The notes under the pieces: generated by a model | Database searches by the model: none | What the model was told of the DNA's origin: nothing | The model's input: only the letters and a program-made list of their open reading frames with translations | Position numbers and translations under genes: made by a program | Origin: Flectonema sp. DT1601 | Taxonomy: Eukaryota | Reading direction: 5' to 3' | Assembly: GCA_964019425.1 (NCBI GenBank) | Contig: OZ025795.1 | Location: 992,001-1,056,000 of the forward strand | DNA: 64,000 nucleotides | Part shown: in pieces, positions 1 to 64,000 of the stretch | Numbering within the stretch: position 1 is the stretch's first letter | How the letters are laid out: the number at the start of each line of letters is the position of its first letter

Positions 1-3000
1 ACAACTTGGAATGAATATAGTTTGAAATCCCTTTGCTGTATGCTTCGTCCATTTGAAAGAAGAGGTCACGTCAACCGTCCCTTGCCCTATAGCGAATCCA
101 ATCACCATAGTGCTATTTATCGTGATGACGGTATCGTTTACATCGCTAGTATTTAGTAATCGAAAAAAGACAACAGATGCAACTGAACTAGAAATATCCT
201 TTGAAACAAAGGTTCCATCCTGCTGTGGATCAATATCTGGTTCAACATTACCCGTTGAAATACTGAAGTCTGATACTGCTCGTCTCGACACATCACTATC
301 ACATCCGTAAATATCTAATCCACGCATTCCGGTGGTATTATTTTTGAATCCGACGGCACCATAACTAACTCCAGTAGAAGATAACGGAAACGTGATAGTC
401 ACTTGTAATGCGGGTTGGGCTTTTTCATCTGTCCCCATCTCAATTGTGATATTGAAGTTGTCAATACTCGTATTAACTTCCCTCAAAACTCCACAACTCA
501 CAAATGAAACTCGAGGAGCCGCTGTTGGAACATCAGTCGGTAGGAATGTTGGAAGCTGCGTTGGAAGACTTGTTGGAACAGCAGTAGCACATGAAGTAAC
601 AATTATAATACTGGAACTTCTTTGACTGTGTTGTTGCCAAGTAGTTAAAACCGATCCTTGACCAATAGCATAAGATAGAACTATAGGAACTCCCTCAGTC
701 AGAATATTATCATTCGGATCTCCTGTATCTATCTTTCTGTAAAAGACTATTGAAGTTCTATTTCTGATGACTTTTCTGGATACGAATACACCGTCTTGTT
801 GTAGGTCAGCTATTGTCGGTTTTACATTACCTCCGGCGATGTTGAAATCCTTAATGTCAGAAGTAATGCTGTCGAAAGCATAAATATCCATTCCAACCAT
901 ACTACCTCCTGCAACACCAAAACCGATACCAATAGCTGCATAGTCAACAGCATTGGATGATGGGAAGGTAACATTAAATTGAATCGCAGGATTTGACAAT
1001 TCATCAGTTCCAATGACGTAATCAATACTTAAATCATTAATACCTATAGCCATTGATACACTACTTGAACATGGTGAGAATAATGACGGCGCAAGTGTCG
1101 GAATAGCAGTCGGAACACCAGTTGGAGAGAGTGTATCAGGAGCACTAGTCTGAGCACATTCAGCAAACGTTGTGTTAATTAAAGAGCTTTCAGTATGTTT
1201 CTGCCACGAGTTCAAAGGATTTCCTAATGACCCAGCCCCGTAAGCAACAGCAACAATCATCGATTTATTTAATGACATCAAAACATCGTCAGCGTCAATC
1301 GTGTTAACTTTTCTATAAAACACTACAGTAGTCATATTACCAACAGTACTCGATGATACAAATACTCCGTCTTGTTGAACATCAGCTACAGTTGGCTTCA
1401 CATTCCCAGCTGCGATGTTAAAGTCCTGAACATCAGTAGCGTTGCTATCGAAGGCATAAATATCGAGACCTGTCATACTACTGGTGTTTGTAACACTGAT
1501 ACCAATAGCTGCATAGTCAACAGTATTGGATGATGGGAAGGAAACAGTGAATTGAATTGCAGGATTGGAGAGTTCATCAAACCCAACTTCGTAATCCACA
1601 TCCAAGTCATTGATACCCGTAGTCATTGACACAATACCAGTACAAGGTGTGAATGATGGAGGTGCTGGAGTTGGTACCAACGTTGAAGGAGGAGGAGTTG
1701 CAGGAACAGATGTCGGCGCCAACGTGTCGGGTGCTGCTGTCTGTTGGCAACTCAAAATGGTTACATTCGATGCACTACGTTCACTATGTTTACTCCATGG
1801 GTTGACTGTTCCCAAGACTGACCCTTCACCAATCGCAAAGGCGATAATAAGAGAATCATTAAACTTTATTTCTTCATCTTGTACATCTAACGTGTTAACC
1901 ATTCTATAAAACACTACAGTAGTCATATTACCAACAGTACTCGATGATACAAATACTCCGTCTTGTTGAACATCAGCTACAGTTGGCTTCACATTCCCAG
2001 CTGCGATGTTAAAGTCCTGAACATCAGTAGCGTTGCTATCGAAAGCATAAATATCGAGACCTGTCATACTACTGGTGTTTGTAACACTGATACCAATAGC
2101 TGCATAGTCAACAGTATTGGATGATGGGAAGGAAACAGTGAATTGAATTGCAGGATTGGAGAGTTCATCAAACCCAACTTCGTAATCCACATCCAAGTCA
2201 TTGATACCCGTAGTCATTGACACAATACCAGTACAAGGTGTGAATGATGGAGGTGCTGGAGTTGGTACCAACGTTGAAGGAGGAGGAGTTGCCGGTACAG
2301 ATGTCGGCGCCAACGTGTCGGGTGCTGCTGTCTGTTGGCAACTCAAAATGGTTACATTCGATGCACTACGTTCACTATGTTTACTCCATGGGTTGACTGT
2401 TCCCAAGACTGACCCTTCACCAATCGCAAAGGCGATAATAAGAGAATCATTAAACTTTATTTCTTCATCTTGTACATCTAACGTGTTAACCATTCTATAA
2501 AACACTACAGTAGTCATATTACCAACAGTACTCGATGATACAAATACTCCGTCTTGTTGAACATCAGCTACAGTTGGCTTTACATTCCCAGCTGCGATGT
2601 TAAAGTCCTGAACATCAGTAGCGTTGCTATCGAAAGCATAAATATCGAGACCTGTCATACTACTGGTGTTTGTAACACTGATACCAATAGCTGCATAGTC
2701 AACAGTATTGGATGATGGGAAGGAAACAGTGAATTGAATTGCAGGATTGGAGAGTTCATCAAACCCAACTTCGTAATCCACATCCAAGTCATTGATACCC
2801 GTAGTCATTGACACAATACCAGTACAAGGTGTGAATGATGGAGGTGCTGGAGTTGGTACCAACGTTGAAGGAGGAGGAGTTGCAGGAACAGATGTCGGCG
2901 CCAACGTGTCGGGTGCTGCTGTCTGTTGGCAACTCAAAATGGTTACATTCGATGCACTACGTTCACTATGTTTACTCCATGGGTTGACTGTTCCCAAGAC

Positions 3001-5727
3001 CGACCCTTCACCAATCGCAAAGGCGATAATAAGAGAATCATTAAACTTTATCTCTTCATCTTGTACATCTAACGTGTTAACCATTCTATAAAACACTACA
3101 GTAGTCATATTACCAACAGTACTCGATGATACAAATACTCCGTCTTGTTGAACATCAGCTACAGTTGGCTTCACATTCCCAGCTGCGATGTTAAAGTCCT
3201 GAACATCAGTAGCGTTGCTATCGAAAGCATAAATATCGAGACCTGTCATACTACTGGTGTTTGTAACACTGATACCAATAGCTGCATAGTCAACAGTATT
3301 GGATGATGGGAAGGAAACAGTGAATTGAATTGCAGGATTGGAGAGTTCATCAAACCCAACTTCGTAATCCACATCCAAGTCATTGATACCCGTAGTCATT
3401 GACACAATACCAGTACAAGGTGTGAATGATGGAGGTGCTGGAGTTGGTACCAACGTTGAAGGAGGAGGAGTTGCCGGTACGGATGTCGGCGCCAACGTGT
3501 CGGGTGCTGCTGTCTGTTGGCAACTCAAAATGGTTACATTCGATGCACTACGTTCACTATGTTTACTCCATGGGTTGACTGTTCCCAAGACTGACCCTTC
3601 ACCAATCGCAAAGGCGATAATAAGAGAATCATTAAACTTTATCTCTTCATCTTGTACATCTAACGTGTTAACCATTCTATAAAACACTACAGTAGTCATA
3701 TTACCAACAGTACTCGATGATACAAATACTCCGTCTTGTTGAACATCAGCTACAGTTGGCTTCACATTCCCAGCTGCGATGTTAAAGTCCTGAACATCAG
3801 TAGCGTTGCTATCGAAAGCATAAATATCGAGACCTGTCATACTACTGGTGTTTGTAACACTGATACCAATAGCTGCATAGTCAACAGTATTGGATGATGG
3901 GAAGGAAACAGTGAATTGAATTGCAGGATTGGAGAGTTCATCAAACCCAACTTCGTAATCCACATCCAAGTCATTGATACCCGTAGTCATTGACACAATA
4001 CCAGTACAAGGTGTGAATGATGGAGGTGCTGGAGTTGGTACCAACGTTGAAGGAGGAGGAGTTGCCGGTACGGATGTCGGCGCCAACGTGTCGGGTGCTG
4101 CTGTCTGTTGGCAACTCAAAATGGTTACATTCGATGCACTACGTTCACTATGTTTACTCCATGGGTTGACTGTTCCCAAGACTGACCCTTCACCAATCGC
4201 AAAGGCGATAATAAGAGAATCATTAAACTTTATCTCTTCATCTTGTACATCTAACGTGTTAACCATTCTATAAAACACTACAGTAGTCATATTACCAACA
4301 GTACTCGATGATACAAATACTCCGTCTTGTTGAACATCAGCTACAGTTGGCTTCACATTCCCAGCTGCGATGTTAAAGTCCTGAACATCAGTAGCGTTGC
4401 TATCGAAAGCATAAATATCGAGACCTGTCATACTACTGGTGTTTGTAACACTGATACCAATAGCTGCATAGTCAACAGTATTGGATGATGGGAAGGAAAC
4501 AGTGAATTGAATTGCAGGATTGGAGCGTTCATCAAATCCAACTTCGTAATCCACATCCAAGTCATTGATACCCGTAGTCATTGACACAATACCAGTACAA
4601 GGTGTGAATGATGGAGTCGAAGTCGCGCAAGACGATAGAGTAAAGTTACCAGCCCCACTATGAATGTGTTTAGTCCAAGACTGTTGATCAAAGACTGACC
4701 CCTTACCTGATGCATAAGAAATAATTATTGAATCACTTGGGTTGAGTTGAACATCGGATGTATCTCCCGTTGTCAACTTTCTATAAAACACGACAGTTGT
4801 TAAGTTCGATACCCGCTGAGAACTAATTATCACACCATCTTGCTGGATGTCGATGACCGATGGTTTGCCGTTCGCAGCTGCGATGTTAAAGTCCTGAACA
4901 TCAGTAGCGTTGCTATCGAAGGCATAAATATCGAGACCTGTCATACTACTGGTGTTTGTAACACTGATACCAATAGCTGCATAGTCAACAGTATTGGATG
5001 ATGGGAAGGAAACAGTGAATTGAATTGCAGGATCCGATTGCGAATCAAAACCCATCTCAAACGCAACATCAAAGTCAGACACTCCAGTTGGAATATCAAC
5101 AGAAGATGAACATGACGTAAAGGAAGCAGGTGTACATGAAATCACCGGAAGTACTATTTCCTGTTTACCAGCATCCTGCTTTTGATGTGCCACCCAAGTA
5201 GGCATCGTTCCCACAACAGTACCCAGACCAGAAGCATACGCCAGAGTAAAAGAAACGTTTGGTTCTATTTTGAAGTCGTTCACGTCTTGGGTATCAAATT
5301 TTCTATAAAATTTCATCTTTCTCATATCAGGAGCTACGGATATAACAGAAACGACTGTAGCATCTTGTTGGGTATCCAGCAGCTGAGGTTTTGCATTTCC
5401 AGTCATAATATTATAGTCGTAAACATCAATGCTCTCAGTGTCGAATGCGAAAACGTCTAACCCTAACATACCGACAGTTGATGAGTTCGATTGGAATCCA
5501 ACAGCAGCATAAGAAGATGCGTTATAAGAGAATGAGACTGTTAATTGTAAGCAGTCATTACCATTCTCGTCAACTCCCATTTCGTAGATTATTTCTGAAA
5601 TTGGTCCACCAACTGGATTCAACACATCCTCATAACAAGACGTAAAGACACTTGTCACCTCCTCAACTTCGAAAATCAACAACAACACCACCACAAGACT
5701 CAAACGCACCACAGACGTAAATGACAT
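1..5727 (-). CDS. Large secreted/surface protein with at least 10 tandem DOMON (heme-binding type) domains joined by Pro/Thr-rich linkers; runs off the left edge
   Basis: ATG at 5727 begins MSFTSVVRLSLVVVLLLIFEV (signal-like). The segments I translated are open and stay in phase to position 1 (...FKWTKHTAKGFQTIFIPSC). The ORF is missing from the track because no stop lies in the window. Each unit has YAAIG..SSMTGLDIYAFD..FYR...D..D..I...IIAFAIG..W.KH, the DOMON pattern with Met and His ligands. Confidence 0.88.
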   Translation of the reverse strand, partial: MSFTSVVRLSLVVVLLLIFEVEEVTSVFTSCYEDVLNPVGGPISEIIYEMGVDENGNDCLQLTVSFSYNASSYAAVGFQSNSSTVGMLGLDVFAFDTESIDVYDYNIMTGNAKPQLLDTQQDATVVSVISVAPDMRKMKFYRKFDTQDVNDFKIEPNVSFTLAYASGLGTVVGTMPTWVAHQKQDAGKQEIVLPVISCTPASFTSCSSSVDIPTGVSDFDVAFEMGFDSQSDPAIQFTVSFPSSNTVDYAAIGISVTNTSSMTGLDIYAFDSNATDVQDFNIAAANGKPSVIDIQQDGVIISSQRVSNLTTVVFYRKLTTGDTSDVQLNPSDSIIISYASGKGSVFDQQSWTKHIHSGAGNFTLSSCATSTPSFTPCTGIVSMTTGINDLDVDYEVGFDERSNPAIQFTVSFPSSNTVDYAAIGISVTNTSSMTGLDIYAFDSNATDVQDFNIAAGNVKPTVADVQQDGVFVSSSTVGNMTTVVFYRMVNTLDVQDEEIKFNDSLIIAFAIGEGSVLGTVNPWSKHSERSASNVTILSCQQTAAPDTLAPTSVPATPPPSTLVPTPAPPSFTPCTGIVSMTTGINDLDVDYEVGFDELSNPAIQFTVSFPSSNTVDYAAIGISVTNTSSMTGLDIYAFDSNATDVQDFNIAAGNVKPTVADVQQDGVFVSSSTVGNMTTVVFYRMVNTLDVQDEEIKFNDSLIIAFAIGEGSVLGTVNPWSKHSERSASNVTILSCQQTAAPDTLAPTSVPATPPPSTLVPTPAPPSFTPCTGIVSMTTGINDLDVDYEVGFDELSNPAIQFTVSFPSSNTVDYAAIGISVTNTSSMTGLDIYAFDSNATDVQDFNIAAGNVKPTVADVQQDGVFVSSSTVGNMTTVVFYRMVNTLDVQDEEIKFNDSLIIAFAIGEGSVLGTVNPWSKHSERSASNVTILSCQQTAAPDTLAPTSVPATPPPSTLVPTPAPPSFTPCTGIVSMTTGINDLDVDYEVGFDELSNPAIQFTVSFPSSNTVDYAAIGISVTNTSSMTGLDIYAFDSNATDVQDFNIAAGNVKPTVADVQQDGVFVSSSTVGNMTTVVFYRMVNTLDVQDEEIKFNDSLIIAFAIGEGSVLGTVNPWSKHSERSASNVTILSCQQTAAPDTLAPTSVPATPPPSTLVPTPAPPSFTPCTGIVSMTTGINDLDVDYEVGFDELSNPAIQFTVSFPSSNTVDYAAIGISVTNTSSMTGLDIYAFDSNATDVQDFNIAAGNVKPTVADVQQDGVFVSSSTVGNMTTVVFYRMVNTLDVQDEEIKFNDSLIIAFAIGEGSVLGTVNPWSKHSERSASNVTILSCQQTAAPDTLAPTSVPATPPPSTLVPTPAPPSFTPCTGIVSMTTGINDLDVDYEVGFDELSNPAIQFTVSFPSSNTVDYAAIGISVTNTSSMTGLDIYAFDSNATDVQDFNIAAGNVKPTVADVQQDGVFVSSSTVGNMTTVVFYRKVNTIDADDVLMSLNKSMIVAVAYGAGSLGNPLNSWQKHTESSLINTTFAECAQTSAPDTLSPTGVPTAIPTLAPSLFSPCSSSVSMAIGINDLSIDYVIGTDELSNPAIQFNVTFPSSNAVDYAAIGIGFGVAGGSMVGMDIYAFDSITSDIKDFNIAGGNVKPTIADLQQDGVFVSRKVIRNRTSIVFYRKIDTGDPNDNILTEGVPIVLSYAIGQGSVLTTWQQHSQRSSSIIIVTSCATAVPTSLPTQLPTFLPTDVPTAAPRVSFVSCGVLREVNTSIDNFNITIEMGTDEKAQPALQVTITFPLSSTGVSYGAVGFKNNTTGMRGLDIYGCDSDVSRRAVSDFSISTGNVEPDIDPQQDGTFVSKDISSSVASVVFFRLLNTSDVNDTVITINSTMVIGFAIGQGTVDVTSSFKWTKHTAKGFQTIFIPSC
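1311..4616. repeat. 591-bp near-identical coding tandem repeat (about 5.6 copies; 197 aa DOMON plus linker)
   Basis: Identical antisense ORFs at 1610, 2201, 2792, 3383 and 3974 give a 591-bp period. Copies differ by only a few substitutions. Confidence 0.97.
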
Positions 5728-7345
5728 TGTGTGATGCGCTGAAATACAGAGATGATAAATAATTTTTAAAAAAATACGAGAGGCTAAAACTTAAATCGAA
5801 ATGGTGTCCCATTCCAGGGGGTTGAAATGTTTGATTATATTTATGAAGAAATAAATATCTGTATTGTACCAGAGGTAACTAAAATAAACATTAGTTATAA
5901 GGATACAGTGAACTATGGTGATGCTTACCTTAACCTTCTGAAGTACTATTTAGCAATCCATGTACCTCTTTACTTCTATTCTCTCATCATCAGTTATGGT
6001 GTAGCATCTGTGTGGGGGTGAAATTATTCTTTGTAAGAAAACGTAAAAAAAAATTTTTTTTTTTTGTTCCCTACATACTCGAAGCACATAAGACACCACA
6101 GCACAGAGAATACACAAATCAAGAAAAAAAAAAGAAGAAAAAAAGTGAAAACTCGGACTACAAGAAAATAAAAAGTTTTTTCTTTATTTCTTTATTTCAC
6201 CAGCACCTCCTTGCTGACTCTCTTATGTAAACTGGGGGATTCAAGTTCGTGTTGTTTTTTTTTTTTTTTTTTTTCTGTCCATTCTTCGAACTGCTGAACA
6301 CTCAATTACGAATTGGGAATTTGAGAAGGGATGGGACATCAGTGGAAAAAAAAAAAGGGAACGGGAAAGAAAAAAAAAAAGAACTAAAATGACCCGTAAC
6401 TTGTGTTATATTTTTTACCATCATTCCAATAGCAGTAAAAAAAAAAATGGGTAAAAAATAAATAACAAGATGGTTGCTTGCCGTTGTCCATAACCTTCCT
6501 TTTTTTTTTTTTTTTTTTTAATATAAAGGCAAAGATGCATACATATCAAGCAAAGGGTTTCAAATTTATTCGCTTTTGTAAACCAGTCCATGAACGCGGA
6601 AGGGGGTTCGTGCAGATGCACATCGGTCGTAGCAATGAAAACTGAGCGAAAAAAGAAGGGGAAAAAATTCATTTTCGTTATAAAAACGCAGGAAGAAAAG
6701 AAGGGGGTAGTGGAAAAAAAAAAAAAAAAGAAATTCGCGCACTGAGGGTTGGGATGAGGCAGTAATTTTTTTCTGTGAAGACTACGTCGCAATTTGTGCA
6801 GTCATTCAGTTGGTATCAAAAAAAACAAGACCAACACACTCTGTCTGTTCACAGTAAACGTGACTTACCAGTAATCTTTTTATCACAAAGGAGAAAACTT
6901 TAATTTCTTTACATCTGATTTAATTTTACTTTTTTTTTTTTTTTTTTTCTTTCTGCAGCTAAAAGAGCTGCTCAACGCCGAGAGAAGAGAAACCTCCTCT
7001 GCATCTGGACGTAGGCTGGTACTGTCACCGCCTTCACCTTTATTATCTCTGTTAGTAACCGAAGAGTGATACTGGAATTCCAACGTGGGCATGGCAGCCA
7101 CATTGTTTGGCGCTGCTATGTTGACGCAATTTATCAAATAGCCTTCTTACGACTTCATTCAACATTACGAGAGAATGAATTAATCGTATTCTTTTTATTC
7201 TTTTTTTTATTATTATTATTATTATTTGGCATTTTTTAACCAACGCGCGCTTGCACAACAGAAAGGAATACGTGTATAACGTATTCAAGTATCGCAAGGC
7301 AATCTGAAGAAGAAATCAAAGAAGGTCCCAACACGACTGATCGCC

Positions 7346-8751
7346 TCACTGGTGCCGCCTATTTCTTATACTCCGCAAGCTTTCATTTTTCTGCAGCTTA
7401 GTTGCGTGGCTCAAATCTCTTCTTTCCGGAGACGTTTCCTTCCATGCTGTTGGGTTGGTTGTTTTTGTTTGTTTGTTTGTTTGTTTGTTTTTCAGAGAGA
7501 AATCAATATCATAAAAACATACATTTGTAAAACAGAAGCTCTTGGCTGTGGTTTCTTATTGTCTTCAAGCGCCTTCTGAGTCTCAGCCTCACGTACAGCG
7601 ATAGCTTTCTTGTGTTGGGATTCAATCACAGTTTGGTGGTGCTTTCTCTTCTCCTTGATTTCTTCCTCCATTCCCTTCTTAAGTTCTTTCAGTTCAGCGT
7701 TTTCGTTTACCAAATCCTTGCTAACCTTTGATTCCCTAACTAAGGCTGTGCGAAGTGTGCCGATAGTTCTGTCCAAGTCCTGAAGCTCACCCATCTTACC
7801 ATTGCGACCCTCTTCCCAGTCTTTCTTAATGTTTTGGTATTGGTTAGCAACTTGTAACTTCTGAAGACGGTATTCCTGTGCTCTTCCCTTTGATTCCTGT
7901 TGTGTGATTTTATTTTTTGAAAAATGATCATAATAAAGATAACAAAGAAATCATAAATAAAAAACACATACTATGAATTTACTGACGAGGTTCTCTTCCC
8001 AAATGCGGAGTCTCTCCTCCTTTACTTCTACAATACCATTTTGACCAAATTGACCTGTTGATTTAGTGTGTTGAAGCTATCTGCGTACAGTAATAAAGAA
8101 TCTATAAAACAATAAATATTACATACCACTTCTTCTTGGGTCAACTGGTCTCTGTTTGATGTAAGACCCTCTGTTAAGATGCCATGAAAGTTGTTTTTGT
8201 TTTCTAGTGAGCTCCGATTGAACTGACTGAAGACGACGTCTTTCGATTCTCCAGGCGTCTTCAATCGCACCCAATTCCTCTTCTTTCTGTCTTATAATTC
8301 CAGGTATCGCACTTGGTGCTCTTTGTTGAAGTTCACGTAGCTTTTCTTTTACTTCTGTGTCTTCTCTTTCTGCTTGTTCGATTTCTCTGTATAAGGCTTG
8401 AAGATCATTCTCACGTTGGACGCAGGTTTCAGAAAGTGATTCTGAGCAACCGAATGGATCAGTGGTCGTGAACTTTGACTCTTCTTCAGCTTCTTTCTTA
8501 GTAAGTTCGAGAAGCTCTTGAACTTCAGCTTTGACTTGATCGATTCGAAGCTGACGTTCTTCTTTTATCTTCGAAGCGTCGTTCTCATGTTGCTGAAGCT
8601 CAGCCTTCAACATGCTGTTTCGCTGTTCAGCAGCCAAGTAATCTTCCTTAGCCTGAGTGACAGCATCATCCTGTAATTCCTCCATCTCTAACTTCATAAC
8701 ATCTCTGTGAAGCTGGTTAACAACTTCTTGAAGCTCATCTTTCTCACTCAT
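7346..8751 (-). CDS. Coiled-coil protein of unknown function, 4 exons (8751-8127, 8054-7972, 7896-7523, 7446-7346)
   Basis: Three GTATGT...CAG introns join track ORFs 8119-8751 and 7492-7794 in frame. The protein ends ...SIRNRRHQ* and is E/K/Q heptad-rich. Confidence 0.8.
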
Positions 8752-9404
8752 GTTGATACGTAGGAGTCGATTACCTTAATGGGAGAGAGAGGAGGATAAT
8801 ATTAAATAAAACGACTAAACATATTCAACCATGAATACACTTCCATTACCGTTGATAAACAAGGTAACGACTTGCAGATCTGTAAGAGAAACCGTTCGAA
8901 GAGAGCTCGAAAATTATTTTAACCCGCAATAATTTTATACAGAAAATCGTAATACGACCCAAGGGGGAAGGCTGACCACAATACAGAAGACTTCCCGCAC
9001 CGTAGGTGGTATTAGTCGTTCGTAGAGTCTCTCCAACAGACGTATAAAACTAAGAAAAAGAAAAAATTGGCTTTTCAAATAAATACAAAGGATTCATAAA
9101 ATTCGTGGTGGGAACACCAATTTTTTTTTTTTTTTTTTCTTTTGCACCGACAGATTGAAAGCCGATATATTCTTATAGTTATGATTTGTTATTACTTGTC
9201 TCCCCCCGTGCGACAGGATTCCGTCTGCGTTCAACGAAACAAAAGTCTAATCTGAAAAAAATTTTGTTCTTTGTTTGTTTACCAAAAACACCTCTGACAG
9301 ATCGTGAGAGCTACAAAGGATTACACATATTGTCCAACATTCTTTTTACCCCTCATTAAAAAAAAAAGTTGGGGGGGCTAGGATGGGGGGGAAAAAGGGG
9401 ATTC

Positions 9405-9953
9405 TCATGAGGTAAAGTAAATAGAAACAAATAAAATAACACAAAATATAAGAAACGGTATTAAGATGTGCAAAAATGCACTTGGAGATGACCATTTTCC
9501 TTTGAAAAGCACCAACGCAACAGCAGAAGCAATATTATAATGAATTCCCAGTATCTCTAAAGCGTGAACAGTATGGTGGTGGCAATTTTGACAACACAAG
9601 TTGTGCATTTTGTGTGAATATACTTCATCTGCTTTTGCTACGGCATCATCCCAAGCATCGCGGCCACCGCATTCATTTGGATCCATTGGGTAGTATTTAA
9701 GTACTTTACCTACCATGAATCTGTCAATACAAATTGTGTAGGGACCGGCGAAGTCATGAATACGACCATCGCTGTCAGTGATACCCATGTGGCCTATGAA
9801 TGGAAACATCCAACTTAAACATGGTAACGCTCCCCAGACAATTGAACATGGAAATCTGTTTCTTGCCGCATCAACTTCCGGGAGTGTGCTGCTCTCTCGT
9901 CCAGAAACATCAGCTGCAGGTGTGTAATTCATGTCTGTATCACCTCGATGCAT
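9405..9953 (-). CDS. TMEM222: TMEM222 / RTE1-like (DUF778) membrane protein
   Basis: Motifs RFPCSIVW..LP..SW.FPFIGHMGI.DSDG.IHDFAGPY and WD.AV......Y...HNL...NCH.H, plus a C-terminal TM helix. Confidence 0.9.
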   Translation of the reverse strand: MHRGDTDMNYTPAADVSGRESSTLPEVDAARNRFPCSIVWGALPCLSWMFPFIGHMGITDSDGRIHDFAGPYTICIDRFMVGKVLKYYPMDPNECGGRDAWDDAVAKADEVYSHKMHNLCCQNCHHHTVHALEILGIHYNIASAVALVLFKGKWSSPSAFLHILIPFLIFCVILFVSIYFTS

Positions 9954-10033
9954 GTATTAGTGGAGCTGTAAAGAGTTTATTTATAATTGTAGTTTTTTTC
10001 ATACACAATAAAAACTGTGACAAGTTAACGAAC

Positions 10034-10477
10034 TCAGTCAAACATATCAATATCGTCATCATTATTAACAACAACAGGTCCAGAATGTTCTTTTGTATCA
10101 TTTTTCTTATCCTCATTTAACTCTTTATTTAATTCAGGTAGCTTATGGAGTGAAGCCATTTTCATGATGTCGAGGAGTTTATTCGATTTTTTACTATCAG
10201 TGGATGGTACACCAAGTGATGTGTTTAGAGGAGGATCAGTTTTTTTCTTTAAAGGCGGAGGTGGCGGTAACATCGTTAGGGTGGCCGTTGATGTCTTTTT
10301 TGGGATGTCTTCTTGTTTTAATTTTTTTATGTCGGGTTTTTTTTTATTCGAAAAGTAGTCCTCCTCCGAGGAATCGTCCTCCGACTCATTGTCATCCCAA
10401 TCTCTGTTTTTTTTTTTTTCAATCTTACCTCCCGAATAGTTCTCAAGGAATTCATTCACCGCTTCTTTTGCATCCAT
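10034..10477 (-). CDS. Small charged low-complexity protein, unknown function
   Basis: 147-aa ORF on the cluster strand with acidic, Lys-rich and poly-Pro segments. A TACAG acceptor lies just upstream of the ATG. Confidence 0.6.
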   Translation of the reverse strand: MDAKEAVNEFLENYSGGKIEKKKNRDWDDNESEDDSSEEDYFSNKKKPDIKKLKQEDIPKKTSTATLTMLPPPPPLKKKTDPPLNTSLGVPSTDSKKSNKLLDIMKMASLHKLPELNKELNEDKKNDTKEHSGPVVVNNDDDIDMFD

Positions 10478-10865
10478 TTCAGGGCTTTAATGGCTGTAAA
10501 TAACTAAAAATTGAGAGACTGTTTGATTAGGTTCATACGAATATAAATCTCTGTATTGTATCAGAGCTCGATAATAAAATTAAAAAAATCATGACACAGT
10601 GACTAAAAGTTTGTTTATACGCAATCGGAAACAAGCCTATAAAGTAAATGGTTGCTAACGTTACGCTGCCACGATTCTCTTTCGCTCATAGAACATGTCT
10701 GCAAGATGGAAACAAGGATCTCGACCAGAATGCATCATTTTGTTAAACTGAAATAGAATGTTGTTTTCTTATTTTGTTTATTCAAAAAATGAATGAATTA
10801 AAAAAAAAAAAACTCAATTAATTTTTTGGTGTTCACAACGATCGATAAAAAACTACTTGTGAATA

Positions 10866-13352
10866 TCAAGCTCCCTCCGATAGCTTTTGCGCATCGTCAC
10901 CACCACCAGTAAAAGTTCCATGTTTTGGTTTGAACTTAACAAACCCATCAGCGGGAGGCTCAATAGCATCTCTTGATAATAACATAGAGAGGGCATCACT
11001 TAAATCAGCTCTCGTGATTCCTCTGTCAACGAGATCAACAACTTTTTGAGTAATGTCATCTAACTTTATTGATTTCCCATACCAATCATTTTGAGACAAC
11101 AATGTGTTAATATGCTGAAATATAACCCCAGTGTGTACTCCGGAATGTGCATCTGCTCCGGCTGATATAAGCATCCCTGTTTCTTTATCAATCATCGACT
11201 CACGGAGAGCTTGTTCTATAAGTTGTTTTGCATCGATGACGTCTTTTTGAGTTACTTCAACCGAGAGTCTCATTTTAGCGAACGCTTCACTTATTCTAAT
11301 CATCGCTTCCAATTGACGTGTCGTTGCTGTTACGACATTTCTATTTCCTCTGGCTCGACGCATTTCACTGTAGCTTTGAACAAGTTTCGATGCCGCATCT
11401 TTGCTTAGCCGAGGTCTAATTTTTGCTTTTGCGTAAGCGATATACTTCGTTAAGGATTTTAATGGGAGCAGTTCCTCTCCAGGATTTCCAACGACAATGG
11501 ATTCATCGTCTTGTTCTACTTTAGAATCGTTCTCTTTTCCAACAAGAGTGTACATGTGACATATATGAAGGGCAAGTTTCCGATCAAGTTCTCTATCTTT
11601 GGTATCCAACAGCAGGTAAATAAGATCAAATCTCGATAGTAGTGTTGAAGAGACGTCAAGGTTAGCTAAAATATTCTTATCTTTATTCCATGTGGAGTCA
11701 ATAGGATTAGCTGCTGCTAAGATTGAACTTCTCGCATTTAGTGTACAAATAACACCAGCCTTAGCAATAGAGACTGTTTGTTGTTCCATTACTTCGTGGA
11801 GGACTGAACGAGTGTTGTCATCCATTTTATCGAATTCATCAATGCAACAAATCCCTTTATCAGAAAGAACAAGTGCACCAGATTCTAAAACAAATTCACC
11901 AGTATCCGCATCACGTACAATGAATGCTGTGAGACCGACACTAGAACTTCCCTTTCCAGAGGTGTAGATACCTCTCGCTGCAATACTGTTAACGTGAGAT
12001 AATATTTGTGACTTTGCTACTCCGGGATCACCGCAAAGTAAAATGTTTAGTTCAGATCTGCTGCTGCACATTTCGTGAACTTTTACAGTTCCTCCAAAAA
12101 GCTGACAAAGAACACCAAGCTTTACATCTTCCTGTCCGTGAATAGATGGAGCGATAGATCTTGTTAGGATTTTATAAATATCAGGATGCTTTGACACTCT
12201 GTGAATTTGGTCGATATCTTCCGCATTTTCATCATCTGCTGTGGTGGCTGTCTGTTCATTATTTTCTGAAACCTCATGAGGATCAGAATAGTGATATTGA
12301 TGTTTTCCTTTTGCAGTTTTTTGAATGTGACATCCGTCAATGAAAGTCTTAAATACTGACCTGCATATCTTACTATTGGAGTTGACACGTACAGGAGAAG
12401 CTTTAAAAATACCTGTTATACAGACACGATCACCAGGAACACAAGTGTCGACAAGATCGTTGTACACCGTGATAGAAACAGATGATGGTGTTTCTCCTTC
12501 AGGTGTTGCGTCAGGAGCTTCCTGAATACGAATATATTGTTTATCACTAAAAGTACATTGATTGTGCTTTAGTTCAAACCCATTGTGATCAGCACACATA
12601 GGACATCGAGTAGGCTCGTCAATCTTACCACGTTCTTCAGCAACTAGTTCCTTGTGAAAACAGTTCGCGCATTCAAAAAGAGCGATTTTCATTTCTGGTA
12701 GTAACTTACTAACTCTCACAACCATACCTGTCACGCAAACAACGTGACCAATTTCATCTGATTTGAGTGTCCTTAGTGGAGTTGAACTTTCCATTCTACA
12801 GATTCGAACAGTTATTTCAGGTAACTCACATTCATGTTCTCTTAGCAGTCTGACTGCCTTAATATACGATGAGTTAGCCTGTTCATTTATTATCGGAAGG
12901 GATTCAAGAGGGAATCTGATTGTGTTTTGGTAAGTCGCTTCGTCGTATGATCTGAGGTGACGGAGTTCTAATTCAAAGTCAGTTTTCATATTAAAAAATA
13001 ATTTCTGTAATTCCTGATAGTACAGACCTCCCTGTTGAAGTCCTTGATTTGCTAAAGGGTGGTCCTGAGGTACCCAAGACTCTAAAAAATATTCGATTTT
13101 CTGTTTGTAATCTGAGTAGCGAACATTAGCTCCCCAAAACATTAGGGAATCTCCCTGTGGAAAGACGTCGTTCCAGTCTGGAGGATTGTTTTCTTGATTT
13201 TCATTATTCTCCTCATCCATTATGGATCCGAGACTTTCATCTTCCCATTCTGGTGCTGCTACTCTAACTCTGAAGGGATCACTGTATCCAACTGACTCTA
13301 CTGGTTGTTCTACGATTGCTCGCTCTGCGACTTCACCGTCGTCATCAGACAT
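10866..13352 (-). CDS. MCM4: DNA replication licensing factor MCM4
   Basis: MCM Zn finger (CANC...CPMC), Walker A GDPGVAKSQ, IDEFDKM and SRFD arginine finger. MCM4-type signatures GIYTSGKGSSSVGLTA, LESGALVLSD.GICC, QEAPD..PEGETP and ATTRQLE. Confidence 0.93.
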   Translation of the reverse strand: MSDDDGEVAERAIVEQPVESVGYSDPFRVRVAAPEWEDESLGSIMDEENNENQENNPPDWNDVFPQGDSLMFWGANVRYSDYKQKIEYFLESWVPQDHPLANQGLQQGGLYYQELQKLFFNMKTDFELELRHLRSYDEATYQNTIRFPLESLPIINEQANSSYIKAVRLLREHECELPEITVRICRMESSTPLRTLKSDEIGHVVCVTGMVVRVSKLLPEMKIALFECANCFHKELVAEERGKIDEPTRCPMCADHNGFELKHNQCTFSDKQYIRIQEAPDATPEGETPSSVSITVYNDLVDTCVPGDRVCITGIFKASPVRVNSNSKICRSVFKTFIDGCHIQKTAKGKHQYHYSDPHEVSENNEQTATTADDENAEDIDQIHRVSKHPDIYKILTRSIAPSIHGQEDVKLGVLCQLFGGTVKVHEMCSSRSELNILLCGDPGVAKSQILSHVNSIAARGIYTSGKGSSSVGLTAFIVRDADTGEFVLESGALVLSDKGICCIDEFDKMDDNTRSVLHEVMEQQTVSIAKAGVICTLNARSSILAAANPIDSTWNKDKNILANLDVSSTLLSRFDLIYLLLDTKDRELDRKLALHICHMYTLVGKENDSKVEQDDESIVVGNPGEELLPLKSLTKYIAYAKAKIRPRLSKDAASKLVQSYSEMRRARGNRNVVTATTRQLEAMIRISEAFAKMRLSVEVTQKDVIDAKQLIEQALRESMIDKETGMLISAGADAHSGVHTGVIFQHINTLLSQNDWYGKSIKLDDITQKVVDLVDRGITRADLSDALSMLLSRDAIEPPADGFVKFKPKHGTFTGGGDDAQKLSEGA

Positions 13353-14199
13353 TGATTAGTTTCACTCTCTTCTTCCCCGAGCTGATGAAAATAAGATAAG
13401 AGATACTTTCTTAGGGGGGTAACTTGATACTAATATTAAATGGAAGGGGGGGAAATATATATTTAGTCACTGCGACAATTTGTATTCAACACATCACAAC
13501 ACTAACACCAACGGGGTGAATTTTTTTTTTTTTTTCCCTCTTCTTCGGTTGTTTTTTAACGTAATTCAACACTACCTGCAGGATTCGTTTTTTTTTTTTT
13601 TTTTTTTTTTTCATTCTTTTTTTTTTTTTTTTTCCCCATCTGTCTAGGCATATTACTACAGCTGAAAACACTGACGAAACCTGCTTAATTTAAGAATCCA
13701 AATCAAGGTGAGAAATACAACAAGGGGAAAGGAAATAATGAACTAGTCGTCGTTGAGATTAATAACTACATATGAAGATGCTAACCCTTTGCAACCATTA
13801 GAACAAATCAACCGAAGTAACCTTGGGTTTGCTTGTTTCAACTTCAGACTGTTTTTTTTTTTTTGTTTTTTTTCCCCTGTTCTTGTATTATTAACAAAGA
13901 CACAGGAAAGGTTACATACGGCAGTTGTACTCTTTATAAAATAAGATCGGTATGGGTTCGACGTTGAAGTAGTGGTATTTAAATTGACACGTGCTGTTTT
14001 TTTTTTTTTTTTTTTTTTAAAGTTTGAATCGTTTTTAACATCATCTAAATACGCAAATAGAATTGTAAAAAAAAGAAAAAAAAAGAAACACACCAACTAA
14101 GTCCAAGTAGTCTTGAAAGGTCTCGTTGGGTTCAGCGGACAGTATTAAGTGATTTAGCTGTGTTTTTTTTTTTTTTTTTTTTTTTTTTGATTGTTTTTT

Positions 14200-16254
14200 T
14201 CATACTTTGACAACTGTAATAACGCATACTAGATCGTTTACTCTAACGACACCAGAAGGCTTAGCCTCTCCAAGTCCTTTCCTTGTTTTTGGACGAATTT
14301 GATGATCTATGTTTAGAAATGGACGAAGGGCTGCGCAATCAGTAACACCATCTTGAATAGTTGTCTTTACTGTTTTGTTGTATGTGGCAGAGTCAGTTTG
14401 GATTTCACCTGATGGAGTTTCAGTTTTTGATTTCTTCTCAGCCTGTTTATCGTCGATTTCATCTTCTTTAACGTCATCATCGTCAGCCTCTTTTTCAGAT
14501 CGGTCCCGCTTTTGCTTTGCTGGGGATGACTCATCCTGTTGAACTTCTTCTGCTGGTGGTAGTGACTTTAGTGTTTGTCTTAGTTGAGCAGCCGTCTTTA
14601 TTTTAATCTGTTCGTTAATCAAGACAGCAGCCACAGCAACATCAAAATTATTTCTACTAAAAGCCTGTTGTAATGCTGCAGATAGTTTCATGCTGGAAGG
14701 TGTGAGAAACGGATCGTCTGCCTCTTCTGTTTCAAAAGCAGGTTGTATTGAGACTGAGAATGATTTTGTCGTTTCGTTTCTTTGCCATCCTAAGGCGACA
14801 CCTAATGATTCTAAACATGGTAGTATGTAGTAAACTGTTTGTTCTTCTTCAACAACTTTACACATGGTTGTGAATTTAACATCCGGGTTAAAACTTGATG
14901 ATGTTAACCCTGCTCTTACTAATGCTCTCCAAGCTATTTTACTATGCATGGCAGAGTCGTTAATGTCACCATCACCTGATAGCCAGCCCTCACTGTAAAG
15001 TGAAAATTTACCTTTGTGGTTATTACCCCAAAGGTTGTATGCCATATTCTGTCTTTCTAAGTGAGAATTTCTCTCAATTAAAAGAAGGCGGATAGTGATA
15101 GGCGGTTGTTCATTTCCTTCTGCTGGAAGGCTAACGATCATCTTTTCTTCGGCATTTTGTGGTAATTTTATTGAGAATTTTGTTAGTGATATCTTACCTT
15201 CACCTTCACAAACCCTTTCAACATATTTTAAGGTTTTGGGAACATTAAGTTCAGGATAAACAACGCTCAGTTCTCTCGCTCCTATTTTCGGTTTGTTAAT
15301 GTCACAAGGAACACCTGATTGGTACGGCAATCTGGAAGTAATTCTCTCGGACTTGCATTTAGATAGTTCAACTTGTTTTTTTATAAGTTCTAACTTCTCC
15401 TTTTGCGCTTCGAGTTTTGCCTTCTCAACATTCTCAGTTCTCTCTTCGTATTGCGTTAGTTTTGTTTCTCGATCGGATAAGTTTCTCTCGAGATTGTCGA
15501 GTTTTTCATTTTGTTCCAACAAACTTTTTGCAACTGCATCTTGTGCCTCCTTCTGTTGGCTAAGCATCTTCGCATAATCGGTACACTTCTTATGATGCTC
15601 TTCTTGAGAACGTAATATTGCCTGCGCTTCTTCAAGCTTCTTTTGTTGAGGAGTTTTAGTTGGGGCTGGTGCCTGGTATTGATGCTGAGCTGGTTGCTGG
15701 TGGTGCTGTTGTTGTTGTTGTTGTTGGAACTGCTGACCTCTTCCACCAGCCGATTGCCAGTTTTGGCCACCCTGCTGAAGTTGCTGCTGGAGGTGTTGCT
15801 GCTGTTGATGGTGGTGGTGGTGGTGATGTTGTCTTTGTTGGGGATGTTGATGTTGGTGTTGACGGTTTTGCTGGTGCTGATGTTGGTGCTGCTGTGGTAT
15901 GATACGCTGCTGTTGTAGTTGTTGCTGCTGATTTTGCATACCATGGTATTGCTGCTGTTGTTGATGTTGTTGTTGTTGCTGTGGTTGCTGAGCAACAAAT
16001 CCCTGTTGGGAATCGAAAGCAGCCGACTGGTACCCACCCTGCTGCCTCGGAGATGAGTAGGTCTGCGGAGATGCATATCCTCCCTGCTGTTGCTGTTGCT
16101 GTTGTTGTTGCTGTTGCTGCGGTTGTGAAGATCCATAAAAGCTCTGAGGGATGTCACCATGTTGGTGCTGCTGCTGCTGTCTGGTCGCCTTACTTTGTTG
16201 AATAGCTGCCAGCGCCATATTTCCCGGATTGCTCCACGGTTGATTGTATGCCAT
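14200..16254 (-). CDS. Q/H-rich N-terminus plus CCAR1/DBC1-like protein; probably continues through a GTATGA intron (14205-14158)
   Basis: Likely start MAYNQ at 16254. Segments ELSVVYPELNVP, W..GDGDIND.....IAWRAL, SMKLSAALQQAFSRNNFDVAVAAVLINEQ and LRPFLNID...GVVRVNDL match the order of CCAR1/DBC1 conserved blocks. Recognised by eye. Confidence 0.65.
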   Translation of the reverse strand: MAYNQPWSNPGNMALAAIQQSKATRQQQQHQHGDIPQSFYGSSQPQQQQQQQQQQQQGGYASPQTYSSPRQQGGYQSAAFDSQQGFVAQQPQQQQQHQQQQQYHGMQNQQQQLQQQRIIPQQHQHQHQQNRQHQHQHPQQRQHHHHHHHQQQQHLQQQLQQGGQNWQSAGGRGQQFQQQQQQQHHQQPAQHQYQAPAPTKTPQQKKLEEAQAILRSQEEHHKKCTDYAKMLSQQKEAQDAVAKSLLEQNEKLDNLERNLSDRETKLTQYEERTENVEKAKLEAQKEKLELIKKQVELSKCKSERITSRLPYQSGVPCDINKPKIGARELSVVYPELNVPKTLKYVERVCEGEGKISLTKFSIKLPQNAEEKMIVSLPAEGNEQPPITIRLLLIERNSHLERQNMAYNLWGNNHKGKFSLYSEGWLSGDGDINDSAMHSKIAWRALVRAGLTSSSFNPDVKFTTMCKVVEEEQTVYYILPCLESLGVALGWQRNETTKSFSVSIQPAFETEEADDPFLTPSSMKLSAALQQAFSRNNFDVAVAAVLINEQIKIKTAAQLRQTLKSLPPAEEVQQDESSPAKQKRDRSEKEADDDDVKEDEIDDKQAEKKSKTETPSGEIQTDSATYNKTVKTTIQDGVTDCAALRPFLNIDHQIRPKTRKGLGEAKPSGVVRVNDLVCVITVVKV

Positions 16255-16915
16255 TTTCTTTTTTTCTTTTTTTTTTTTAACTTTACAAAAATAAATAAAC
16301 GTAAAGTAACTACAACCAAAATTCTCCAATCACAATCCACCACTATTGATTATATAAGTCTCTTGTACTAATATCCTATCAGAGTTAATTAAAAACGTAA
16401 TAAAAACCTTTATCGTTATCGTTATTGAGAGACGAACCGCAACATAGCCGAGGTGTTAACAACAGTCAGAAGGTCAACACCACAAAGAATTGAATGAAAC
16501 GACGAAAAGGTGTCATCTCAATGGAAAACCCTTTCTTTGCGACCATTCCACTCGCCCAAACCCCCCCTTTTTTTTTTAGTTAAGTCAGGTTTCGAGATAA
16601 TAAGATAGCGAAAAATTGCTGTCATTCCGTACAATACTAAAAGTAGTTAGGAAGTAGTAATAAACAGTCAGATGAAAGAAAGGGGGAAGCGTTCTGGATG
16701 CTTTAGAGCAACCAACCCACAGTGAGTTCTTTTTTTCTTCTTTTTTTTTAAATTTCCCCCCCTATAGCTGTAACAACGGTAAAAGAAACAACGCGCACAA
16801 AATTAAAAAAAAAAAAAAAAAAATGGTTTTTCATGTTAGTCTTCCATAACATTTACGACAAAAGAGATAGCAGTTTAATTAGGATCGGTATCGAGTAAAA
16901 AACCTGCGAGTACAA

Positions 16916-16949
<34 letters not shown>

Positions 16950-18147
16950 ATTATTTCATTTTATTTACGAAGCACAAGAACGAACATAAAATAAAATCGA
17001 CCACACCTCGGAATAAAGATGTAGGAAAATAAAAAGAAAATAGACTAACCTCGCTAAGAAAAGGGATGTGAGTAAAAAAAAAAGAAAACGATCAAAAGAT
17101 TACTTCGCAGTAATACAGTTTTAAAAAAAAAAAAAAAAAAAGACGCGTCCGAGAGGGAGTTAGCAGGAGTATGAATCGGACTCACGCAAAAAAAGGTTTT
17201 TTTTTTTTTTTTTGCACCGACAAAGTCGGAGAAGAAAATTATTCAAATTAAGAAGCCGTTTTATTTATTTATGTCACTTTCCTGTCCGTCAGTAATACTG
17301 TCTGTGATCAGCAAAAACATATAAGGCTTTTATTTGAATGGTTTTTTTTTTTTTTTTTTTTCCTTCAACCAACGCGAATGGGATGTGAATATAGATGGCT
17401 AAGCTATCGTTTGGGTTTATCAGAACTTTGCAAAGAACAAGAAAGGTCAATGATCACAGACAAGTCTGAACAGGCCTTTTAAAAAAAAAAAATTTAAAAA
17501 AAGGGAATACACCCTTAGCTTAGGGGACACTACTAAAAACACGGAGACCAAATCAGTTTTTTTTCTTTTTTTTTTTTTTTTTCTTCCACAAAACATAACC
17601 AATATCAACAGTAGCTAGTATTGGAATTCGTATCTTTAAATAGCGTGAATTCTTTTTTTTTTTTTTTTTATCATTTTCATTATTTCCTATTTTCCTATAA
17701 ACTTTGGAGTGGACAGATTCTCTAACGCTGGATTGTTAGTATTTATTTATTTATTTATTTATTTATTTATTTGTTTGAATATCGAAGTCAGGGATTGAGA
17801 AAGAGAAGTCACTGAATTGACGAAAGCGACTACCCCGCCGCATGCACGACGCCAGATTTCGCCGAGGAGGATTCATACAGGGGCACTTACAGCCCTGTAA
17901 GAAAACAAAAAAAAAATGGAGAGAGGACCGAGGGGGAAAGAAGAAAAAAAAAAAAGAGAAGAAAAAAAGGCTCCCATTCATTTTTTTTAAAAATATCAGC
18001 CACAGCAAATGGTGTTATTTATTTATTTAACAAAATTCACGGACTAAATAATCAGAAAAAGATCTGACATATTTCGAAGCATTGCACAAAGAGAAGATAG
18101 GAAGGTTGATGTTGTAGAACACAAAATAGAACTTGAAATAAGGTTCG

Positions 18148-18292
18148 ACAGTTGCCATGTTACAGGGCCAACAGTTGCCATGTTACAGGGCCAACAGTTG
18201 CCATGTTACAGGGCCAACAGTTGCCATGTTACAGGGCCAACAGTTGCCATGTTACAGGGCCAACAGTTGCCATGTTACAGGGCCAACAGTTG
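18148..18292. repeat. 23-bp minisatellite (ACAGTTGCCATGTTACAGGGCCA) x6 plus a partial copy
   Basis: Six perfect contiguous copies, with no spacers between them. Confidence 0.97.
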
Positions 18293-21200
18293 GTGCCGAT
18301 GGTGTCGATAATATCGATGGTTATCCCACTACCGATATAATAAGATTTTAGAGGGCTGGTTAAGCACACCCCAGGCCTTCTAGTCTGCCAACAAAAAAAA
18401 AAAAAAAAAAAAACGGTATTTTCGCAAGCAGAATATGATTTTAAGGTGCATAAGTATCAGTAGGATGTTAGAAAAAAAAAATGGCACTTCCATTATTCAA
18501 GGTTTCGATAACCTTCAATAACAAGTCTCTTGTGATTTGATGCGATCGAATTTATCATATTTTACCATGAGAGAAACAAAGGTAATGATTTATCACTTCT
18601 ATATATAGAAATCAAAAATACAAGTCAGACTTGTAAAACGGATGTTGTTTTTTTTTGTTTGTTTGTTTGTTTTTTTTTGGACTTTATTTCTTCCACTTTT
18701 TTTTTTTTGCATTTAACAAGTATTGTAAGAACGAAAAAGAATGTTGGCAGCACACGTAAACCTCCTTTAGCTTTATCAGTTTAAGTCGGTTCACGGTTTC
18801 GTGCACAAACAAAAAAAACCACAGTGTTATATCATTATTTTCTGTATAGTTGAAGTTAAAGCCAATTCTTTTTTTTACTGTATTTTTTCCAAAACAAAAA
18901 AAAAAAAAAACGGAAGAAGAGCAAGAGAAACAATATAATCAACAATCTAACGTATCACAAAACACAAACCAACTTATCATTATAACTAGGAACAGCTGAA
19001 CAAGAAAGATATTAAAAAGAATAACACCTAATTTGAATAAACAGAAAGAGGGTGGGTCAACTTAATACCATAACGTTTCAAAAAAAAAAAAAAAAAAACA
19101 ATGAATAAAATGAGAATCCCTTACTTCGCATATCGTTCATCGCTGATACAGCAAACTATAGAGCGTCGGGTAAACTCATAGAGCTACGAGACAACAACAA
19201 CGCAAGACATAATCAATACTCACCCATCACGCCAGTTAAAAGGGTTTCCCATCTTCTTCAAGACAGGCAGGCGGATGCCAATCAGATAAGTTCAATGCAG
19301 TGCGCGTGCAGCCTAAGACACAGAGACCTGCTATTGGCTCAATCTTAAGCGTGCTGACAGCGCACTTGCATTCGTCAAAGGAATTCGGTATGAAACTTTG
19401 ACAATGTAGAAAACAAGAAAAAATATTAGTTGTTGTTAATCAAGGAAAACGTTCGTTTTGGAGAGGGGGACTTGAATTTATAAAATACAAACATTGTATT
19501 GTGTCATATTAACATAACGAGGGATGGGGAAAACGACAAACTAATTGAATCATATAACAACTACCTTGATCATGATAAACTTCCATAAAAGGAAGTTGTG
19601 GATGAAATCAGAGTTCAATATACTAACAAAGCAGTTTGGCTGTACTTTCGAGAGTAAATATAAAACCACAAGCGAGTCTATATCTGGTGACTTCTAAAGG
19701 TCTCAGTAGACGGCTTCGGTAGTTTTTCTCCCTAAGTTTGTCTTTAAAAAAAAATGTCGAATGTGTCGAAAGGATGTCTTTTCGTAATTCCAATGACTAC
19801 ACTGGACCAGTTAAATGACATCACAACGCATGACCATATTACCCTAAAGCTAGCAGTCAGAATTGGTATAAAGAAAAAAAAAAAATATAAAAAAAAAAAC
19901 GGTAGCTAGAAAACATAAGGCAGGTAGCTTGATTCGAATAGCGCAAGGTTAAAAATTAAAAAAAAAAAAAAAAAAAGAGAAGAGAAGAGAAGAGAAAAAA
20001 AAAAAAAAAAAAAACGATCTCACACAACCAATCGAAATGCAACTTAGAAAGTAATAAAAATAAAACTTCCGCGAATCGCTCACACGATAACATACAAACT
20101 AAGTAAGTGGTTTGCCAATCAGGGAATTTCCATTTGGAAAAACCATTTTCAATCGCCTTTTTTTTTTTTTTTTTTAACGTTTACTAACAGGCAAGAAGGG
20201 AAAGTCAACCTTCACGTATTCCAAGAGATCGCTACGATTTCAATTATAATACAAACTTAGGGAAGGATAGGGTAAATTGATATTAATTTTTTTTTCTTTT
20301 TTTCGAAGCCTTTTTAAGTTATTCAGTTAGGGAAATTGAGCTTTTTCAGTATAGTTTAACTAAAATAAAACGTTAGTTATAATACATGTTGACTAAAGGG
20401 TAATGTTAGTATTGGCAAACACTCCGCAGGTGACGTAGATGACTTTACTTTATAATAAATGTTTCTAACGTAGCTGCATAAACATCTCTTTTTCCGTAGT
20501 GTCATTCAGTGCAGTACGGAATCGAGTTTCAATTACGAATTAATCGTGAGCCCTGGGAAACCAAAACCAGGGGTAATACGGCAAAGGGTAGTTAGTATCC
20601 TTAATTTTGGTATAAAAAAGTGAGAACAAAAAACAGAGATAAGAAAGGTGAACGTAGATAGTGAGCGGTGAGCCGGATAGCTCTCGAGTGTCCCCAATAC
20701 TGCGGTAGAAGGTGGAATCTATTCCCAAGGGGATTACTTTATTCGTGTCACAGTTCGGATGATATCAAGAAAGCATAGTTAGTATTAATAATAATAGTAT
20801 AATAATAGTTTAGTTTAGTTTAGTTTAGTTAGCAAAATACAAACTGATGACTACGAGGGGTCTGGGTAGCCCGCATCAGTAAGGACCCAATCGCGAAGAT
20901 TGTAGTTTCATAGTATTGGCTACGCTTTCTTGATCTCATTGAAGAGGGCTGGGTAAGGGGAATGGTCCGAAGAAATCTTTTTTTAATTTCAGCCCGAAAC
21001 CAACCATTATTTGTTTGTTGTCCTACGAACTTTTGCATTCGATTGAATTTTCCCGCCCTCTCCCCTTCTTTTGACTGATAATTAGTTGTTTACAACCTGT
21101 TAGCCTCTGGGCAAGGTGGAAGCTGGAAGTCGATCACTTCCTAGTTAGTATTAATAATTAGCGTAGTTAGTATCATTAATTTTAGAACAGAAAAGTGAGA

Positions 21201-21991
21201 ATAAGAAAAGTAGAGATCAATAAAAGAAAAGTATTCATTTCTGCAGTTTCCTAACATCAAAGGGTAATAGAATATGTAGTTTCAGTAGCCTTAATCTTAT
21301 ACTACTTGTCCCTTTTTAGGCCTTCATCAGTAAGTTCTAAGGGACTTCATTCTATGTTGAAGTTGCTATCGTTCAAAGATAAAAATCCATCGGAGCTCGC
21401 CAGGATAATTAGCGTAGTTAGTTAGTTATACAATCCAATGTTACTGTATATTATGAGTGCTAGGTAACTCACAGTAACAGAGGACCCAATCCGTAGCCAT
21501 ATCCGAAGATTTAGCAATGGATTGTTGAAATAGCATCGACTGAAAGACTTCACCTATTAATTCATTGTCAATAAATAAATAATTATTTTAATGAAAAAAT
21601 ATATATAAATAAAATATAAAAAAAAATGGTTAGCACGGGTTGCTAAATCGTAGCACACTACTAATGGAGCAGCCCTCACCCTAATAAGATTAAAGTAAAG
21701 TGTTGTCCATAATTCAGTTAGAAAAAAACAGCTAGGAAGAGCGAGGGGGGGGAAAATAACATTGTTTGAGAAAATTGACCAAAAGTAATATCAGTTTTGG
21801 TAAACACACCACATGAAAACATTCAGTGTAATACACTGTCAAATAATTCAATTTCTCTGAATAACAATGACAATGATATTACACTAGAAACCAAAAAAAA
21901 AAAAAATAACTAAAAAAAAAAACACAGTTACCGTACAATATAAATAAATACGGCAGAGTGTAAGTTCCATCTAATAGTACTTCGTCAATTA

Positions 21992-22027
<36 letters not shown>

Positions 22028-24225
22028 ACACGTTTGTAGCACACTACCACCAGCCTGAATTCAGTTAGGAAAATGTGAGGATTTCTATTGTTTGATTATG
22101 TAAAGACAATCTGATTACATCATTACACTGCCAGACTGATACAGTGAACTACGATGATGCTAAACTGACAGAGTTGAGTAGTTGATATCATTAATTTTAG
22201 AACAGAAAAGTGAGAATAGGAAAAGTATTCATTCCCACAGTTTCCTAACATCAAAGGGTAATAGAATATGTAGTTTCAGGAGCCTTAATCTTATACTACT
22301 TACAAACCGACAGAGATGAATGGTTCAATAGAAATACTTACAAAGAGGGAGGTTAAACTACCCCAAACAAAAGTAATGAGGTTACAGTTACGGATAAATT
22401 TTATACCAAATTATCAAGCTCTAAAGAACTATGGAAATTGAATGCTTGAGTTTTTTTTTTTTTTTTATATAAAATACAAAAAAAAAAAAAAATCGTATTC
22501 GTATCATATTAACATAAAAACGATAATATAACAAAAATGTGTTGAAAGATACAATGAACTGTGGTGATGCTTAACTCAGCCTTTTTTTGAAGTAACTATT
22601 TAGGTTTCGAGAGTAATCCATAAATCTCTTTACCTTATCAGTCGATCAGTCAATTATTAGAAATTATTAGAACTGAATCCTGGAGTGCAGTTACTTTTTT
22701 TTTTTTTTTTGACCATAATATAATTGAATAATTATAAAAAAAAGGAAATAGGAGGGGGAAAAAAAAAAAAAAGAGGAAAAAAAATAATTGTTTGATTTCA
22801 GAAATAGAAAGTTTGCTGTATCGTAACATTAACGATAATATAATTATTCATCAAGGATACAATGAACTATAACGATTCCTATGTATTTAGGTTTCGGGTA
22901 ATCGATTACGAGTATATATAAATAAAACTATGGAAGGGGGAAGACTGTTTGATTAGGTTCATACGAATATAAACTGTATTGTATCAGAACTCAATAATAA
23001 AATTAAAAAACTCATGATACAGTGACTAAAATGTTTACAGGCTAACATGGAAGGGGTAATTTGATACTGCATTTTCAAGCTCAAAGGAACAACAATTTCT
23101 CCGACAATCTTGACTGTCAGCGGCAGCGTAAGAAGGGGGGGAGACTTGGAAAAATAAATCAAGGGTTAACACGCATATTGGACGTGAATCATCATAACTG
23201 GCCATCCACACAAAATCGCATGATGTGAAAATTAAAAAAGACACGATGAAATCGTTTATGATTTTTTTTTTGTTTCTTGGTCGCCTCTCAACCAGAATAC
23301 ATTGCGACATACAACCGAGGGATTACATTCATTGTGTCGCTTTCTTTTTTCTTTGAGACCTCTCCTTGTGCAGAATGACGTGGACCGAATTCTGTTTTGT
23401 TCTTTTGGCTAATTCAAAGTCTTGTCTTTATCGTAAGGAGGGATATCACTCATTTCGAATTTATGAAAAATAAAATTAAAAAAAAAAGGGGGGGGGGAAA
23501 AGAGGGGGGGGGAAAAAATTTTAGACTTCAATATTGAAAAAAACTGATCTGACGAAGAAAATTTTGGGAGGTGAATGACAAAAAAAACGAACAAAAAAAA
23601 AACAATAATTGGATACAATCACACAGGAGAGAGAGAGAGCAACAACTAACCTTGTGCCAAATCAATACCACATACAATGTAAAGATGAAGGACAAAGAGG
23701 TAGCAATATTCTGATCTACTCTCTTCTCGCGATAGCTCAGCTGAGTTGAGACCGCGATCAGATATTCATTTCTAAGTCACTCGAATTTGATTAAAAATGA
23801 ACCCACAAAGAAAGAAGGCTATCTCTTACTGATTTCTTCAATGGATCGAATTCCATCAGTAATCAGGTAATAGATAATTGAAAGTCACAAAAGGTGTTGT
23901 CAATAAAAAAAAAAAAGGTTTTTTAATTAGTCTCGACATAATCGAGTAATAATAAGAAGATAACATGTTCCGTCATGAAGTCGGAAAGGCCATCGGTTCG
24001 AAGAATCTAAAGTACCAAAACAAAAAGAGGCGTAACTTGATACCCTATTATAAGCGGTAAAGGAGGGATCTAATACGATACGAAAAGATATAACTGAGGG
24101 AAGGGGAAATTCCCAACAGAAATAAAGCCTGTACAAATCAAGACCTTTTTTACGCTTTACGAGTCTGTTCGAATGTCTTCTATGAGAATGGTGAATCGAT
24201 GCTAAATTATAATTTAACAATCGTA

Positions 24226-27200
24226 CTACCGAAATGAAACAGCACTGCGGACACCAGGACTTCGAACTCCAGGGGTACTAACAACAGCTGGTGTCGAGTA
24301 TTGAATAGCTGCACCGTCAGGCAGCCCGTTAAACGAAACTCTCGCACGAAATGGACGATCAGCCGTCGAGTCAGAATTAATATTATCGAGAATATGACAA
24401 ATGTTCTGTTTTTTGTTTTTTTGTTTTTTTTTTGAAAAAAAAAAAGTGACACTAAAAAAAGACCAGAAATAAACAACACACTGTTAGCACAGCATCATCC
24501 CCACTCATCGTCATCTGTAATTTTATTTTTTCAATCTCTTCTCCGTTACCAGCGAGTACATCTTTAAATGCCTTGTTGTGGACATCAGTATTAGTTTGAC
24601 TTGAGTCAACGAGACCCCAACCATCTTCAATTTGTTTAGAAAGAGACTCACCGAGTATCTCAAATAGGTGAATCTGTAATTCAGACTCAGTCGGGAGCCA
24701 GAGATCAACCATACGTAGGAATGGAGATACAGCGGAGTTACTTATTAAACTATTATCTGGTGTGCAGTCAGCTACAATCGCAAACGTTCCCAATGCTGGT
24801 GCCAGTTCTGCCGCAGCGTAAGCCGCACGTAGTGGTAAACCAAAAACTGTGTGGTATCTCTGAGTGCTGTTTCCGACATTTCCGTGTAGAAGTTTTCCAG
24901 TTGCAAGTCCAAGCTTTGCCATTTTCCCGACCCTCCATTGGATTTGAGAGGCGAATCTTATTGCTGCAGTTGTGTGAACTTTGCAAACCTTCGTGGCATT
25001 CCAAATTACCGTAAGTGATGTGCCGGTGACGTTTCCGGGAACTCCATCTGTCTGACTGGCAGCATCGACTGCTGCTCTCAACATTAAATTGTAGTTTTCA
25101 AATTCTTTTCCGCTTCGAGTGTCAGTTAAATTACAAACAGCTATAGTCAAGTGACTACTCGCTAGGGATAATCCCGTCTTCTTAGGAACACCACGTGAAG
25201 GTCGTTGAGCTCTCAAATTCATATTATCCTGACTTACATGTGACTTTGATGATGCCTCTCCTGATAACTCCCCCTCAGCTGGTGAAGTAATCTCGTAGGC
25301 AAACTTCTTACTAGATAACCGAGATGCTAAGGCTGAAGGACAGAGAGTAATGAGATCCTTTGTTCCAATTCCTTTTAAGTCATGTTTTCCATGATCTTGA
25401 ACTATTGGAGAGTCTAATTGAGATAACTTGTCTTTGAGTGTTAAATGAAGTTCTTTGCTGATACAAACCGTGCCAGGGACCGCCTTTGACTCTAATCTAG
25501 CAGCCATGTTTACGGTAGAGCCACGGTAGTCTGCTCTGCCAGTTAACGGATTCTCTTCAGAAACAGCTTCTCCAACTTGACAGCCAATTCGGAGACGGAG
25601 ACCATTCCATTGAGGAATGCTGTCAGTCGGTTTATCGAATTGAGGATTTAAATCCAAGTCACTCGGCCACTTTTGTTTGACAAAATCTAATTGAATTGAG
25701 AGCGAGAACTCTATAGCACGAAGTGGATTATCAAATGCTACCATGAAAGCATCACCGATTGTCTTAACTTCGTATCCTTCAAATTTATGAACATTCTTAC
25801 GAATGCAGGAGTTGTGTAGTTCGAGAGCGTCATTCATCGCTGATGGAGCTCTAGCCCATAGTGCAGTAGATGAAACAATATCAGTAAACACAAGTGCGAC
25901 ATCTCCCGATGGCGGTGCGATAACACTCATAACTTGAGAACCTTCAAGTACAGCAGTCGGAACGTACGCTTTGAATTCTTTGAGATTTCTAACCATTTTC
26001 TCAAAACTATTTTGCATCGCACTCAACTCATAGAAACTTGTTGGAATGGTTTCCGTTGAGTCCAAATCCATTTCTGATACCTTTTGCATCTGTTCTTGAA
26101 TTCCAGCCAACGGTAATAACATCCTGTAACTAATAAGGGCTGAGACGCATACCAAAACAATTAAGAAAGAAGATATTACCAAATACATTGTTCTTTGAGA
26201 TTCTATTATTTTATCACCTGTCTTCTTTGTGTCTGCAGCGACTACTTTTAGGAAAGTTTCTTGTTCTTCGATAACACTTCCGATTATGAAGTGTAAATCA
26301 ATGGCTGAGACAAGCCACCAATCAAGTCCCTCTGGTGGTGTGATTGTTGATACCTGAACTATAAAAGGGACGCCAACGCTGTCAACAACAGATGGTTGTT
26401 TACTGTCATAGATCTGCTGGTAGTTTACTCCTGATTCATTCACTCCGATTGCTATGCCCCTTATTGTTGGATCAGTTGCTTCTTCAGCTCTAAGAAGTTC
26501 CAAGTTCTCACCAGTCACTTCATAAACAGACCCATTGGATACAGCAGTCAGATACCCAACCTCATTAAGTCTCGTGTTCGGATATGACAACCCAAGTTGT
26601 TTAGTCCTCTCATAAAAAGGTGACGACCTAACCACCGTGTACAGATAAACTGAACCAGTACTGTTAGCCATTGAGACTTCAGCGATCCCTTTCAAGACTA
26701 ATGACATCCTCTCTAAGGAAAGTGATACTTCAATTGCTATAATTTTATCACTAACTGGATCATGTATTAAGGAAGTTAACAAGATACCAGAGTAATAGAA
26801 TCCTGTCAGTATATTTCTCCATCTCTTTGGAGAGCCAGGGGTCATTATGCCATCTCTGATGATTTCTCTAGTTCCAAAATTATCTTCAAAATTTAGTTGT
26901 TCGAAGACACTTGAGGGTAGTAATCCTCCATCATTAGGAGTCAGTATTCCGATGTCCCCTCTTCCACTTGAGGCTGAATAAGGTGGTCCTTTATTTTGAG
27001 ATACAAAGGTCTCATCTAAAATCGCATTATGAAATTGATAAAAGAAACGAATATAATCTCCATTCATTTCATAGGCACTCAGACCAACTGCAGCGAGCCC
27101 TTGTACCTGCATCGATTCCAAAGTGAACAGCATTAGCTTACGTTGGTCATGCATGTATTCCCAAGCAGATTTATCAGCTGAAATATTGGTGTATACATAA

Positions 27201-27559
27201 ATATTTGTCATGATGTCACTGGCAATGACTGCTGATTTCAGCATTTGACCGACGCTGTCACTTACAGATGCGGCGTTGAATGTGAGGAGGTCAACTGTGA
27301 CTCGGGTTAGTGTAGTTTGTGATTGTTCAAAACAACTATCTAGGTTACGACCACCATTCTTGCGAGTGTCCATAAGAGCGTCTTCATAGGAGACGATAGC
27401 GATTGCTGCTGTTACTCCTGCTGAGCATGCGACTGACAAGAAGCATATTAGTACAACACAAACCCGAACACTTTTCCACCAACTTCCCTTAACAATGTCT
27501 TTTGAGTCTTCCTTCATAAGACTGTCTTCTGGTTCAACAATTTCAAGGTTCACACTCAT
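24226..27559 (-). CDS. Receptor-type class III adenylate/guanylate cyclase (TM, extracellular domain, TM, HAMP-like, cyclase, degenerate second cyclase); intron 24481-24406
   Basis: Motifs VALVFTDIVSST.LW, GYEVKTIGDAFMVAF, GLRLRIG and DYRGSTVNMAARLES, with two hydrophobic helices. The final exon reads NICHILD...SAVSFR*. Confidence 0.92.
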
Positions 27560-28395
27560 TATTTTATCCTTTTATTTTGATGTGGACCCTGACACTTAAA
27601 GAATTAATCACAATGAACAAACCTACTTAAGTTATTTGAACAACAATAAATCTTCTCTTGACAAACAAACGAATAAAGTTGATATTTTGTTAGTAAGCTA
27701 CAACTGAAAAACAAAGAATCAATTTACAAAAATAAAAAACAATACCACTCTCACTGTCAAACGGACGTATTACACCTGCGGTGTCAACACCGAGGTGAGG
27801 AGTAAAACACAGTTAAATATAATATTTTTTCTGTTTTTTTTTTTTTTTTTTTTTTTGTGGTTTTTTTTTTTTATTATTTTCTACATTCAGAGTTGATGCC
27901 GCGGTCCAGTGGACCTGCTACCCGCAGCTGTTAGGAGGGTCGGGGTACCATACTGCTCACCAAGAATGTTGAAAAAAAAAACTAAAAATAAAATGACCCT
28001 TTTTAATTTACCCCTAATGCAGCTACTGGTTTATGCATTTTTTTTTTTTTTTTTCTGCTTTGTTAATGGTACAACAAGAGGGGACATGAATAACATTGCC
28101 CGCCAGTTTTTTTCTTTTTTCTTTTTTCTTTTTTCTTTTCATCGATATAGCTTCAGTGGTCAGTACATCCAGCAGAAGGCTGAGGTCACAACCAAGACCA
28201 AACCACGTGAAGTACGGCAACAGATTCGTGTACACGTTGGCATATTTACGTTTAATTTTATTTCTTTTGTTTGTTTCTCGAGTTTGTTTTGTCTTTGTTT
28301 TAGCGCACTGCAGGTCACCCGATGGTAACCAAACGCAAGCCTCCACAGCAATAGAAAAGAGAGATGCTATCAACGAGGACTATGAGAAGACTCTC

Positions 28396-29146
28396 TTAGT
28401 CACTCTCAGTTTTTGTGTTCTGTTTATTAGTTTTGATGTTATGAGAAGAAAAAAGAAGGGGAAATTAAAAACCCTACCGACTGGTTCAGGCTGAATGAAA
28501 TCAACAAATAAGAAACTACATACCCTGTCTCCTCTGCGTTTGCTTACCTTCTTCCCGCTCAGGTTCCACATTTTAGTACCTTCCTTTGGTCCATAAAATG
28601 CGATGAATTCCGACTTTGAGTAAGCTGAACCACCTCTTTGAGTAGGATCTCTTCTTCTTTCTTGTGGTTGGTCAAGGTTTCCAAGATTAAGTTCTTTAAT
28701 CAGAGTATGGACTAACTGAACCTTATTGTGTTTGTTCATCGCGCTAACCTTTTCGAAAACAGGTTCGAACTCAGCTTTGTTGGCTTCTTTGCTGGCATCT
28801 TTCATGGCGGAGATTCTCTCCTTGTCAGCAGCACGGTCTTCATCAGACTGTTGGTGTGATTTGTAAAAAACAATGCTGTTGTTATATTAAACAATCTGGA
28901 GAAGTAAAGAAAAAAAAAGCATACTAATTTAGCTCCCTTTGCAAGGACAGCATCTCCAGACACGTTTGTTCCCTTTAACTTTCCACCGTGACCATCAACC
29001 TCTTCTGTGTCGAAGTTAACACTGAGACCAACTCTCAGTTTCCCTTCATCAATTTCAGTAGTGTGGATGTACACGAGAGTTTTATCGTCCATCTCAGCAA
29101 ACCCAAATGGTCCTCTCCAGCTAATAACTTTTCCTGACTTAGACAT
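28396..29146 (-). CDS. Cold-shock-domain protein paralog 1 (CSD, helical linker, R.D...Y...EF.AFYG...W motif); introns 28924-28848 and probably 28523-28420
   Basis: GKVISWRGPFGFA...VYIHTTEI (RNP1/RNP2). GT-AG splicing joins track ORFs 28802-29146 and 28380-28805. The last exon is uncertain. Confidence 0.82.
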
Positions 29147-29390
29147 ATTTAAATAAGTGGAATCTAGAAGGTGATAGTTTGATAACGAGTTTTGTTACTT
29201 TAAAGTTAATCTTCGGAGGGATCTCTTTGATTATTTATTCACACCATGCTGTAATAGCTGCCTGTAACAACAAATATTTTTTGTTTAAAAAAGAAGGGAA
29301 AAAAAATGAAATGACATAAAAAAGAATATGCTGGCCAATGACTCACTTAGCTCGGATACTGGGATAGGGAGAAAAGCTTTCCGAGGATCC

Positions 29391-29422
<32 letters not shown>

Positions 29423-29870
29423 AAAGTTTGTTTTATTTTTTATTTTTTATTTTATTTTCTTGTTTCCCTTCCTCCAACAAGCAACATTGCAAGTTTCGTT
29501 CGTACATGCAACGTGCCTTATGAATTACTGTCTGAGCAAGGTACCTCATCTTTTCATTACAGTCCGCCGTGTAATTTTCTGTCAGTTGTCGTCATTAAGT
29601 GAATCCGATAAACTGCGCCACTTTTTCGTATTTTTTTCAGAATGAAAAAAAAAAAAAAAAAAAAGATAGATAGATAGATAGATAGAGATTACCACAACCA
29701 ACACAAAGATATCTGACATTTGTTATATTGCGTGCTCCTCCTCCTTTAAAATAATTTCAGAAAAAAAAAAAAAAAAAAAAAAAAAGTTTCAAGGACAAAC
29801 GCGAATCCAACGCTGAAAGCGTCGTGCCGACATAAAAAGGGATAGAGCAGTCAAGTTGCTGCTTATGGTG

Positions 29871-31804
29871 CTAGGGAATCGCTGGTGGTTTTAGGGACAG
29901 TGGATCTTCTATCCAGCTCTCAATATCCGACCTGTGAAATTATTTATTTAAGATATTATTATTCTTTAAAACAGTAACAAAGATAACACATACTTGGTAA
30001 TGGCTCTTGTCGTGTTTGTTTTCTCATCACGGGCGTACTTCCCTTTTAGTAGATCCCAAAGTGCTGAAGCCTCTTCGATATTCTTCTCGTCATCAGTCGT
30101 CTTTTCATTGTCAAATATTTTATTGAATATACGTTGTTCACATTTTTCACACTCCGCCAATGCCGAACTGATGGTATCAAAAGACGCAAGAGAGATTATG
30201 AATTCTTCGATGGCTTTCCATTTTAAGTTAAAGCAAGCATCAACAACACAGTCTTCAAAGAAACTGTCTAGAAGAGTCTCACGATCTTCTTCAGGACGTG
30301 TCATAATTATTGAGAAACATAACATTAAGTGATACGGTGATAACAAAACTGATCCAACCACATCTGGTAAACAAGGGACATTAGCATGAAAACTATTTTG
30401 ACCAACATTAACATATTGCCATAAAGGAAACTTTCCCCTATCAGTATTATGAGTAGCCATTGGTATTGATGACGTCGTCAGACTATCTGAATCTACTTTA
30501 CGCTGTTTAAGTTGTTGAGGAGTTAGTTTCATGTCCTTACAAAAAGATTCTAACATTGGTCTTGCTGCACTCACAGCCATTTCTCTTGCCTGTATTGATG
30601 ATCCAAACTCATCAGAGTGATTGTATATTTGATATTGACCACTCTTAGAATTTAGAGAATTCACCATTTTCAATACAGCACTGTCGCTGCATCTCAAAAC
30701 ACAAGTATCAAGATCGACTGCGTTTCCGGTCATTTGCTTCATAAGAGAAACACCAGATCCGTGATTATACACTTCAGGATCTGATGAAAACAACGTAGAC
30801 TGAAGATCATTATAAATCTTTGGTCCGTAGTACACTAAGTTACGCAGACCTAAAATTGAAAGAATTTTTCTTTCGTATATAGAGCCGTGGGACACATTCG
30901 CAAAGTATGAAGGCACTGGGCTCTTAGGAGTTATCATAAAATGATTTAAGTCGCTTGAATTACAACCATACTTAGATTGGTATTTATCTTTGGAAAGCTC
31001 TGTTAGTATATTATTGTAGCAGGCATCAAACAGTGCTGTTCGGAATTCATCTTCTTCGATGTGAATGATGTTGTTGTCTTCATTCTTCAATAGCACATCA
31101 ATCTTCTTAACTTCTTCAATAATCATTTCATAGCTCACGTCGACTCTTTTTGGAAGGGCAACACGTTTTCCTGACTTTCCGAAACCCTTCTTACTACCTT
31201 TACCTTTTAATGATTTTCCAGGTGGACCAGACCCAAAACCAAAACCGAATCCCGGCGGCGAAGGTGATTGTAGTTGCGATGATTTTTTTCCTTTCGATGA
31301 AGCTTTACCTCCTTTTACGGCTCCCTTCGAAGACTTCGTGGTGGTACTGAATTGAAGTGTTGTAGTGTTTAGTGCTAAGGGATCAAATCCAATATTAGAA
31401 ATATTAACGTCACTCAAAACTGGGGGAGAGAAACAATGAGATGACGATGAAGAGGAACAAGAAAGAGAGAAAGACCTGGAACGCTTTTTCTTAACTGCTT
31501 TGGCGGTGGTCGTGGCTGTTGTTGATTTTTCCTTCTTGGCGGGTTTACTTTTTTTTTCTGAAGCAGATATTTTTTTCGCAGGTTTTGGAGTGACCTTTGT
31601 TTTGGTACTCGATTTTGTTGTCGATTTTGTTGTCAACTTTTTTTCCCGCTTAGGATCCTTCTTAGCCTTCTTATCGTGCTTCTTTTTCAACTCAGCCGCA
31701 GGTTTCGTGCTGTTTTCCTTTATTGGTTTTGTCGAAGATTTCTTCTTTTTCGCTGCCGTTTTCTTATCGCGCTCAGTCTTCGACGCCTCGGCAGTTGTTA
31801 CCAT
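29871..31804 (-). CDS. Lys-rich N-terminal, globular C-terminal protein of unknown function; intron 29993-29932
   Basis: 612-aa ORF. A GTATGT...CACAG intron yields the final exon SDIESWIEDPLSLKPPAIP*. Confidence 0.75.
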
Positions 31805-32843
31805 TTTTTCAGTGTATTCCTCCTGCCGAGACTGGAGAAAGGAAATGGAGCCGAACCACTTTTCCTCTTAAGTTGAATAGCTGTATAACTTGATTTGAAA
31901 AGGGAGATCGCAACAAATACCCTGTCTCAAAGGAATTGGAGTGTAATTAGCGACAGTTATCTTCAACGATTTCCATGTCTAAAAACAAATGCAGGTGCTA
32001 GCAGTGGGCGCATACGCGATCCTCCGAGTTGCTTTTCGTCCATATGTTTTTTTATTTTTTTTATTTTTTCAAAATCAAAAGAAAAGAAGGAAAAAAAAAG
32101 AAAGAAAGAAGGGTGAAAACAAAAGGGGTAGGTCAGTAGACCCGAGAGAAGAAGGGGAAAAGAGGGAACGAACGCCGTCTTTGTACTTTTCGCTATGTGC
32201 CAGCTTGTTTTTTTTTCTCATATGGACAGTTGCAAGGGGACTTCAGAAGCAGAAAGCACTTGCTCCGTAGTCAGCGGGAAATGGCTGTGAGCGCGCAACC
32301 CCATCGCCCTCCACCACGAGAATTTTTTTTTTTTCAAATAAGATTTTGTAATTTCTATCTTAGGCGTTTTTTTTAATACTTTTTTTATTTTTTATTCTTT
32401 TTTTTTTTTTTTTTTTTTGGTTTATTTTTTTTTTTTTTGTTTCATTTTTTTTTTTTTTTGGTTCTTTAAATAAAAAGAAAAAAGCAAAATTAATCCTGGA
32501 AACCCCTGAATTTGAGTTCACGCTCGAATCATAAGTGGCTCTTGGTACTTCCTAGAAAACACCACTACTAAGAGCATGAACAACACTGTGAATAACTTAT
32601 GTAATGTTCGTCACACGCAGTTACTGTTGTTTTTTCTTTAGAAAAGGAAAAAAAAAAAAAAAGAAAAAAAAAGGGAGAAAGAAAAAAAGTGGTGTAGAGA
32701 GGGATAGTTAAGGAATTTTTATAACTTTAAGCATTTTCTTTTTTTCTCTTTTGTTATTGGTGTCTAGAGTATTGTATTACATCGCAACTCAGGTCTCTCG
32801 AAACACCACTCTTGCCTTACACTAAAAGCAGTCATCGACTAGC

Positions 32844-33626
32844 CTACTCTCTAGTAATCTTCTTGGTTCTGCTGGATTTCTGTTTTTGAGTTTGTTTGTT
32901 GAAACACATGCTCAGACACACGACGACAAAATAATTATTTTTTAGATAAATATATACCTTCTTGTTTCCAGCGTCCTTCCACATTTCAAGACCCTGCTTC
33001 TGTCCATAGAAAGCAACGAATTCACCCTGGCTGTAGGTCTGGGTCTTGTCTTTGGAAGATGGGTCAGGTCTCTTCTTTACAATTTCTCCAACTTTCTCGG
33101 TTTCAAGAAGCTTCTTGAGCATGTATACCCTGTTTAGGTTATTGTATTACTTATCGTGATTATTAAATTACAAAAAAGTATAAATCATTTTTTTTTTTAA
33201 ACATACTGGTTGGTCTTTGACATAGCAGTTACTTTCTCCCACACTGGTTCGAACTCCTCCTTGTTCTTCTCTATGGCCTTTTCCTTCAGATCATTCTTTC
33301 TCTTTTTGTCATCTTCAATCTGATCGTCAGTCTGTTTTGTATTTTATAAATAGGTAAAAGAAAAACTCGATCTAAGAAAGTGAAATGTCTAAAGAAAACA
33401 TATTACATACGAGGACGGCACCCTTGGCTGTGACAGCCTCTCCAGAGACGTTAGTTCCCTTCATTTTTCCTTCTTTTCCCTCTTCAATATCGAATTTTAC
33501 TTCGAGTCCCACTCTTAGTCTTCCACCGTCGATTTCACTGGTGTGAATGTAGACTGAGGTGCCGTCTTCGGTTTCGGCAAATCCGAATGGCCCCTTCCAG
33601 CTGGTAACCTTTCCTGTCTTCGACAT
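32844..33626 (-). CDS. Cold-shock-domain protein paralog 2; 4 exons (introns 33410-33332, 33206-33130, 32957-32880)
   Basis: GKVTSWKGPFGFAE...VYIHTSEI. The spliced frame is open through EFEPVWEKV and YSQGEFVAFYG to KSSRTKKITRE*. Confidence 0.88.
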
Positions 33627-34443
33627 TTAAAGAGTGTGCGTGGATATCTGACAGAAGGAAGTGATAACTATAAACCCTCTTAGTTACAAGACACTATAAA
33701 TTACATACACCAACTGGTAAGAAAATAACTGTACTAGTCTCATTGAACATCACTACAGCTAACACTAGTAAAGGTGTCGCAGACCCCGAACACCTTTCCC
33801 TTTTTACTAATTGGCTTCCTTGGAAGGAAGTAAAAAGAAGAAATCAAAAGCTTAAAAAATGAAAACAAAATAAATGGGAGGTAAGGGGACGGCTCAAACC
33901 GTAAACTTATTTGTTGCACTTATGAAACATCACTTTGTAACCTTTGTGATGTAATTGTTTTTTTTTTTGTTTTTTTTAAAGTAAATCGCGCTTATAGAAG
34001 TTTTATGCGTTTTATTTTTTTTTTTTTTTTTTTTTTCATTTCTTTTTCATTGTTATGTTCTCCTTACGTTCTTTTGTGCTTCTTTTTTTTTTTTTTTAAA
34101 CTTTTATTGGGATGCTCATTCTGTCCCCCTTAAAGGCATCATCGGCCTCTTTCCCATTTCGTGGGAAGGGGTGGCTCAGTGAGGGTTACAGAATTAGCTG
34201 TAGTTGTATTATCGTTTTCAAAACATTGCTCTACATTCGTTCGCGATACCCGTTCACAGTTGAACCACTATCCCCGAGAAACTCGCTGATAACGGAAAGG
34301 CACGGCCGTCCCTTTGGGAATGCATTCTAGTCTTGTACAGGAACTCAACTCTTCACAGGTGTGAAATGGAGAGGAAATCGCCGGGAAAATAAAAAAGGGG
34401 AGAAATGTTAGTTTGTCGCGACGTGAGTAACTTGAGAAGTTTT

Positions 34444-35283
34444 TTATTCGGTCTTCTCCTCGGATTTCTCCTCAACTTCCTCCTTCTCTTCGTCTCCTCT
34501 CTTTTTGTCAGTCTTTGGTCTCTGTATTAGTTACTTAATTGTCGTCCAATGCCAGATTTTCTTGAACCTTCGACTCAGCCGCCCAGAAGTTTCTAAACCA
34601 AACCTATGTGGTACATACCTTGCGCTTGGAGGTCTTCTTGGCTGAGTTCCATCTGGCCTCACCGTCCTTCTTTCCGTAGAATGCGAGAAACTCTCCCTTA
34701 GTGTATCTGTTGCTTCCCTTCTTCTGGGTGGTGTCAACTCTCTTCTCCTCCTCCTTTGAAATCTCAATTCCAAGGTTTTTGGCGAGTACCTTGGCAAGAT
34801 GGCGTCTGTTTATTTTATATGTATTGACCTGATATTTTCCGTATTTTATGTTGTTACACCACAATTATGACGTACCTGTTGCTGCGGCTCATTCCTTGGA
34901 CGAGCTCCCAGACTGGTTCGAATTCCTTCTTCACCTGAACCATGTTGGCGTCCTTGATCTCGGAGATTCTCTTTCTGTCAGCCTCGAAGTCCTCCTCAGA
35001 CTGTATTGAGTTGTGTTTGTGAGTACTAAATATTTACATTCTATTTAAATTTTAAAAGACAACATACGAGCTTCTCACCCTTGGCCAAGACAGAAGGTCC
35101 GGAGACGTTGGTTCCCTTTGGCTTTCCATCCTTGCCTTCCTCAACATCGTAGTTAACGGTAAGTCCGATTCTCAATCTTCCTCCGTCGATTTCGCTGGTG
35201 TGGATGTACACGGATTCACCATCATCTCCCTCGACGAACCCGAATGGTCCCTTCCAGCTGACAACCTTTCCGGACTTAGACAT
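34444..35283 (-). CDS. Cold-shock-domain protein paralog 3; 4 exons (introns 35067-35001, 34875-34806, 34618-34522)
   Basis: GKVVSWKGPFGFVE...VYIHTSEI. The spliced frame is open through YTKGEFLAFYG to ...EEKTE*. Confidence 0.88.
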
Positions 35284-35567
35284 GTTGATGTGTGGGAAGA
35301 AAATACTTCAGAGGAAAAGTAGATCAATAACAAGCAATTCCAAGAAATAATACTAATTATAAACTGATTTGTGTAAGTATGTTAAAACACAATTATCACC
35401 TGTGTTCAGAGACCGCTAGACTATAAGAGTCGGCCGAAAATCATACACAGGAAATGGTAGTAATAATTATAATCAATCCACCAACACAATGCTTGAGAGA
35501 GTTGGTACGAAGTACACATGAATTTGCCATTTGTTTCGGAACAGCGGCGAAGAATCTATTGATTTTC

Positions 35568-37796
35568 TCAAACAACTAACGCTGCATTTGAAAAGCCAGG
35601 CGAGGCTAACGGCACTCTTGGAGGCTTTTGTTTCTTTGTGTTTCTTTTTTTTCTTTTTCCCGACTTGGATATCCCCGCCACAGCACAAACTATAAATCGG
35701 CCATTCGTCGACTTCGGAACAGTAAATGCAGGGTTGCTACGGGCTATAGAATATCCCGTGAAAAGAGCATCCGCGGTAGAGTACCTTTCAGTCGTCCATC
35801 GAATAATACGAAGACATTCCAGCCGAGAGGTGTCGTGTATCATATCACTTGTTTGGAGAGCATCTACAACAGGAAGTTGATAAATTGACTTGAATTTCTT
35901 AAGTACCGTTGCATCATCATGGAAGAACTGACCACTGGATGCAGAAGAGAATGCTGAAGAACGTCTTGTAGCGGTGCTGCAGTACGACAACCTGCTCAAC
36001 CTGCTGCTAGTGCGGAACAGTTCATCTTCTGGGATTCTTAGTGCTGCAACAGCTTCCAGAGACGCAGGCGTTATCCCAGCTTGGCTGGGTAATAGTTGCT
36101 CGTAATCAGAAGGATTCCAATGCATTCCGCATACAGCTATTTGATACCGCTCCTCATTAGTATGATCGTACAACCCCGACTCCACATCTGTCACGTAGGA
36201 TTTATAAAACAATTCTTTGACTTGTTGATTCCATTTAGTGTACAGTGTCATTTTCGACCAACATCTCCAAAGCAACATGCATATGCGATTATTTGCTAAT
36301 GAAAACCCGTAAAATCGCAGTCGCAGTCGCCTTCTGTTGAATTCAGACAACTTTACCCTCCCCCAAATTTTTCGTAATTCACCCGCCGCGATCCATTGCC
36401 GAAAAGTTGCCCGAACCCTGTCATTATTCTTCTTTGCAATAAGATTTTTCTTACTTATTCTAACTAGAGTATACCTCCGCAGCTCACCAAACCAACGACG
36501 CAAGAAGTTAGTTTGGCGAAGTCGAATTGCCCTGTGGAACCTAAATTGAATATTCCACGTAGCAAAAAAGGTCCGCAGATATTTCCTTCCCTCCTGTTTC
36601 ACAGCCAGTTCTTGTTGCTCGCGCTTGTGTTGTTTGCAGCTGGAGAAAACCCGCCATCTCCAGAAAGATAAAGTTTTGATGATAAATTGAAATCTAGCCA
36701 GGAATAGCATCATGTCTTTTTCTGATTTCTGCATTTTATCGTATACCACTGTCCATGACGGAAAATTAGTAAAGGATGGATCGAAATCGTTGGCTCTCCT
36801 TGCAATGATAGTCTTAACGTATCTATACCAAACTACAAACACCGATTGAAGAAGTGTAATTCTTTGGTAGCAGTGAAGTTGATGATTTAATGATAAGATT
36901 AGATGATGATATCTTCCAGAGTTACTTCGCAACATCTGAAATCCCTTTCTCAATAGCGTCCGTCTTCTGAATAATCTGTATCTATAAATAGCTCTCCAAG
37001 ATCGAAAGCAAAATTGCAACTGACTATGACTCCACGCCATCAAACTTTTATTTAGTTTCTTGTTTAGGATCCGCCCACGAGCAGCTTGCAAATTCGTGTG
37101 CAAGGCAAAACCAAATTGAAGGCCAAAATTAACCTGAATAATCGGTTGATCCAAAGGTGATGTTTGAACACTTGGGGCCGCATAACCCAAAGACATATCC
37201 GAGACATGTGAAGCAGCGGATATTAACAACTCCTGATTCCCGTCATTCAGAGTAGTAATTTTTGAAACCTGATGCTCAGCAGTAGCACCAGAAGAAGCCA
37301 TTACCAAGTCGATAATACTTACATCTGCAGCTGCATGCTGTTTATGTAGTGCTAACCCCCTGGCGCAAATATCATGGGCGGAAGAAGTTGAGCTCTCGAA
37401 AAGTTGTTTGGTTGCTTTTGACTCGACGATTGCCGCATTCACAAGATCGCTCATTTCATTTTTGTCAGTCCGGTCACCTCGCCTGGATCTATTGCCAAGT
37501 AGACATGAAATCTTTTTGCACAAATCCAGCCTATCTTTCGTTTTATGAGAGCTAACCATGTTGCTCGAAACCAATTTCCGCAGCTGGTAATCTTCCGCTA
37601 TTTTCTTCGACTTCCTTTTCTTGGCTATCCGACTGACAGTTTTCAAAACCGCTGACTCAAACATATCGCCACCGCTCTCTTTTTTGCGACGAATTCTCAC
37701 AGTGGGACGCTTTAATTCAACTCGACTTCGCTGGGGTTGGACAGTGGCTGTCCCCCAGAATTGGACGATCCCGGGTTCGGTTGATCGAACTTCCAT
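35568..37796 (-). CDS. Basic protein with Sfi1-like (centrin-binding-type) F..W repeats
   Basis: 742-aa ORF with recurring motifs CFRSWR, VFVVWY, SFWRWR, FFATWN, TFRQWI and CWSKM in an Arg/Lys-rich helical context. The C-terminus may be spliced. Confidence 0.6.
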   Translation of the reverse strand: MEVRSTEPGIVQFWGTATVQPQRSRVELKRPTVRIRRKKESGGDMFESAVLKTVSRIAKKRKSKKIAEDYQLRKLVSSNMVSSHKTKDRLDLCKKISCLLGNRSRRGDRTDKNEMSDLVNAAIVESKATKQLFESSTSSAHDICARGLALHKQHAAADVSIIDLVMASSGATAEHQVSKITTLNDGNQELLISAASHVSDMSLGYAAPSVQTSPLDQPIIQVNFGLQFGFALHTNLQAARGRILNKKLNKSLMAWSHSQLQFCFRSWRAIYRYRLFRRRTLLRKGFQMLRSNSGRYHHLILSLNHQLHCYQRITLLQSVFVVWYRYVKTIIARRANDFDPSFTNFPSWTVVYDKMQKSEKDMMLFLARFQFIIKTLSFWRWRVFSSCKQHKREQQELAVKQEGRKYLRTFFATWNIQFRFHRAIRLRQTNFLRRWFGELRRYTLVRISKKNLIAKKNNDRVRATFRQWIAAGELRKIWGRVKLSEFNRRRLRLRFYGFSLANNRICMLLWRCWSKMTLYTKWNQQVKELFYKSYVTDVESGLYDHTNEERYQIAVCGMHWNPSDYEQLLPSQAGITPASLEAVAALRIPEDELFRTSSRLSRLSYCSTATRRSSAFSSASSGQFFHDDATVLKKFKSIYQLPVVDALQTSDMIHDTSRLECLRIIRWTTERYSTADALFTGYSIARSNPAFTVPKSTNGRFIVCAVAGISKSGKRKKRNTKKQKPPRVPLASPGFSNAALVV

Positions 37797-38049
37797 TTAC
37801 ATTTAATGAAATACCCGTCTGCCTGAATAAGAATAACTACTAGAAACATACTACACGAGATTCCATTAAAATTAGGGAACTTGGTTAACAGTAAGGTGGT
37901 TAATGTGGAAACGCTGCCTGTCGTCTAGATTTTTAAAGTTCACAGACACCAGCAGCAATGTGGTATGGATCCAACCGGGTCAAACAGTTTGATCTTTTAT
38001 TTATTTATTTATTTGCTACCGATGTGTACCATGTGGACAATAAGTTAAC

Positions 38050-38349
38050 TTCAATGTCAGTTCTCGAGAGCTTAAATGAGGAATGAGACTTAGCTTTGAT
38101 TAAATCCTCTGCATTGGTGTCAACCAATTTGCTACGCGTTCTTCCCCCGACATTCTCCGGAGTCTTTCCATAAACCGAGTTGTTCAGCAGCTTGTAGAGA
38201 TCCTTGTCAAAGTCGTTTGTAGCCTTCTGACAGAAGTCGCTGTTCAATTCAATATAACTCTTCATCCAAGGACTCTGCTTGTGGCTGACAGCTCTACCCA
38301 ATACTAAACCATGATCGAGGAGGAACTTGAGGTATTCGATGTTATAAAT
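38050..38349 (-). pseudogene. Fragment of a protein-primed family B DNA polymerase (Polinton/Maverick-like)
   Basis: IYNIEYLKFLLDHGLVL...QSPWMKSYIELN....KATNDFDKDLYKLLNNSVYGKT.ENV matches the pPolB motif B region (K..NS.YGK). Confidence 0.85.
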
Positions 38350-38534
38350 TGTTCTTCAAAGCTACGAAGGACTTCCTCAGTTATCTGCCCCCTAAACTGG
38401 TCATATACTGCGAGGCCAGGGTGATCCGATTGGAGTCCCAGCTCCTGGCGTTTTTTAATAAAATATGGGACTATTGCCTTCTGAAGGTACTCAATGGTTG
38501 TTGATTCGTTGGACCACCCTCTTAGATTACTCTT
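38349..38534 (-). pseudogene. Fragment of a pogo/Tigger-type (DDE_1) transposase
   Basis: Hand translation: RGWSNESTTIEYLQKAIVPYFIKKRQELGLQSDHPGLAVYDQFRGQITEEVLRSFEEQ, resembling the DDE_1 segment around the second catalytic Asp. Confidence 0.75.
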
Positions 38535-38562
38535 CCTTAGTAAATACAGACATTTATTTTAT

Positions 38563-39086
<524 letters not shown>

Positions 39087-39173
39087 CATAGACAACCAGG
39101 GAAGATTCCAAAGCATAGGATCGAACAGCCTAAGGCTAGTGAACGATCTGATTGTTAGGTGCCCCTAAAACCC

Positions 39174-39694
39174 CTGGGCAGCAAGAAAAGTAGTTGAGTA
39201 CTTCTGGGTGTTTGGCATCACCCCCCATAGTGAGCAAGTACAACAGGTAGCATTGGTAGTCTGTTGATCCTGAGTGATCCCAGCTACAGTTTTGTTTTTC
39301 TTTCTTTTTTTTTTAAGAAGAAGATCAGGACATCCAAGCACTGCTGGATAGTTGCTGAATGCAGGGCCTGCCTGTGGCATTATAATAACAGGCTAAGTCA
39401 TTTGTAGTTCATAGTTTACCTTTGATTTTATAACTTCACACAGGTACTATGAACGATGAGAGATCCAGTGGGATCACTCAGGGTCTAGTAGAGACCACCA
39501 ATGTTGTGCGTTGATAGGCAAGGTGACCAACCTTGACATTCTTTCTTTTCTCCCCTGTTGTGACAAACACAAAATATACACACAGCTTACAGTGTGTTCT
39601 TTGTGTATGTTTTCTTCAGGTGCGAGTAGTTTTTTTTGTTCTTGCTCTTCAGGGAGGGCCTTAGCCAAAAGCTAACAGTCCAAATCTCACCTGG
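39174..39694 (-). mobile_element. Internal fragment of the hAT family found at 49943-53814 (direct repeat of 52380-52899)
   Basis: About 520 bp near-identical to 52380-52899. Both copies give the same track ORF, MPQAGPAFSNYPAVLGCPD. Confidence 0.9.
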
Positions 39695-39699
39695 TAACT

Positions 39700-40707
39700 C
39701 AACCCACTCTCACAGCCCACTCCCTTTAAATCTATCCACACCCCCCTCTGTCTTTAACGTAGAAACGGAACAGGAAAAACGTGAACTCTTGGAAAAAGAG
39801 AATCAACAACTGATCGCTGAATGTGATTTAGTGAATAGTTCTCTTCTCTCATTAGTTCAAAGAACTAACTCTCTGGAGGAAAAAAGGACGATCGAGCTGG
39901 CGCGACAAACACAAAGAGCGGACCATGCTGAAATGTTTTATTACAACTTACAACAAAGGTTCATTCTATTAAACAATGAATTAGAATCTAAGTGTAGGGA
40001 TGAAACTGGAACAAAAATTCAGCTCTATTTGTCTCAACAAGAGGTCGCAACATTGCGTGCTGGCCCCCAACTGTCTCATTTTTCCCAACAATTTTCCCCA
40101 ACACCCCCTTTTTTATTCGAATCAACGTCCACGGTAAAGAATTACCGACTCCCTCTCATCGCAACAACCCATTGCTCCTGGACTCCCAAACCCCGTCTTT
40201 CCTCTTTTTTTACCCCTCATTCTCCATTGATCACGTTCCCTTCTGAACTGTCTCAAAGTAGACTACTGGTATCGTCTTCTGCTCAAACGGAACAAGAAAA
40301 AGACAGTGCGGCGACCTCATCGATGGAAGAATCACCTATTGCGAGGCAAACCCGCGAGGCAATGGTCCGAAGGTAGACTCGATTTACTGGACAACTATTA
40401 TCAAGCGGTAAGTGACTCTCTCCAGACAAATGAGAAAGTGGCGCTGCTCTCGGAAAAACCATTGGAAGAGCAACGTCGATACTCCGAGTTGAGCTATCAA
40501 CAGAAGACTGTTCATAAAGAACAGCTGGATCAATCCATGTTGTTGACGGAGATGGCCAGTGAGCTCTCTGAGCAACTCTATTTGGCCAAAGACCAAAACA
40601 GAGCTCTCAAGTTTCAGTTACAAACTTGGGCAAATGGTTTTAACCCGCCTGAAAAGGAAGCGCAAGAAGAGAATGAGACCCCTACGCGTCCAAGGGAAAT
40701 GGTTTGA
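39700..40707 (+). pseudogene. Orphan coiled-coil coding relic (two overlapping frames)
   Basis: Track ORFs 39636-40376 and 40306-40707 are E/Q/L heptad-rich. There is no clear ATG start, and the strand is opposite to the host genes. Confidence 0.35.
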
Positions 40708-41119
40708 GCGCTTATCACAAAAAAAGCGAACTCCACCCTCAACGAACTTTCATGATCGCAGAAGAATCTTTTTAGATGACGAAAGTTCTAGTTTCTATCA
40801 TAGATGGAAGTGCCCTCCAAATTTGGAGGGCGCCTGGTGAAAATCAGCCACAAAAAATTGTAGGGCCAAAATAGGGCCAAAATAGGGCGCGTAGGGCGCT
40901 TTTTTAATTAAATTTAATATAATGCCGAGCTCATTTTGACACACCCCCTGCCCTCAGCGAGGGTCGAATCGCATCTTATTTGACTTTTCTCCGGTTCGCC
41001 CGATCAAATACGTCTCCGGGATATCAGTTTACTTGCCACCAGTAAACTTCTTTTTTTTCTCACAAGGATAACTCGTCAGCGCTACACATCACTGCTGCTA
41101 CAGCTACGACTGCATGCTA

Positions 41120-41393
41120 CTGCAACTGGAAATATTACTGCGCGGAAAAAACCGCACTAATTTTTCCACGCAGTAATATTTCCACCGCACTAATATTTCT
41201 GCTCAGAAGTGATTTTTTCTCCAGTTGCATTTTTCTGCTGGTGCCTTACACAGCAAAAAAGCAACCAATTTTTTTTCTACGACCAAGTGGAAAAAACCGC
41301 ACTAATCTTTTCTCAAAAAAACCGCACTAATTTTTCCGCGCAGTAATATTTCCCCGCAGTAATTATTCAGCGCAGTAATATTTCCAGTTGCAG
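41120..41393. mobile_element. 274-bp MITE with 24-bp TIRs and TA target duplication (Tc1/mariner/pogo type)
   Basis: TA|CTGCAACTGGAAATATTACTGCGC ... GCGCAGTAATATTTCCAGTTGCAG|TA, with internal repeats AAAAAACCGCACTAAT. Confidence 0.88.
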
Positions 41394-41693
41394 TACAAAC
41401 ATGGGCAAATGGTTTTAACCCACCCGAAAAGGAAGCGCAAGAAGAAAATGAGACCCCAAAGCGTCCGAGGGAGCGCCTATCACAAAAAAAGCGAACTCCA
41501 CCCTCAACGAATTCTCATGATCGCAGAAGAATCTTTTTAGATGACGATTGCTAAGTTCTAGTTTCTATTAGTATTAAATTATTTGTTTTATTTTGTCGAT
41601 ATGTTTATGTCTGTCCGATCATAACGTCAATCAGATTAATCGGTCCTTTCTTTTTCCTTCTTGTCAAGTGATCGCTCCACTCGTCGATCACCA

Positions 41694-42115
41694 AAACCGA
41701 TTGTATTTATATCTGTTCTTTTCTCAACGATCGGCTATACCGATCATTTTTTTTTAAAATAATTGTTTTCTTCTTCTCGACGATCAGATCCATTTGATCG
41801 ACCTTTTTTTTTTTTTTTTTCCTTTATTCCTTCCATCCCTCCCGCTCCCCTAATTTTAATAAAAACAAGATCAGCTCAGCTTGATCGTTAATCTTTTTTT
41901 TTTTTTTTTTTTTTTTTTAAACTGATTGTATTTATATCTGGTGATTTTTTTCAACGATCGGCTATGCCGATCGACCTTTAAAACAATTGTTTTCTCCTTC
42001 TCGACGATCAGATCCAATTGATCGACCTTTTCCTTTTTTCTCCCTTTATTCCTTCCATCCCTCCCGCTCCCCTATTTTTTTTAATAAAAACAAGATCAGC
42101 TCAGCTTGATCGTTA
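41694..42115. repeat. Tandem duplication of an approximately 200-bp GATC-rich unit (41694-41890 / 41919-42115)
   Basis: Shared blocks aaac.gattgtatttatatctg, tcgacgatcagatcca, ccttccatccctcccgctcccc and aaaacaagatcagctcagcttgatcgtta. Confidence 0.85.
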
Positions 42116-42907
42116 TTTTTTCTTTTTTTATTGTTGGTCCTAGTCAAGACCTTAAACTGACTAACCGGTCTTAATTTTAACTAAGTGAATGAACCCTTCC
42201 CGTTTTCCTTTTCCTTTTCCTTTTCCCTTTATTACTCTCTATCTGGTCTGTTATGTCATAAATCTCATTTAATTTTATCATTCATTTTAATTTTCACTGT
42301 TTCCCATCTACATTTTATTTTCAAATAGTTCCGGTCTGTCTTTAATTTTAAATAAGTATTAAACTAGTCCAACTGATCATGTTAACTCAATTTTTTTTTA
42401 TGTGCAAGAGATACCAACTCACAAGAGATACCAACACACATACGAGATACCAGCACTCCAGAGATACCGACACGCTAGAGATACCAAGTCACTTGAGATA
42501 CCTCCTTGTAAATTAATTCCCGGTATTTAAAATTTGAATTGGTAGTGTCAACTCTGCTTGCTGCTCTTGTTTATGTGTTGTCTCCTGAAAGTGATCTTAA
42601 CTTTAATAAATAAAAAGAATAAAAAAAAAAAAAAAAGAACAAACAATGTTATCATCGTTTTTTTTTTTATCGATCGACTATGTCGATTACTTTCTATTTT
42701 CCGTCCTGGTCAAGACGCTAAACTGATTGTTTTTTTTTTCAAAATTAATAAAAAAGAATATAAAAAAAAAAATAAAAAAAGAATAAACAATGTTATCATT
42801 GTTTTTTTTTTATCGTTCGACTTTGTCGACTAATTTCTATTTTCCATTTTTTTTCTTTAAAAATAAATAAAAAGAATTTAAAATAAAAAAAACGCATTGT
42901 TATCTTC

Positions 42908-43612
42908 TTGGAAGAGTTGATAATAAAAGCCAACAAAAGAAAAGAAAACCTCCCGCCTCCCTCTCAAACTTTTTTAAAAACAGGGGAAAATAAACCCCTA
43001 GAAAGAATTTCTAAAGAGACAGGCGAACTTTCACTAGCGAATGATTGGGTCATCCTCGACGATGTCGGTGATAACCGCCTAATTGTTCCTCTTGAAGTGT
43101 GCCATGTCTCGTCCTCTCTAAGACCAGACATTTTTATTTATTCTTTTTTTGCGAAAAGAGCACTGATTCTGGAGCTGACGTGTCCAAATGAAGATCGTTT
43201 CGAAACCTCTCATGTCTTAAAGGAAAAGAAATACCTAAAGCTAAGAGACTCGATCATCGCTAATGGCTTCGACTGTAACATTTTTACTATTGAAGTTGGC
43301 GTACGAGGAAACATCTGCATGGACCAGCTGAACATCTGGACACGTCACATCGGTTCACCTTTAGCACCAACAAAAGCTTTATTTTGTGAATGCACCAGAA
43401 TCGCCAGACAGTGCTCATATGTTCTGTTCCAGACGAGGAACCTCCCCACGTGGCATTCAAGACCACTTATGCGCAGCATTAAAGAAGAACCTGCCACTGC
43501 AAGTTTTATAAAAGATGGTAAAGAAATCTTCCCTGTGGAAGAAGTCAGAATTTCGATAAAGTGGGAAGTAACGGACTGGGAGCTTTTGGCTCCTGCCCTA
43601 TTCCCGATGTAA
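42908..43612 (+). mobile_element. 5'-truncated HERO-like non-LTR retrotransposon, restriction-like endonuclease region only
   Basis: ANDW..LDD....L.VP......LRPDIFIYS..KRALILELTCPNE.......KEKKY..L.......F......IEVGVRG is a PD-(D/E)xK RLE with HERO-like context. Confidence 0.85.
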
Positions 43613-44492
43613 ACTTTCTTTTTTTTTTTTTTTTTTTTTAACAGGCCCAAAGGGCGACAATGATGGTTGCTGACCAAGGAATAATATTCAAATGAATTTT
43701 CGTTTCAAAGAAACGAACAGAATTAAGAGAGAGGCAGAGAAAAAAGAAAAAAAAAAGAAAGAAAAGAAAAAAAAAAATATGAAGAGGAAATAATCAAACA
43801 TGAAAAAATAAAAAAAAATAAAATAAAATATAAATAAAAAACGTTGTATGAAAAAGGAAAAAAAAGAAAAAGAAAAAAAAAAGACCAGAAAAGGAAAGAG
43901 AAAATGAAAAGGTATAATATTATTGTGGGGATATGAGGATAGCAGGGAAATGCTCTTTTTTTTTTTTTTTTTTTTTTTTTTATTTATTATTTAAAAAAAA
44001 GGAAACAATCAGTTTAGTGTCTCGATCAGGACGGAAAATAGAAAGTGATCGACATAGTCGATCGATAAAAAAACAATGATGAATTTCGATAAAGTGGGAA
44101 GTAACGGACTGGGAGCTTTTGGCTCCTGCCCTATTCCCGATGTAAACTTTCTTTTTATTTTTTATTTTTTTTTAACAGGCCCAAAGGGCGACAATGATGG
44201 TTGCTGACCAAGGAATAATATTCAAATGAATTTTCGTTTCAAAGAAACGAACAGAATTAAGAGAGAGGCAGAGAAAAAAAAAAAAAAAAGAAAGAAAAGA
44301 AAAAAAAAAATATGAAGAGGAAATAATCAAACATGAAAAAAAGAAAAAAAAAAAAAATATATAAATAAAAAACGTTGTATGAAAAAGGAAAAAAAAGAAA
44401 AAAAAAAGACCAGAAAAGGAAAGAGAAAATGAAAAGGTATAATATTATTGTGGGGATATGAGGGATAGCAGGGAGATGCTCTTTTTTTTTTT

Positions 44493-44500
<8 letters not shown>
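43548..44500. repeat. Direct duplication (43548-43980 / 44081-44500) separated by one unit of the AT-rich repeat family
   Basis: Both copies start GAATTTCGATAAAGTGGGAAG and end GATAGCAGGGA.ATGCTC followed by poly-T. Confidence 0.9.
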
Positions 44501-44577
<77 letters not shown>

Positions 44578-45312
44578 CGGGAAGATAAAATGGAAACTAC
44601 TTTCTTTGTCCTTTCTCATTTTACAACAAATTTGTAAAATCTTTCTACTGACTCTGATCGTTGTCTCGTCATACAGCGACAGGGAAAACCCGCGAGCTGG
44701 GGACGACAGTCTTCTTTAGCATTTAAGCATTTTTCGACTTGAAAAGACATGACCCTTCAATTTAATGAGTTCTCATGTTTCTGGGTTTGGGATGGGGAAT
44801 GTGCACTTCTTCTCTTGATCCTTTGTTCTCATGGACCCCTTGTCTCTGTGCACAAAAGATAATTCGTCGTCTACCCAGCTTTACATTTGTCGCTGTACCA
44901 GTAAATAAAATGGGGCGAAAGAAGGGGGTGTGAGTCGTCCGTCCTTTGATCTCTGGGGCGTACGGACGTCAAGTTTTTTCGCTTGAAGGTTTTTCATCCT
45001 TTTCTTGGGTTGGGGGGCGGCCTTTGATTTTTATAATATGTGTGCGGCCTTTGGCTCCACTGGTCGGTGTTTCCTGGGGGGGGTGAAAAGCATGTTTTGG
45101 TCCGAGTTTGCCTCGTTGACCGGGGTTTTTTTTTTTTTTTTGGGGGGGGGTCTGGTTGCAGGTTGTGTCTCCTGCTTCGCGGGGGCTTTGGTCACGTTTC
45201 TAACCTCGCTCCCGCTCTTGTTCTCCCTCGTCCTCTACCATGTGTTTTGGGTTGGCTCTGGGGTCTTGGCTCTGTCTTTTCCTCGACTCTTGAGACCTCC
45301 TTCGTGGAGTCC

Positions 45313-48300
45313 CTAGCGCCTTCCCCCTTTCGACGAGAAGTCCAGGACCCTTCGCGTTGGATCCCCTTCTCTCTCCCTCATCTCTCCTTGGGTGCTTTTC
45401 TCACTCTGTGACGACGACCTTGTGACCAACTCTACTCCTGCCACACCTTGTCCGTCTCGCTCCGCCGGCTCCGGGCGTACGCCCGCGTCCGTGAACGAGG
45501 TCAGGGAGCCCGGGGGCCCGTGTGCGTACCCCATTGTGTCGGGTGTGTCTCCCTTACCTACCCGACGCAGTGTGGGTTTCCTGTTGTAACTCCGCGGCGC
45601 CTGTTCCCTCGTGGTGCCCTCCACTGGCTCCGGTTCCTTCTGCTTGCGTCTCTTCCTCTTCGCTTTCCTGCTCGGGTCTGGGGAGAGAACCTCTATCCTC
45701 TCCCTCTCTTCTCCCTTCCTGTACCTCCTCCTCGCCTGCCGTTCACCTGAGCTCGGGGTGGACTCTCCCATTTCCGCCTGCAACACCTGCGGACTTGGGT
45801 CCTCCTTTCCGGCCCCCTTTGCCCCCGTCTTTGCCTTCCGGCCTCTCGTGCGTCCCCTTCCCGTATTTGTCTTCGGCGACACACACTCCTCCCTCTCCTC
45901 CTCCATTCCCTTTCTGTACTTCGTCCTCCCTCTCGTGCTCGGTGTCGACACCGTGCCCGGCGATCTCTCTGCGTCTTCCCCGCTCCCGTCACTACCCACT
46001 GCGCGTGGTCCCATCTTCGCCCCCAAACTGGATCTCTCGGCCATTGGTTTTGTTTCGCCTGAGTTCACCAGCTTTGAAAGGGGCTCCGATTGGCCCTCCC
46101 GTCGTGTTTCCGCGTTCCCCCCTTCTGGGTGTAGTCCCAGCATCCAGGCCATCTGACCTGCGTTCCCCTCGGGCGCCGCTCCCTCTTCCCATTCCTGTTC
46201 ATCGACCGTCATGGTCATTTGGGAGTCTGACGATCCCTCCTCCTCTGTGTCTGACTCTGCCACCTGGACCACGTCCTCTGACGTCTCCTCGACGTACTGG
46301 ACTACTGACCCTTCCGTCACATTTTCTCCGTCGACTTCCATCTCCGACTGTGAGTCTTCCAGGTCCTCCAACCCCTCCACTCCGTCCATGCCGTCTGACG
46401 ACGGTGGCTCTCCTGAGTGGTGGGACGTCTCGTCCAGCTCGTCCCCCTTCTCGGCTTGCAGGTCCTCGGCCAGGTGATGGTTTTCGCCTGAGGTCTCTGC
46501 TGCCGACGGGTCTACTGACTGGTCCCTTTCGTCCGTCTGTTCTTCTGCTTCCATGTCCGACGTCCCTGGACTCCCCAAGGAGCCTCCCGACATGGAACCG
46601 TTCCCTTCGTCCTGCCCTGTCGCTGGGGAGGATGATCTATCGTCATCTCCCTCCGACCCTTCCGAGCTCAACTCCAGGACTCCCGCCTCTACCCTTTGCA
46701 CGGCCCCCTTCGGGGTTGGGACCGGGCTCTGCTCGTCTCGGCCCTCTACCCTCGCGTCTTCTCCTTCCACCGACTCTCGGCCGCCTGACGATCCCGTCCC
46801 CTCTTCTGTGTACTGGGGTTCCAGACGCAGTTGTCTTCCCTCCCACCGCACCGTGAAGGGACCCGTCTGTGTCCCGTGTCCCAGGCAGTTCTTTGCCCCC
46901 TCTGTGAAAACCTTCATCACGGCTTCCGTCACTGAGGTCGAGCCCTCCTTCGCCGCTTTTTCAGCCTCCTCCGTCGCGTGTGTTCTCATCCTCTCTGGCA
47001 TCTCCACCAGCGTCGTACGCCTCCCCATCAACTCCGCCTCCTCCAGCACCTCTCTTTGGTCCGTCGACCAGTGTGTCGTGCTTCCTCGCAGCAGCAGGGA
47101 TGCCTCCGCTGGGACGAGGCCTCCACACGCCTTGGCCGCTACCAGCCCCACCAGGGCTGCGAAGTATCGCCCCCAGTGTGTGTCTCCCGCTGGCAGGCCA
47201 GCTGACCATGTGCCCAACACCTCGAAACGGTGTGTGTCCAACCAGCTCGCCGCCGCCCCCAGACGGCCCGTTACCGGGTCTTCCTCGCATGCGTACACCA
47301 AGGTGTACCTCGTCCCTACTTCGCCAACCACCTCCCCCAGCAGGTGGGTTCGGAGGTATCCCTCCGCCTCCCCCTTGCTTGCGAAACTCTTGTGTCTCGC
47401 CGCCGCGTAGCCTGACACCATCGAGTTCGCCTCGTTCCAGCATTGGAACAGGCCTACCGCCCTGCCCCTCGCCACTGCGTACCACTTACGTGGGCTGACT
47501 CCCTCCGTGGCCCGGGTCGGTTCCCTGGTCTCCGGCTGCCACCTCTCTACAAACCTGTCCGCCTCCTTCCTGGAGGAGAAACTCTGGTGTGTCGCATTCG
47601 GGCACCCTTCCGTCTGTGCCTTCGCCTCCTCCCACGATGCATACACTCCCGGTTTCCATCCCACCGCCACCGCATACAGCTTCTCCTCCTTCGACGGGGG
47701 GTCGGGGGATGGGGGCTCTTTTTCCTCGGGTTGTCCCACTTCCTGTGCTGGCTCGTCTCTCAGCCCTACTGCTTCCGCTCCTTGTGCTTCCGTCGTCTGC
47801 GCTTCCACCTGGGCTGGCGCTTCGGCTCGTGGTCTGTCTTCGCCTGATGCCGTCGACCCTCCTGGGAGCGACTGGGATTCATCCGGTTCCGCCGCCTTTC
47901 CCCTCAATTGGGACAGCCCCAGATTCATCTCCAGCTCGATCACCAAGTAGTCGAGCCCGTCCTCCGAGAGTTCCACCGGCTCGTCCCATGCCGCCGATTC
48001 CGCTTCCCAGAGGGCCAGGTTCTCCACCCCTCGTGAGCTTTCCGTCACCTGGTGTTCTATCACCGACGGGAGCGCTACCAACTTCAGCGCCTCCTGCTGC
48101 TCGGCTCCCCACCCCTGCTGCGGTGTGACCACCTCGATCTGTGTCTCACCCCCCAGCAGTTGCGATCTCTCCCTGATCGCGTTGAGCCCTAGCAGCGCTG
48201 CCACGTACTCCGCAGTCGCTTCGTCCCATGTCGGTAGGCAGCCCGACCACGTGAACCTCCTGTCGAGCGTTCCCATGTGTATCAGGCATGCTGCCGCCCC

Positions 48301-49935
48301 CAGCTTCTCCATCTCCGCGTTCCAGACGCTCGATACCAGTAAGAGCAGCTTGCGCTGCGTCTGCCCCCCTACTACTCGCGTCCGGAGGACACACTCCGCC
48401 TCTTCCCTGGACGTGTACCCCGCGGTGTCCTCCTCCGACGGCGGTGCCTCGCGTACCTCCATCCGGTCCTTGTTCGCCACCGGAATCCATCTCACCGGCC
48501 CCCCGACGTCCTCTTGGGTCGATCCCTCCACCCTCGAGTAGACCACTACTACTGGTTTCGTCCCGTGGATCTCCTCTGTCGACACTTGGCTTATTGCCTT
48601 GTCGTCTTGCTTCTGCCAGCCTACTCCGTCCCACGTGTATGACACGTAATGCCCCGCGTTGTCACTCCCGAGGTGTGCGATCGCTCCCGTTTGCTGGTAC
48701 GTCATCACCCTCTCCCCGACCTGCACCTGGAAGCGCTCTTCCCATCCCAAGGACCCTTGCGTGTCCTGCTTGTCTCTCTGGAAGATCAAGGAGCTTGGGA
48801 GCGAGGCGAAACTCTCTTCCAGCGTGGCCTCATTGCTGCCGCACAGCTTCTCGCAGGACCGCTCGACTCTCTCCTTCGTCGGCTGAAGCCTCACTTGTGG
48901 TGTACGGCCACACAGTGGGATCAGCGTCAACTCATCCGTCGATCCGGAGGCGTCCGCACATCCCGTGCAGACCAGCTGTTTCAGCTGTACTGCCGAGAAC
49001 AACGGTTCGCACACCTCTTTCTTCTCCTCCAACAGGGCGTCTACTATGGACGTCAGGGTTCCTACTACCTCCCCCTGCCGCCTGTCTTGTAGCGGGTCGA
49101 ACATCTCGGACAGCTTCTCCAGGCACTCCCCACTCCCTTTGACCACTCCACTCAGGAGGCCCGACATCCCCACTTCCTCCTTCCCCGTCAGCACTTGTGT
49201 CAGTGCCGTGCCCTTCAGCAGGCACTGTACGGACGCGTTGAGGTAGCAGGAGTTCCCGATGTTCGGCAAACCTCTCATCGTCGGGGGCGGTCCTGCCGAC
49301 TGTCGCATTACTTCCGGCTGCTGGATCTCTTCCGTTTCCGCTCTCGGTCTTGGTTCTCTCTCTTGTGATGTCGGCTTCTCCGTCATCTCGGGCGGCGGTT
49401 TCGTCCTTGGCAATGGGTTCACTGAGTCCATCGCCACCGACGCCTCCCTCGCTCTCAGTGCTTCCGCCGTCGCCACTACCACCGATGTCGAGATCCTCCT
49501 CGCCATCTCCCCCGCGATCTCCCGGTGTGGCACCGTCGAGTTCGTTGCGCAGATCTGCACCAACTTCTTCAGGGTCCCCACTGCTTCCCGTCCCATCCCT
49601 CCGTACGCTTCCAGCGCAATTGTCGAGAAATTAATCCCGTGTTTCGTGCACTGCTCCGCGTACTTGTTCCCTTTCAGGGACTCTGCTTCTCTCGCGGCTT
49701 GCCCCGGGGTTTTATACAATTTAATTTTCCCCGGGTTTACCACTGTGATGTCGAAGGCTCTGCCTCTCCCCTCCCTCAGCCCCTCTTGGCAGTACCAGTC
49801 CCCCGGTCTCTGCTTGTTGGGTCCCAGTAGGTGGCTGGGTTCTCTCAGCAGCGGCAATCCCGCCTGCTTAAAGATGGAGATGAACTCCTCCTTCACCCTC
49901 TCGTGTCGCTGGTGCACGTGGCCGTTTTTGATACA
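45313..49935 (-). CDS. Retrotransposon polyprotein, C-terminal part: end of CCHC knuckle, RLE, USP/C19 peptidase, RNase H-like, two RNase H1 hybrid-binding domains, RNase H-like, acidic and basic tails
   Basis: RLE: RHERV...RPGD...AFDITVVNP...K..KY...LEAYGG. USP: GLPNIGNSCYLNASVQCL and HLGSDNAGHYVSY..W.KQDD. HBDs: KLYAVAVGWKPGVYASWEEA and KWYAVARGRAVGLFQCWNEA. Confidence 0.9.
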   Translation of the reverse strand, partial: CIKNGHVHQRHERVKEEFISIFKQAGLPLLREPSHLLGPNKQRPGDWYCQEGLREGRGRAFDITVVNPGKIKLYKTPGQAAREAESLKGNKYAEQCTKHGINFSTIALEAYGGMGREAVGTLKKLVQICATNSTVPHREIAGEMARRISTSVVVATAEALRAREASVAMDSVNPLPRTKPPPEMTEKPTSQEREPRPRAETEEIQQPEVMRQSAGPPPTMRGLPNIGNSCYLNASVQCLLKGTALTQVLTGKEEVGMSGLLSGVVKGSGECLEKLSEMFDPLQDRRQGEVVGTLTSIVDALLEEKKEVCEPLFSAVQLKQLVCTGCADASGSTDELTLIPLCGRTPQVRLQPTKERVERSCEKLCGSNEATLEESFASLPSSLIFQRDKQDTQGSLGWEERFQVQVGERVMTYQQTGAIAHLGSDNAGHYVSYTWDGVGWQKQDDKAISQVSTEEIHGTKPVVVVYSRVEGSTQEDVGGPVRWIPVANKDRMEVREAPPSEEDTAGYTSREEAECVLRTRVVGGQTQRKLLLLVSSVWNAEMEKLGAAACLIHMGTLDRRFTWSGCLPTWDEATAEYVAALLGLNAIRERSQLLGGETQIEVVTPQQGWGAEQQEALKLVALPSVIEHQVTESSRGVENLALWEAESAAWDEPVELSEDGLDYLVIELEMNLGLSQLRGKAAEPDESQSLPGGSTASGEDRPRAEAPAQVEAQTTEAQGAEAVGLRDEPAQEVGQPEEKEPPSPDPPSKEEKLYAVAVGWKPGVYASWEEAKAQTEGCPNATHQSFSSRKEADRFVERWQPETREPTRATEGVSPRKWYAVARGRAVGLFQCWNEANSMVSGYAAARHKSFASKGEAEGYLRTHLLGEVVGEVGTRYTLVYACEEDPVTGRLGAAASWLDTHRFEVLGTWSAGLPAGDTHWGRYFAALVGLVAAKACGGLVPAEASLLLRGSTTHWSTDQREVLEEAELMGRRTTLVEMPERMRTHATEEAEKAAKEGSTSVTEAVMKVFTEGAKNCLGHGTQTGPFTVRWEGRQLRLEPQYTEEGTGSSGGRESVEGEDARVEGRDEQSPVPTPKGAVQRVEAGVLELSSEGSEGDDDRSSSPATGQDEGNGSMSGGSLGSPGTSDMEAEEQTDERDQSVDPSAAETSGENHHLAEDLQAEKGDELDETSHHSGEPPSSDGMDGVEGLEDLEDSQSEMEVDGENVTEGSVVQYVEETSEDVVQVAESDTEEEGSSDSQMTMTVDEQEWEEGAAPEGNAGQMAWMLGLHPEGGNAETRREGQSEPLSKLVNSGETKPMAERSSLGAKMGPRAVGSDGSGEDAERSPGTVSTPSTRGRTKYRKGMEEEREECVSPKTNTGRGRTRGRKAKTGAKGAGKEDPSPQVLQAEMGESTPSSGERQARRRYRKGEERERIEVLSPDPSRKAKRKRRKQKEPEPVEGTTREQAPRSYNRKPTLRRVGKGDTPDTMGYAHGPPGSLTSFTDAGVRPEPAERDGQGVAGVELVTRSSSQSEKSTQGEMREREGDPTRRVLDFSSKGGRR

Positions 49936-49942
49936 GATTGAG

Positions 49943-52900
49943 CATACTTGTGCAAAAAGCTAAAAGCTAAAGCTAAGCTTTTTGGAGCTAAAGCTAAGCT
50001 ATCTAGCTTTTTTTAGCTTTTTTTTTGAAAAAAATTTTTTTTTAAATTTTGGCATGTTTCTGTACTTTTTTGATATTTTTTTTGGTTTTGTGAGGAAAAA
50101 AAGTGTGGAAAAAAAAAAAAATCACCAATTATAATATTTCCAGTATCCACCACTACAGGTTTTTGTGTGTTTTTTGGCTCATTTAAGCTGTTAAGTGACG
50201 TGATTTTTCGATATTTGCGCAACCTGGTATCTACAAAGATAACATTTCATAATTCAACTATGTGTACTGTTGGGAGAGAAATATGTTTTTTTTTTTATAT
50301 GACAGGCAAATTATTACTTATTACAATCAACACTGAGTATGATTTTTCGCTATACTTGCCTTAACACACATTTTCCCTACCTGGATTAAAAAAATGTCAC
50401 TAAAAGGAGGAGATATCCATAAATTCACTAAATAATTATACCACAGAAGTAGTAAAATACAGGAAACAGGCGTTGTTTCCCCTTGCGTTTCAGCAGGAGA
50501 TCTTCAAGTCTCACTGCCCGAACCCAGCAGTCGTACACTGTGTTCCATCGGGTACTGCCTATGCATTTAAGTTGCAGAGGGCTTCCCTTTCGACCCTTCT
50601 GCACCTCAAGGAACAACTCCTTCCTTTTGGGGGTTGCCATCTCCTCTGTCAGATCCTTCACCTTATTGTATGCCGTTGAGAGGAGGGGGATACCATTGAT
50701 GAGATCCTTCATTAACAGCTGCAATGAATGTGCTGCACATCTGATAGTGAGGAGCTTCTCCTTCCCTGCAGCCTGAAGCATCTGCTCTAGAGCATCTGCG
50801 TCAATGCCCTCTGGGTCTTCTTCTCCTGCACTTTCACAAGATGCTGCACTGTCATTGTCAGTGTCTTCTTCAAGACTCTCCATCTCTGTGATGGTTTATT
50901 AAATCTTAGTTTGTAAAATGTTGGGCAGCAGGTAATGTTTGCTTTTTTAGATACATACTAACTGGAAGTGCTGCTTCCTTCAGGGCATTCTGCATGCTCT
51001 TTGCATTGTCAGCACAGAAGGCAAGTGGAACAACATTAGCTTCAAGTAGCTCAGTAGTGATGCTTCGAAGTACCTTCAAGGCATCTGCAGCAGAAAAGCT
51101 AGTAACTACTACACTTCTAAAAAACAGGGCCATATGGCCATTGTGAATACTGAAGTTCAGCACTCGTCGCTTTCCAGGTAGTGTCGCCCCATCAAACATA
51201 ATTGTAACATCATCGCCTTCAAACCGCTTAAGCAACTTCTGACGGCAGGTATTCCCAAGCTTCTCAATGTGGGCAAGCAGACTCCTTCGCGTAACACCTG
51301 CAGGTGCAGACGTAATGCCAGTGAAAGTTGGATCTTCAACCACTTGCAGGGCTATCTTATTTTGGCAGAAGAACACAGCTATTTTGTCCATCATGCTCTG
51401 TTGGTGTGAGACATTGTACAAACACTTGATGTTTCTAAAGAAATTCAATGGTTTACATACCAAGTCTTTTAAAACACACAGATCAGTGGTGGAAGTGCCA
51501 TGTGTTACCCCCAACTCCTTAGGCTTCCCGCTTCCTGGGAGGTTGTGATGACAACGCAAGTGTGCCCGCAGGTTACTTGTTCCAGCGTTTTTCTTCCCTG
51601 AGCCTCCATTCTTCATCCTAATCTCACCGCAAATGTTGCACTTGCCCCTATCCCCATTATCAACAAACCAACCACCCTCACCAAAGAGTGGTCGGTCAGC
51701 CTGTGTTGTCCCAACCTCCAATCCCCCCTCCTTAGCTTCCTGTGGAATTGGCGCAGCTGGTATCTTGGGAAGTACTTCAGGCATGCTCTCTTTCGGCTTA
51801 CTATCAAGGATATTGCGAATCCTCTCCTCCTTTGCATTCCACACCTCAGTTGCATCTCTGCACTTCTGTTCTGCATCATCTACCTCTGCTTTTAGTCGCT
51901 TCACTTCATTTTCCATCTCCCCATGTTCGGATTCAAGTAACCGCTTCTCGTTCTCAATCTCTAGAACCCTTGTTTCTAACTCTGTAACTTTCTCTGAGCT
52001 GCCTGTCTGCAACACATTTGCTAGAGTTGCGTGTGTAATTTGTGCTACCTGCAGTTGAATCCCTTCCGCTAGGGAAGAATGTTGTTTCTTTAGGGCACTG
52101 CACTCATCTTGCAAGCTAAGTAATTCCTTCTCAGCAGCAGTGTTTGACTCCTGCAGTTTCTGCGTTACTGCTTCATGCTCTTCCTGCAGCAGCAACTGCT
52201 CTTCATGCATTGCATCCTGGAATGCCTGGAACTCAGAGTCCCTGTAGCTTTGTTGGGCTACAAGATGGTGTTCTTGCAACTTTTCCACTGCAGTTATACC
52301 ATCGTCAGTAGAAATGTTACTGAATGATGACTGCTCCTTTTGCCAGTTTCCAACTAAGTTTTCTACATCCCCACTACCTCTGGGCAGCAAGAAGGAAAGC
52401 AGTTTAGTACTTCTGGGTGTTTGGCATCACCCCCCATAGTGAGCAAGTACAACAGGTAGCATTGGTAGTCTGTTGATCCTGAGTGATCCCAGCTACAGTT
52501 TTGTTTTTCTTTCTTTTTTTTAGAAGAAAATCAGGACATCCAAGCACTGCTGGATAGTTGCTGAATGCAGGGCCTGCCTGTGGCATTATAATAACAGGCT
52601 AAGTCATTTGTAGTTCATAGTTTACCTTTGATTTTATAACTTCACATAGGTACTATGAACGATGAGAGATCCAGTGGGATCACTCAGGGTCTAGTAGAGA
52701 CCACCAATGTTGTGCGTTGATAGGCAAGGTGACCAACCTTGACATTCTTTCTTTTCTCTCCTGTTGTGACAAACACAAAATACACACACAGCTTACAGTG
52801 TGTTCTTTGTGTATGTTTTCTTCAGGTGTGAGTAGTTTTTTTGTTCTTGCTCTTCAGGGAGGGCCTTAGCCAAAAGCTAACAGTCCAAATCTCACCTGGA

Positions 52901-53814
52901 AATTCAACTCAGTTTCTTAGCTGAGTGACTAAGATGTCGAAAGTGAGAGAGATTCCCCCTGTACACTGTGACTGAATGATAGGGATTTGATGCCAAATCA
53001 GCATCAGAGGGTGGAAATCGAAGGATAGTGGCAGGATCTTGGCGATACATGATACCAACATGCCTGTTATCACCTGATCCTCGGGCTACTTGCACATAGC
53101 CTCTCCATTCCACTATCTTCTTCGCTGCCTCTTTCTTGAATCGCAGAACGATTCGATCATCGACTTGCAAGTCACATGCAAGTTGCTGCAGCTCAGCAGC
53201 CTCAAGTGGAGTTTCAAGAGCATTCATTGTAGGAGATGGATCTGAAAGGAGAAAAAAAACACATTGCAACAGGTTAAGTTACTGTAGTTTGACAGGGAAC
53301 TTTGTAAGACATTTTTTAAGAACCTGGGGGGGGGTAAATTAAGGAGGGGAAATTTGGATTTATGCAGTTTTGACACCTCTTACCTTATATCCTTGCTCTG
53401 TTCACAGATTTAGCTGCTAATATACCAAAAGACCCCAAAAAAACCCAAACAAGACTGGTTACTAGCTTTTTTAATTAAAAAAAATTTTTTTTACTCCCCT
53501 TCAAGTAATTTTTTTTTTTTTTTTTTACATTCTGAGAGAATAATTTTTTTTTCAAAAAATTCAAAAAAAAATGCTTTCAGTGCCTACAGTGCCAGTTTCT
53601 CAATTTTCCACTGCTTTATTTTCAACAACTTTCCATTTTTTTTCTAAAAAAATTCCAAAAAAATACCAAAAATGTCCAAAAATGAGGTATTTTTTGTTTG
53701 AAAATTTTTTTTCAAAAAAGCTAAAAAAAAGCTAAAAAAAGCTAAAAAAAGCTAAATAGCTTTAGCTTAGCTCTAAAAAGCTTAGCTTTAGCTTTAGCTT
53801 TTTGCACAAGTATG
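49943..53814 (-). mobile_element. hAT DNA transposon, 3872 bp, TIRs starting CATACTTGTGCAAAAAGCTAAA, 7-bp TSD GATTGAG
   Basis: Inverted termini of about 60 bp with AGCTA subrepeats. GATTGAG occurs at 49936-49942 and 53815-53821. Confidence 0.95.
50428..53227 (-). pseudogene. Intron-containing hAT transposase (coiled coil, BED finger, D..D, CxxH, RW); C-terminal E and dimerisation region not seen
   Basis: CNIC...GTSNLRAHLRCHH (BED), IMFDG, CADNA, CAAHSLQL and STRWN. The 5' exon structure is unresolved. Confidence 0.8.
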
Positions 53815-56800
53815 GATTGAGGCATGGTATCCCTGCCTATCCTGTGGGCCTGAGCATATCCTGCATACTGCCCCTTCCGCGAACAGCGCTGCGCCCAATC
53901 GCATCCCACATGCGATCCTGAACGTCTCTGGGTCCATCGCGCACTCTTCATCTGCTTGTTGCAGCCATGCGCTCGCCTTATCCATGCGCAGGGAGAGCAG
54001 CCTCCCTTTATCGCGCGGGTCATTCGCCCCCGCCAGCAGGCAGTCTCTCTTGACCTGGTCCAGTTTCGCCGAGGACAGCCTCTGGGGGTTCGGCCCCGGC
54101 CCGTCTTCTTCTATCCTTAGCTCCTCCGGGAGGGCGAGGTTCAACCCCTTCTTCAGTGCTGGCATCAGCATCCCCTTGAACCCCTCCCACAGTGACTTGC
54201 TCACCCCTTGGACTAATTCCAGGGATCCCAATAGTGCTGCTCCCCTGTGCTCTGCACATGACCGCAGCCCCAATCCCCCCATCCGGGTCGGCAGTTGTGC
54301 TTGCATCCACTTTGGCCCCTCCAGTGTCAGGCCCAACACTCGGCTCGCCGTGGACCTCATCAGCTCGTCCACCTTCCGCATCGAGGTGTCCATTTTCCCA
54401 TGCGTGCAGCATCGCATCAGGTGGGTCACCTTGCAGAAGCCCATGCATTGCCTTAGGAGCACCATGGCCACCTGCCGGTCCTGCAGGTCTGCTAGCAGCT
54501 CCGCTTTCTTCTCCAGCTGCGCCACCTTCCTGTCGACGAACTCCTGGCAGTGTTCCTCCGTCCCGAACGGTGCCCCCAGGAAGTCCCCGTTGTACAGTGG
54601 GGGTCTCATCCCTTCCAACCCCCACCCCAAGGGCAGGGTGTTCTGGGCTGAGTCGAGCACGTGCGTCTGGCACTTGTCCGGCCTCAGCGTCAGCCCCAGC
54701 TCCGCCGTCTCCTTCTGCAGGATTTGGAGGGCCTTGTCTACCTGTTCCAGGGTGCCCGCCACCAGCCCATCGTCCAGGTAGAAGCACGCCAACTCCGGCT
54801 TCGCCTCCAACACCTTCTGCAGCGCCGGCTTGATTGCCAACGAGAACAGCAAGGGACCCAACGGATCCCCCTGCTGAGCGCCCTCCTCCGAGCTCAGCCT
54901 CTCGTCCCCAAACAGCAACCACGTCGGCGCTCCGTAACACCAGCTGACCCAGCTCTCCAGCAGGGTATCCCTCGTCGAATCCAGGAACGCCCCCCTCTTC
55001 ACGCAGTTGAAGGCGTTCGAGAAGTCTATCTTCACGAACACTTTCTGTGACGAGAGCGCGTGCTCCGCGCGGAACTCATGCAGGGTGTGCACCGCCGCCT
55101 CCACTCCCCCCGACACCGCTACTCCTAGCTGTCTCACTTCTAGCAACGAGCTCCTCGCCTGGGACCTGTATGCCCCGCACAGGATCTTCGCCACCAGCCG
55201 CCTCCATGTTTCCCCCACCGCGACTGGCCGGTGCTCCCCCGGCTTCCCTTCTTTCTCCAGCGCCGTCAGGTTCGCCCCCGCCAGCAGCGGCGCTACTTCC
55301 CGCGGCGCCCTCCCGTTCGCCAGAATCCTCACCACCTCCGTGATCGAGGCTACCAGCCCCGGCACCTCACCCCGCTCCACCACGTCCTTCAGGTGTTGCG
55401 GCGCGAGGCCCGAAGGCCCTCCACTCGACCCCCTGTGGAAGGAGCGTAGGCATGCTAGCAGCTCCACCTCTGCTATCTGCACCTCCTGCCCTGCCGTGGC
55501 CGATGGGGGTCCGCTCGCCCTCGGGTGTAGGGTGCGCATCTGCTCCAGCACCTTCTCGGTTCGTTCTGCTGGCGGCGGCGCGTCTAGGGCCGAGATCGCC
55601 TGTGACAGGCAACCCTCCCTCGCTAGCGACGTGGCCCTGTCGTTCCTTCCTTTTTGCCCCGCCTCTTTCACTGCTGGCCTTCCCGTCGCCTTGCGGGGGG
55701 CCGCCGCTTTCCACAGTCCCTCAAATTCCCCCCGAATCCATGCTTGCAGGTCGTCGACCGCCCCTGTCAGATCGCTGGTCGACAACCTCCTACCCCCCCT
55801 CCGTATCCTCCGCAGTGTACATGTCGGGAGCATCAAGAGCAGCTTCCATGCCCACTCATCGTTCCGCTCCACGACTAGGTCGAGCGACAGCTTGAGTGCT
55901 CGCCCCAGATGATGCAACAGGGACACCGGCAGCTTCTTCGCTATCGGCCTCCTCCTGCTGGCTATTTCCTCCAAAGAGGGGAAGCTCTGGCTCTCCAGCA
56001 CCCGCTTCCGGAACGCCGTGTACACGTCCCCCAGTTGGACCTTCTGCAGTTTCTCACTGCACCCCGGATGCATCGGCTGGTCCTGCCCGATGATCCCACA
56101 GCACACCGGACATTCCCGGAGGCCTAGCCTCGCCAACTGTCCATGCGTCAGCGGGTTGCCACTGAATGCGTGCTCGTCCACGTGTCTTAGGAGCTCCGCC
56201 CACTCCTCGAAGCCTCCCTTGTGTTTCGGGCACTCCGCTTGGGGGCACTCGTGCAGCTGGGCCTGTCGGGAGGCTGTCTGCAGCACTGCCGGCTCGCCTC
56301 CTGCTGCTTGCGACAGCGGGCCTGGCGACACTAGCTCCAACCTCCGGGCGCTCTGTAGCAGCCGCGCGACGCAGTCCTCGGATGCCTCCACTGGGTCGTA
56401 GTGACACCCGTTCTGCAGGGTCAAGACCAGCGTCTGCTTCGGGTCCGATGGCCCTTCCACCACCAGCGTTTCCGTCCTCACCACGACGACGAAGCGGCAC
56501 TGTAGGTCCTCTGCCATGACCTGTAGGGCCAACGCATCGCCCCAGCATCCATCCTCTTCTAACGCCCTCGCATATACTCCGAATGCGTCCGCGTCCTGGA
56601 AGAAGACCTCGAACCTTTCCCTGTTCTTGGTCAGGTACCCTGCCGTTCTCCTGCGGAGCTCTCCATGTCTGCCCTTCCACCCCTCTGGCGTCTCTAGGAG
56701 TTGGCACACACTCCTGAACAGGCAATTCCCATCCCCAATCACCCGAAATACTTTTGCTCCCTCGCACTTCAGGCTTGCCAGTTCCGGCGCGGGTCCCGTC

Positions 56801-57714
56801 GCTACCCCCAGCCGTCCCTTGAGGTCCAACATCTCCCGACACCTCACTGTCTGGTGCACCAATCCGGTACTCAGCTCCCCGCAGGCCTTGCAGATCTGCT
56901 TTCCGAGTCTGTCGGAAGCCATCTGGGCCGTTACCTCCCCCGGTACCACTCCCTTCAGGTGTTGTTTGAAGTGGTACTCTAGGTCACCCCTCACCCAGAC
57001 GCTGCACCCCACCACCGGGCACTTCGTCCTCTCCTTGCTTTGCCCTCCTCCTGCCAGGTCTGACGGCCTCGCATACCATGGTCTGGGCTCCGCCTTGTGC
57101 CCTCCTGGCTTTGTCCAGTCCCTTTCGGGCCCTGCCCGTCGCTTCTTCGGTGTCTCCGCCTTGTTCTTCCTTGGCCTCTCTGTCTCCGCGCGGAATCTCT
57201 CTCGCCTGGCGTGGAACTTCTCCAACTCTCCCGCCCACCGCTCCCACCTCTCCTGCCGTTCCTTCAGCAGCTTCCTCCTCCTCCTTTCCAGCCGCCTTGC
57301 CGCCTTGGACGCCACTTTCGGGGACGCCCTCTTCAGGAGCTCCCTTCCTCCCTTGTCTGGAGGTGGCTTTGGGTGGTCTCGCCTCACCCGGTTCCCGGCC
57401 GTTTCCGTTCCCCTCCGCGGGACCCACACCCCCTCCCGTCCATGTTGGAAAGCGCGTCCGCTTGCCGTATTGTTGGGGCTGTTTGAGCTGTTGGGGGTTA
57501 CAAATGGGTGCGGGGGGATCGGGCGTGTTACGCGTCGGCTGATGCGCGATGAAAACAGTGGGCCTTTGTCCAGCGTTGTGAATAGAGGGGTGTGCCATCC
57601 GCCTGGCACTGGGGCTAACCTCTGCTTACCCACTCCGGACGTCTGTTGCGCCCTCGTTCCACTTAGTAGTGCCCACAGCAGCACGTACCCACACAGTAAC
57701 ATTGTTTTCTCCAT
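53815..57714 (-). CDS. Retrotransposon polyprotein, N-terminal part: hydrophobic leader, Zn fingers, OTU protease, Zn fingers, reverse transcriptase, start of CCHC knuckle
   Basis: Zn fingers CPVVGC..HFKQH and CPQAEC..HVDEH. OTU: IGDGNCLFRS..WGD..HYD. RT: RPVAVGE.WRRL, KIDFSNAFN, GAQQGDPLGPLLF, FYLDDG and QLP.RMGGLGL. Confidence 0.93.
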
Positions 57715-57717
57715 TCT

Positions 57718-57754
<37 letters not shown>

Positions 57755-57865
57755 ACTCTTCCTTTTCCGTTCCCTTCGCTGTGGATGATTTGTGTATGGA
57801 ACCCGAAAAAAGACAATCGACTTACCTGCTCTTCTCCTTGTTAGCCCTGTACGTGTGTGTGGAGT

Positions 57866-57907
<42 letters not shown>

Positions 57908-58076
57908 CCGGCTCGCGTATCCTCCGCTTTCCGAACTCTTCTGTCTATGCGGTCACCCCCGTACAGTTCCGACGCAGAATGGTAGTCACCACCACAGGCA
58001 CCAAACAAAGCTAGTGAGAGAGTTCTTCCTTCTCCTCTCCCGCAGGCTGATTCGTAAAGTTTTGTCTTAAAAGAGA

Positions 58077-58370
58077 GTTTTAACAAGAACAAAAAAAGGA
58101 TATGCTCTGTTTGCAGGTCTTAAAAGCAAAGTTTAAACGAGAACAAGAAAAGATATGTTCTTCTCGCGCGCTGACTAGCGGAAGACCGTGTATCAAAGCA
58201 GAGTTTAAACAAGAACAAAAAAAAAAGGATTTGTTCTTTTCGCTGTCTTAAGCGGTGTTTAAACGAGAACAAGAAAAGATATGTTCTGTTCGTGCGATGT
58301 TTTGCGGAAGACCGTGTCTCAGTGTAGTCTTAACGAAGAACAAAAGAAAATATTTGTTCTGTTTGCGCGT
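58077..58370. repeat. Five imperfect 55-70-bp tandem units, most with an AGAACA...TGTTCT hairpin
   Basis: Units start near 58077, 58132, 58203, 58257 and 58327 (GTTTAAAC.AGAACAA.AAAAGATATGTTCT). Confidence 0.8.
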
Positions 58371-58607
58371 TCACCAGCGGTCCAGTCTCCAGAAAAGATG
58401 AGAAGGACGTATGAGCTGGAGGAATAATTAACTTTTGACAAAAGCAAAGTACTCTCGAAGACAACTCGAATCAGAATGCAGGTGGGGAAAATTTCAACTC
58501 CCTCTTCAGCAGAGCAAGGTTTCCACAGCAACAACAATTATCCGCGCCTTCAATGTCCGTTTGTGACTGCTGGCCGACTCAAAGCGTTCGTAGACCGAAG
58601 ATAGATG

Positions 58608-58657
<50 letters not shown>

Positions 58658-58740
58658 CCTACCCCGCCGATGTACTAGAGCTTACTGAAGGGCCCGCGTT
58701 TATCTCCTCCTCTGCAAGTATGCCTATGCAAAATCTAATT

Positions 58741-58777
<37 letters not shown>

Positions 58778-59020
58778 CCTCTTTCTTCCTTAGTATTTTC
58801 TAAATAAACAACGACAAGTAATACCAAATTCTTCTAAATAAATATGACCTAATTAATATATATAATAAACAATAAAATAAAATTTTTTTTTCAACAATAT
58901 ACTTTGGCGCAGTGGTTTTTGTCACCGTCTGTCTTCTGGTCCACCTGGGTTCAATACCCTGTGGGGGTCGGGGGGCGACGGGGGCGACTTCTGCGACTTA
59001 AAAGACTTTAAAGCGCTAAG

Positions 59021-59669
59021 CGCTTCGCTACACGAACACGAGTGTGTCACGTGGCTGCCGCCGATTTCTTCTTTTGTTGGGGTGGGGGAGGGTGGATGGG
59101 GTGAGCGTGGGGAAGGGTGGTCGGGTTGTGGGATCCGCTTGCGTGGAAAAATTCCTAGCTGCGCTTTCCTACTCGCTGACGGGGATGGGGCGAGGGAGGG
59201 AAAAAACTGTGAAGAAGATGTTTTAATTTAACAATAACAAAAATGTACTCTAATGTAGACAGATAAATGTAACAAAATAACAGATAGTAACAGAATATAC
59301 AGACAGATAAACAGACAGATAAACAAACAAATAAATAAGCAAATAAACAACAATCTAAGAGAGGAATGAAATTAAGAGGAAGTAATTAACAAAAGTAAAC
59401 AAATAAATAAGGAAGAAGAAGGTCAGTCACATACACCGTCTCTTCTACGTCGTCGTCGTCGTCGTCTTCGAAGTCGCCGAAACGCTTCGCTACACGAACA
59501 CGAGTGTGTCACGTGGCTGCCGCCGATTTCTTCTTTTGTTGGGGTGGGGGAGGGTGGATGGGGTGAGCGTGGGGAAGGGTGGTCGGGTTGTGGGATCCGC
59601 TTGCGTGGAAAAATTCCTAGCTGCGCTTTCCTACTCGCTGACGGGGATGGGGCGAGGGAGGGAAAAAAC
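59021..59669. repeat. 187-bp direct repeat (59021-59207 / 59483-59669), G-tract-rich on +
   Basis: Identical blocks at an offset of 462 bp. Confidence 0.97.
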
Positions 59670-59707
59670 AATAAAGTACAGAAACTGTAGCTTTAGAATC
59701 GTTGGTT
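59669..59707 (-). ncRNA. Spliced-leader (mini-exon) 39-nt exon without SL intron; retro-copied SL rather than a functional SL RNA gene
   Basis: The minus strand reads AACCAACGATTCTAAAGCTACAGTTTCTGTACTTTATTG. It has the euglenozoan 39-nt length, the conserved CAGTTTCTGTACTTTATTG 3' half and the diplonemid-type AACCAACGAT start. No GT donor follows. Confidence 0.93.
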
Positions 59708-59912
59708 TTTTGAGGGATAGAGAGGCAGGTAAGTGGGAGAGCAAACCCTCGGAACCAGCGATCCTTATGATGTATGAATGCGTGCTAAAAATATAAACCA
59801 CATCAACAGTCTTAAGCTGGTTTTACAGGTCCCACGATTACCCGTCGCCATGGCGAAGAAAAGATAAGTAAATTATAACTCATGATGGCTCACAAGGTCA
59901 CGTTTTGTTTTG

Positions 59913-59945
<33 letters not shown>

Positions 59946-60092
59946 CCCCATTTCTTTTTAACCCCTGAGTAGTATAGTAAGCTCGTTCGCAGTGTTCCCT
60001 GGGCACGCATTGGTTCTTTTCTTTTGCTCACCCTTTTTTTTTTTTTTTTTTTTTTTTTTTCCCTTTCACTTTTTTTCACATGTTCCTTCTTC

Positions 60093-60431
60093 CTAGTCGT
60101 CGTCTTCTTCGTTACCTGAGCATGACCGTGTTAGGCTCCCTGTTCCTACTCTCCTCTTGTTTCCAAACACTTGCTTCCGCAGCCTACCTCTATTACTCCG
60201 CCGTCTCACCAGCTCTCTCGCAAAGTTCCCTAATGTCTTCGAACCCGACGACGACGCGTCTGTACTACTCAGATACAGAAGGTCCCGGTCAGCTCCAGCC
60301 GGTCCCTTCCGCGCCTTGTCATGGGCTCTCCTTCTCTTCGTCTTCGTCTTTTTCGCCTCCTTGGCGAGTTTGGCTTTCAGCGCGGCCAGATCACAGCATT
60401 GGTCGAAGTCGCATTTGCTACAGTTTACCAT
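60093..60431 (-). CDS. Possible small basic protein with an N-terminal Cys cluster
   Basis: 112-aa ATG ORF (CSKC..CC, K/R-rich). No recognised homology. Confidence 0.3.
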   Translation of the reverse strand: MVNCSKCDFDQCCDLAALKAKLAKEAKKTKTKRRRAHDKARKGPAGADRDLLYLSSTDASSSGSKTLGNFARELVRRRSNRGRLRKQVFGNKRRVGTGSLTRSCSGNEEDDD

Positions 60432-60678
60432 TTTCTTATTTATTATTTAAAAAAAGGAAACAATCAGTTTAGCGTCTCGATCAGGACGGAAAATAGAAAG
60501 TAATCGACATAGTTGATCGATAGAAAAAAAACAATGATAACATTGTTTATTCTTTTTTTTTTTTTTGGGAAAACCTACAGATCCACCCCCAGGTTTGGAG
60601 AAACGTACACTACGGTCACGGCCTTGTGTAGCATTTTCGACCCCAGAAGATTAAATAAAAAAAAACTTTTTTTGCATG

Positions 60679-60757
60679 TCACCACTGGTTTAGTGGTAGA
60701 TCTTTGGACTTGCATTCGCCAGGCTGCAGGTTCGAATCCGTGTCGGTCGTTTTTTTT
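60679..60757 (+). promoter_or_regulatory. tRNA-like Pol III unit (A box, B box, T-run) inside the left MULE end
   Basis: TGGTTTAGTGG ... GGTTCGAATCC ... TTTTTTTT. No paired acceptor stem. Confidence 0.65.
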
Positions 60758-60989
60758 CCCCCCCCCTTTTTTTTGCTTCCACGTCATGTGATTTAACTGA
60801 GAACGATGCGGTGAATATCGACCAGACAGTAGACTACACAAACTACACAATCTTGACACAAACAGAGAGGAAGGGTTGTGTGTGCTTCCATAAAAACACA
60901 CAGTCTACAAAAAAGACATGCACGTTTTAAATCAAAACGTGAACAAAAAAGATAAAAGCTAGTAGTTAAATGTACAAAGGAGCCAGTGA

Positions 60990-62792
60990 TTATCTGATGG
61001 AATCGGGATTGCTTGAAGATGATGATGTCGACATGTCACGCTTCTTCCTCTTCCCTACAATGCGGGAAGCTCCTTCCGAAGGACCGTAGCGACAACTACG
61101 GCTGTTGTGCCCATGCCTTCTACACTTGCCACATTTATTCGGTATTGTCTCACCTGCACTGCGGATGCGAGTCTTCTTCGGCCTGCCTACACCCTTCCTC
61201 ACTTCAGGTGGTAGTGTTCCATCAGATGTGGTGTCATGCGCGGGTTCAGGCTTCAGTGTGAGTTGATAGAGGCTGTCATAGGAAGTTGTCCACAGGTATG
61301 CTGGGCACACACGGCTGTCTGTCAATGTGTTTATATCCAGGTGCGCTGCAACTCTCAGAATATGCATGCAAGGCAGGTTGTAGCGCCTGTAACTTGGACA
61401 GCTACATGTAAAGGGATGCCCTTCCTTCACAACAGAACCTGTTTGGGGTTGGTTTGGCTTGCCAACTTCAAACTCACCGTCTTCGAGGCTTGTGACTTGA
61501 TACGTGAAAGCCACAGTTTCCTCACGTATCTTTTGCTCGATCGGTGGGATCGGTCTGTTGGTTGAGGTTTGTTCGGAGAATGCACCTCGCCTCTCCGCGA
61601 GCTTGTCGGTCAACCACCTTCGAGTCTGCTGGATCAGAGTTAAAACTGACCCCTCGCGTGCCGGCTTCAGCAAAGAGTTTATGCTTTCCACGGCGTTGCT
61701 GGTGTAGGTATCACACCTCGCAACATCATCTGGCCAGTAAGCATCTGCCCATCGCTTCATATCGGTGTTCTTGAGGTACCGATGGGCCTTCTTCCCGTGT
61801 TGCTGCTTAACATCCTTCAGCACCTCCACCACCTTCGTGCTGTCCGCCTTCGCCAGTTCCCACACTGTTTTTGTGGCTTCTTGCTTCGTCAGGCTAGTCT
61901 CCACAGCAACATTCTTAACCAGGTGGTTAATACAAATAGCGTGGTGGCGAATGGTGTCGTCCAACGACGTGTCGGACTCCAGTCCCTTCTGCCTGTCGGA
62001 GAACAGTGTAAATCGGGATAGTCGATTTCCATACACAGCCAGTATTTTTCTGTTGTGGAGTGTCCACGACTGCAAGTCCTCCGACGCGGATATTGTGAAC
62101 CCCAATGGCAGGAGCTTCCTGTTGGCGTCCAGACCCAGGGTCACTAGTAACACACCGCGAAATGACCCATAAAGGCCACATGCGTCAGAGAAGATTACCG
62201 GTAGCAGGTAATCAATTGCCACAGGTGGCAGAAACGCCCAGAAGCAGCTGGCGAAAACCAAATCCCTGCGTCGTTCAATGGAGAATGTCATCTCCGGATT
62301 TTTTTCTTTTAGGGCTTCGAAGTATGATTGGAGCTGCCCATACTCCGACCCTCGCTTTCCATACACCTTCTCCTTCGCTATCGTTAACCCCTTTTCCACG
62401 GTGCCTTTCTTCACCGGAATATCCCTGAAGCTCTTCAGGTCAACTGCAGCGGCTTTAGGCCCGTAGTCTGGAAAACTACGCACCTTTTCCTCCAGCACCG
62501 ATGCCACCCACTCTGCTACTCCATCCCCTTCTCTGTTGCACAAGCCAGGGGAACATGTGTGAGCTTTCACCTCCCTCACCTGGAGCTCACCTTCCTTGAC
62601 TACCGCCTTCACAACATACAAGCAGTCTTCTTCATTCTTGCATACCAGGGTGGTTCGGTTGCGATCACTCCTTTTCACCCTGAAGGTGTGGCCGTGCGTT
62701 GTTGACCACTCAAATACCCTGGCCTTCAGCGCTATGACGGTGGCAAACACTTCACCTTCCGACACCTGCAGTTGTGCAACGTTGTTGTTCAT
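60990..62792 (-). CDS. MuDR/MULE transposase (600 aa, apparently intact)
   Basis: N-terminal C..C..HTC, FSDACGL, FSDRQKGL, CINH, TSNAVESIN, SWIM (CSC......LPCMH) and a C-terminal CGKC...GHN...C knuckle. Confidence 0.95.
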   Translation of the reverse strand: MNNNVAQLQVSEGEVFATVIALKARVFEWSTTHGHTFRVKRSDRNRTTLVCKNEEDCLYVVKAVVKEGELQVREVKAHTCSPGLCNREGDGVAEWVASVLEEKVRSFPDYGPKAAAVDLKSFRDIPVKKGTVEKGLTIAKEKVYGKRGSEYGQLQSYFEALKEKNPEMTFSIERRRDLVFASCFWAFLPPVAIDYLLPVIFSDACGLYGSFRGVLLVTLGLDANRKLLPLGFTISASEDLQSWTLHNRKILAVYGNRLSRFTLFSDRQKGLESDTSLDDTIRHHAICINHLVKNVAVETSLTKQEATKTVWELAKADSTKVVEVLKDVKQQHGKKAHRYLKNTDMKRWADAYWPDDVARCDTYTSNAVESINSLLKPAREGSVLTLIQQTRRWLTDKLAERRGAFSEQTSTNRPIPPIEQKIREETVAFTYQVTSLEDGEFEVGKPNQPQTGSVVKEGHPFTCSCPSYRRYNLPCMHILRVAAHLDINTLTDSRVCPAYLWTTSYDSLYQLTLKPEPAHDTTSDGTLPPEVRKGVGRPKKTRIRSAGETIPNKCGKCRRHGHNSRSCRYGPSEGASRIVGKRKKRDMSTSSSSSNPDSIR

Positions 62793-62887
62793 TTGAAACT
62801 TAAGGATTAATAACTAACGGGGGGTTAAAAAAAAAAATGACGCAACCGGGACTCGAACCGACGCAGCTGGAAAAAAATTGAGCGGGG

Positions 62888-62966
62888 AAAAAAGTACCCC
62901 CGGGGGATTCGAACCCGCGACCCCCCGAATGTCAACCCGCTACCAACACCACTGTGCTATCCCGGA
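62888..62966 (-). promoter_or_regulatory. tRNA-like Pol III unit inside the right MULE end (extra B box near 62850)
   Basis: Minus strand TAGCACAGTGG ... GGTTCGAATCC ... TTTTTT. A second GGTTCGAGTCC plus T-run lies further inward. Confidence 0.65.
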
Positions 62967-63081
62967 TTTCAAAAAATCGGCGCTCGGAATAGAGGGGCAA
63001 AGATTTTTGACACGAGCTTCACAAGGCCGTGACCGTAGTATACGTTTCTCCAAACCTGGGGGTGGATCTGTAGGTTTGCCC

Positions 63082-63478
63082 TTTTTTTTTTTTTTTTTTT
63101 CTTTATTTTTTAAAGAAAAAACAATCAGTTTAGCATCTTGACCAGGACGGAAAATTGTAAGTAATCGACATTGTTTATTCTTTTTTTTTTATTTATTTTA
63201 AATTCTTTTTATTTATTTTTTAAAGAAAAAAAAAACGGAAAATAGAAATTAGTCGACAAAGTCGAACGATAAAAAAAAAAACAATGATAACATTGTTTAT
63301 TCTTTTTTTTGTATTTTTTTTATATTCTTTTTTATTAATTTTGAAAAAAAAAACAATCAGTTTAGCGTCTTGACCAGGACGGAAAATAGAAAGTAATCGA
63401 CATAGTCGATCGATAAAAAAACAATGATAACATTGTTTATTCTTTTTTTTTTATTTTAAATTCTTTTTATTTATTTTT
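63082..63478. repeat. AT-rich repeat array (AACAATCAGTTTAGCGTCTTGACCAGGACGGAAAATAGAAAGTAATCGACATAGTCGATCG...), also at 43981-44080, 60438-60566 and inverted at 42606-42890
   Basis: Direct sequence comparison of the copies. Confidence 0.88.
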
Positions 63479-64000
63479 GGGAAAACCCCTAATTCCACAA
63501 AAATAGTTTGCGAAATCGCCAACTCATCACAAAAATTTTAACCACTCGAAACAACCCAACATGACGGGAAAGTTTTCAGAATTTTCGGAGCTCCGGTGGT
63601 CTACTGGTTATGACCGCCGAATCATGACCCGGAGGTCTCGGGTTCGAACCCCGTGACATCCTTTTTTCTCTTTTTCGTAATGACGGAAAATGTGACCAAA
63701 ACATAGTCAAAGGGCGGATTGATCACCTACTGGTCGAGTTGAGACATATTCCCGTTGCAATAAATCACCAAGACCCCTCCCGTGTGATCGATCACTTTAA
63801 AATGTTACTGTGCAGTTCACCAGTGAGACTAAGACCTCCAACCAAAATTCACCAGACTTCAAGCAGCATTCCAAATTAGGTAATTTTTGTCAGGCATATT
63901 CGAACCATCGACAACAGAAATTCTCACGTTAGTAAAAGCCTTTAGAAATGTGGCTTAACGATCCTCATCATCGATTTAGGTTCGTGACTCAGAAGCCTTC
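63479..64000. mobile_element. Probable terminus of a second MULE-like element, with a tRNA-like unit at 63590-63667
   Basis: Begins GGGAAAACC after a T run in the same repeat family. Contains A box TGGTCTACTGG, B box GGTTCGAACCC and a T-run. The other end lies outside the window. Confidence 0.55.

Follow-up and report, generated by a model that had tools for sequence, protein, structure and literature searches.

The 64,000-nt stretch of Flectonema sp. DT1601 DNA analyzed here (the window) carries on its minus strand a split copy of a multi-copy retrotransposon with a restriction-like endonuclease (RLE), whose single polyprotein contains two deubiquitinase-type domains, an OTU ahead of the reverse transcriptase (RT) and a USP behind the RLE. 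The element is a variant of the CRE-like RLE retrotransposons; this architecture is established, and its mechanism is unproven. Judging from the sequence, we regard it as reasonably probable that the OTU cuts off the leader of the polyprotein and that the USP deubiquitinates the retrotransposition complex or the target site. The polyprotein is arranged in the order leader, zinc finger, OTU, zinc fingers, RT, CCHC-RLE, USP, and hybrid-binding and RNase H-like modules. In the direction of the element, its features are as follows.

59669–59707, minus strand: 39-nt spliced-leader (SL)-like exon, taken as the start of the element; a CAG acceptor stands at precisely this position in the second repeat copy
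59480–59668, minus strand: copy 1 of 5' repeat X (about 190 nt), which adjoins the SL-like exon and has 99.5% identity to copy 2
59207–59479, minus strand: U-rich spacer ending in CAG, the inferred trans-splice acceptor of the 462-nt unit
57715–59206, minus strand: ATG-free 5' UTR made up of copy 2 of repeat X and a further 1.3 kb (shuffle test)
57046–57714, minus strand: leader, aa 1–223, with a hydrophobic N-terminus, an Arg/Lys-rich tract, and a diglycine motif at its end
57046–57066, minus strand: P-x-x-L-x-G-G motif, aa 217–223, predicted cleavage site (motif conservation)
56839–57021, minus strand: N-terminal zinc-finger pair, aa 232–292 (pattern match)
56380–56763, minus strand: OTU domain with D328, C331, and H438 (Pfam, aa 327–414, E 9e-13)
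56059–56247, minus strand: second zinc-finger pair, aa 490–552 (pattern match)
54658–55254, minus strand: RT core, YLDD at 54780 (Pfam RVT_1, aa 821–1019, E 2.5e-17)
53815–53865, minus strand: start of the CCHC knuckle, interrupted here by the insert
49943–53814, minus strand: hAT-like DNA transposon with a broken transposase (83-nt inverted ends, 7-bp duplication)
49459–49935, minus strand: end of the knuckle and RLE with D1346, D1362, and K1388 (conserved across six families)
48538–49275, minus strand: USP/C19 domain with C1530, H1729, D1744, and a four-Cys finger (Pfam UCH/USP, aa 1521–1766, E 8e-12)
48001–48357, minus strand: RNase H-like repeat 1, probably inactive (ESM Atlas, 0.92 to RNase H clusters)
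47356–47682, minus strand: pair of hybrid-binding Cauli_VI domains of the RNase H1 N-terminal type (two stretches in Pfam, E 8e-28)
46936–47325, minus strand: RNase H-like repeat 2, probably inactive (25–29% identity to repeat 1; no direct database match)
45313–46935, minus strand: low-complexity tail, first acidic and then basic, with the stop codon
44482–45312, minus strand: 3' UTR and A-run (44577–44482, probable poly(A) tail; flanking-repeat comparison)

Rejoined frame and extent of the element

Two minus-strand open frames (57840–53794 and 49959–45313) flank a 3,872-nt insert, whose inverted ends (49943–50024 and 53734–53814; 83 nt, 94% identity) are bordered by a 7-bp direct repeat (49936–49942 and 53815–53821). 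The Pfam matches of the insert to zf-BED (E 0.004) and DUF659 (E 6e-6) are both below the Pfam cut-offs, and its hAT label rests partly on motifs that we take to be those of hAT transposons; the usual hAT target-site duplication is 8 bp. Removal of the insert and one duplication copy, as proposed in a first-pass annotation of the sequence, joins 57714–53815 to 49935–45313 in a frame of 2,840 codons, in agreement with two uninterrupted database proteins, P0161 (2,840 aa, nine substitutions relative to the rejoined frame) and P0169 (2,836 aa, 15 differences). The join offset is not set by the frame alone, many other offsets being also open, and is fixed by P0161 and P0169, together with the junction readings in the P0038 cluster. 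Among the 15 listed members of this cluster of 35, on which our counts rest, four span the junction and read as predicted, and 13 reach the same C-terminus. Contrary to the possibility that other copies stop at the RLE, all five listed members holding the RLE end continue into the USP. P0038 itself lacks, in frame, about 165 aa of the low-complexity tail. The uninterrupted proteins and the cluster counts therefore identify a real, young, multi-copy family.

The span first assigned to the element, 45313–57714, holds for the ORF but not for the whole element, which is about 11.25 kb in size, runs from 59707 to about 44480, and shares its strand with the long host frames of the window. Its 3' flank is a dispersed repeat, a neighboring copy of which has a shorter and empty A-run; A-runs are frequent in the genome. 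A 10-nt sequence 3 nt ahead of the SL-like exon recurs 13 nt past the A-run; the pair does not constitute a clean target-site duplication. A larger extent, 44578–60435, derived from an empty-site comparison, was dropped, as the SL-like junction and the ATG profile put the 5' end at 59707; the segment 59708–60435 is thereby left without explanation. Scans with ARAGORN and Rfam gave nothing useful, and no relative of the element was found in the viral contigs searched.

Spliced-leader-like exon at the 5' end

The element begins with two copies of a 190-nt repeat at a spacing of 462 nt. The inner one is preceded by a U-rich tract and CAG, and the outer one, at the same base, by the 39-nt exon. 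This 39-mer, presumably a spliced leader by its sequence resemblance, is present as a single copy in the window. A short contig of read run X1 matches it over its full length, and a second X1 contig carries spacer sequence in place of the SL-like exon (joint 59482>59021). At six of the eight matching loci in the viral collection, it has unrelated flanks, with 37–39 of 39 nt identical. The 39-mer has the form of a euglenozoan SL, an exon of 39 nt abutting an AG acceptor; in Diplonema, the SL exon is 39 bp and the genes are polycistronic, according to the available text of PMC10161547. The host is probably a euglenozoan, and a diplonemid is plausible. Since the junction of the exon falls precisely on an AG acceptor of which a second copy lies inside the element, the window copy likely derives from a trans-spliced RNA. 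The 1,492 nt between the inner acceptor and the ATG at 57714 contain no ATG, as compared with a shuffle mean of 9.8; none of 500 shuffles was as ATG-poor, and the opposite strand has 19. The only SL-like exon in the window leads into element sequence and has no GT donor (one insertion), and this single insertion does not lie in an SL RNA gene, the site typical of trypanosomatid CRE elements.

Domain structure of the polyprotein

Pfam searches on the intact copies detected the OTU, the RT, the USP, and two RNase H1 N-terminal domains. The OTU contains the D-x-x-C motif and the His, matches OTUD3 (E 8e-10), and has its Cys and His conserved across families. The single ORF with N-terminal zinc fingers is a trait of the CRE clade, and modules resembling the N-terminal zinc-finger pair are found in P0004 and P0185. 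The RT has the intact YxDD of non-LTR enzymes. It is followed by a CCHC knuckle and a PD..D..K endonuclease that matches no Pfam model; we take D1346, D1362, and K1388 to be its catalytic residues and assign the RLE motif roles on the same assumption. The USP has the Cys box, His box, Asp, finger subdomain, and fold of the C19 family. Its model built from a five-row alignment reached a pLDDT of 79 (38 for the single-sequence model), and the best PDB matches of this model in Foldseek are all USPs, with USP46 at the top (E 8e-17; TM, 0.74). The coordinates initially given for the OTU and USP, and the C19 identity of the latter, agree with the Pfam matches to both domains and the Foldseek matches to USPs. 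Both domains have intact catalytic residues and are predicted to be enzymes.

The tail following the RLE, first estimated at roughly 1370 aa, measures 1,381 aa by profile; its content was described incompletely, the Cauli_VI and RNase H-like modules having been missed, as was the SL-like start of the element. RLE elements usually end with an ORF stop soon after the RLE, which is not the case here. Two related 120-aa repeats flank the hybrid-binding domains. The profile match of repeat 1 is weak (hhalign probability, 6%; E 0.006 vs 0.75 for the reversed control), and Pfam and PDB searches for an RNase H fold in the tail repeats were negative. Of the acidic catalytic residues of RNase H, the aspartates are absent and the helix Glu survives in repeat 1 alone; the repeats are probably dead RNase H folds.

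Diglycine motif at the end of the leader

P-x-x-[LM]-x-G-G ends the leader in all six clade families possessing a leader, the three clade records without one standing outside this count. In each of the six, a single [LM]-x-G-G directly precedes the first zinc finger or the OTU, and a Pro, a residue absent from the search pattern, is found seven residues before the predicted cut. The motif was first spotted by eye, with the pattern and search window chosen afterwards, and the six cases are not independent because the families share descent. Outside the clade, 113 proteins contain a single instance of the full motif, and in none of 27 N-termini does the short motif lie 45 aa or less from the first finger; P0003 has three motif copies, and P0185 has one LxGG in 3,379 aa. 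An Arg/Lys-rich tract is present in all six leaders. All six motif families have an N-terminal OTU, and a USP was detected in only three; since the motif persists in the other three, the OTU is the likelier cutter. The earlier idea that the polyprotein processes itself thus gains support from the conserved motif. As described in the available text of PMC5695851, the arterivirus OTU cuts at RLIGG, the coronavirus USP-fold protease cuts at LXGG, and the TYMV OTU acts on its own polymerase; more generally, these proteases (EAV PLP2, TYMV PRO, and coronavirus PLpro) use OTU or USP folds to cut polyproteins, often at LxGG, and also remove ubiquitin. The likeness is one of function only, as the element is not a virus and homology to viral polyproteins is not implied.

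Related families and RT phylogeny

A word search for RLE plus USP in proteins of 2,696–5,000 aa found none among 3,261 candidates, but a later RT search among long proteins gave seven matches, including P0004 (3,746 aa, 36%), which contains an OTU, an RT, two USP-like domains (the first degenerate), and two Cauli_VI domains, with family members of up to 4,730 aa. The OTU-RT-RLE-USP order is shared by P0004, P0015, and P0017 at 36% RT identity; the host of the P0004 family is probably the same as that of the window family rather than a second one. Further fragments have the RLE followed by the USP Cys box (P0187), or the USP His box, two Cauli_VI domains, and an RNase H-like repeat (P0194). In the diplonemid D. 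papillatum, which provides independent support, KAJ9440845.1 and KAJ9439003.1 are OTU-RT-RLE-USP and KAJ9464156.1 is RT-RLE-USP, all three annotated only as SLACS. The D. papillatum orthogroup labelled SLACS has 745 members (PMC10161547).

In an RT tree of 125/126 sequences, these proteins form one clade of nine (support, 0.965), and IQ-TREE analysis of the nine with 41 chosen rows (50 in total) gave 92/90, short of strong and with several rows of unusual composition; the root is only a distant match, and neither tree includes curated SLACS, CZAR, NeSL, or HERO references. The nearest named RTs, again outside any curated reference set, are the D. papillatum 'SLACS' proteins (38–40%). Tails exceed 500 aa in eight of the nine clade members and vary widely in length and content; the remaining member, P0082, has a tail of only 43 aa on a 2.5-kb contig record. 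A USP was undetected in four clade families, and three of the four members of this USP-less sub-branch show, behind the RLE, a weak match to a second OTU (6.6–17.5 bits vs a maximum of −0.8 in 200 shuffles). As controls, the tail is no longer than 100 aa in 102 of 146 RLE proteins (median, 29 aa). The top 80 of 515 metagenome loci gave 67 stop-closed RLE frames, of which 66 close within 150 aa, and none of the 80 had a match to OTU, USP, or Cauli_VI.

Comparison with known elements

The CRE clade (SLACS, CZAR, and CRE1/2) resembles the element in its single ORF, zinc fingers, RT, RLE, internal repeats, and, probably, poly(A); CRE elements are described as inserting in SL RNA genes, and no protease domain is mentioned in the available text (PMC12278014). 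The window element differs in its 2,840 aa, its OTU, USP, and hybrid-binding modules, its A-run site, and its SL-like exon start. Other RLE elements with an accessory protease or RNase H are NeSL and Utopia-1_TSP (Ulp1) and the oomycete Utopia (RNase H); unlike in the present element, the Ulp1 is N-terminal, the RNase H is of an active type and upstream of the RT, and the RLE is C-terminal, as far as PMC4640811 describes them. The large retroelements Dualen and Chlamys-1_cBra, the latter a PLE with a C-terminal Josephin-like motif, have a deubiquitinase-type domain for which interference with protein degradation has been suggested (PMC8557442, available text), but this is one Josephin-type domain on another RT lineage, with no USP or OTU pair in what is described. 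Ginger1, Helentron, and the T. vaginalis transposase XP_001314237.1 carry an OTU, an Ulp1, or, in Trichomonas, a peptidase C19 (available parts of PMC2836005 and PMC6431247); these are DNA transposons with one protease each.

In a literature search, mostly over titles and the beginnings of abstracts, neither a USP, nor a combination of two deubiquitinase types, nor a site of self-cleavage was found for any non-LTR element; the search did not extend to Repbase, subscription journals, and bioRxiv supplements, any of which could contain a description. The first-pass view that a post-RLE extension with an intact USP is an unrecognized architecture stands within this search; C-terminal deubiquitinase-type domains as such are already known on other transposons.

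Proposed mechanism and alternatives

Target-primed reverse transcription by the RLE and RT is the mode of insertion in this family of elements. In our model, host polycistronic transcription would read through the element, and an SL would be added at the AG acceptor in the 462-nt 5' unit. The window copy would have been reverse-transcribed from such an SL-bearing RNA, retaining the inner acceptor for the next round. The ATG-free UTR seen in the sequence leads to one ORF, and in its product the OTU may cut after P-x-x-L-x-G-G to free the basic leader from the catalytic body. The RLE and RT would then perform target-primed reverse transcription, here at an A-rich site, with the hybrid-binding and dead RNase H modules holding the USP-bearing tail on the RNA:cDNA hybrid, where the tethered USP could oppose ubiquitin-driven degradation or repair. 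The USP would probably shield the copying machinery from the host ubiquitin system. The wide variation of the tails and the D. papillatum USPs argue against a uniform role: these USPs are divergent, lack the Asn five residues before the Cys, and are without the hybrid-binding (Pfam Cauli_VI) domains. This Asn has an oxyanion role in USPs.

The predicted cut could instead be made by a host deubiquitinase, the OTU and USP of the element acting only on host ubiquitin in chromatin silencing or DNA repair. A ubiquitin-like RLRGG is indeed found in the N-terminal part of five of the 113 non-clade relatives, in which no OTU was detected, and Bao et al. propose that transposon OTU, Ulp1, and C19 proteases modulate repair (PMC2836005, available text). 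The clade motif, however, with its fixed Pro and variable P3, is unlike the ubiquitin C-terminus, and it always stands directly before the OTU module of the element itself, so that we consider a host cutter unlikely. The two enzymes might also have exchanged roles, with the USP as the processing protease, as in coronavirus PLpro, and the OTU as the anti-ubiquitin enzyme. The LXGG specificity of the USP-fold viral proteases and additional LxGG sites in the window tail (aa 1990 and 2415) are compatible with this assignment, but those tail sites have no Pro and are not common to the families, and the families without a detected USP keep the motif; the exchange is quite improbable.

Cleavage of the leader by the OTU together with protection by the USP remains our preferred reading. 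A post-RLE tail that is neutral cargo, acquired by 3' transduction and read-through and playing no role in transposition, would agree with the highly variable tails, the degenerate USPs in some of them, and the in-frame deletion in P0038. Nevertheless, all 1,381 codons are in frame; the Cys, Gln, His, Trp, Asp, and finger cysteines of the USP are kept though the window domain is only 20–26% identical to the others; the GC3 of the USP (0.76) fits that of the RT (0.80) and not that of host genes (0.30–0.34); and in the sister branch this slot is taken by a second OTU. We therefore regard neutral cargo as more improbable still. A one-off fusion or assembly artefact at the locus, with which the two read runs agree insofar as their shallow contigs include none spanning the insert junction, is already refuted by the uninterrupted copies and the independent D. 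papillatum records, and practically no weight is left to it.

Implications

On a broader scale, we tentatively propose, as a reading not far from evenly balanced, an undescribed euglenozoan lineage of giant non-LTR elements (2,000–4,700 aa) with a polyprotein like that of positive-strand RNA viruses, in which an OTU would perform self-processing, the second deubiquitinase behind the RLE (one or two USPs, or an OTU) would be swappable, dead RNase H folds would serve as a tether, and the promoterless 5' end would be maintained via repeated trans-splice acceptors. Ubiquitin- and SUMO-type proteases are carried by many transposons, and their role has so far been guesswork. A predicted cut site and two separable catalytic cysteines would allow self-processing and counter-defence to be separated by test, and the model diplonemid D. 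papillatum has many relatives of the element. The tolerance of the RLE protein end for more than 1,000 extra residues bears on R2-type gene-insertion tools. Finally, the SL-joined 5' end suggests how, where genes have no promoters of their own, a retrotransposon may be expressed and its start preserved.

Leader regions of the element and related proteins

The leader of the giant RLE retrotransposon opens with a hydrophobic, signal-peptide-like stretch (57643–57714, minus strand), and membrane-like segments lie within the leaders of three other families (P0185, P0003, and P0005). The sister family represented by P0004, P0015, and P0017 carries a long N-terminal array with a repeat unit of ~29 aa, and its protein length ranges from 3746 to 4730 aa, varying with this array. 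Five CRE-like proteins outside the RT clade of the window family (P0099, P0110, P0124, P0136, and P0148) contain a ubiquitin-like RLRGG motif in the N-terminal part, which may be cut by host deubiquitinases.

Sequence surroundings and the hAT-like insert

At the start of the window, the minus strand holds a host frame (1–5790) of 1930 aa or more, which is made of 591-nt repeats and is DOMON-like as judged by eye. A repeat nest occupies 42605–63475 and includes the following features.

42605–42892 and 63186–63475, inverted repeat copies, 294 nt
42887–43612, plus strand, RLE-like fragment
60993–62813, MULE transposase with inverted ends of 66 nt
within 42605–63475, tandem duplication of 533 nt

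Between the spliced leader (SL)-like exon and the flanking repeat lies a block (59708–60435, minus strand) encoding a basic, Cys-containing frame of 112 aa, for which tblastn against the fetched proteins gave no match. A different element may have inserted at the same A-run, with the block as its 3′ end. A tRNA-like stretch was spotted by eye at 60690–60750 (minus strand), on which ARAGORN and Rfam made no call.

The hAT-like insert splitting the element's frame (49936–53821 together with its flanking 7-bp duplication) has an additional coiled-coil region upstream of the BED finger; its segment 52376–52908 (537 nt) is 97% identical to 39170–39703 in the window.

SL-like 39-mer in viral contigs

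Five copies of the SL-like 39-mer (L081, L082, L084, L086, and L088) are present in one 238-kb contig of the viral collection, each ~25 nt downstream of an AAAA(A/T)TGAA stretch, which resembles the mimivirus early promoter. One further copy is located in a GVMAG contig. The viral-contig copies match the 39-mer at 37–39 of 39 positions. Possibly, a giant virus encodes the spliced leader of its host at its gene starts.

Follow-up and report, generated by a model that had tools for sequence, protein, structure and literature searches.

A complete spliced leader in genomic DNA at the inferred 5′ end of a CRE/SLACS-like retrotransposon copy from Flectonema

The window analysed here is a stretch of 64,000 nucleotides on contig OZ025795.1 of Flectonema sp. 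DT1601. On its minus strand a complete spliced leader (SL) exon is joined to the DNA behind it exactly where an acceptor AG would stand. A twin of that AG is still present 462 bp farther downstream, and after it come a leader free of ATG and a retrotransposon open reading frame (ORF). We consider it likely that this arrangement arose when the trans-spliced 5′ end of an autonomous element was copied back into DNA. The full reading, in which a CRE/SLACS-like element was copied from its own trans-spliced RNA and retained a spare acceptor left over from a tandem array, is one that we favor with some reserve. A sequence-only reading of the same DNA had proposed a cDNA of a trans-spliced 5′ end lying beside its unspliced template. 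Its first part stands insofar as the SL most likely derives from a trans-spliced RNA. Its second part gives way to one continuous element copy, the leader of which holds a 462-bp acceptor-bearing unit that is probably a tandem repeat. Feature coordinates are collected in Table 1.

Table 1. Features of the element copy in the window, and SL exons without a following GT in public contigs
Feature	Position	Strand	Basis or remark
SL exon, 39 nt, complete, written in DNA	59669..59707	-	inferred 5′ end of element copy
Block A, first copy, 186 nt	59483..59668	-	joined to SL at acceptor-AG position
Block B, 48 nt, GAC repeats	59435..59482	-	remainder of the unit's exon-like part
T-rich tract I, 228 nt, GTATGT...CACAG	59207..59434	-	predicted spare trans-splice acceptor or cis-intron
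Block A, second copy	59021..59206	-	directly behind intact AG
462-bp unit (B + I + A)	59021..59482	-	closed loop in runs X2, X3, X4
Rest of 5′ leader, 1,306 nt, no ATG	57715..59020	-	ATG count
Retrotransposon ORF, 5′ part: OTU protease, Cys/His knuckles, reverse transcriptase	53815..57714	-	Pfam
hAT-like DNA transposon within ORF	49943..53814	-	terminal inverted repeats, 7-bp target duplication
Retrotransposon ORF, 3′ part	45313..49935	-	domain search and motifs by eye
Likely 3′ UTR	44578..45312	-	between stop codon and poly(A)
97-nt poly(A), likely 3′ end of element	44481..44577	-	longest A-tract in window; A-tracts common here
Non-GT SL	L001:6411-6449; L002:9997-10035; L003:9997-10035
Non-GT SL	L004:9997-10035 and 11685-11723		L001 to L004: one 237,777-bp IMG/VR contig
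Non-GT SL loci	L009, L010, L014, L015, L022, L023, L028, L029, L030
Non-GT SL loci	L038, L041, L047, L049, L050

The spliced leader exon and its genomic junction

A pattern scan of public contigs for the exon returned 53 matches in 51 loci. GT follows the exon directly in 34 of the 53, mostly as GTATGG or GTATAG, and at least eight of the ten GT-type loci scanned lie amid 5S, U-snRNA, 7SL or tRNA genes. Because GT-followed copies occur among RNA genes, we take the 39 nt to be a real SL exon. Identical to the exon of SL RNA genes with a GT donor, it is by its sequence a euglenozoan SL exon, and it agrees with what we take to be the diplonemid SL. The SL exon of Diplonema papillatum has the same length of 39 nt, and essentially all diplonemid mRNAs bear a 39-nt SL (PMC10161547, excerpt); the excerpts of PMC7049700 and PMC11771631 do not print the exon sequence. 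Exon length, exon sequence and the best named protein match, which is to D. papillatum, make a diplonemid the likely host. The scan also brought up a contig in a bacterial MAG (L005:1-2578) with a eukaryotic SL RNA gene beside 5S, U5, U6, 7SL and tRNA genes, which is likely a contamination of that MAG. At L020, L027, L031, L043 and L048, the SL RNA genes of relatives are densely clustered with numerous tRNAs and, depending on the locus, 5S, 7SL, tRNA-Sec, U1, U2, U4, U5 and U6.

The other 19 of the 53 matches lack a following GT. Inspection of their surroundings reveals the motif AAAA(A/T)TGA 18-19 nt upstream of the SL in 18 of the 19, compared with 0 of the 34 GT matches, and an ATG 8-68 nt after the SL in the same 18. 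We take this motif to be the early promoter of giant viruses. The 237,777-bp IMG/VR contig with such exons encodes an A32 ATPase and VLTF3. The pattern suggests giant viruses, with diplonemids as their likely hosts, whose genes have the host SL built in, a practice for which our search by title or abstract start found no literature. A virus-type, DNA-encoded SL was rejected for the window, where the motif is absent upstream of the SL, and no reverse transcriptase relatives of the element were found in viral contigs.

The window holds a single SL copy, the next-best exact pieces elsewhere being 13 nt long. As had been reported from the sequence alone, the exon is complete, lacks the SL intron and precedes one of two identical blocks. 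The two A blocks are identical over 186 nt, or 187 nt when the shared G is counted, which on the minus strand is both the end of the SL and the G of the AG. Directly after the exon stands TTTTTT rather than GT. Hallmarks of an SL RNA gene (a GT intron, an SL-gene flank) were not found at the window SL, and RNA-family and tRNA searches found no 5S, U2 or tRNA gene within the window. When aligned with a 636-bp contig of public run X4 that carries an identical exon, possibly from another organism of that sample, with GT at the 3′ border of the exon, the two sequences part exactly at both exon borders, 59669 and 59707. The base before the SL is A in the window; in the public matches it is T in 49, C in two and G in one, with the contig starting at the exon in the last (n=53). 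At the level of the assembly, the locus is an SL at an acceptor position in genomic DNA, as in SL-relic retrocopies.

A chimeric read or cDNA contamination might also have carried the SL into the assembly, and the junction is indeed known from assembly sequence rather than from reads of this genome. We regard such an artefact as highly improbable: the SL is internal to the contig, preceded by 4.3 kb of repeat and MULE sequence, and the stretch downstream retains intron-like tracts and a DNA transposon with a target duplication of its own.

The upstream DNA has features of its own. The 5′ flank (60430-59708, minus strand) contains a short frame with CxxCDxxxCC and a basic tail, followed by A-tracts. 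The frame weakly resembles the C-terminus of protein P0002 (7/14, E 0.02-0.05), and the flank may represent what is left of a further truncated retroelement at its 3′ end. Farther upstream (60567-63081, minus strand) lies an intact-looking MULE transposon of 600 aa with 66-bp inverted ends, which was inserted into an A-tract belonging to a 110-140-bp repeat; tRNA-like A/B-box motifs lie close to both ends. At the far side of the window, a gene at 1300-4616 comprises six 591-bp tandem repeats of ~99% identity with ten DOMON matches.

The 462-bp unit and its predicted acceptor

Tract I, which separates the two A blocks together with block B, is 54% T and 70% pyrimidine, begins with GTATGT and ends in CTTCTTCACAG, bearing out the T-rich acceptor described earlier at 59207. 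It holds the sole ATG between the SL and the ORF (59432), with a TGA immediately after it. Among the 1,695 minus-strand YAG sites of the window, the CAG at 59207 ranks 8th when T content is scored over 200 nt upstream and only 124th when pyrimidine content is scored over the nearest 60 nt. This AG is a plausible trans-splice acceptor, not the strongest of the window. Given the GTATGT donor, the tract may alternatively be a cis-intron. Cis-splicing of tract I would strip acceptors, which counts against the reading of a spare acceptor. According to PMC4558846 (excerpt), the SL loses out to a cis donor in animals.

Contigs from four public sequencing runs (X1-X4) indicate how the unit is arranged; depth in these contigs does not give copy number. 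They are four of five runs listed as sharing words with the window, in each case a small share, and no RNA run was among those five. In X2, X3 and X4, a contig of 486-492 bp spans exactly one unit of 462 bp (or 456 bp) and returns to its own start, and run X1 holds a 409-bp piece of the unit. Block B is longer by one triplet in the contigs of X1 and X4. The loop joint falls within 187 letters that fit both places, so that the contigs cannot phase it. Cover of the four runs spares the 5′ flank and is patchy over the element body (X1), and among the contigs listed none crosses the SL-A or A-leader junction; neither gap was counted as evidence. Since the contigs close on themselves rather than exit to the SL or the leader, the shape of the graph suggests many units per exit. 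The 462-bp unit is probably a tandem repeat, and the two A blocks are better read as one-and-a-part units of that repeat than as a cDNA and its template. A search of metagenome contigs for the block A pattern gave 0 matches.

Two other identities of the unit were considered. A coding repeat was set aside, the exon-like A+B part (234 nt) containing no ATG, and a ribozyme or structured RNA in SL-A-B was rejected, with no Rfam match and a fold z of 0.06.

The identity of the A blocks allows another history, in which the copy was inserted as SL, A and leader, and B, I and A were gained later by recombination or gene conversion through block A. In accord with this, the two A copies share a base at position 59064 that differs from the unit in X2, X3 and X4. 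Such a patch at the DNA level requires an extra event, and the base at 59064 may be a strain difference; we judge it very improbable, hardly more credible than an artefact.

The retrotransposon and its ATG-free leader

The ORF begins 1,993 nt from the SL on the same strand, matching the ~2 kb of the sequence-only reading. Pfam matches in its 5′ part are OTU (8.8e-13) and RVT_1 (2.5e-17). The 3′ part contains the end of a CCHC knuckle, a UCH protease and two RNase H1 N-terminal domains, as well as PD..D..K residues, picked out by eye, that we take to be a restriction-like endonuclease motif. A hAT transposon split the ORF of this copy after the element had inserted; the 3,872-bp hAT-like insert has weak domain matches to zf-BED and DUF659. 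An intact relative of 2,840 aa (P0066) has the same start Met and is 99.3% identical to the 5′ part and 99.7% identical to the 3′ part, and a second (P0074) is intact at 2,836 aa. The protein cluster has 35 members. The 15 members listed lie on 15 different contigs, are 93.5-100% identical to P0066 over the main alignment and, being possibly from the same assembly as the window, describe a young dispersed family rather than independent support. Judged by its sequence, the element is a CRE/SLACS-like non-LTR retrotransposon with a single ORF of 2,840 aa, and it belongs to a family that is young and dispersed.

Its reverse transcriptase, CCHC knuckle, putative endonuclease motif, single ORF and poly(A) are those of a non-LTR element with a restriction-like endonuclease (RLE type, CRE/R2 group), and the R2 protein 9nl2 matches its reverse transcriptase with E 8.9e-06. 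The best named protein match, 37% identical, is a D. papillatum protein annotated "SLACS 132 kDa"; the annotation name of P0001 is the one pointer to the CRE clade. Trypanosomatid reference proteins do not occur among the matches listed (the best 120 of 177 in one search).

Several features of the protein and the DNA around it deserve record. The start of the ORF (57714-57650, minus strand) encodes a hydrophobic stretch that by eye resembles a signal peptide, which is odd for a non-LTR element and recurs in P0066 and P0074. The whole ORF (57714-45313, minus strand) combines two different deubiquitinase-type domains, OTU and UCH, with two RNase H1 N-terminal domains. The same domain set occurs in the sister family of P0002 (up to 4,730 aa), and the data suggest that the P0066-type and P0002 families share one assembly. 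A 537-bp piece of the hAT interior is present at 39170-39703 and 52376-52908 with 97% identity, and a (TAAA)n run of ~520 bp (38560-39080) adjoins the repeat copy. A ~400-bp block occurs twice immediately beyond the element on its downstream side (44480-44081 and 43955-43548, minus strand), each time behind an A-tract. The two copies bear the most T-rich acceptor-like sites of the window, a second duplication of an acceptor region.

The ends of the element differ from those of an SL-gene insertion. No SL remainder was found near its 3′ end, and no clean target-site duplication was found at its ends. A 10-nt word common to both flanks stands off by 3 nt on the SL side and by 13 nt on the poly(A) side; 6 of 3,000 random 40-mers reach a word of that length, and 12 A-tracts were tried. 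With no 3′ SL remainder, a flank that is not an SL gene and at least 15 members on 15 different contigs, a SLACS, CZAR or CRE element in the strict sense was rejected. The same observations, along with the missing SL intron, speak against the tie to SL genes of the CRE/SLACS type that the earlier reading had invoked.

They bear equally on descent from a SLACS-type parent that resided in an SL RNA gene and was transcribed from the +1 of the SL promoter without splicing, with this copy landing off target. The duplication made by CRE1 ends at exon nt 39, and the SL of the window is complete to nt 1, as such a parent would provide. Transcription of SLACS reportedly begins at +1 of the SL gene that it interrupts (PMC3447711, excerpt), and the insertion site of SLACS and CZAR lies between nt 11 and 12 of the SL (PMC5814959, excerpt). 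Descent of this kind leaves unexplained why the exon ends exactly at the AG of its twin behind a T-rich tract. The missing 3′ SL remainder, the window's want of 5S, U2 and tRNA genes and the dispersal of the family weigh against it too, and neither the element protein nor the 462-bp unit has a match in the 51 SL-bearing loci, a weak point given that these are mostly from other organisms. We consider this origin improbable.

The leader provides the closest link between the SL and the element. Between the acceptor and the ORF start, 1,492 nt contain 0 ATG, compared with a mean of 9.8 and a minimum of 2 in 1,000 dinucleotide shuffles, of which 0 were as low as observed. ATG is the sole trinucleotide of the 64 that is absent there, and the antisense strand has 19. 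The ATG-free run measures 1,718 nt; no other run in the window, on whichever strand, exceeds 971 nt. The flanking regions are not depleted, with 10 ATG observed versus 8.8 expected in the 5′ flank and 11 versus 6.5 in the 3′ UTR. The absence of ATG fits a scanned, capped 5′ UTR, and the 1,492-nt stretch is very likely the 5′ UTR of the element, which lends support to the earlier proposal that the block belongs to the 5′ end of the retroelement. The leader part at 57715-59020 further contains four A-tracts, 54-126-bp repeats, an antisense A-box/B-box-like motif (58905-58959, plus strand) and a 47-nt intron-like stretch, GTAAGT...CAG (57825-57779, minus strand). As two intron-like stretches are retained, the copied RNA would not have been fully processed.

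The ATG pattern also bears on a one-off capture, in which the 462-bp unit is a host repeat (a satellite or the insertion target of the element). An RNA reading through from that repeat into an element copy would have undergone trans-splicing on one occasion before being copied into DNA, and the spare acceptor would be incidental. The depletion is established mainly for 59020-57715 (0 versus 9.5 ATG), blocks A and B being too short for a test of their own; in the loop contigs nothing connects the unit to the element; and dozens of D. papillatum host genes have repeat-bounded 5′ regions with ~400-bp units (PMC10161547, excerpt). Against a capture of this kind, the ATG-free run extends from the ORF start into tract I, and the AG at 59207 lies near the upstream edge of the run, where an acceptor of the element would be expected. 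Overall, we find a one-off capture unlikely, if the most serious of the competing accounts.

Proposed mechanism and comparison with known systems

Under our preferred reading, copying from the element's own trans-spliced RNA, the parent copy would have held two or more acceptor units in tandem and been transcribed by read-through. Trans-splicing at an upstream unit would have capped the RNA and discarded all sequence 5′ of that unit. Target-primed reverse transcription would then have run to SL nt 1, with the copy inserted outside an SL gene. The copy would thereby preserve, as DNA, the passage of a reverse transcriptase up to the very first base of a capped leader. The acceptor at 59207 is predicted to let the new copy undergo trans-splicing again, and the two identical A blocks to allow re-expansion of the array by unequal recombination, the array acting as an expendable 5′ end. 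One acceptor with two A blocks would be the smallest form able both to re-trans-splice and to regrow the array. This mechanism is drawn from the DNA of one element copy, the other family members being represented by their proteins.

Extension of the mechanism to a strategy of the whole family is tentative, and we hold it somewhat short of even. In such a strategy, trans-splicing would cut and cap the RNA, and the tandem spare acceptors would shrink by at least one unit per jump and regrow by recombination. The ~400-bp arrays of acceptor plus UTR at ordinary D. papillatum genes imply that the array may be a general habit of the genome rather than a strategy of the element. Trypanosome LINEs are thought to avoid trans-splicing because it removes the 5′ end of the RNA; if the proposal is true, trans-splicing with spare acceptors would be another way to survive in polycistronic, trans-splicing genomes. 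A family-wide strategy would add a third 5′-end answer besides internal promoters and self-cleaving ribozymes, and may explain the first SL homology at the 5′ end of elements that target SL genes. We found no report of a trans-spliced non-LTR element with tandem spare acceptors in a search whose scope excluded the original SLACS, CRE1 and NeSL descriptions.

SLACS and CZAR carry 5′ repeats of ~185 bp. Together with CRE, they insert into SL genes (PMC12278014, PMC5814959, excerpts). Like SLACS, CZAR, CRE1 and CRE2, the element has a single long ORF, a reverse transcriptase, a restriction-like endonuclease, zinc knuckles, poly(A) and internal repeats (PMC12278014, excerpt), along with SL exon sequence at its 5′ junction. 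In contrast to them, it lies outside an SL RNA gene, lacks an SL target duplication and has dispersed copies; its ORF is much longer, with OTU, UCH and RNase H1 N-terminal domains, and its SL joins at an acceptor position.

Dinoflagellate retrogenes are well known to carry SL relics, which arise by retroposition of trans-spliced mRNA (PMC6050394, excerpt), and the SL in the DNA of the window would have come about in the same manner. Here, however, the RNA copied back would be that of an autonomous element, the SL is neither truncated nor mutated, and the copy still contains a duplicate of the acceptor region. As for L1Tc, ingi and RIME of trypanosomes, a full 5′ end has to be kept in a trans-splicing host. 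L1Tc and ingi make unspliced RNAs and so keep their length (PMC1874656, excerpt); the element studied here has neither an Rfam ribozyme match nor an unusual fold.

The repeat-bounded 5′ regions of D. papillatum resemble the leader in their tandem units of ~400 bp, which are intergenic and 5′ UTR in character and lie upstream of a gene; in the account of PMC10161547 (excerpt) they differ in standing at host genes, in being degenerate and in having no genomic SL. Mouse L1 has a repeating promoter motif in its 5′ region (table in PMC5814959, excerpt). By analogy only, the array may be likened to the promoter monomers of mouse L1 and to Drosophila HeT-A, in which expendable or tandem 5′ units offset the loss of each round. 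The expendable 5′ ends of HeT-A and the logic of monomers compensate for 5′ loss per round in this way. Unlike in mouse L1 and HeT-A, the repeated signal in the present element would be a splice acceptor, not a promoter.

Follow-up and report, generated by a model that had tools for sequence, protein, structure and literature searches.

Pol III promoters in mobile DNA are known from elements copied through RNA, where transcription is the very purpose. In tRNA-derived SINEs, a tRNA head is followed by an unrelated body and an A-rich or repeat tail. Among the Mutator-like DNA transposons (MULEs), which generate target site duplications of 8 to 11 bp and whose transposases are marked by a CxxH motif, Pack-MULEs are non-autonomous and carry host fragments between their repeats. 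Cassandra and Ajax are LTR retrotransposons with 5S Pol III promoters, which are copied through RNA and gain from transcription (PMC7215508 and PMC10946416, excerpts). Trypanosomatids possess TFIIIC, which binds their tRNA and U2 loci (PMC10781861), and the DNA upstream is the target of their tRNA-like A/B elements, which lack a cloverleaf and possibly work by opening chromatin (PMC4950102, excerpt); in T. brucei, tRNA genes show a nucleosome-depleted region directly upstream (PMC5359979, excerpt). An element that moves by cut and paste has no need for its ends to be copied into RNA; here we describe one with tRNA-derived A/B boxes near both of them.

The window, i.e., the whole 64-kb stretch of DNA that we analyzed, likely comes from a diplonemid, and 10 of its 11 long ORFs lie on one strand, which fits the polycistronic Pol II transcription that the sequence-only reading had supposed. 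Positions 60567-63081 (minus strand) hold a Mutator-like transposon of 2,515 bp with an intact transposase, recognized by its inverted repeats, open transposase frame, and Pfam matches. The whole element appears intact. Its terminal inverted repeats of 66 bp (60567-60632, plus, and 63016-63081, minus) are 95% complementary and fall within the MULE range of 14 to 500 bp (PMC6446971, excerpt), and the terminal 10-mer starts with GGG and is near-palindromic. The flanking T14 (60553-60566) and T19 (63082-63100, both on the plus strand) are compatible with a target site duplication, which is unreadable in such tracts. The transposase gene (60990-62792, minus) is co-oriented with the host genes and encodes 600 amino acids, comprising a MuDR-type N-terminal domain, a SWIM finger, and a C-terminal zinc knuckle. 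The residues D203/D266/E369, C287xxH290, and W348 are invariant or nearly so across 18 sequences (alignment A3). The Pfam SWIM profile scores above its cut-off, whereas the MULE and MuDR profiles remain below theirs (24.8 bits against 27.6 and 21.5 against 25); a sister transposase, P0007, clears the MULE cut-off at 28.5. The protein falls in a separate clade with 40-44% identity to sister families and about 25% to the next relatives, and five cluster members on contigs of four different lengths, one differing by 2 residues, attest to dispersed copies at the protein level; the protein clusters of three MULE families amount to about 17 loci. A search of solved structures returned nothing useful, and a broader alignment of 18 proteins held no stretch conserved enough for scanning.

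A further terminus at 63479-63544 (plus) likely belongs to a related MULE family, judging from the sequence of its end, with the remainder of that element lying beyond the window. Its first 66 nt resemble the inverted repeat (z = 3.9, with 0 of 500 shuffles as high), and it too has a palindromic terminal 10-mer. This terminus is not present in a paralogous flank near 42.6 kb, and the interior of the element matched none of 172 transposases except one at E = 0.005.

Each of these three ends is followed by an inward-facing unit of A box, B box, and oligo-T, located exactly where the sequence-only reading had placed it. The left cassette (60667-60774, plus) comprises a T7 run (60667-60673), an A box (60686-60696), a B box (60729-60739), and two T8 terminators (60750-60757 and 60767-60774). 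The right cassette (62871-62976, minus) has T6 at 62976-62971, the A box at 62959-62949, the B box at 62915-62905, and terminators of T6 (62893-62888) and T7 (62877-62871). In the third (63582-63675, plus), T4 at 63582-63585 precedes the A box (63597-63607) and B box (63641-63651), followed by T6 (63662-63667) and T5 (63671-63675). Counted from the first base of the terminus, the A box starts after 119, 122, and 118 bp in the left, right, and third cassettes, respectively, again as claimed earlier, and the A-to-B distances are 43, 44, and 44. The spacer between the inverted repeat and the A box is kept in length and not in sequence (z of -0.8 to 0.9). Every A box has a T-run ending 11-12 nt 5' of it, for which the background is about 2% per site, and every B box has one starting 11-12 nt 3' of it, against a background of about 0.8% per site; in all three cassettes this latter run, the terminator, is followed by a second T-run. 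A second B box on the minus strand (62859-62849) stands without a matching A box at tRNA spacing and is followed by T11 (62837-62827), a run that may double as the pyrimidine tract used in trans-splicing the transposase mRNA. This box with its T11, the T-runs before the A boxes, the doubled terminators, and the resemblance of the third terminus to the inverted repeat are additions to the earlier description.

Across both strands of the 64 kb, a strict B-box pattern has 5 matches in 4 places, the B box of the third cassette being palindromic, and all of them lie at transposon ends; in 200 dinucleotide shuffles the pattern occurred 0.155 times on average and at most twice. The combined A and B pattern has 4 matches in the window as against none in 200 shuffles, the fourth, at 58905, lying outside the element and having no element ends. 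Elsewhere in the window, a hAT-like element is without a cassette of this kind, and hence the module is dispensable for some DNA transposons here.

The cassettes are tRNA-derived. They combine A and B boxes at tRNA spacing with a terminator after position 72/73, and a tRNA signature is retained between the boxes of all three (p = 0.004, 0.0002, and 0.0012); the letters at the anticodon position are TGC, GAC, and CAT in the left, right, and third cassettes. Their stems, on the other hand, pair at chance level, and the fold is lost: 26 of 57 non-box stem pairs are formed against 24.7 expected from composition (P = 0.41), that is, 9/19, 9/19, and 8/19 per cassette, as against 16-19 of 19 in real viral tRNAs selected for such pairing (89 kept of 120). 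The acceptor stems, already reported as lacking, retain 4/7, 2/7, and 1/7 pairs in the left, right, and third cassettes, and the other stems are broken as well. ARAGORN finds no tRNA gene in the 64-kb window, and the Rfam tRNA model gives 12 bits for the third cassette (cut-off of 29), with no tRNA match listed for the left and right ones; we therefore reject functional tRNA genes. A shared RNA fold is likewise rejected on the stem pairing and on predicted folds, which are not cloverleaves.

The cassettes might be neutral passengers that began as tRNA genes or as SINE heads, were captured a single time in the fashion of Pack-MULEs, and are now decaying, with their shared position left over from an older, longer inverted repeat. 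MULEs do capture host DNA and have repeats of 14-500 bp (PMC6446971, excerpt); further, the left end bears a weak resemblance to the right one between the boxes (z = 2.8) and over the 60 nt after them (z = 3.2, mostly T/C runs), and few ends are sampled. Short direct repeats also surround two of the cassettes, a 9-nt T-rich word on the left and a 7-nt word around the third. These words, however, are built on T-runs or are no longer than chance allows, and no such word surrounds the right cassette. Moreover, a T-run begins right after position 72/73 in all three, with no body or A-rich tail, so that SINE insertion, the independent origin that the earlier reading had named as a way to refute selection, is rejected; within the 64-kb window there are no SINE-like copies outside the transposon. 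The identity between the boxes (39/93) falls between models of one and of several captures, and the acceptor-side flanks (13/51 identical) reject a single ancestor with uniform decay of up to 0.35 (P <= 0.005).

What speaks most directly against passengers is that neutral decay does not yield near-perfect boxes beside random stems. The boxes depart from the consensus at 1 of 54 positions over the three cassettes. In pairwise comparisons of these three ends, two of which come from one element, identity is 18/22 in the boxes versus 17/48 outside, 19/22 versus 15/48, and 16/22 versus 20/48 (Fisher p = 3e-4, 2e-5, and 0.015), such statistics being fair only for the second and third cassettes, as the units were first picked by their boxes. 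The other refuting outcome that had been named, boxes no more conserved than their flanks, was thus not seen at these ends. We also simulated neutral decay at a uniform rate from viral, mostly phage, tRNAs, fitting it to the inner stems and the signature, both of which are matched by rates of 0.25-0.30. At these rates a single cassette keeps its boxes so intact in 1.6-3.6% of trials and all three do in 0 of 4,000, with the simulation misfitting the acceptor arms (7/21 paired, P <= 0.007). On these grounds we regard the passenger account as rather improbable. Almost perfect boxes together with stems at chance level indicate that selection appears to act on promoter DNA and not on RNA. The earlier suggestion of selection for TFIIIC binding thus stands as far as the boxes are concerned, on box-versus-flank identity and simulation over three ends; that TFIIIC is the factor bound is our inference.

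The cassettes had further been read as either a promoter or an insulator. As a promoter, the right cassette would serve the transposase, by Pol III read-through or Pol II entry, giving a pre-mRNA capped by trans-splicing and hence expression wherever the element lands. It is indeed sense to and 5' of the gene, with the extra B box; MULE repeats are known to carry transposase promoters (PMC6446971, excerpt), diplonemid mRNAs receive a spliced leader (PMC10161547), and T-runs of five or more are absent from the coding strand. That absence, however, is unremarkable at 20% T and is shared by a reverse-transcriptase ORF, while the T6, T7, and T11 runs intervene between the right B box and the start codon, the antisense left cassette is left unexplained, and the gene already lies on the strand of the host genes. 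We accordingly disfavor this part of the earlier suggestion and give it little probability.

Its insulator half we retain as a rival, if an unlikely one: TFIIIC at both ends would form a chromatin barrier or transcription boundary that shields the transposase gene from silent chromatin or host transcription. The same box conservation and the symmetric placement agree with this, and in such a role the additional B box at 62859 would not require an A box. In T. brucei, a tRNA gene is often associated with Pol II termination (PMC5359979, excerpt), and human tRNA genes figure as insulators in the title of a cited work. But a barrier has no obvious need for a fixed distance to the terminus or for an inward direction, and with the element on the host strand a Pol II stop would cut off both its likely mRNA source and the downstream host genes.

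The geometry of the cassettes fits chromatin opening over the repeats better than a promoter or an insulator. We therefore propose, tentatively and at somewhat under an even chance, that they are docking sites for TFIIIC, through which nucleosomes are kept off each inverted repeat so that the transposase can reach it. The decayed tRNA gene near each terminus retains both boxes, the distance between them, and its T-run terminators; TFIIIC would bind the boxes and load TFIIIB upstream, toward the inverted repeat. Because the two cassettes point inward and sit at a constant offset, the nucleosome-poor zone upstream of each would cover part of the 66-bp repeat at either end. Any Pol III transcript would be halted by the doubled T-runs at about 85 nt, so that convergent cassettes would make no double-stranded RNA across the transposase gene; RNAi genes are present in the diplonemid D. 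papillatum (PMC10161547). The transposase mRNA itself would likely arise from host read-through and trans-splicing.

A different use of the same fixed distance would be an outward transcript that begins roughly 105 bp from box A, at a point some 14-18 nt inside the terminus, runs across the end into the flanking DNA, and thereby marks or opens the cut site. In trypanosomatids, box A of tRNA-like elements lies 104-106 bp from the start of the divergent snRNA gene that they drive, nearly invariant in position and varied in sequence (PMC4950102, excerpt), and at each of the three ends the corresponding position is within the inverted repeat. Against this, Rfam gives no credible match for a small-RNA gene 104-106 bp from box A, the product would consist of some 15 element bases and variable flank, ending at once in T19 on the right, and the geometry comes from kinetoplastids rather than diplonemids. 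Hence, we consider such a transcript very unlikely.

Searches in other DNA yielded no further family members: related loci were confirmed in 0 of 32 stretches of viral contigs, in 0 of 42 prokaryote genome loci, and in 5 of 181 from metagenomes, these five being 24-29% identical, outside the family, and devoid of the strict B box. The inverted-repeat pattern had no match in prokaryote genomes, and the single match of the terminus-plus-cassette pattern in viral contigs is an ordinary tRNA-Asn. The legible parts of the D. papillatum supplementary text make no mention of MULE or tRNA-like elements.

In comparison with known systems, the element shares with the MULE superfamily (PMC6446971 and PMC5499845, excerpts) its inverted repeats, a GGG-starting near-palindromic 10-mer as in Muta1, and DDE, CxxH, W, and SWIM in one ORF, and differs in the subterminal tRNA-derived A/B cassettes at both ends; the term tRNA does not occur in the MULE survey (PMC6446971), and the published literature searched gave no DNA transposon with a module of this kind. 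With tRNA-derived SINEs it shares a tRNA-derived A/B head inside mobile DNA, and with Pack-MULE cargo (PMC5499845, excerpt) a host fragment inside a MULE. It is itself no Pack-MULE, its transposase being intact; it is autonomous, without SINE body, tail, or consistent target site duplication, and three different tRNA-like sequences recur at one offset. The trypanosomatid snRNA promoters (PMC4950102, excerpt) likewise belong to a euglenozoan host and have kept the A/B boxes, lost the cloverleaf, and end in a T-tract stop, with box A at a fixed distance from an upstream feature. There, that feature is an snRNA gene, 104-106 bp to its start, whereas here it is a transposon end at 118-122 bp, with a putative function.

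If the proposed role is true, the cassettes would represent a novel cis-acting component of a DNA transposon, bearing on how such elements live in genomes with polycistronic transcription, and such ends may inflate counts of tRNA pseudogenes. More generally, it is possible, though on balance doubtful, that cut-and-paste transposons enlist the host Pol III machinery by capturing tRNA genes, reducing them to their A/B boxes, and keeping these at a constant distance from each inverted repeat, with TFIIIC/TFIIIB opening and perhaps pairing the ends; unrelated superfamilies would have arrived at this strategy repeatedly, with the diplonemid MULE clade as one example. Cassandra and Ajax (PMC7215508 and PMC10946416, excerpts) also have a host Pol III promoter in both terminal regions with conserved motifs. 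In contrast to them, the element described here is cut-and-paste DNA with tRNA-type boxes that are convergent and terminated at once, and selected boxes at the ends of such an element point to another use, most likely chromatin control at the cut sites.

Inverted repeats of 66 bp, 95% complementary to each other, delimit a Mutator-like element (MULE) at 60567-63081, whose sole ORF codes for a 600-aa transposase on the minus strand (60990-62792). The transposase matches the MuDR, MULE, and SWIM models of Pfam, of which only SWIM scores above the curated cut-off; the cut-off of the MULE profile is passed by a sister protein. In an alignment of 18 proteins, its residues D203, D266, E369, C287/H290, and W348 are conserved. 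The assignment as a MULE rests on the repeats and the transposase, following the relevant portions of PMC6446971 and PMC5499845. The element is flanked by T14 and T19, which renders the target duplication unreadable. In protein clusters, the transposase family has 5 members on at least 4 contigs, one member differing by 2 residues, alongside two sister families (44% and 40% identity to the transposase; 9 and 8 members, respectively); the named relatives are plant proteins of ~25% identity. Small repeats of the window encode the peptides in which truncated members of one sister family terminate, and hence that family derives from the same or a very near genome. The small repeats fall into two families, of ~445 bp (43548-43992 and 44081-44518) and ~540 bp (39170-39706 and 52376-52911), both of which appear to break up sister MULE copies elsewhere.

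A third terminus, at 63479, is similar to the inverted repeat across 66 nt (z = 3.9) and is missing from a paralogous flank near 42.6 kb; it is likely to be a related MULE end, although the sequence inside it matched none of 172 transposases apart from a single hit at E = 0.005. A repeat family that is AT-rich and contains internal tandem units (60430-60566, 63082-63478, 42605-42892, and 43954-44080) may be a retroelement 3' tail. Its T-tracts house both the MULE and the third terminus, which hints at a poly-T target preference.

The sequence-only reading had placed an inward-facing cassette of A box, B box, and T-run about 120 bp inside each of the three ends, and these offsets are borne out: the A boxes start 119, 122, and 118 bases past the first base of the left MULE end, the right MULE end, and the third terminus. 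The A-to-B box distances are 43, 44, and 44 bases, and T6-T8 runs begin 11-12 nt past each B box. The search used the familiar A and B box consensus patterns. The Leishmania boxes quoted in PMC4950102 agree with them. The placement of boxes at the ends is well above chance: the strict B-box pattern occurs 5 times in the window, each time at one of these ends, whereas 200 shuffles gave a mean of 0.155. For the A+B pattern, 4 matches in the window compare with 0 in 200 shuffles. The fourth match (58905-58958, plus strand) has tRNA spacing, with 0 mismatches in the A box and 1 in the B box; it lacks a T-run, a tRNA signature between the boxes, and a nearby transposon end, and lies back to back with the upstream region of the reverse-transcriptase element described below. 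Further, in all three cassettes a T-run ends 11-12 nt ahead of the A box and the terminator is followed by another T-run, and the right MULE end has an additional B box with T11.

No A+B unit was found in a hAT-like element at 49943-53814, and the module is therefore not general to the DNA transposons of the window. This element has inverted repeats of ~82 nt, a flanking 7-nt direct repeat, and an ORF (50906-52210) with BED and DUF659 matches, both under cut-off. It appears to interrupt an OTU-plus-reverse-transcriptase non-LTR ORF (53794-57714) that likely resumes at 49259-49963. Together with a 1,427-aa minus-strand ORF (45313-49596) combining a ubiquitin hydrolase (UCH) domain with two RNase H1 N-terminal domains, the OTU-plus-reverse-transcriptase ORF likely constitutes one non-LTR retroelement with two deubiquitinase-like domains.

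The cassettes were rejected as tRNA genes: ARAGORN reports none in the window, no cassette exceeds 12 bits with the Rfam tRNA model (cut-off, 29), and none folds into a cloverleaf. Under tRNA numbering, 26 of the 57 non-box stem pairs (19 per cassette) are able to form, with 24.7 expected by composition. We scored the inter-box stretches on a position profile built on tRNAs of viral contigs (244 loci, reduced to 120 distinct ones with matching spacing and then to the 89 in which 16 or more of the 19 pairs form). All three outscore their own shuffles (p = 0.004, 0.0002, and 0.0012), and the cassettes are therefore tRNA-derived; the stretch in the unit at 58905 scores no better than its shuffles (p = 0.67).

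In a decay simulation that randomly mutated real tRNAs (viral stand-ins), rates of 0.25-0.30 match both the profile score and the pairing of the inner stems. At these rates, boxes as well kept as those observed (1 consensus mismatch in 54 positions) arise for a single cassette in 1.6-3.6% of trials and for all three in 0 of 4,000; discounting the first cassette as box-picked, the remaining two give roughly 1 in 1,000. Box positions are also pairwise more similar than non-box positions across the three ends (p = 3e-4, 2e-5, and 0.015), and the spacer between repeat and A box is kept in length, not in sequence. The earlier suggestion of selection, drawn from fixed position and divergent sequence, thus gains from box conservation and the simulation, and is tempered by acceptor arms eroded beyond the prediction of a simulation that uses viral tRNAs and covers three ends only. 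The inter-box identity of the cassettes, 39 of 93, falls between what a single capture and what several captures would predict. Overall, the pattern stands well above chance, and its best interpretation is that Pol III promoter boxes under selection form part of the MULE ends; that the cassettes are passengers we regard as quite unlikely.

TFIIIC is the known reader of A and B boxes. The retention of the boxes alongside loss of the fold points to a role at the DNA level. Trypanosomatids possess TFIIIC, which binds the U2 promoter as well as tRNA genes (PMC10781861), and a nucleosome-depleted region lies immediately upstream of the tRNA genes of T. brucei (PMC5359979). A tRNA-like element of Leishmania that does not form a cloverleaf, its box A at an almost constant 104 bp, regulates the gene located behind it, for which the authors suggest open chromatin (PMC4950102). 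By analogy, TFIIIC would read the cassette boxes, and the upstream nucleosome-depleted zone of an inward-facing cassette 120 bp in would overlie the inverted repeat at each end, opening the repeats for the transposase. Because of this placement, we tentatively favor end-opening, a proposal reaching beyond the sequence statistics that is plausible, if short of probable. Pairing of the MULE ends is also thinkable, as some T. brucei tRNA loci contact one another (PMC11666725). A barrier function, by comparison, is unlikely.

The host is likely a diplonemid, as the best named match of the MCM4 in the window is that of Diplonema papillatum (59%), a species whose genes form unidirectional clusters and which possesses trans-splicing, genes for RNAi, and MULE-like ORFs (PMC10161547). 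The minus strand carries 10 of the 11 ATG-started ORFs of at least 400 aa, and the transposase too; it also encodes a large protein of secreted appearance that contains near-identical ~200-aa repeats (1-5727). The right cassette might serve as promoter of the transposase, or the inward-facing cassettes might drive an outward transcript; both options strike us as equally improbable.

A literature search at the level of titles and abstract openings, mainly in openly accessible journals, showed no report of DNA transposons with boxes of the tRNA type or other Pol III boxes, and the Pangu paper (PMC4482050) does not mention tRNA. Pol III promoters inside mobile elements have been described for SINEs, Cassandra, and Ajax (PMC10946416 and PMC7215508), and in the available portion of a review table the only DNA transposon is Pokey, which carries an rDNA spacer (PMC10946416).
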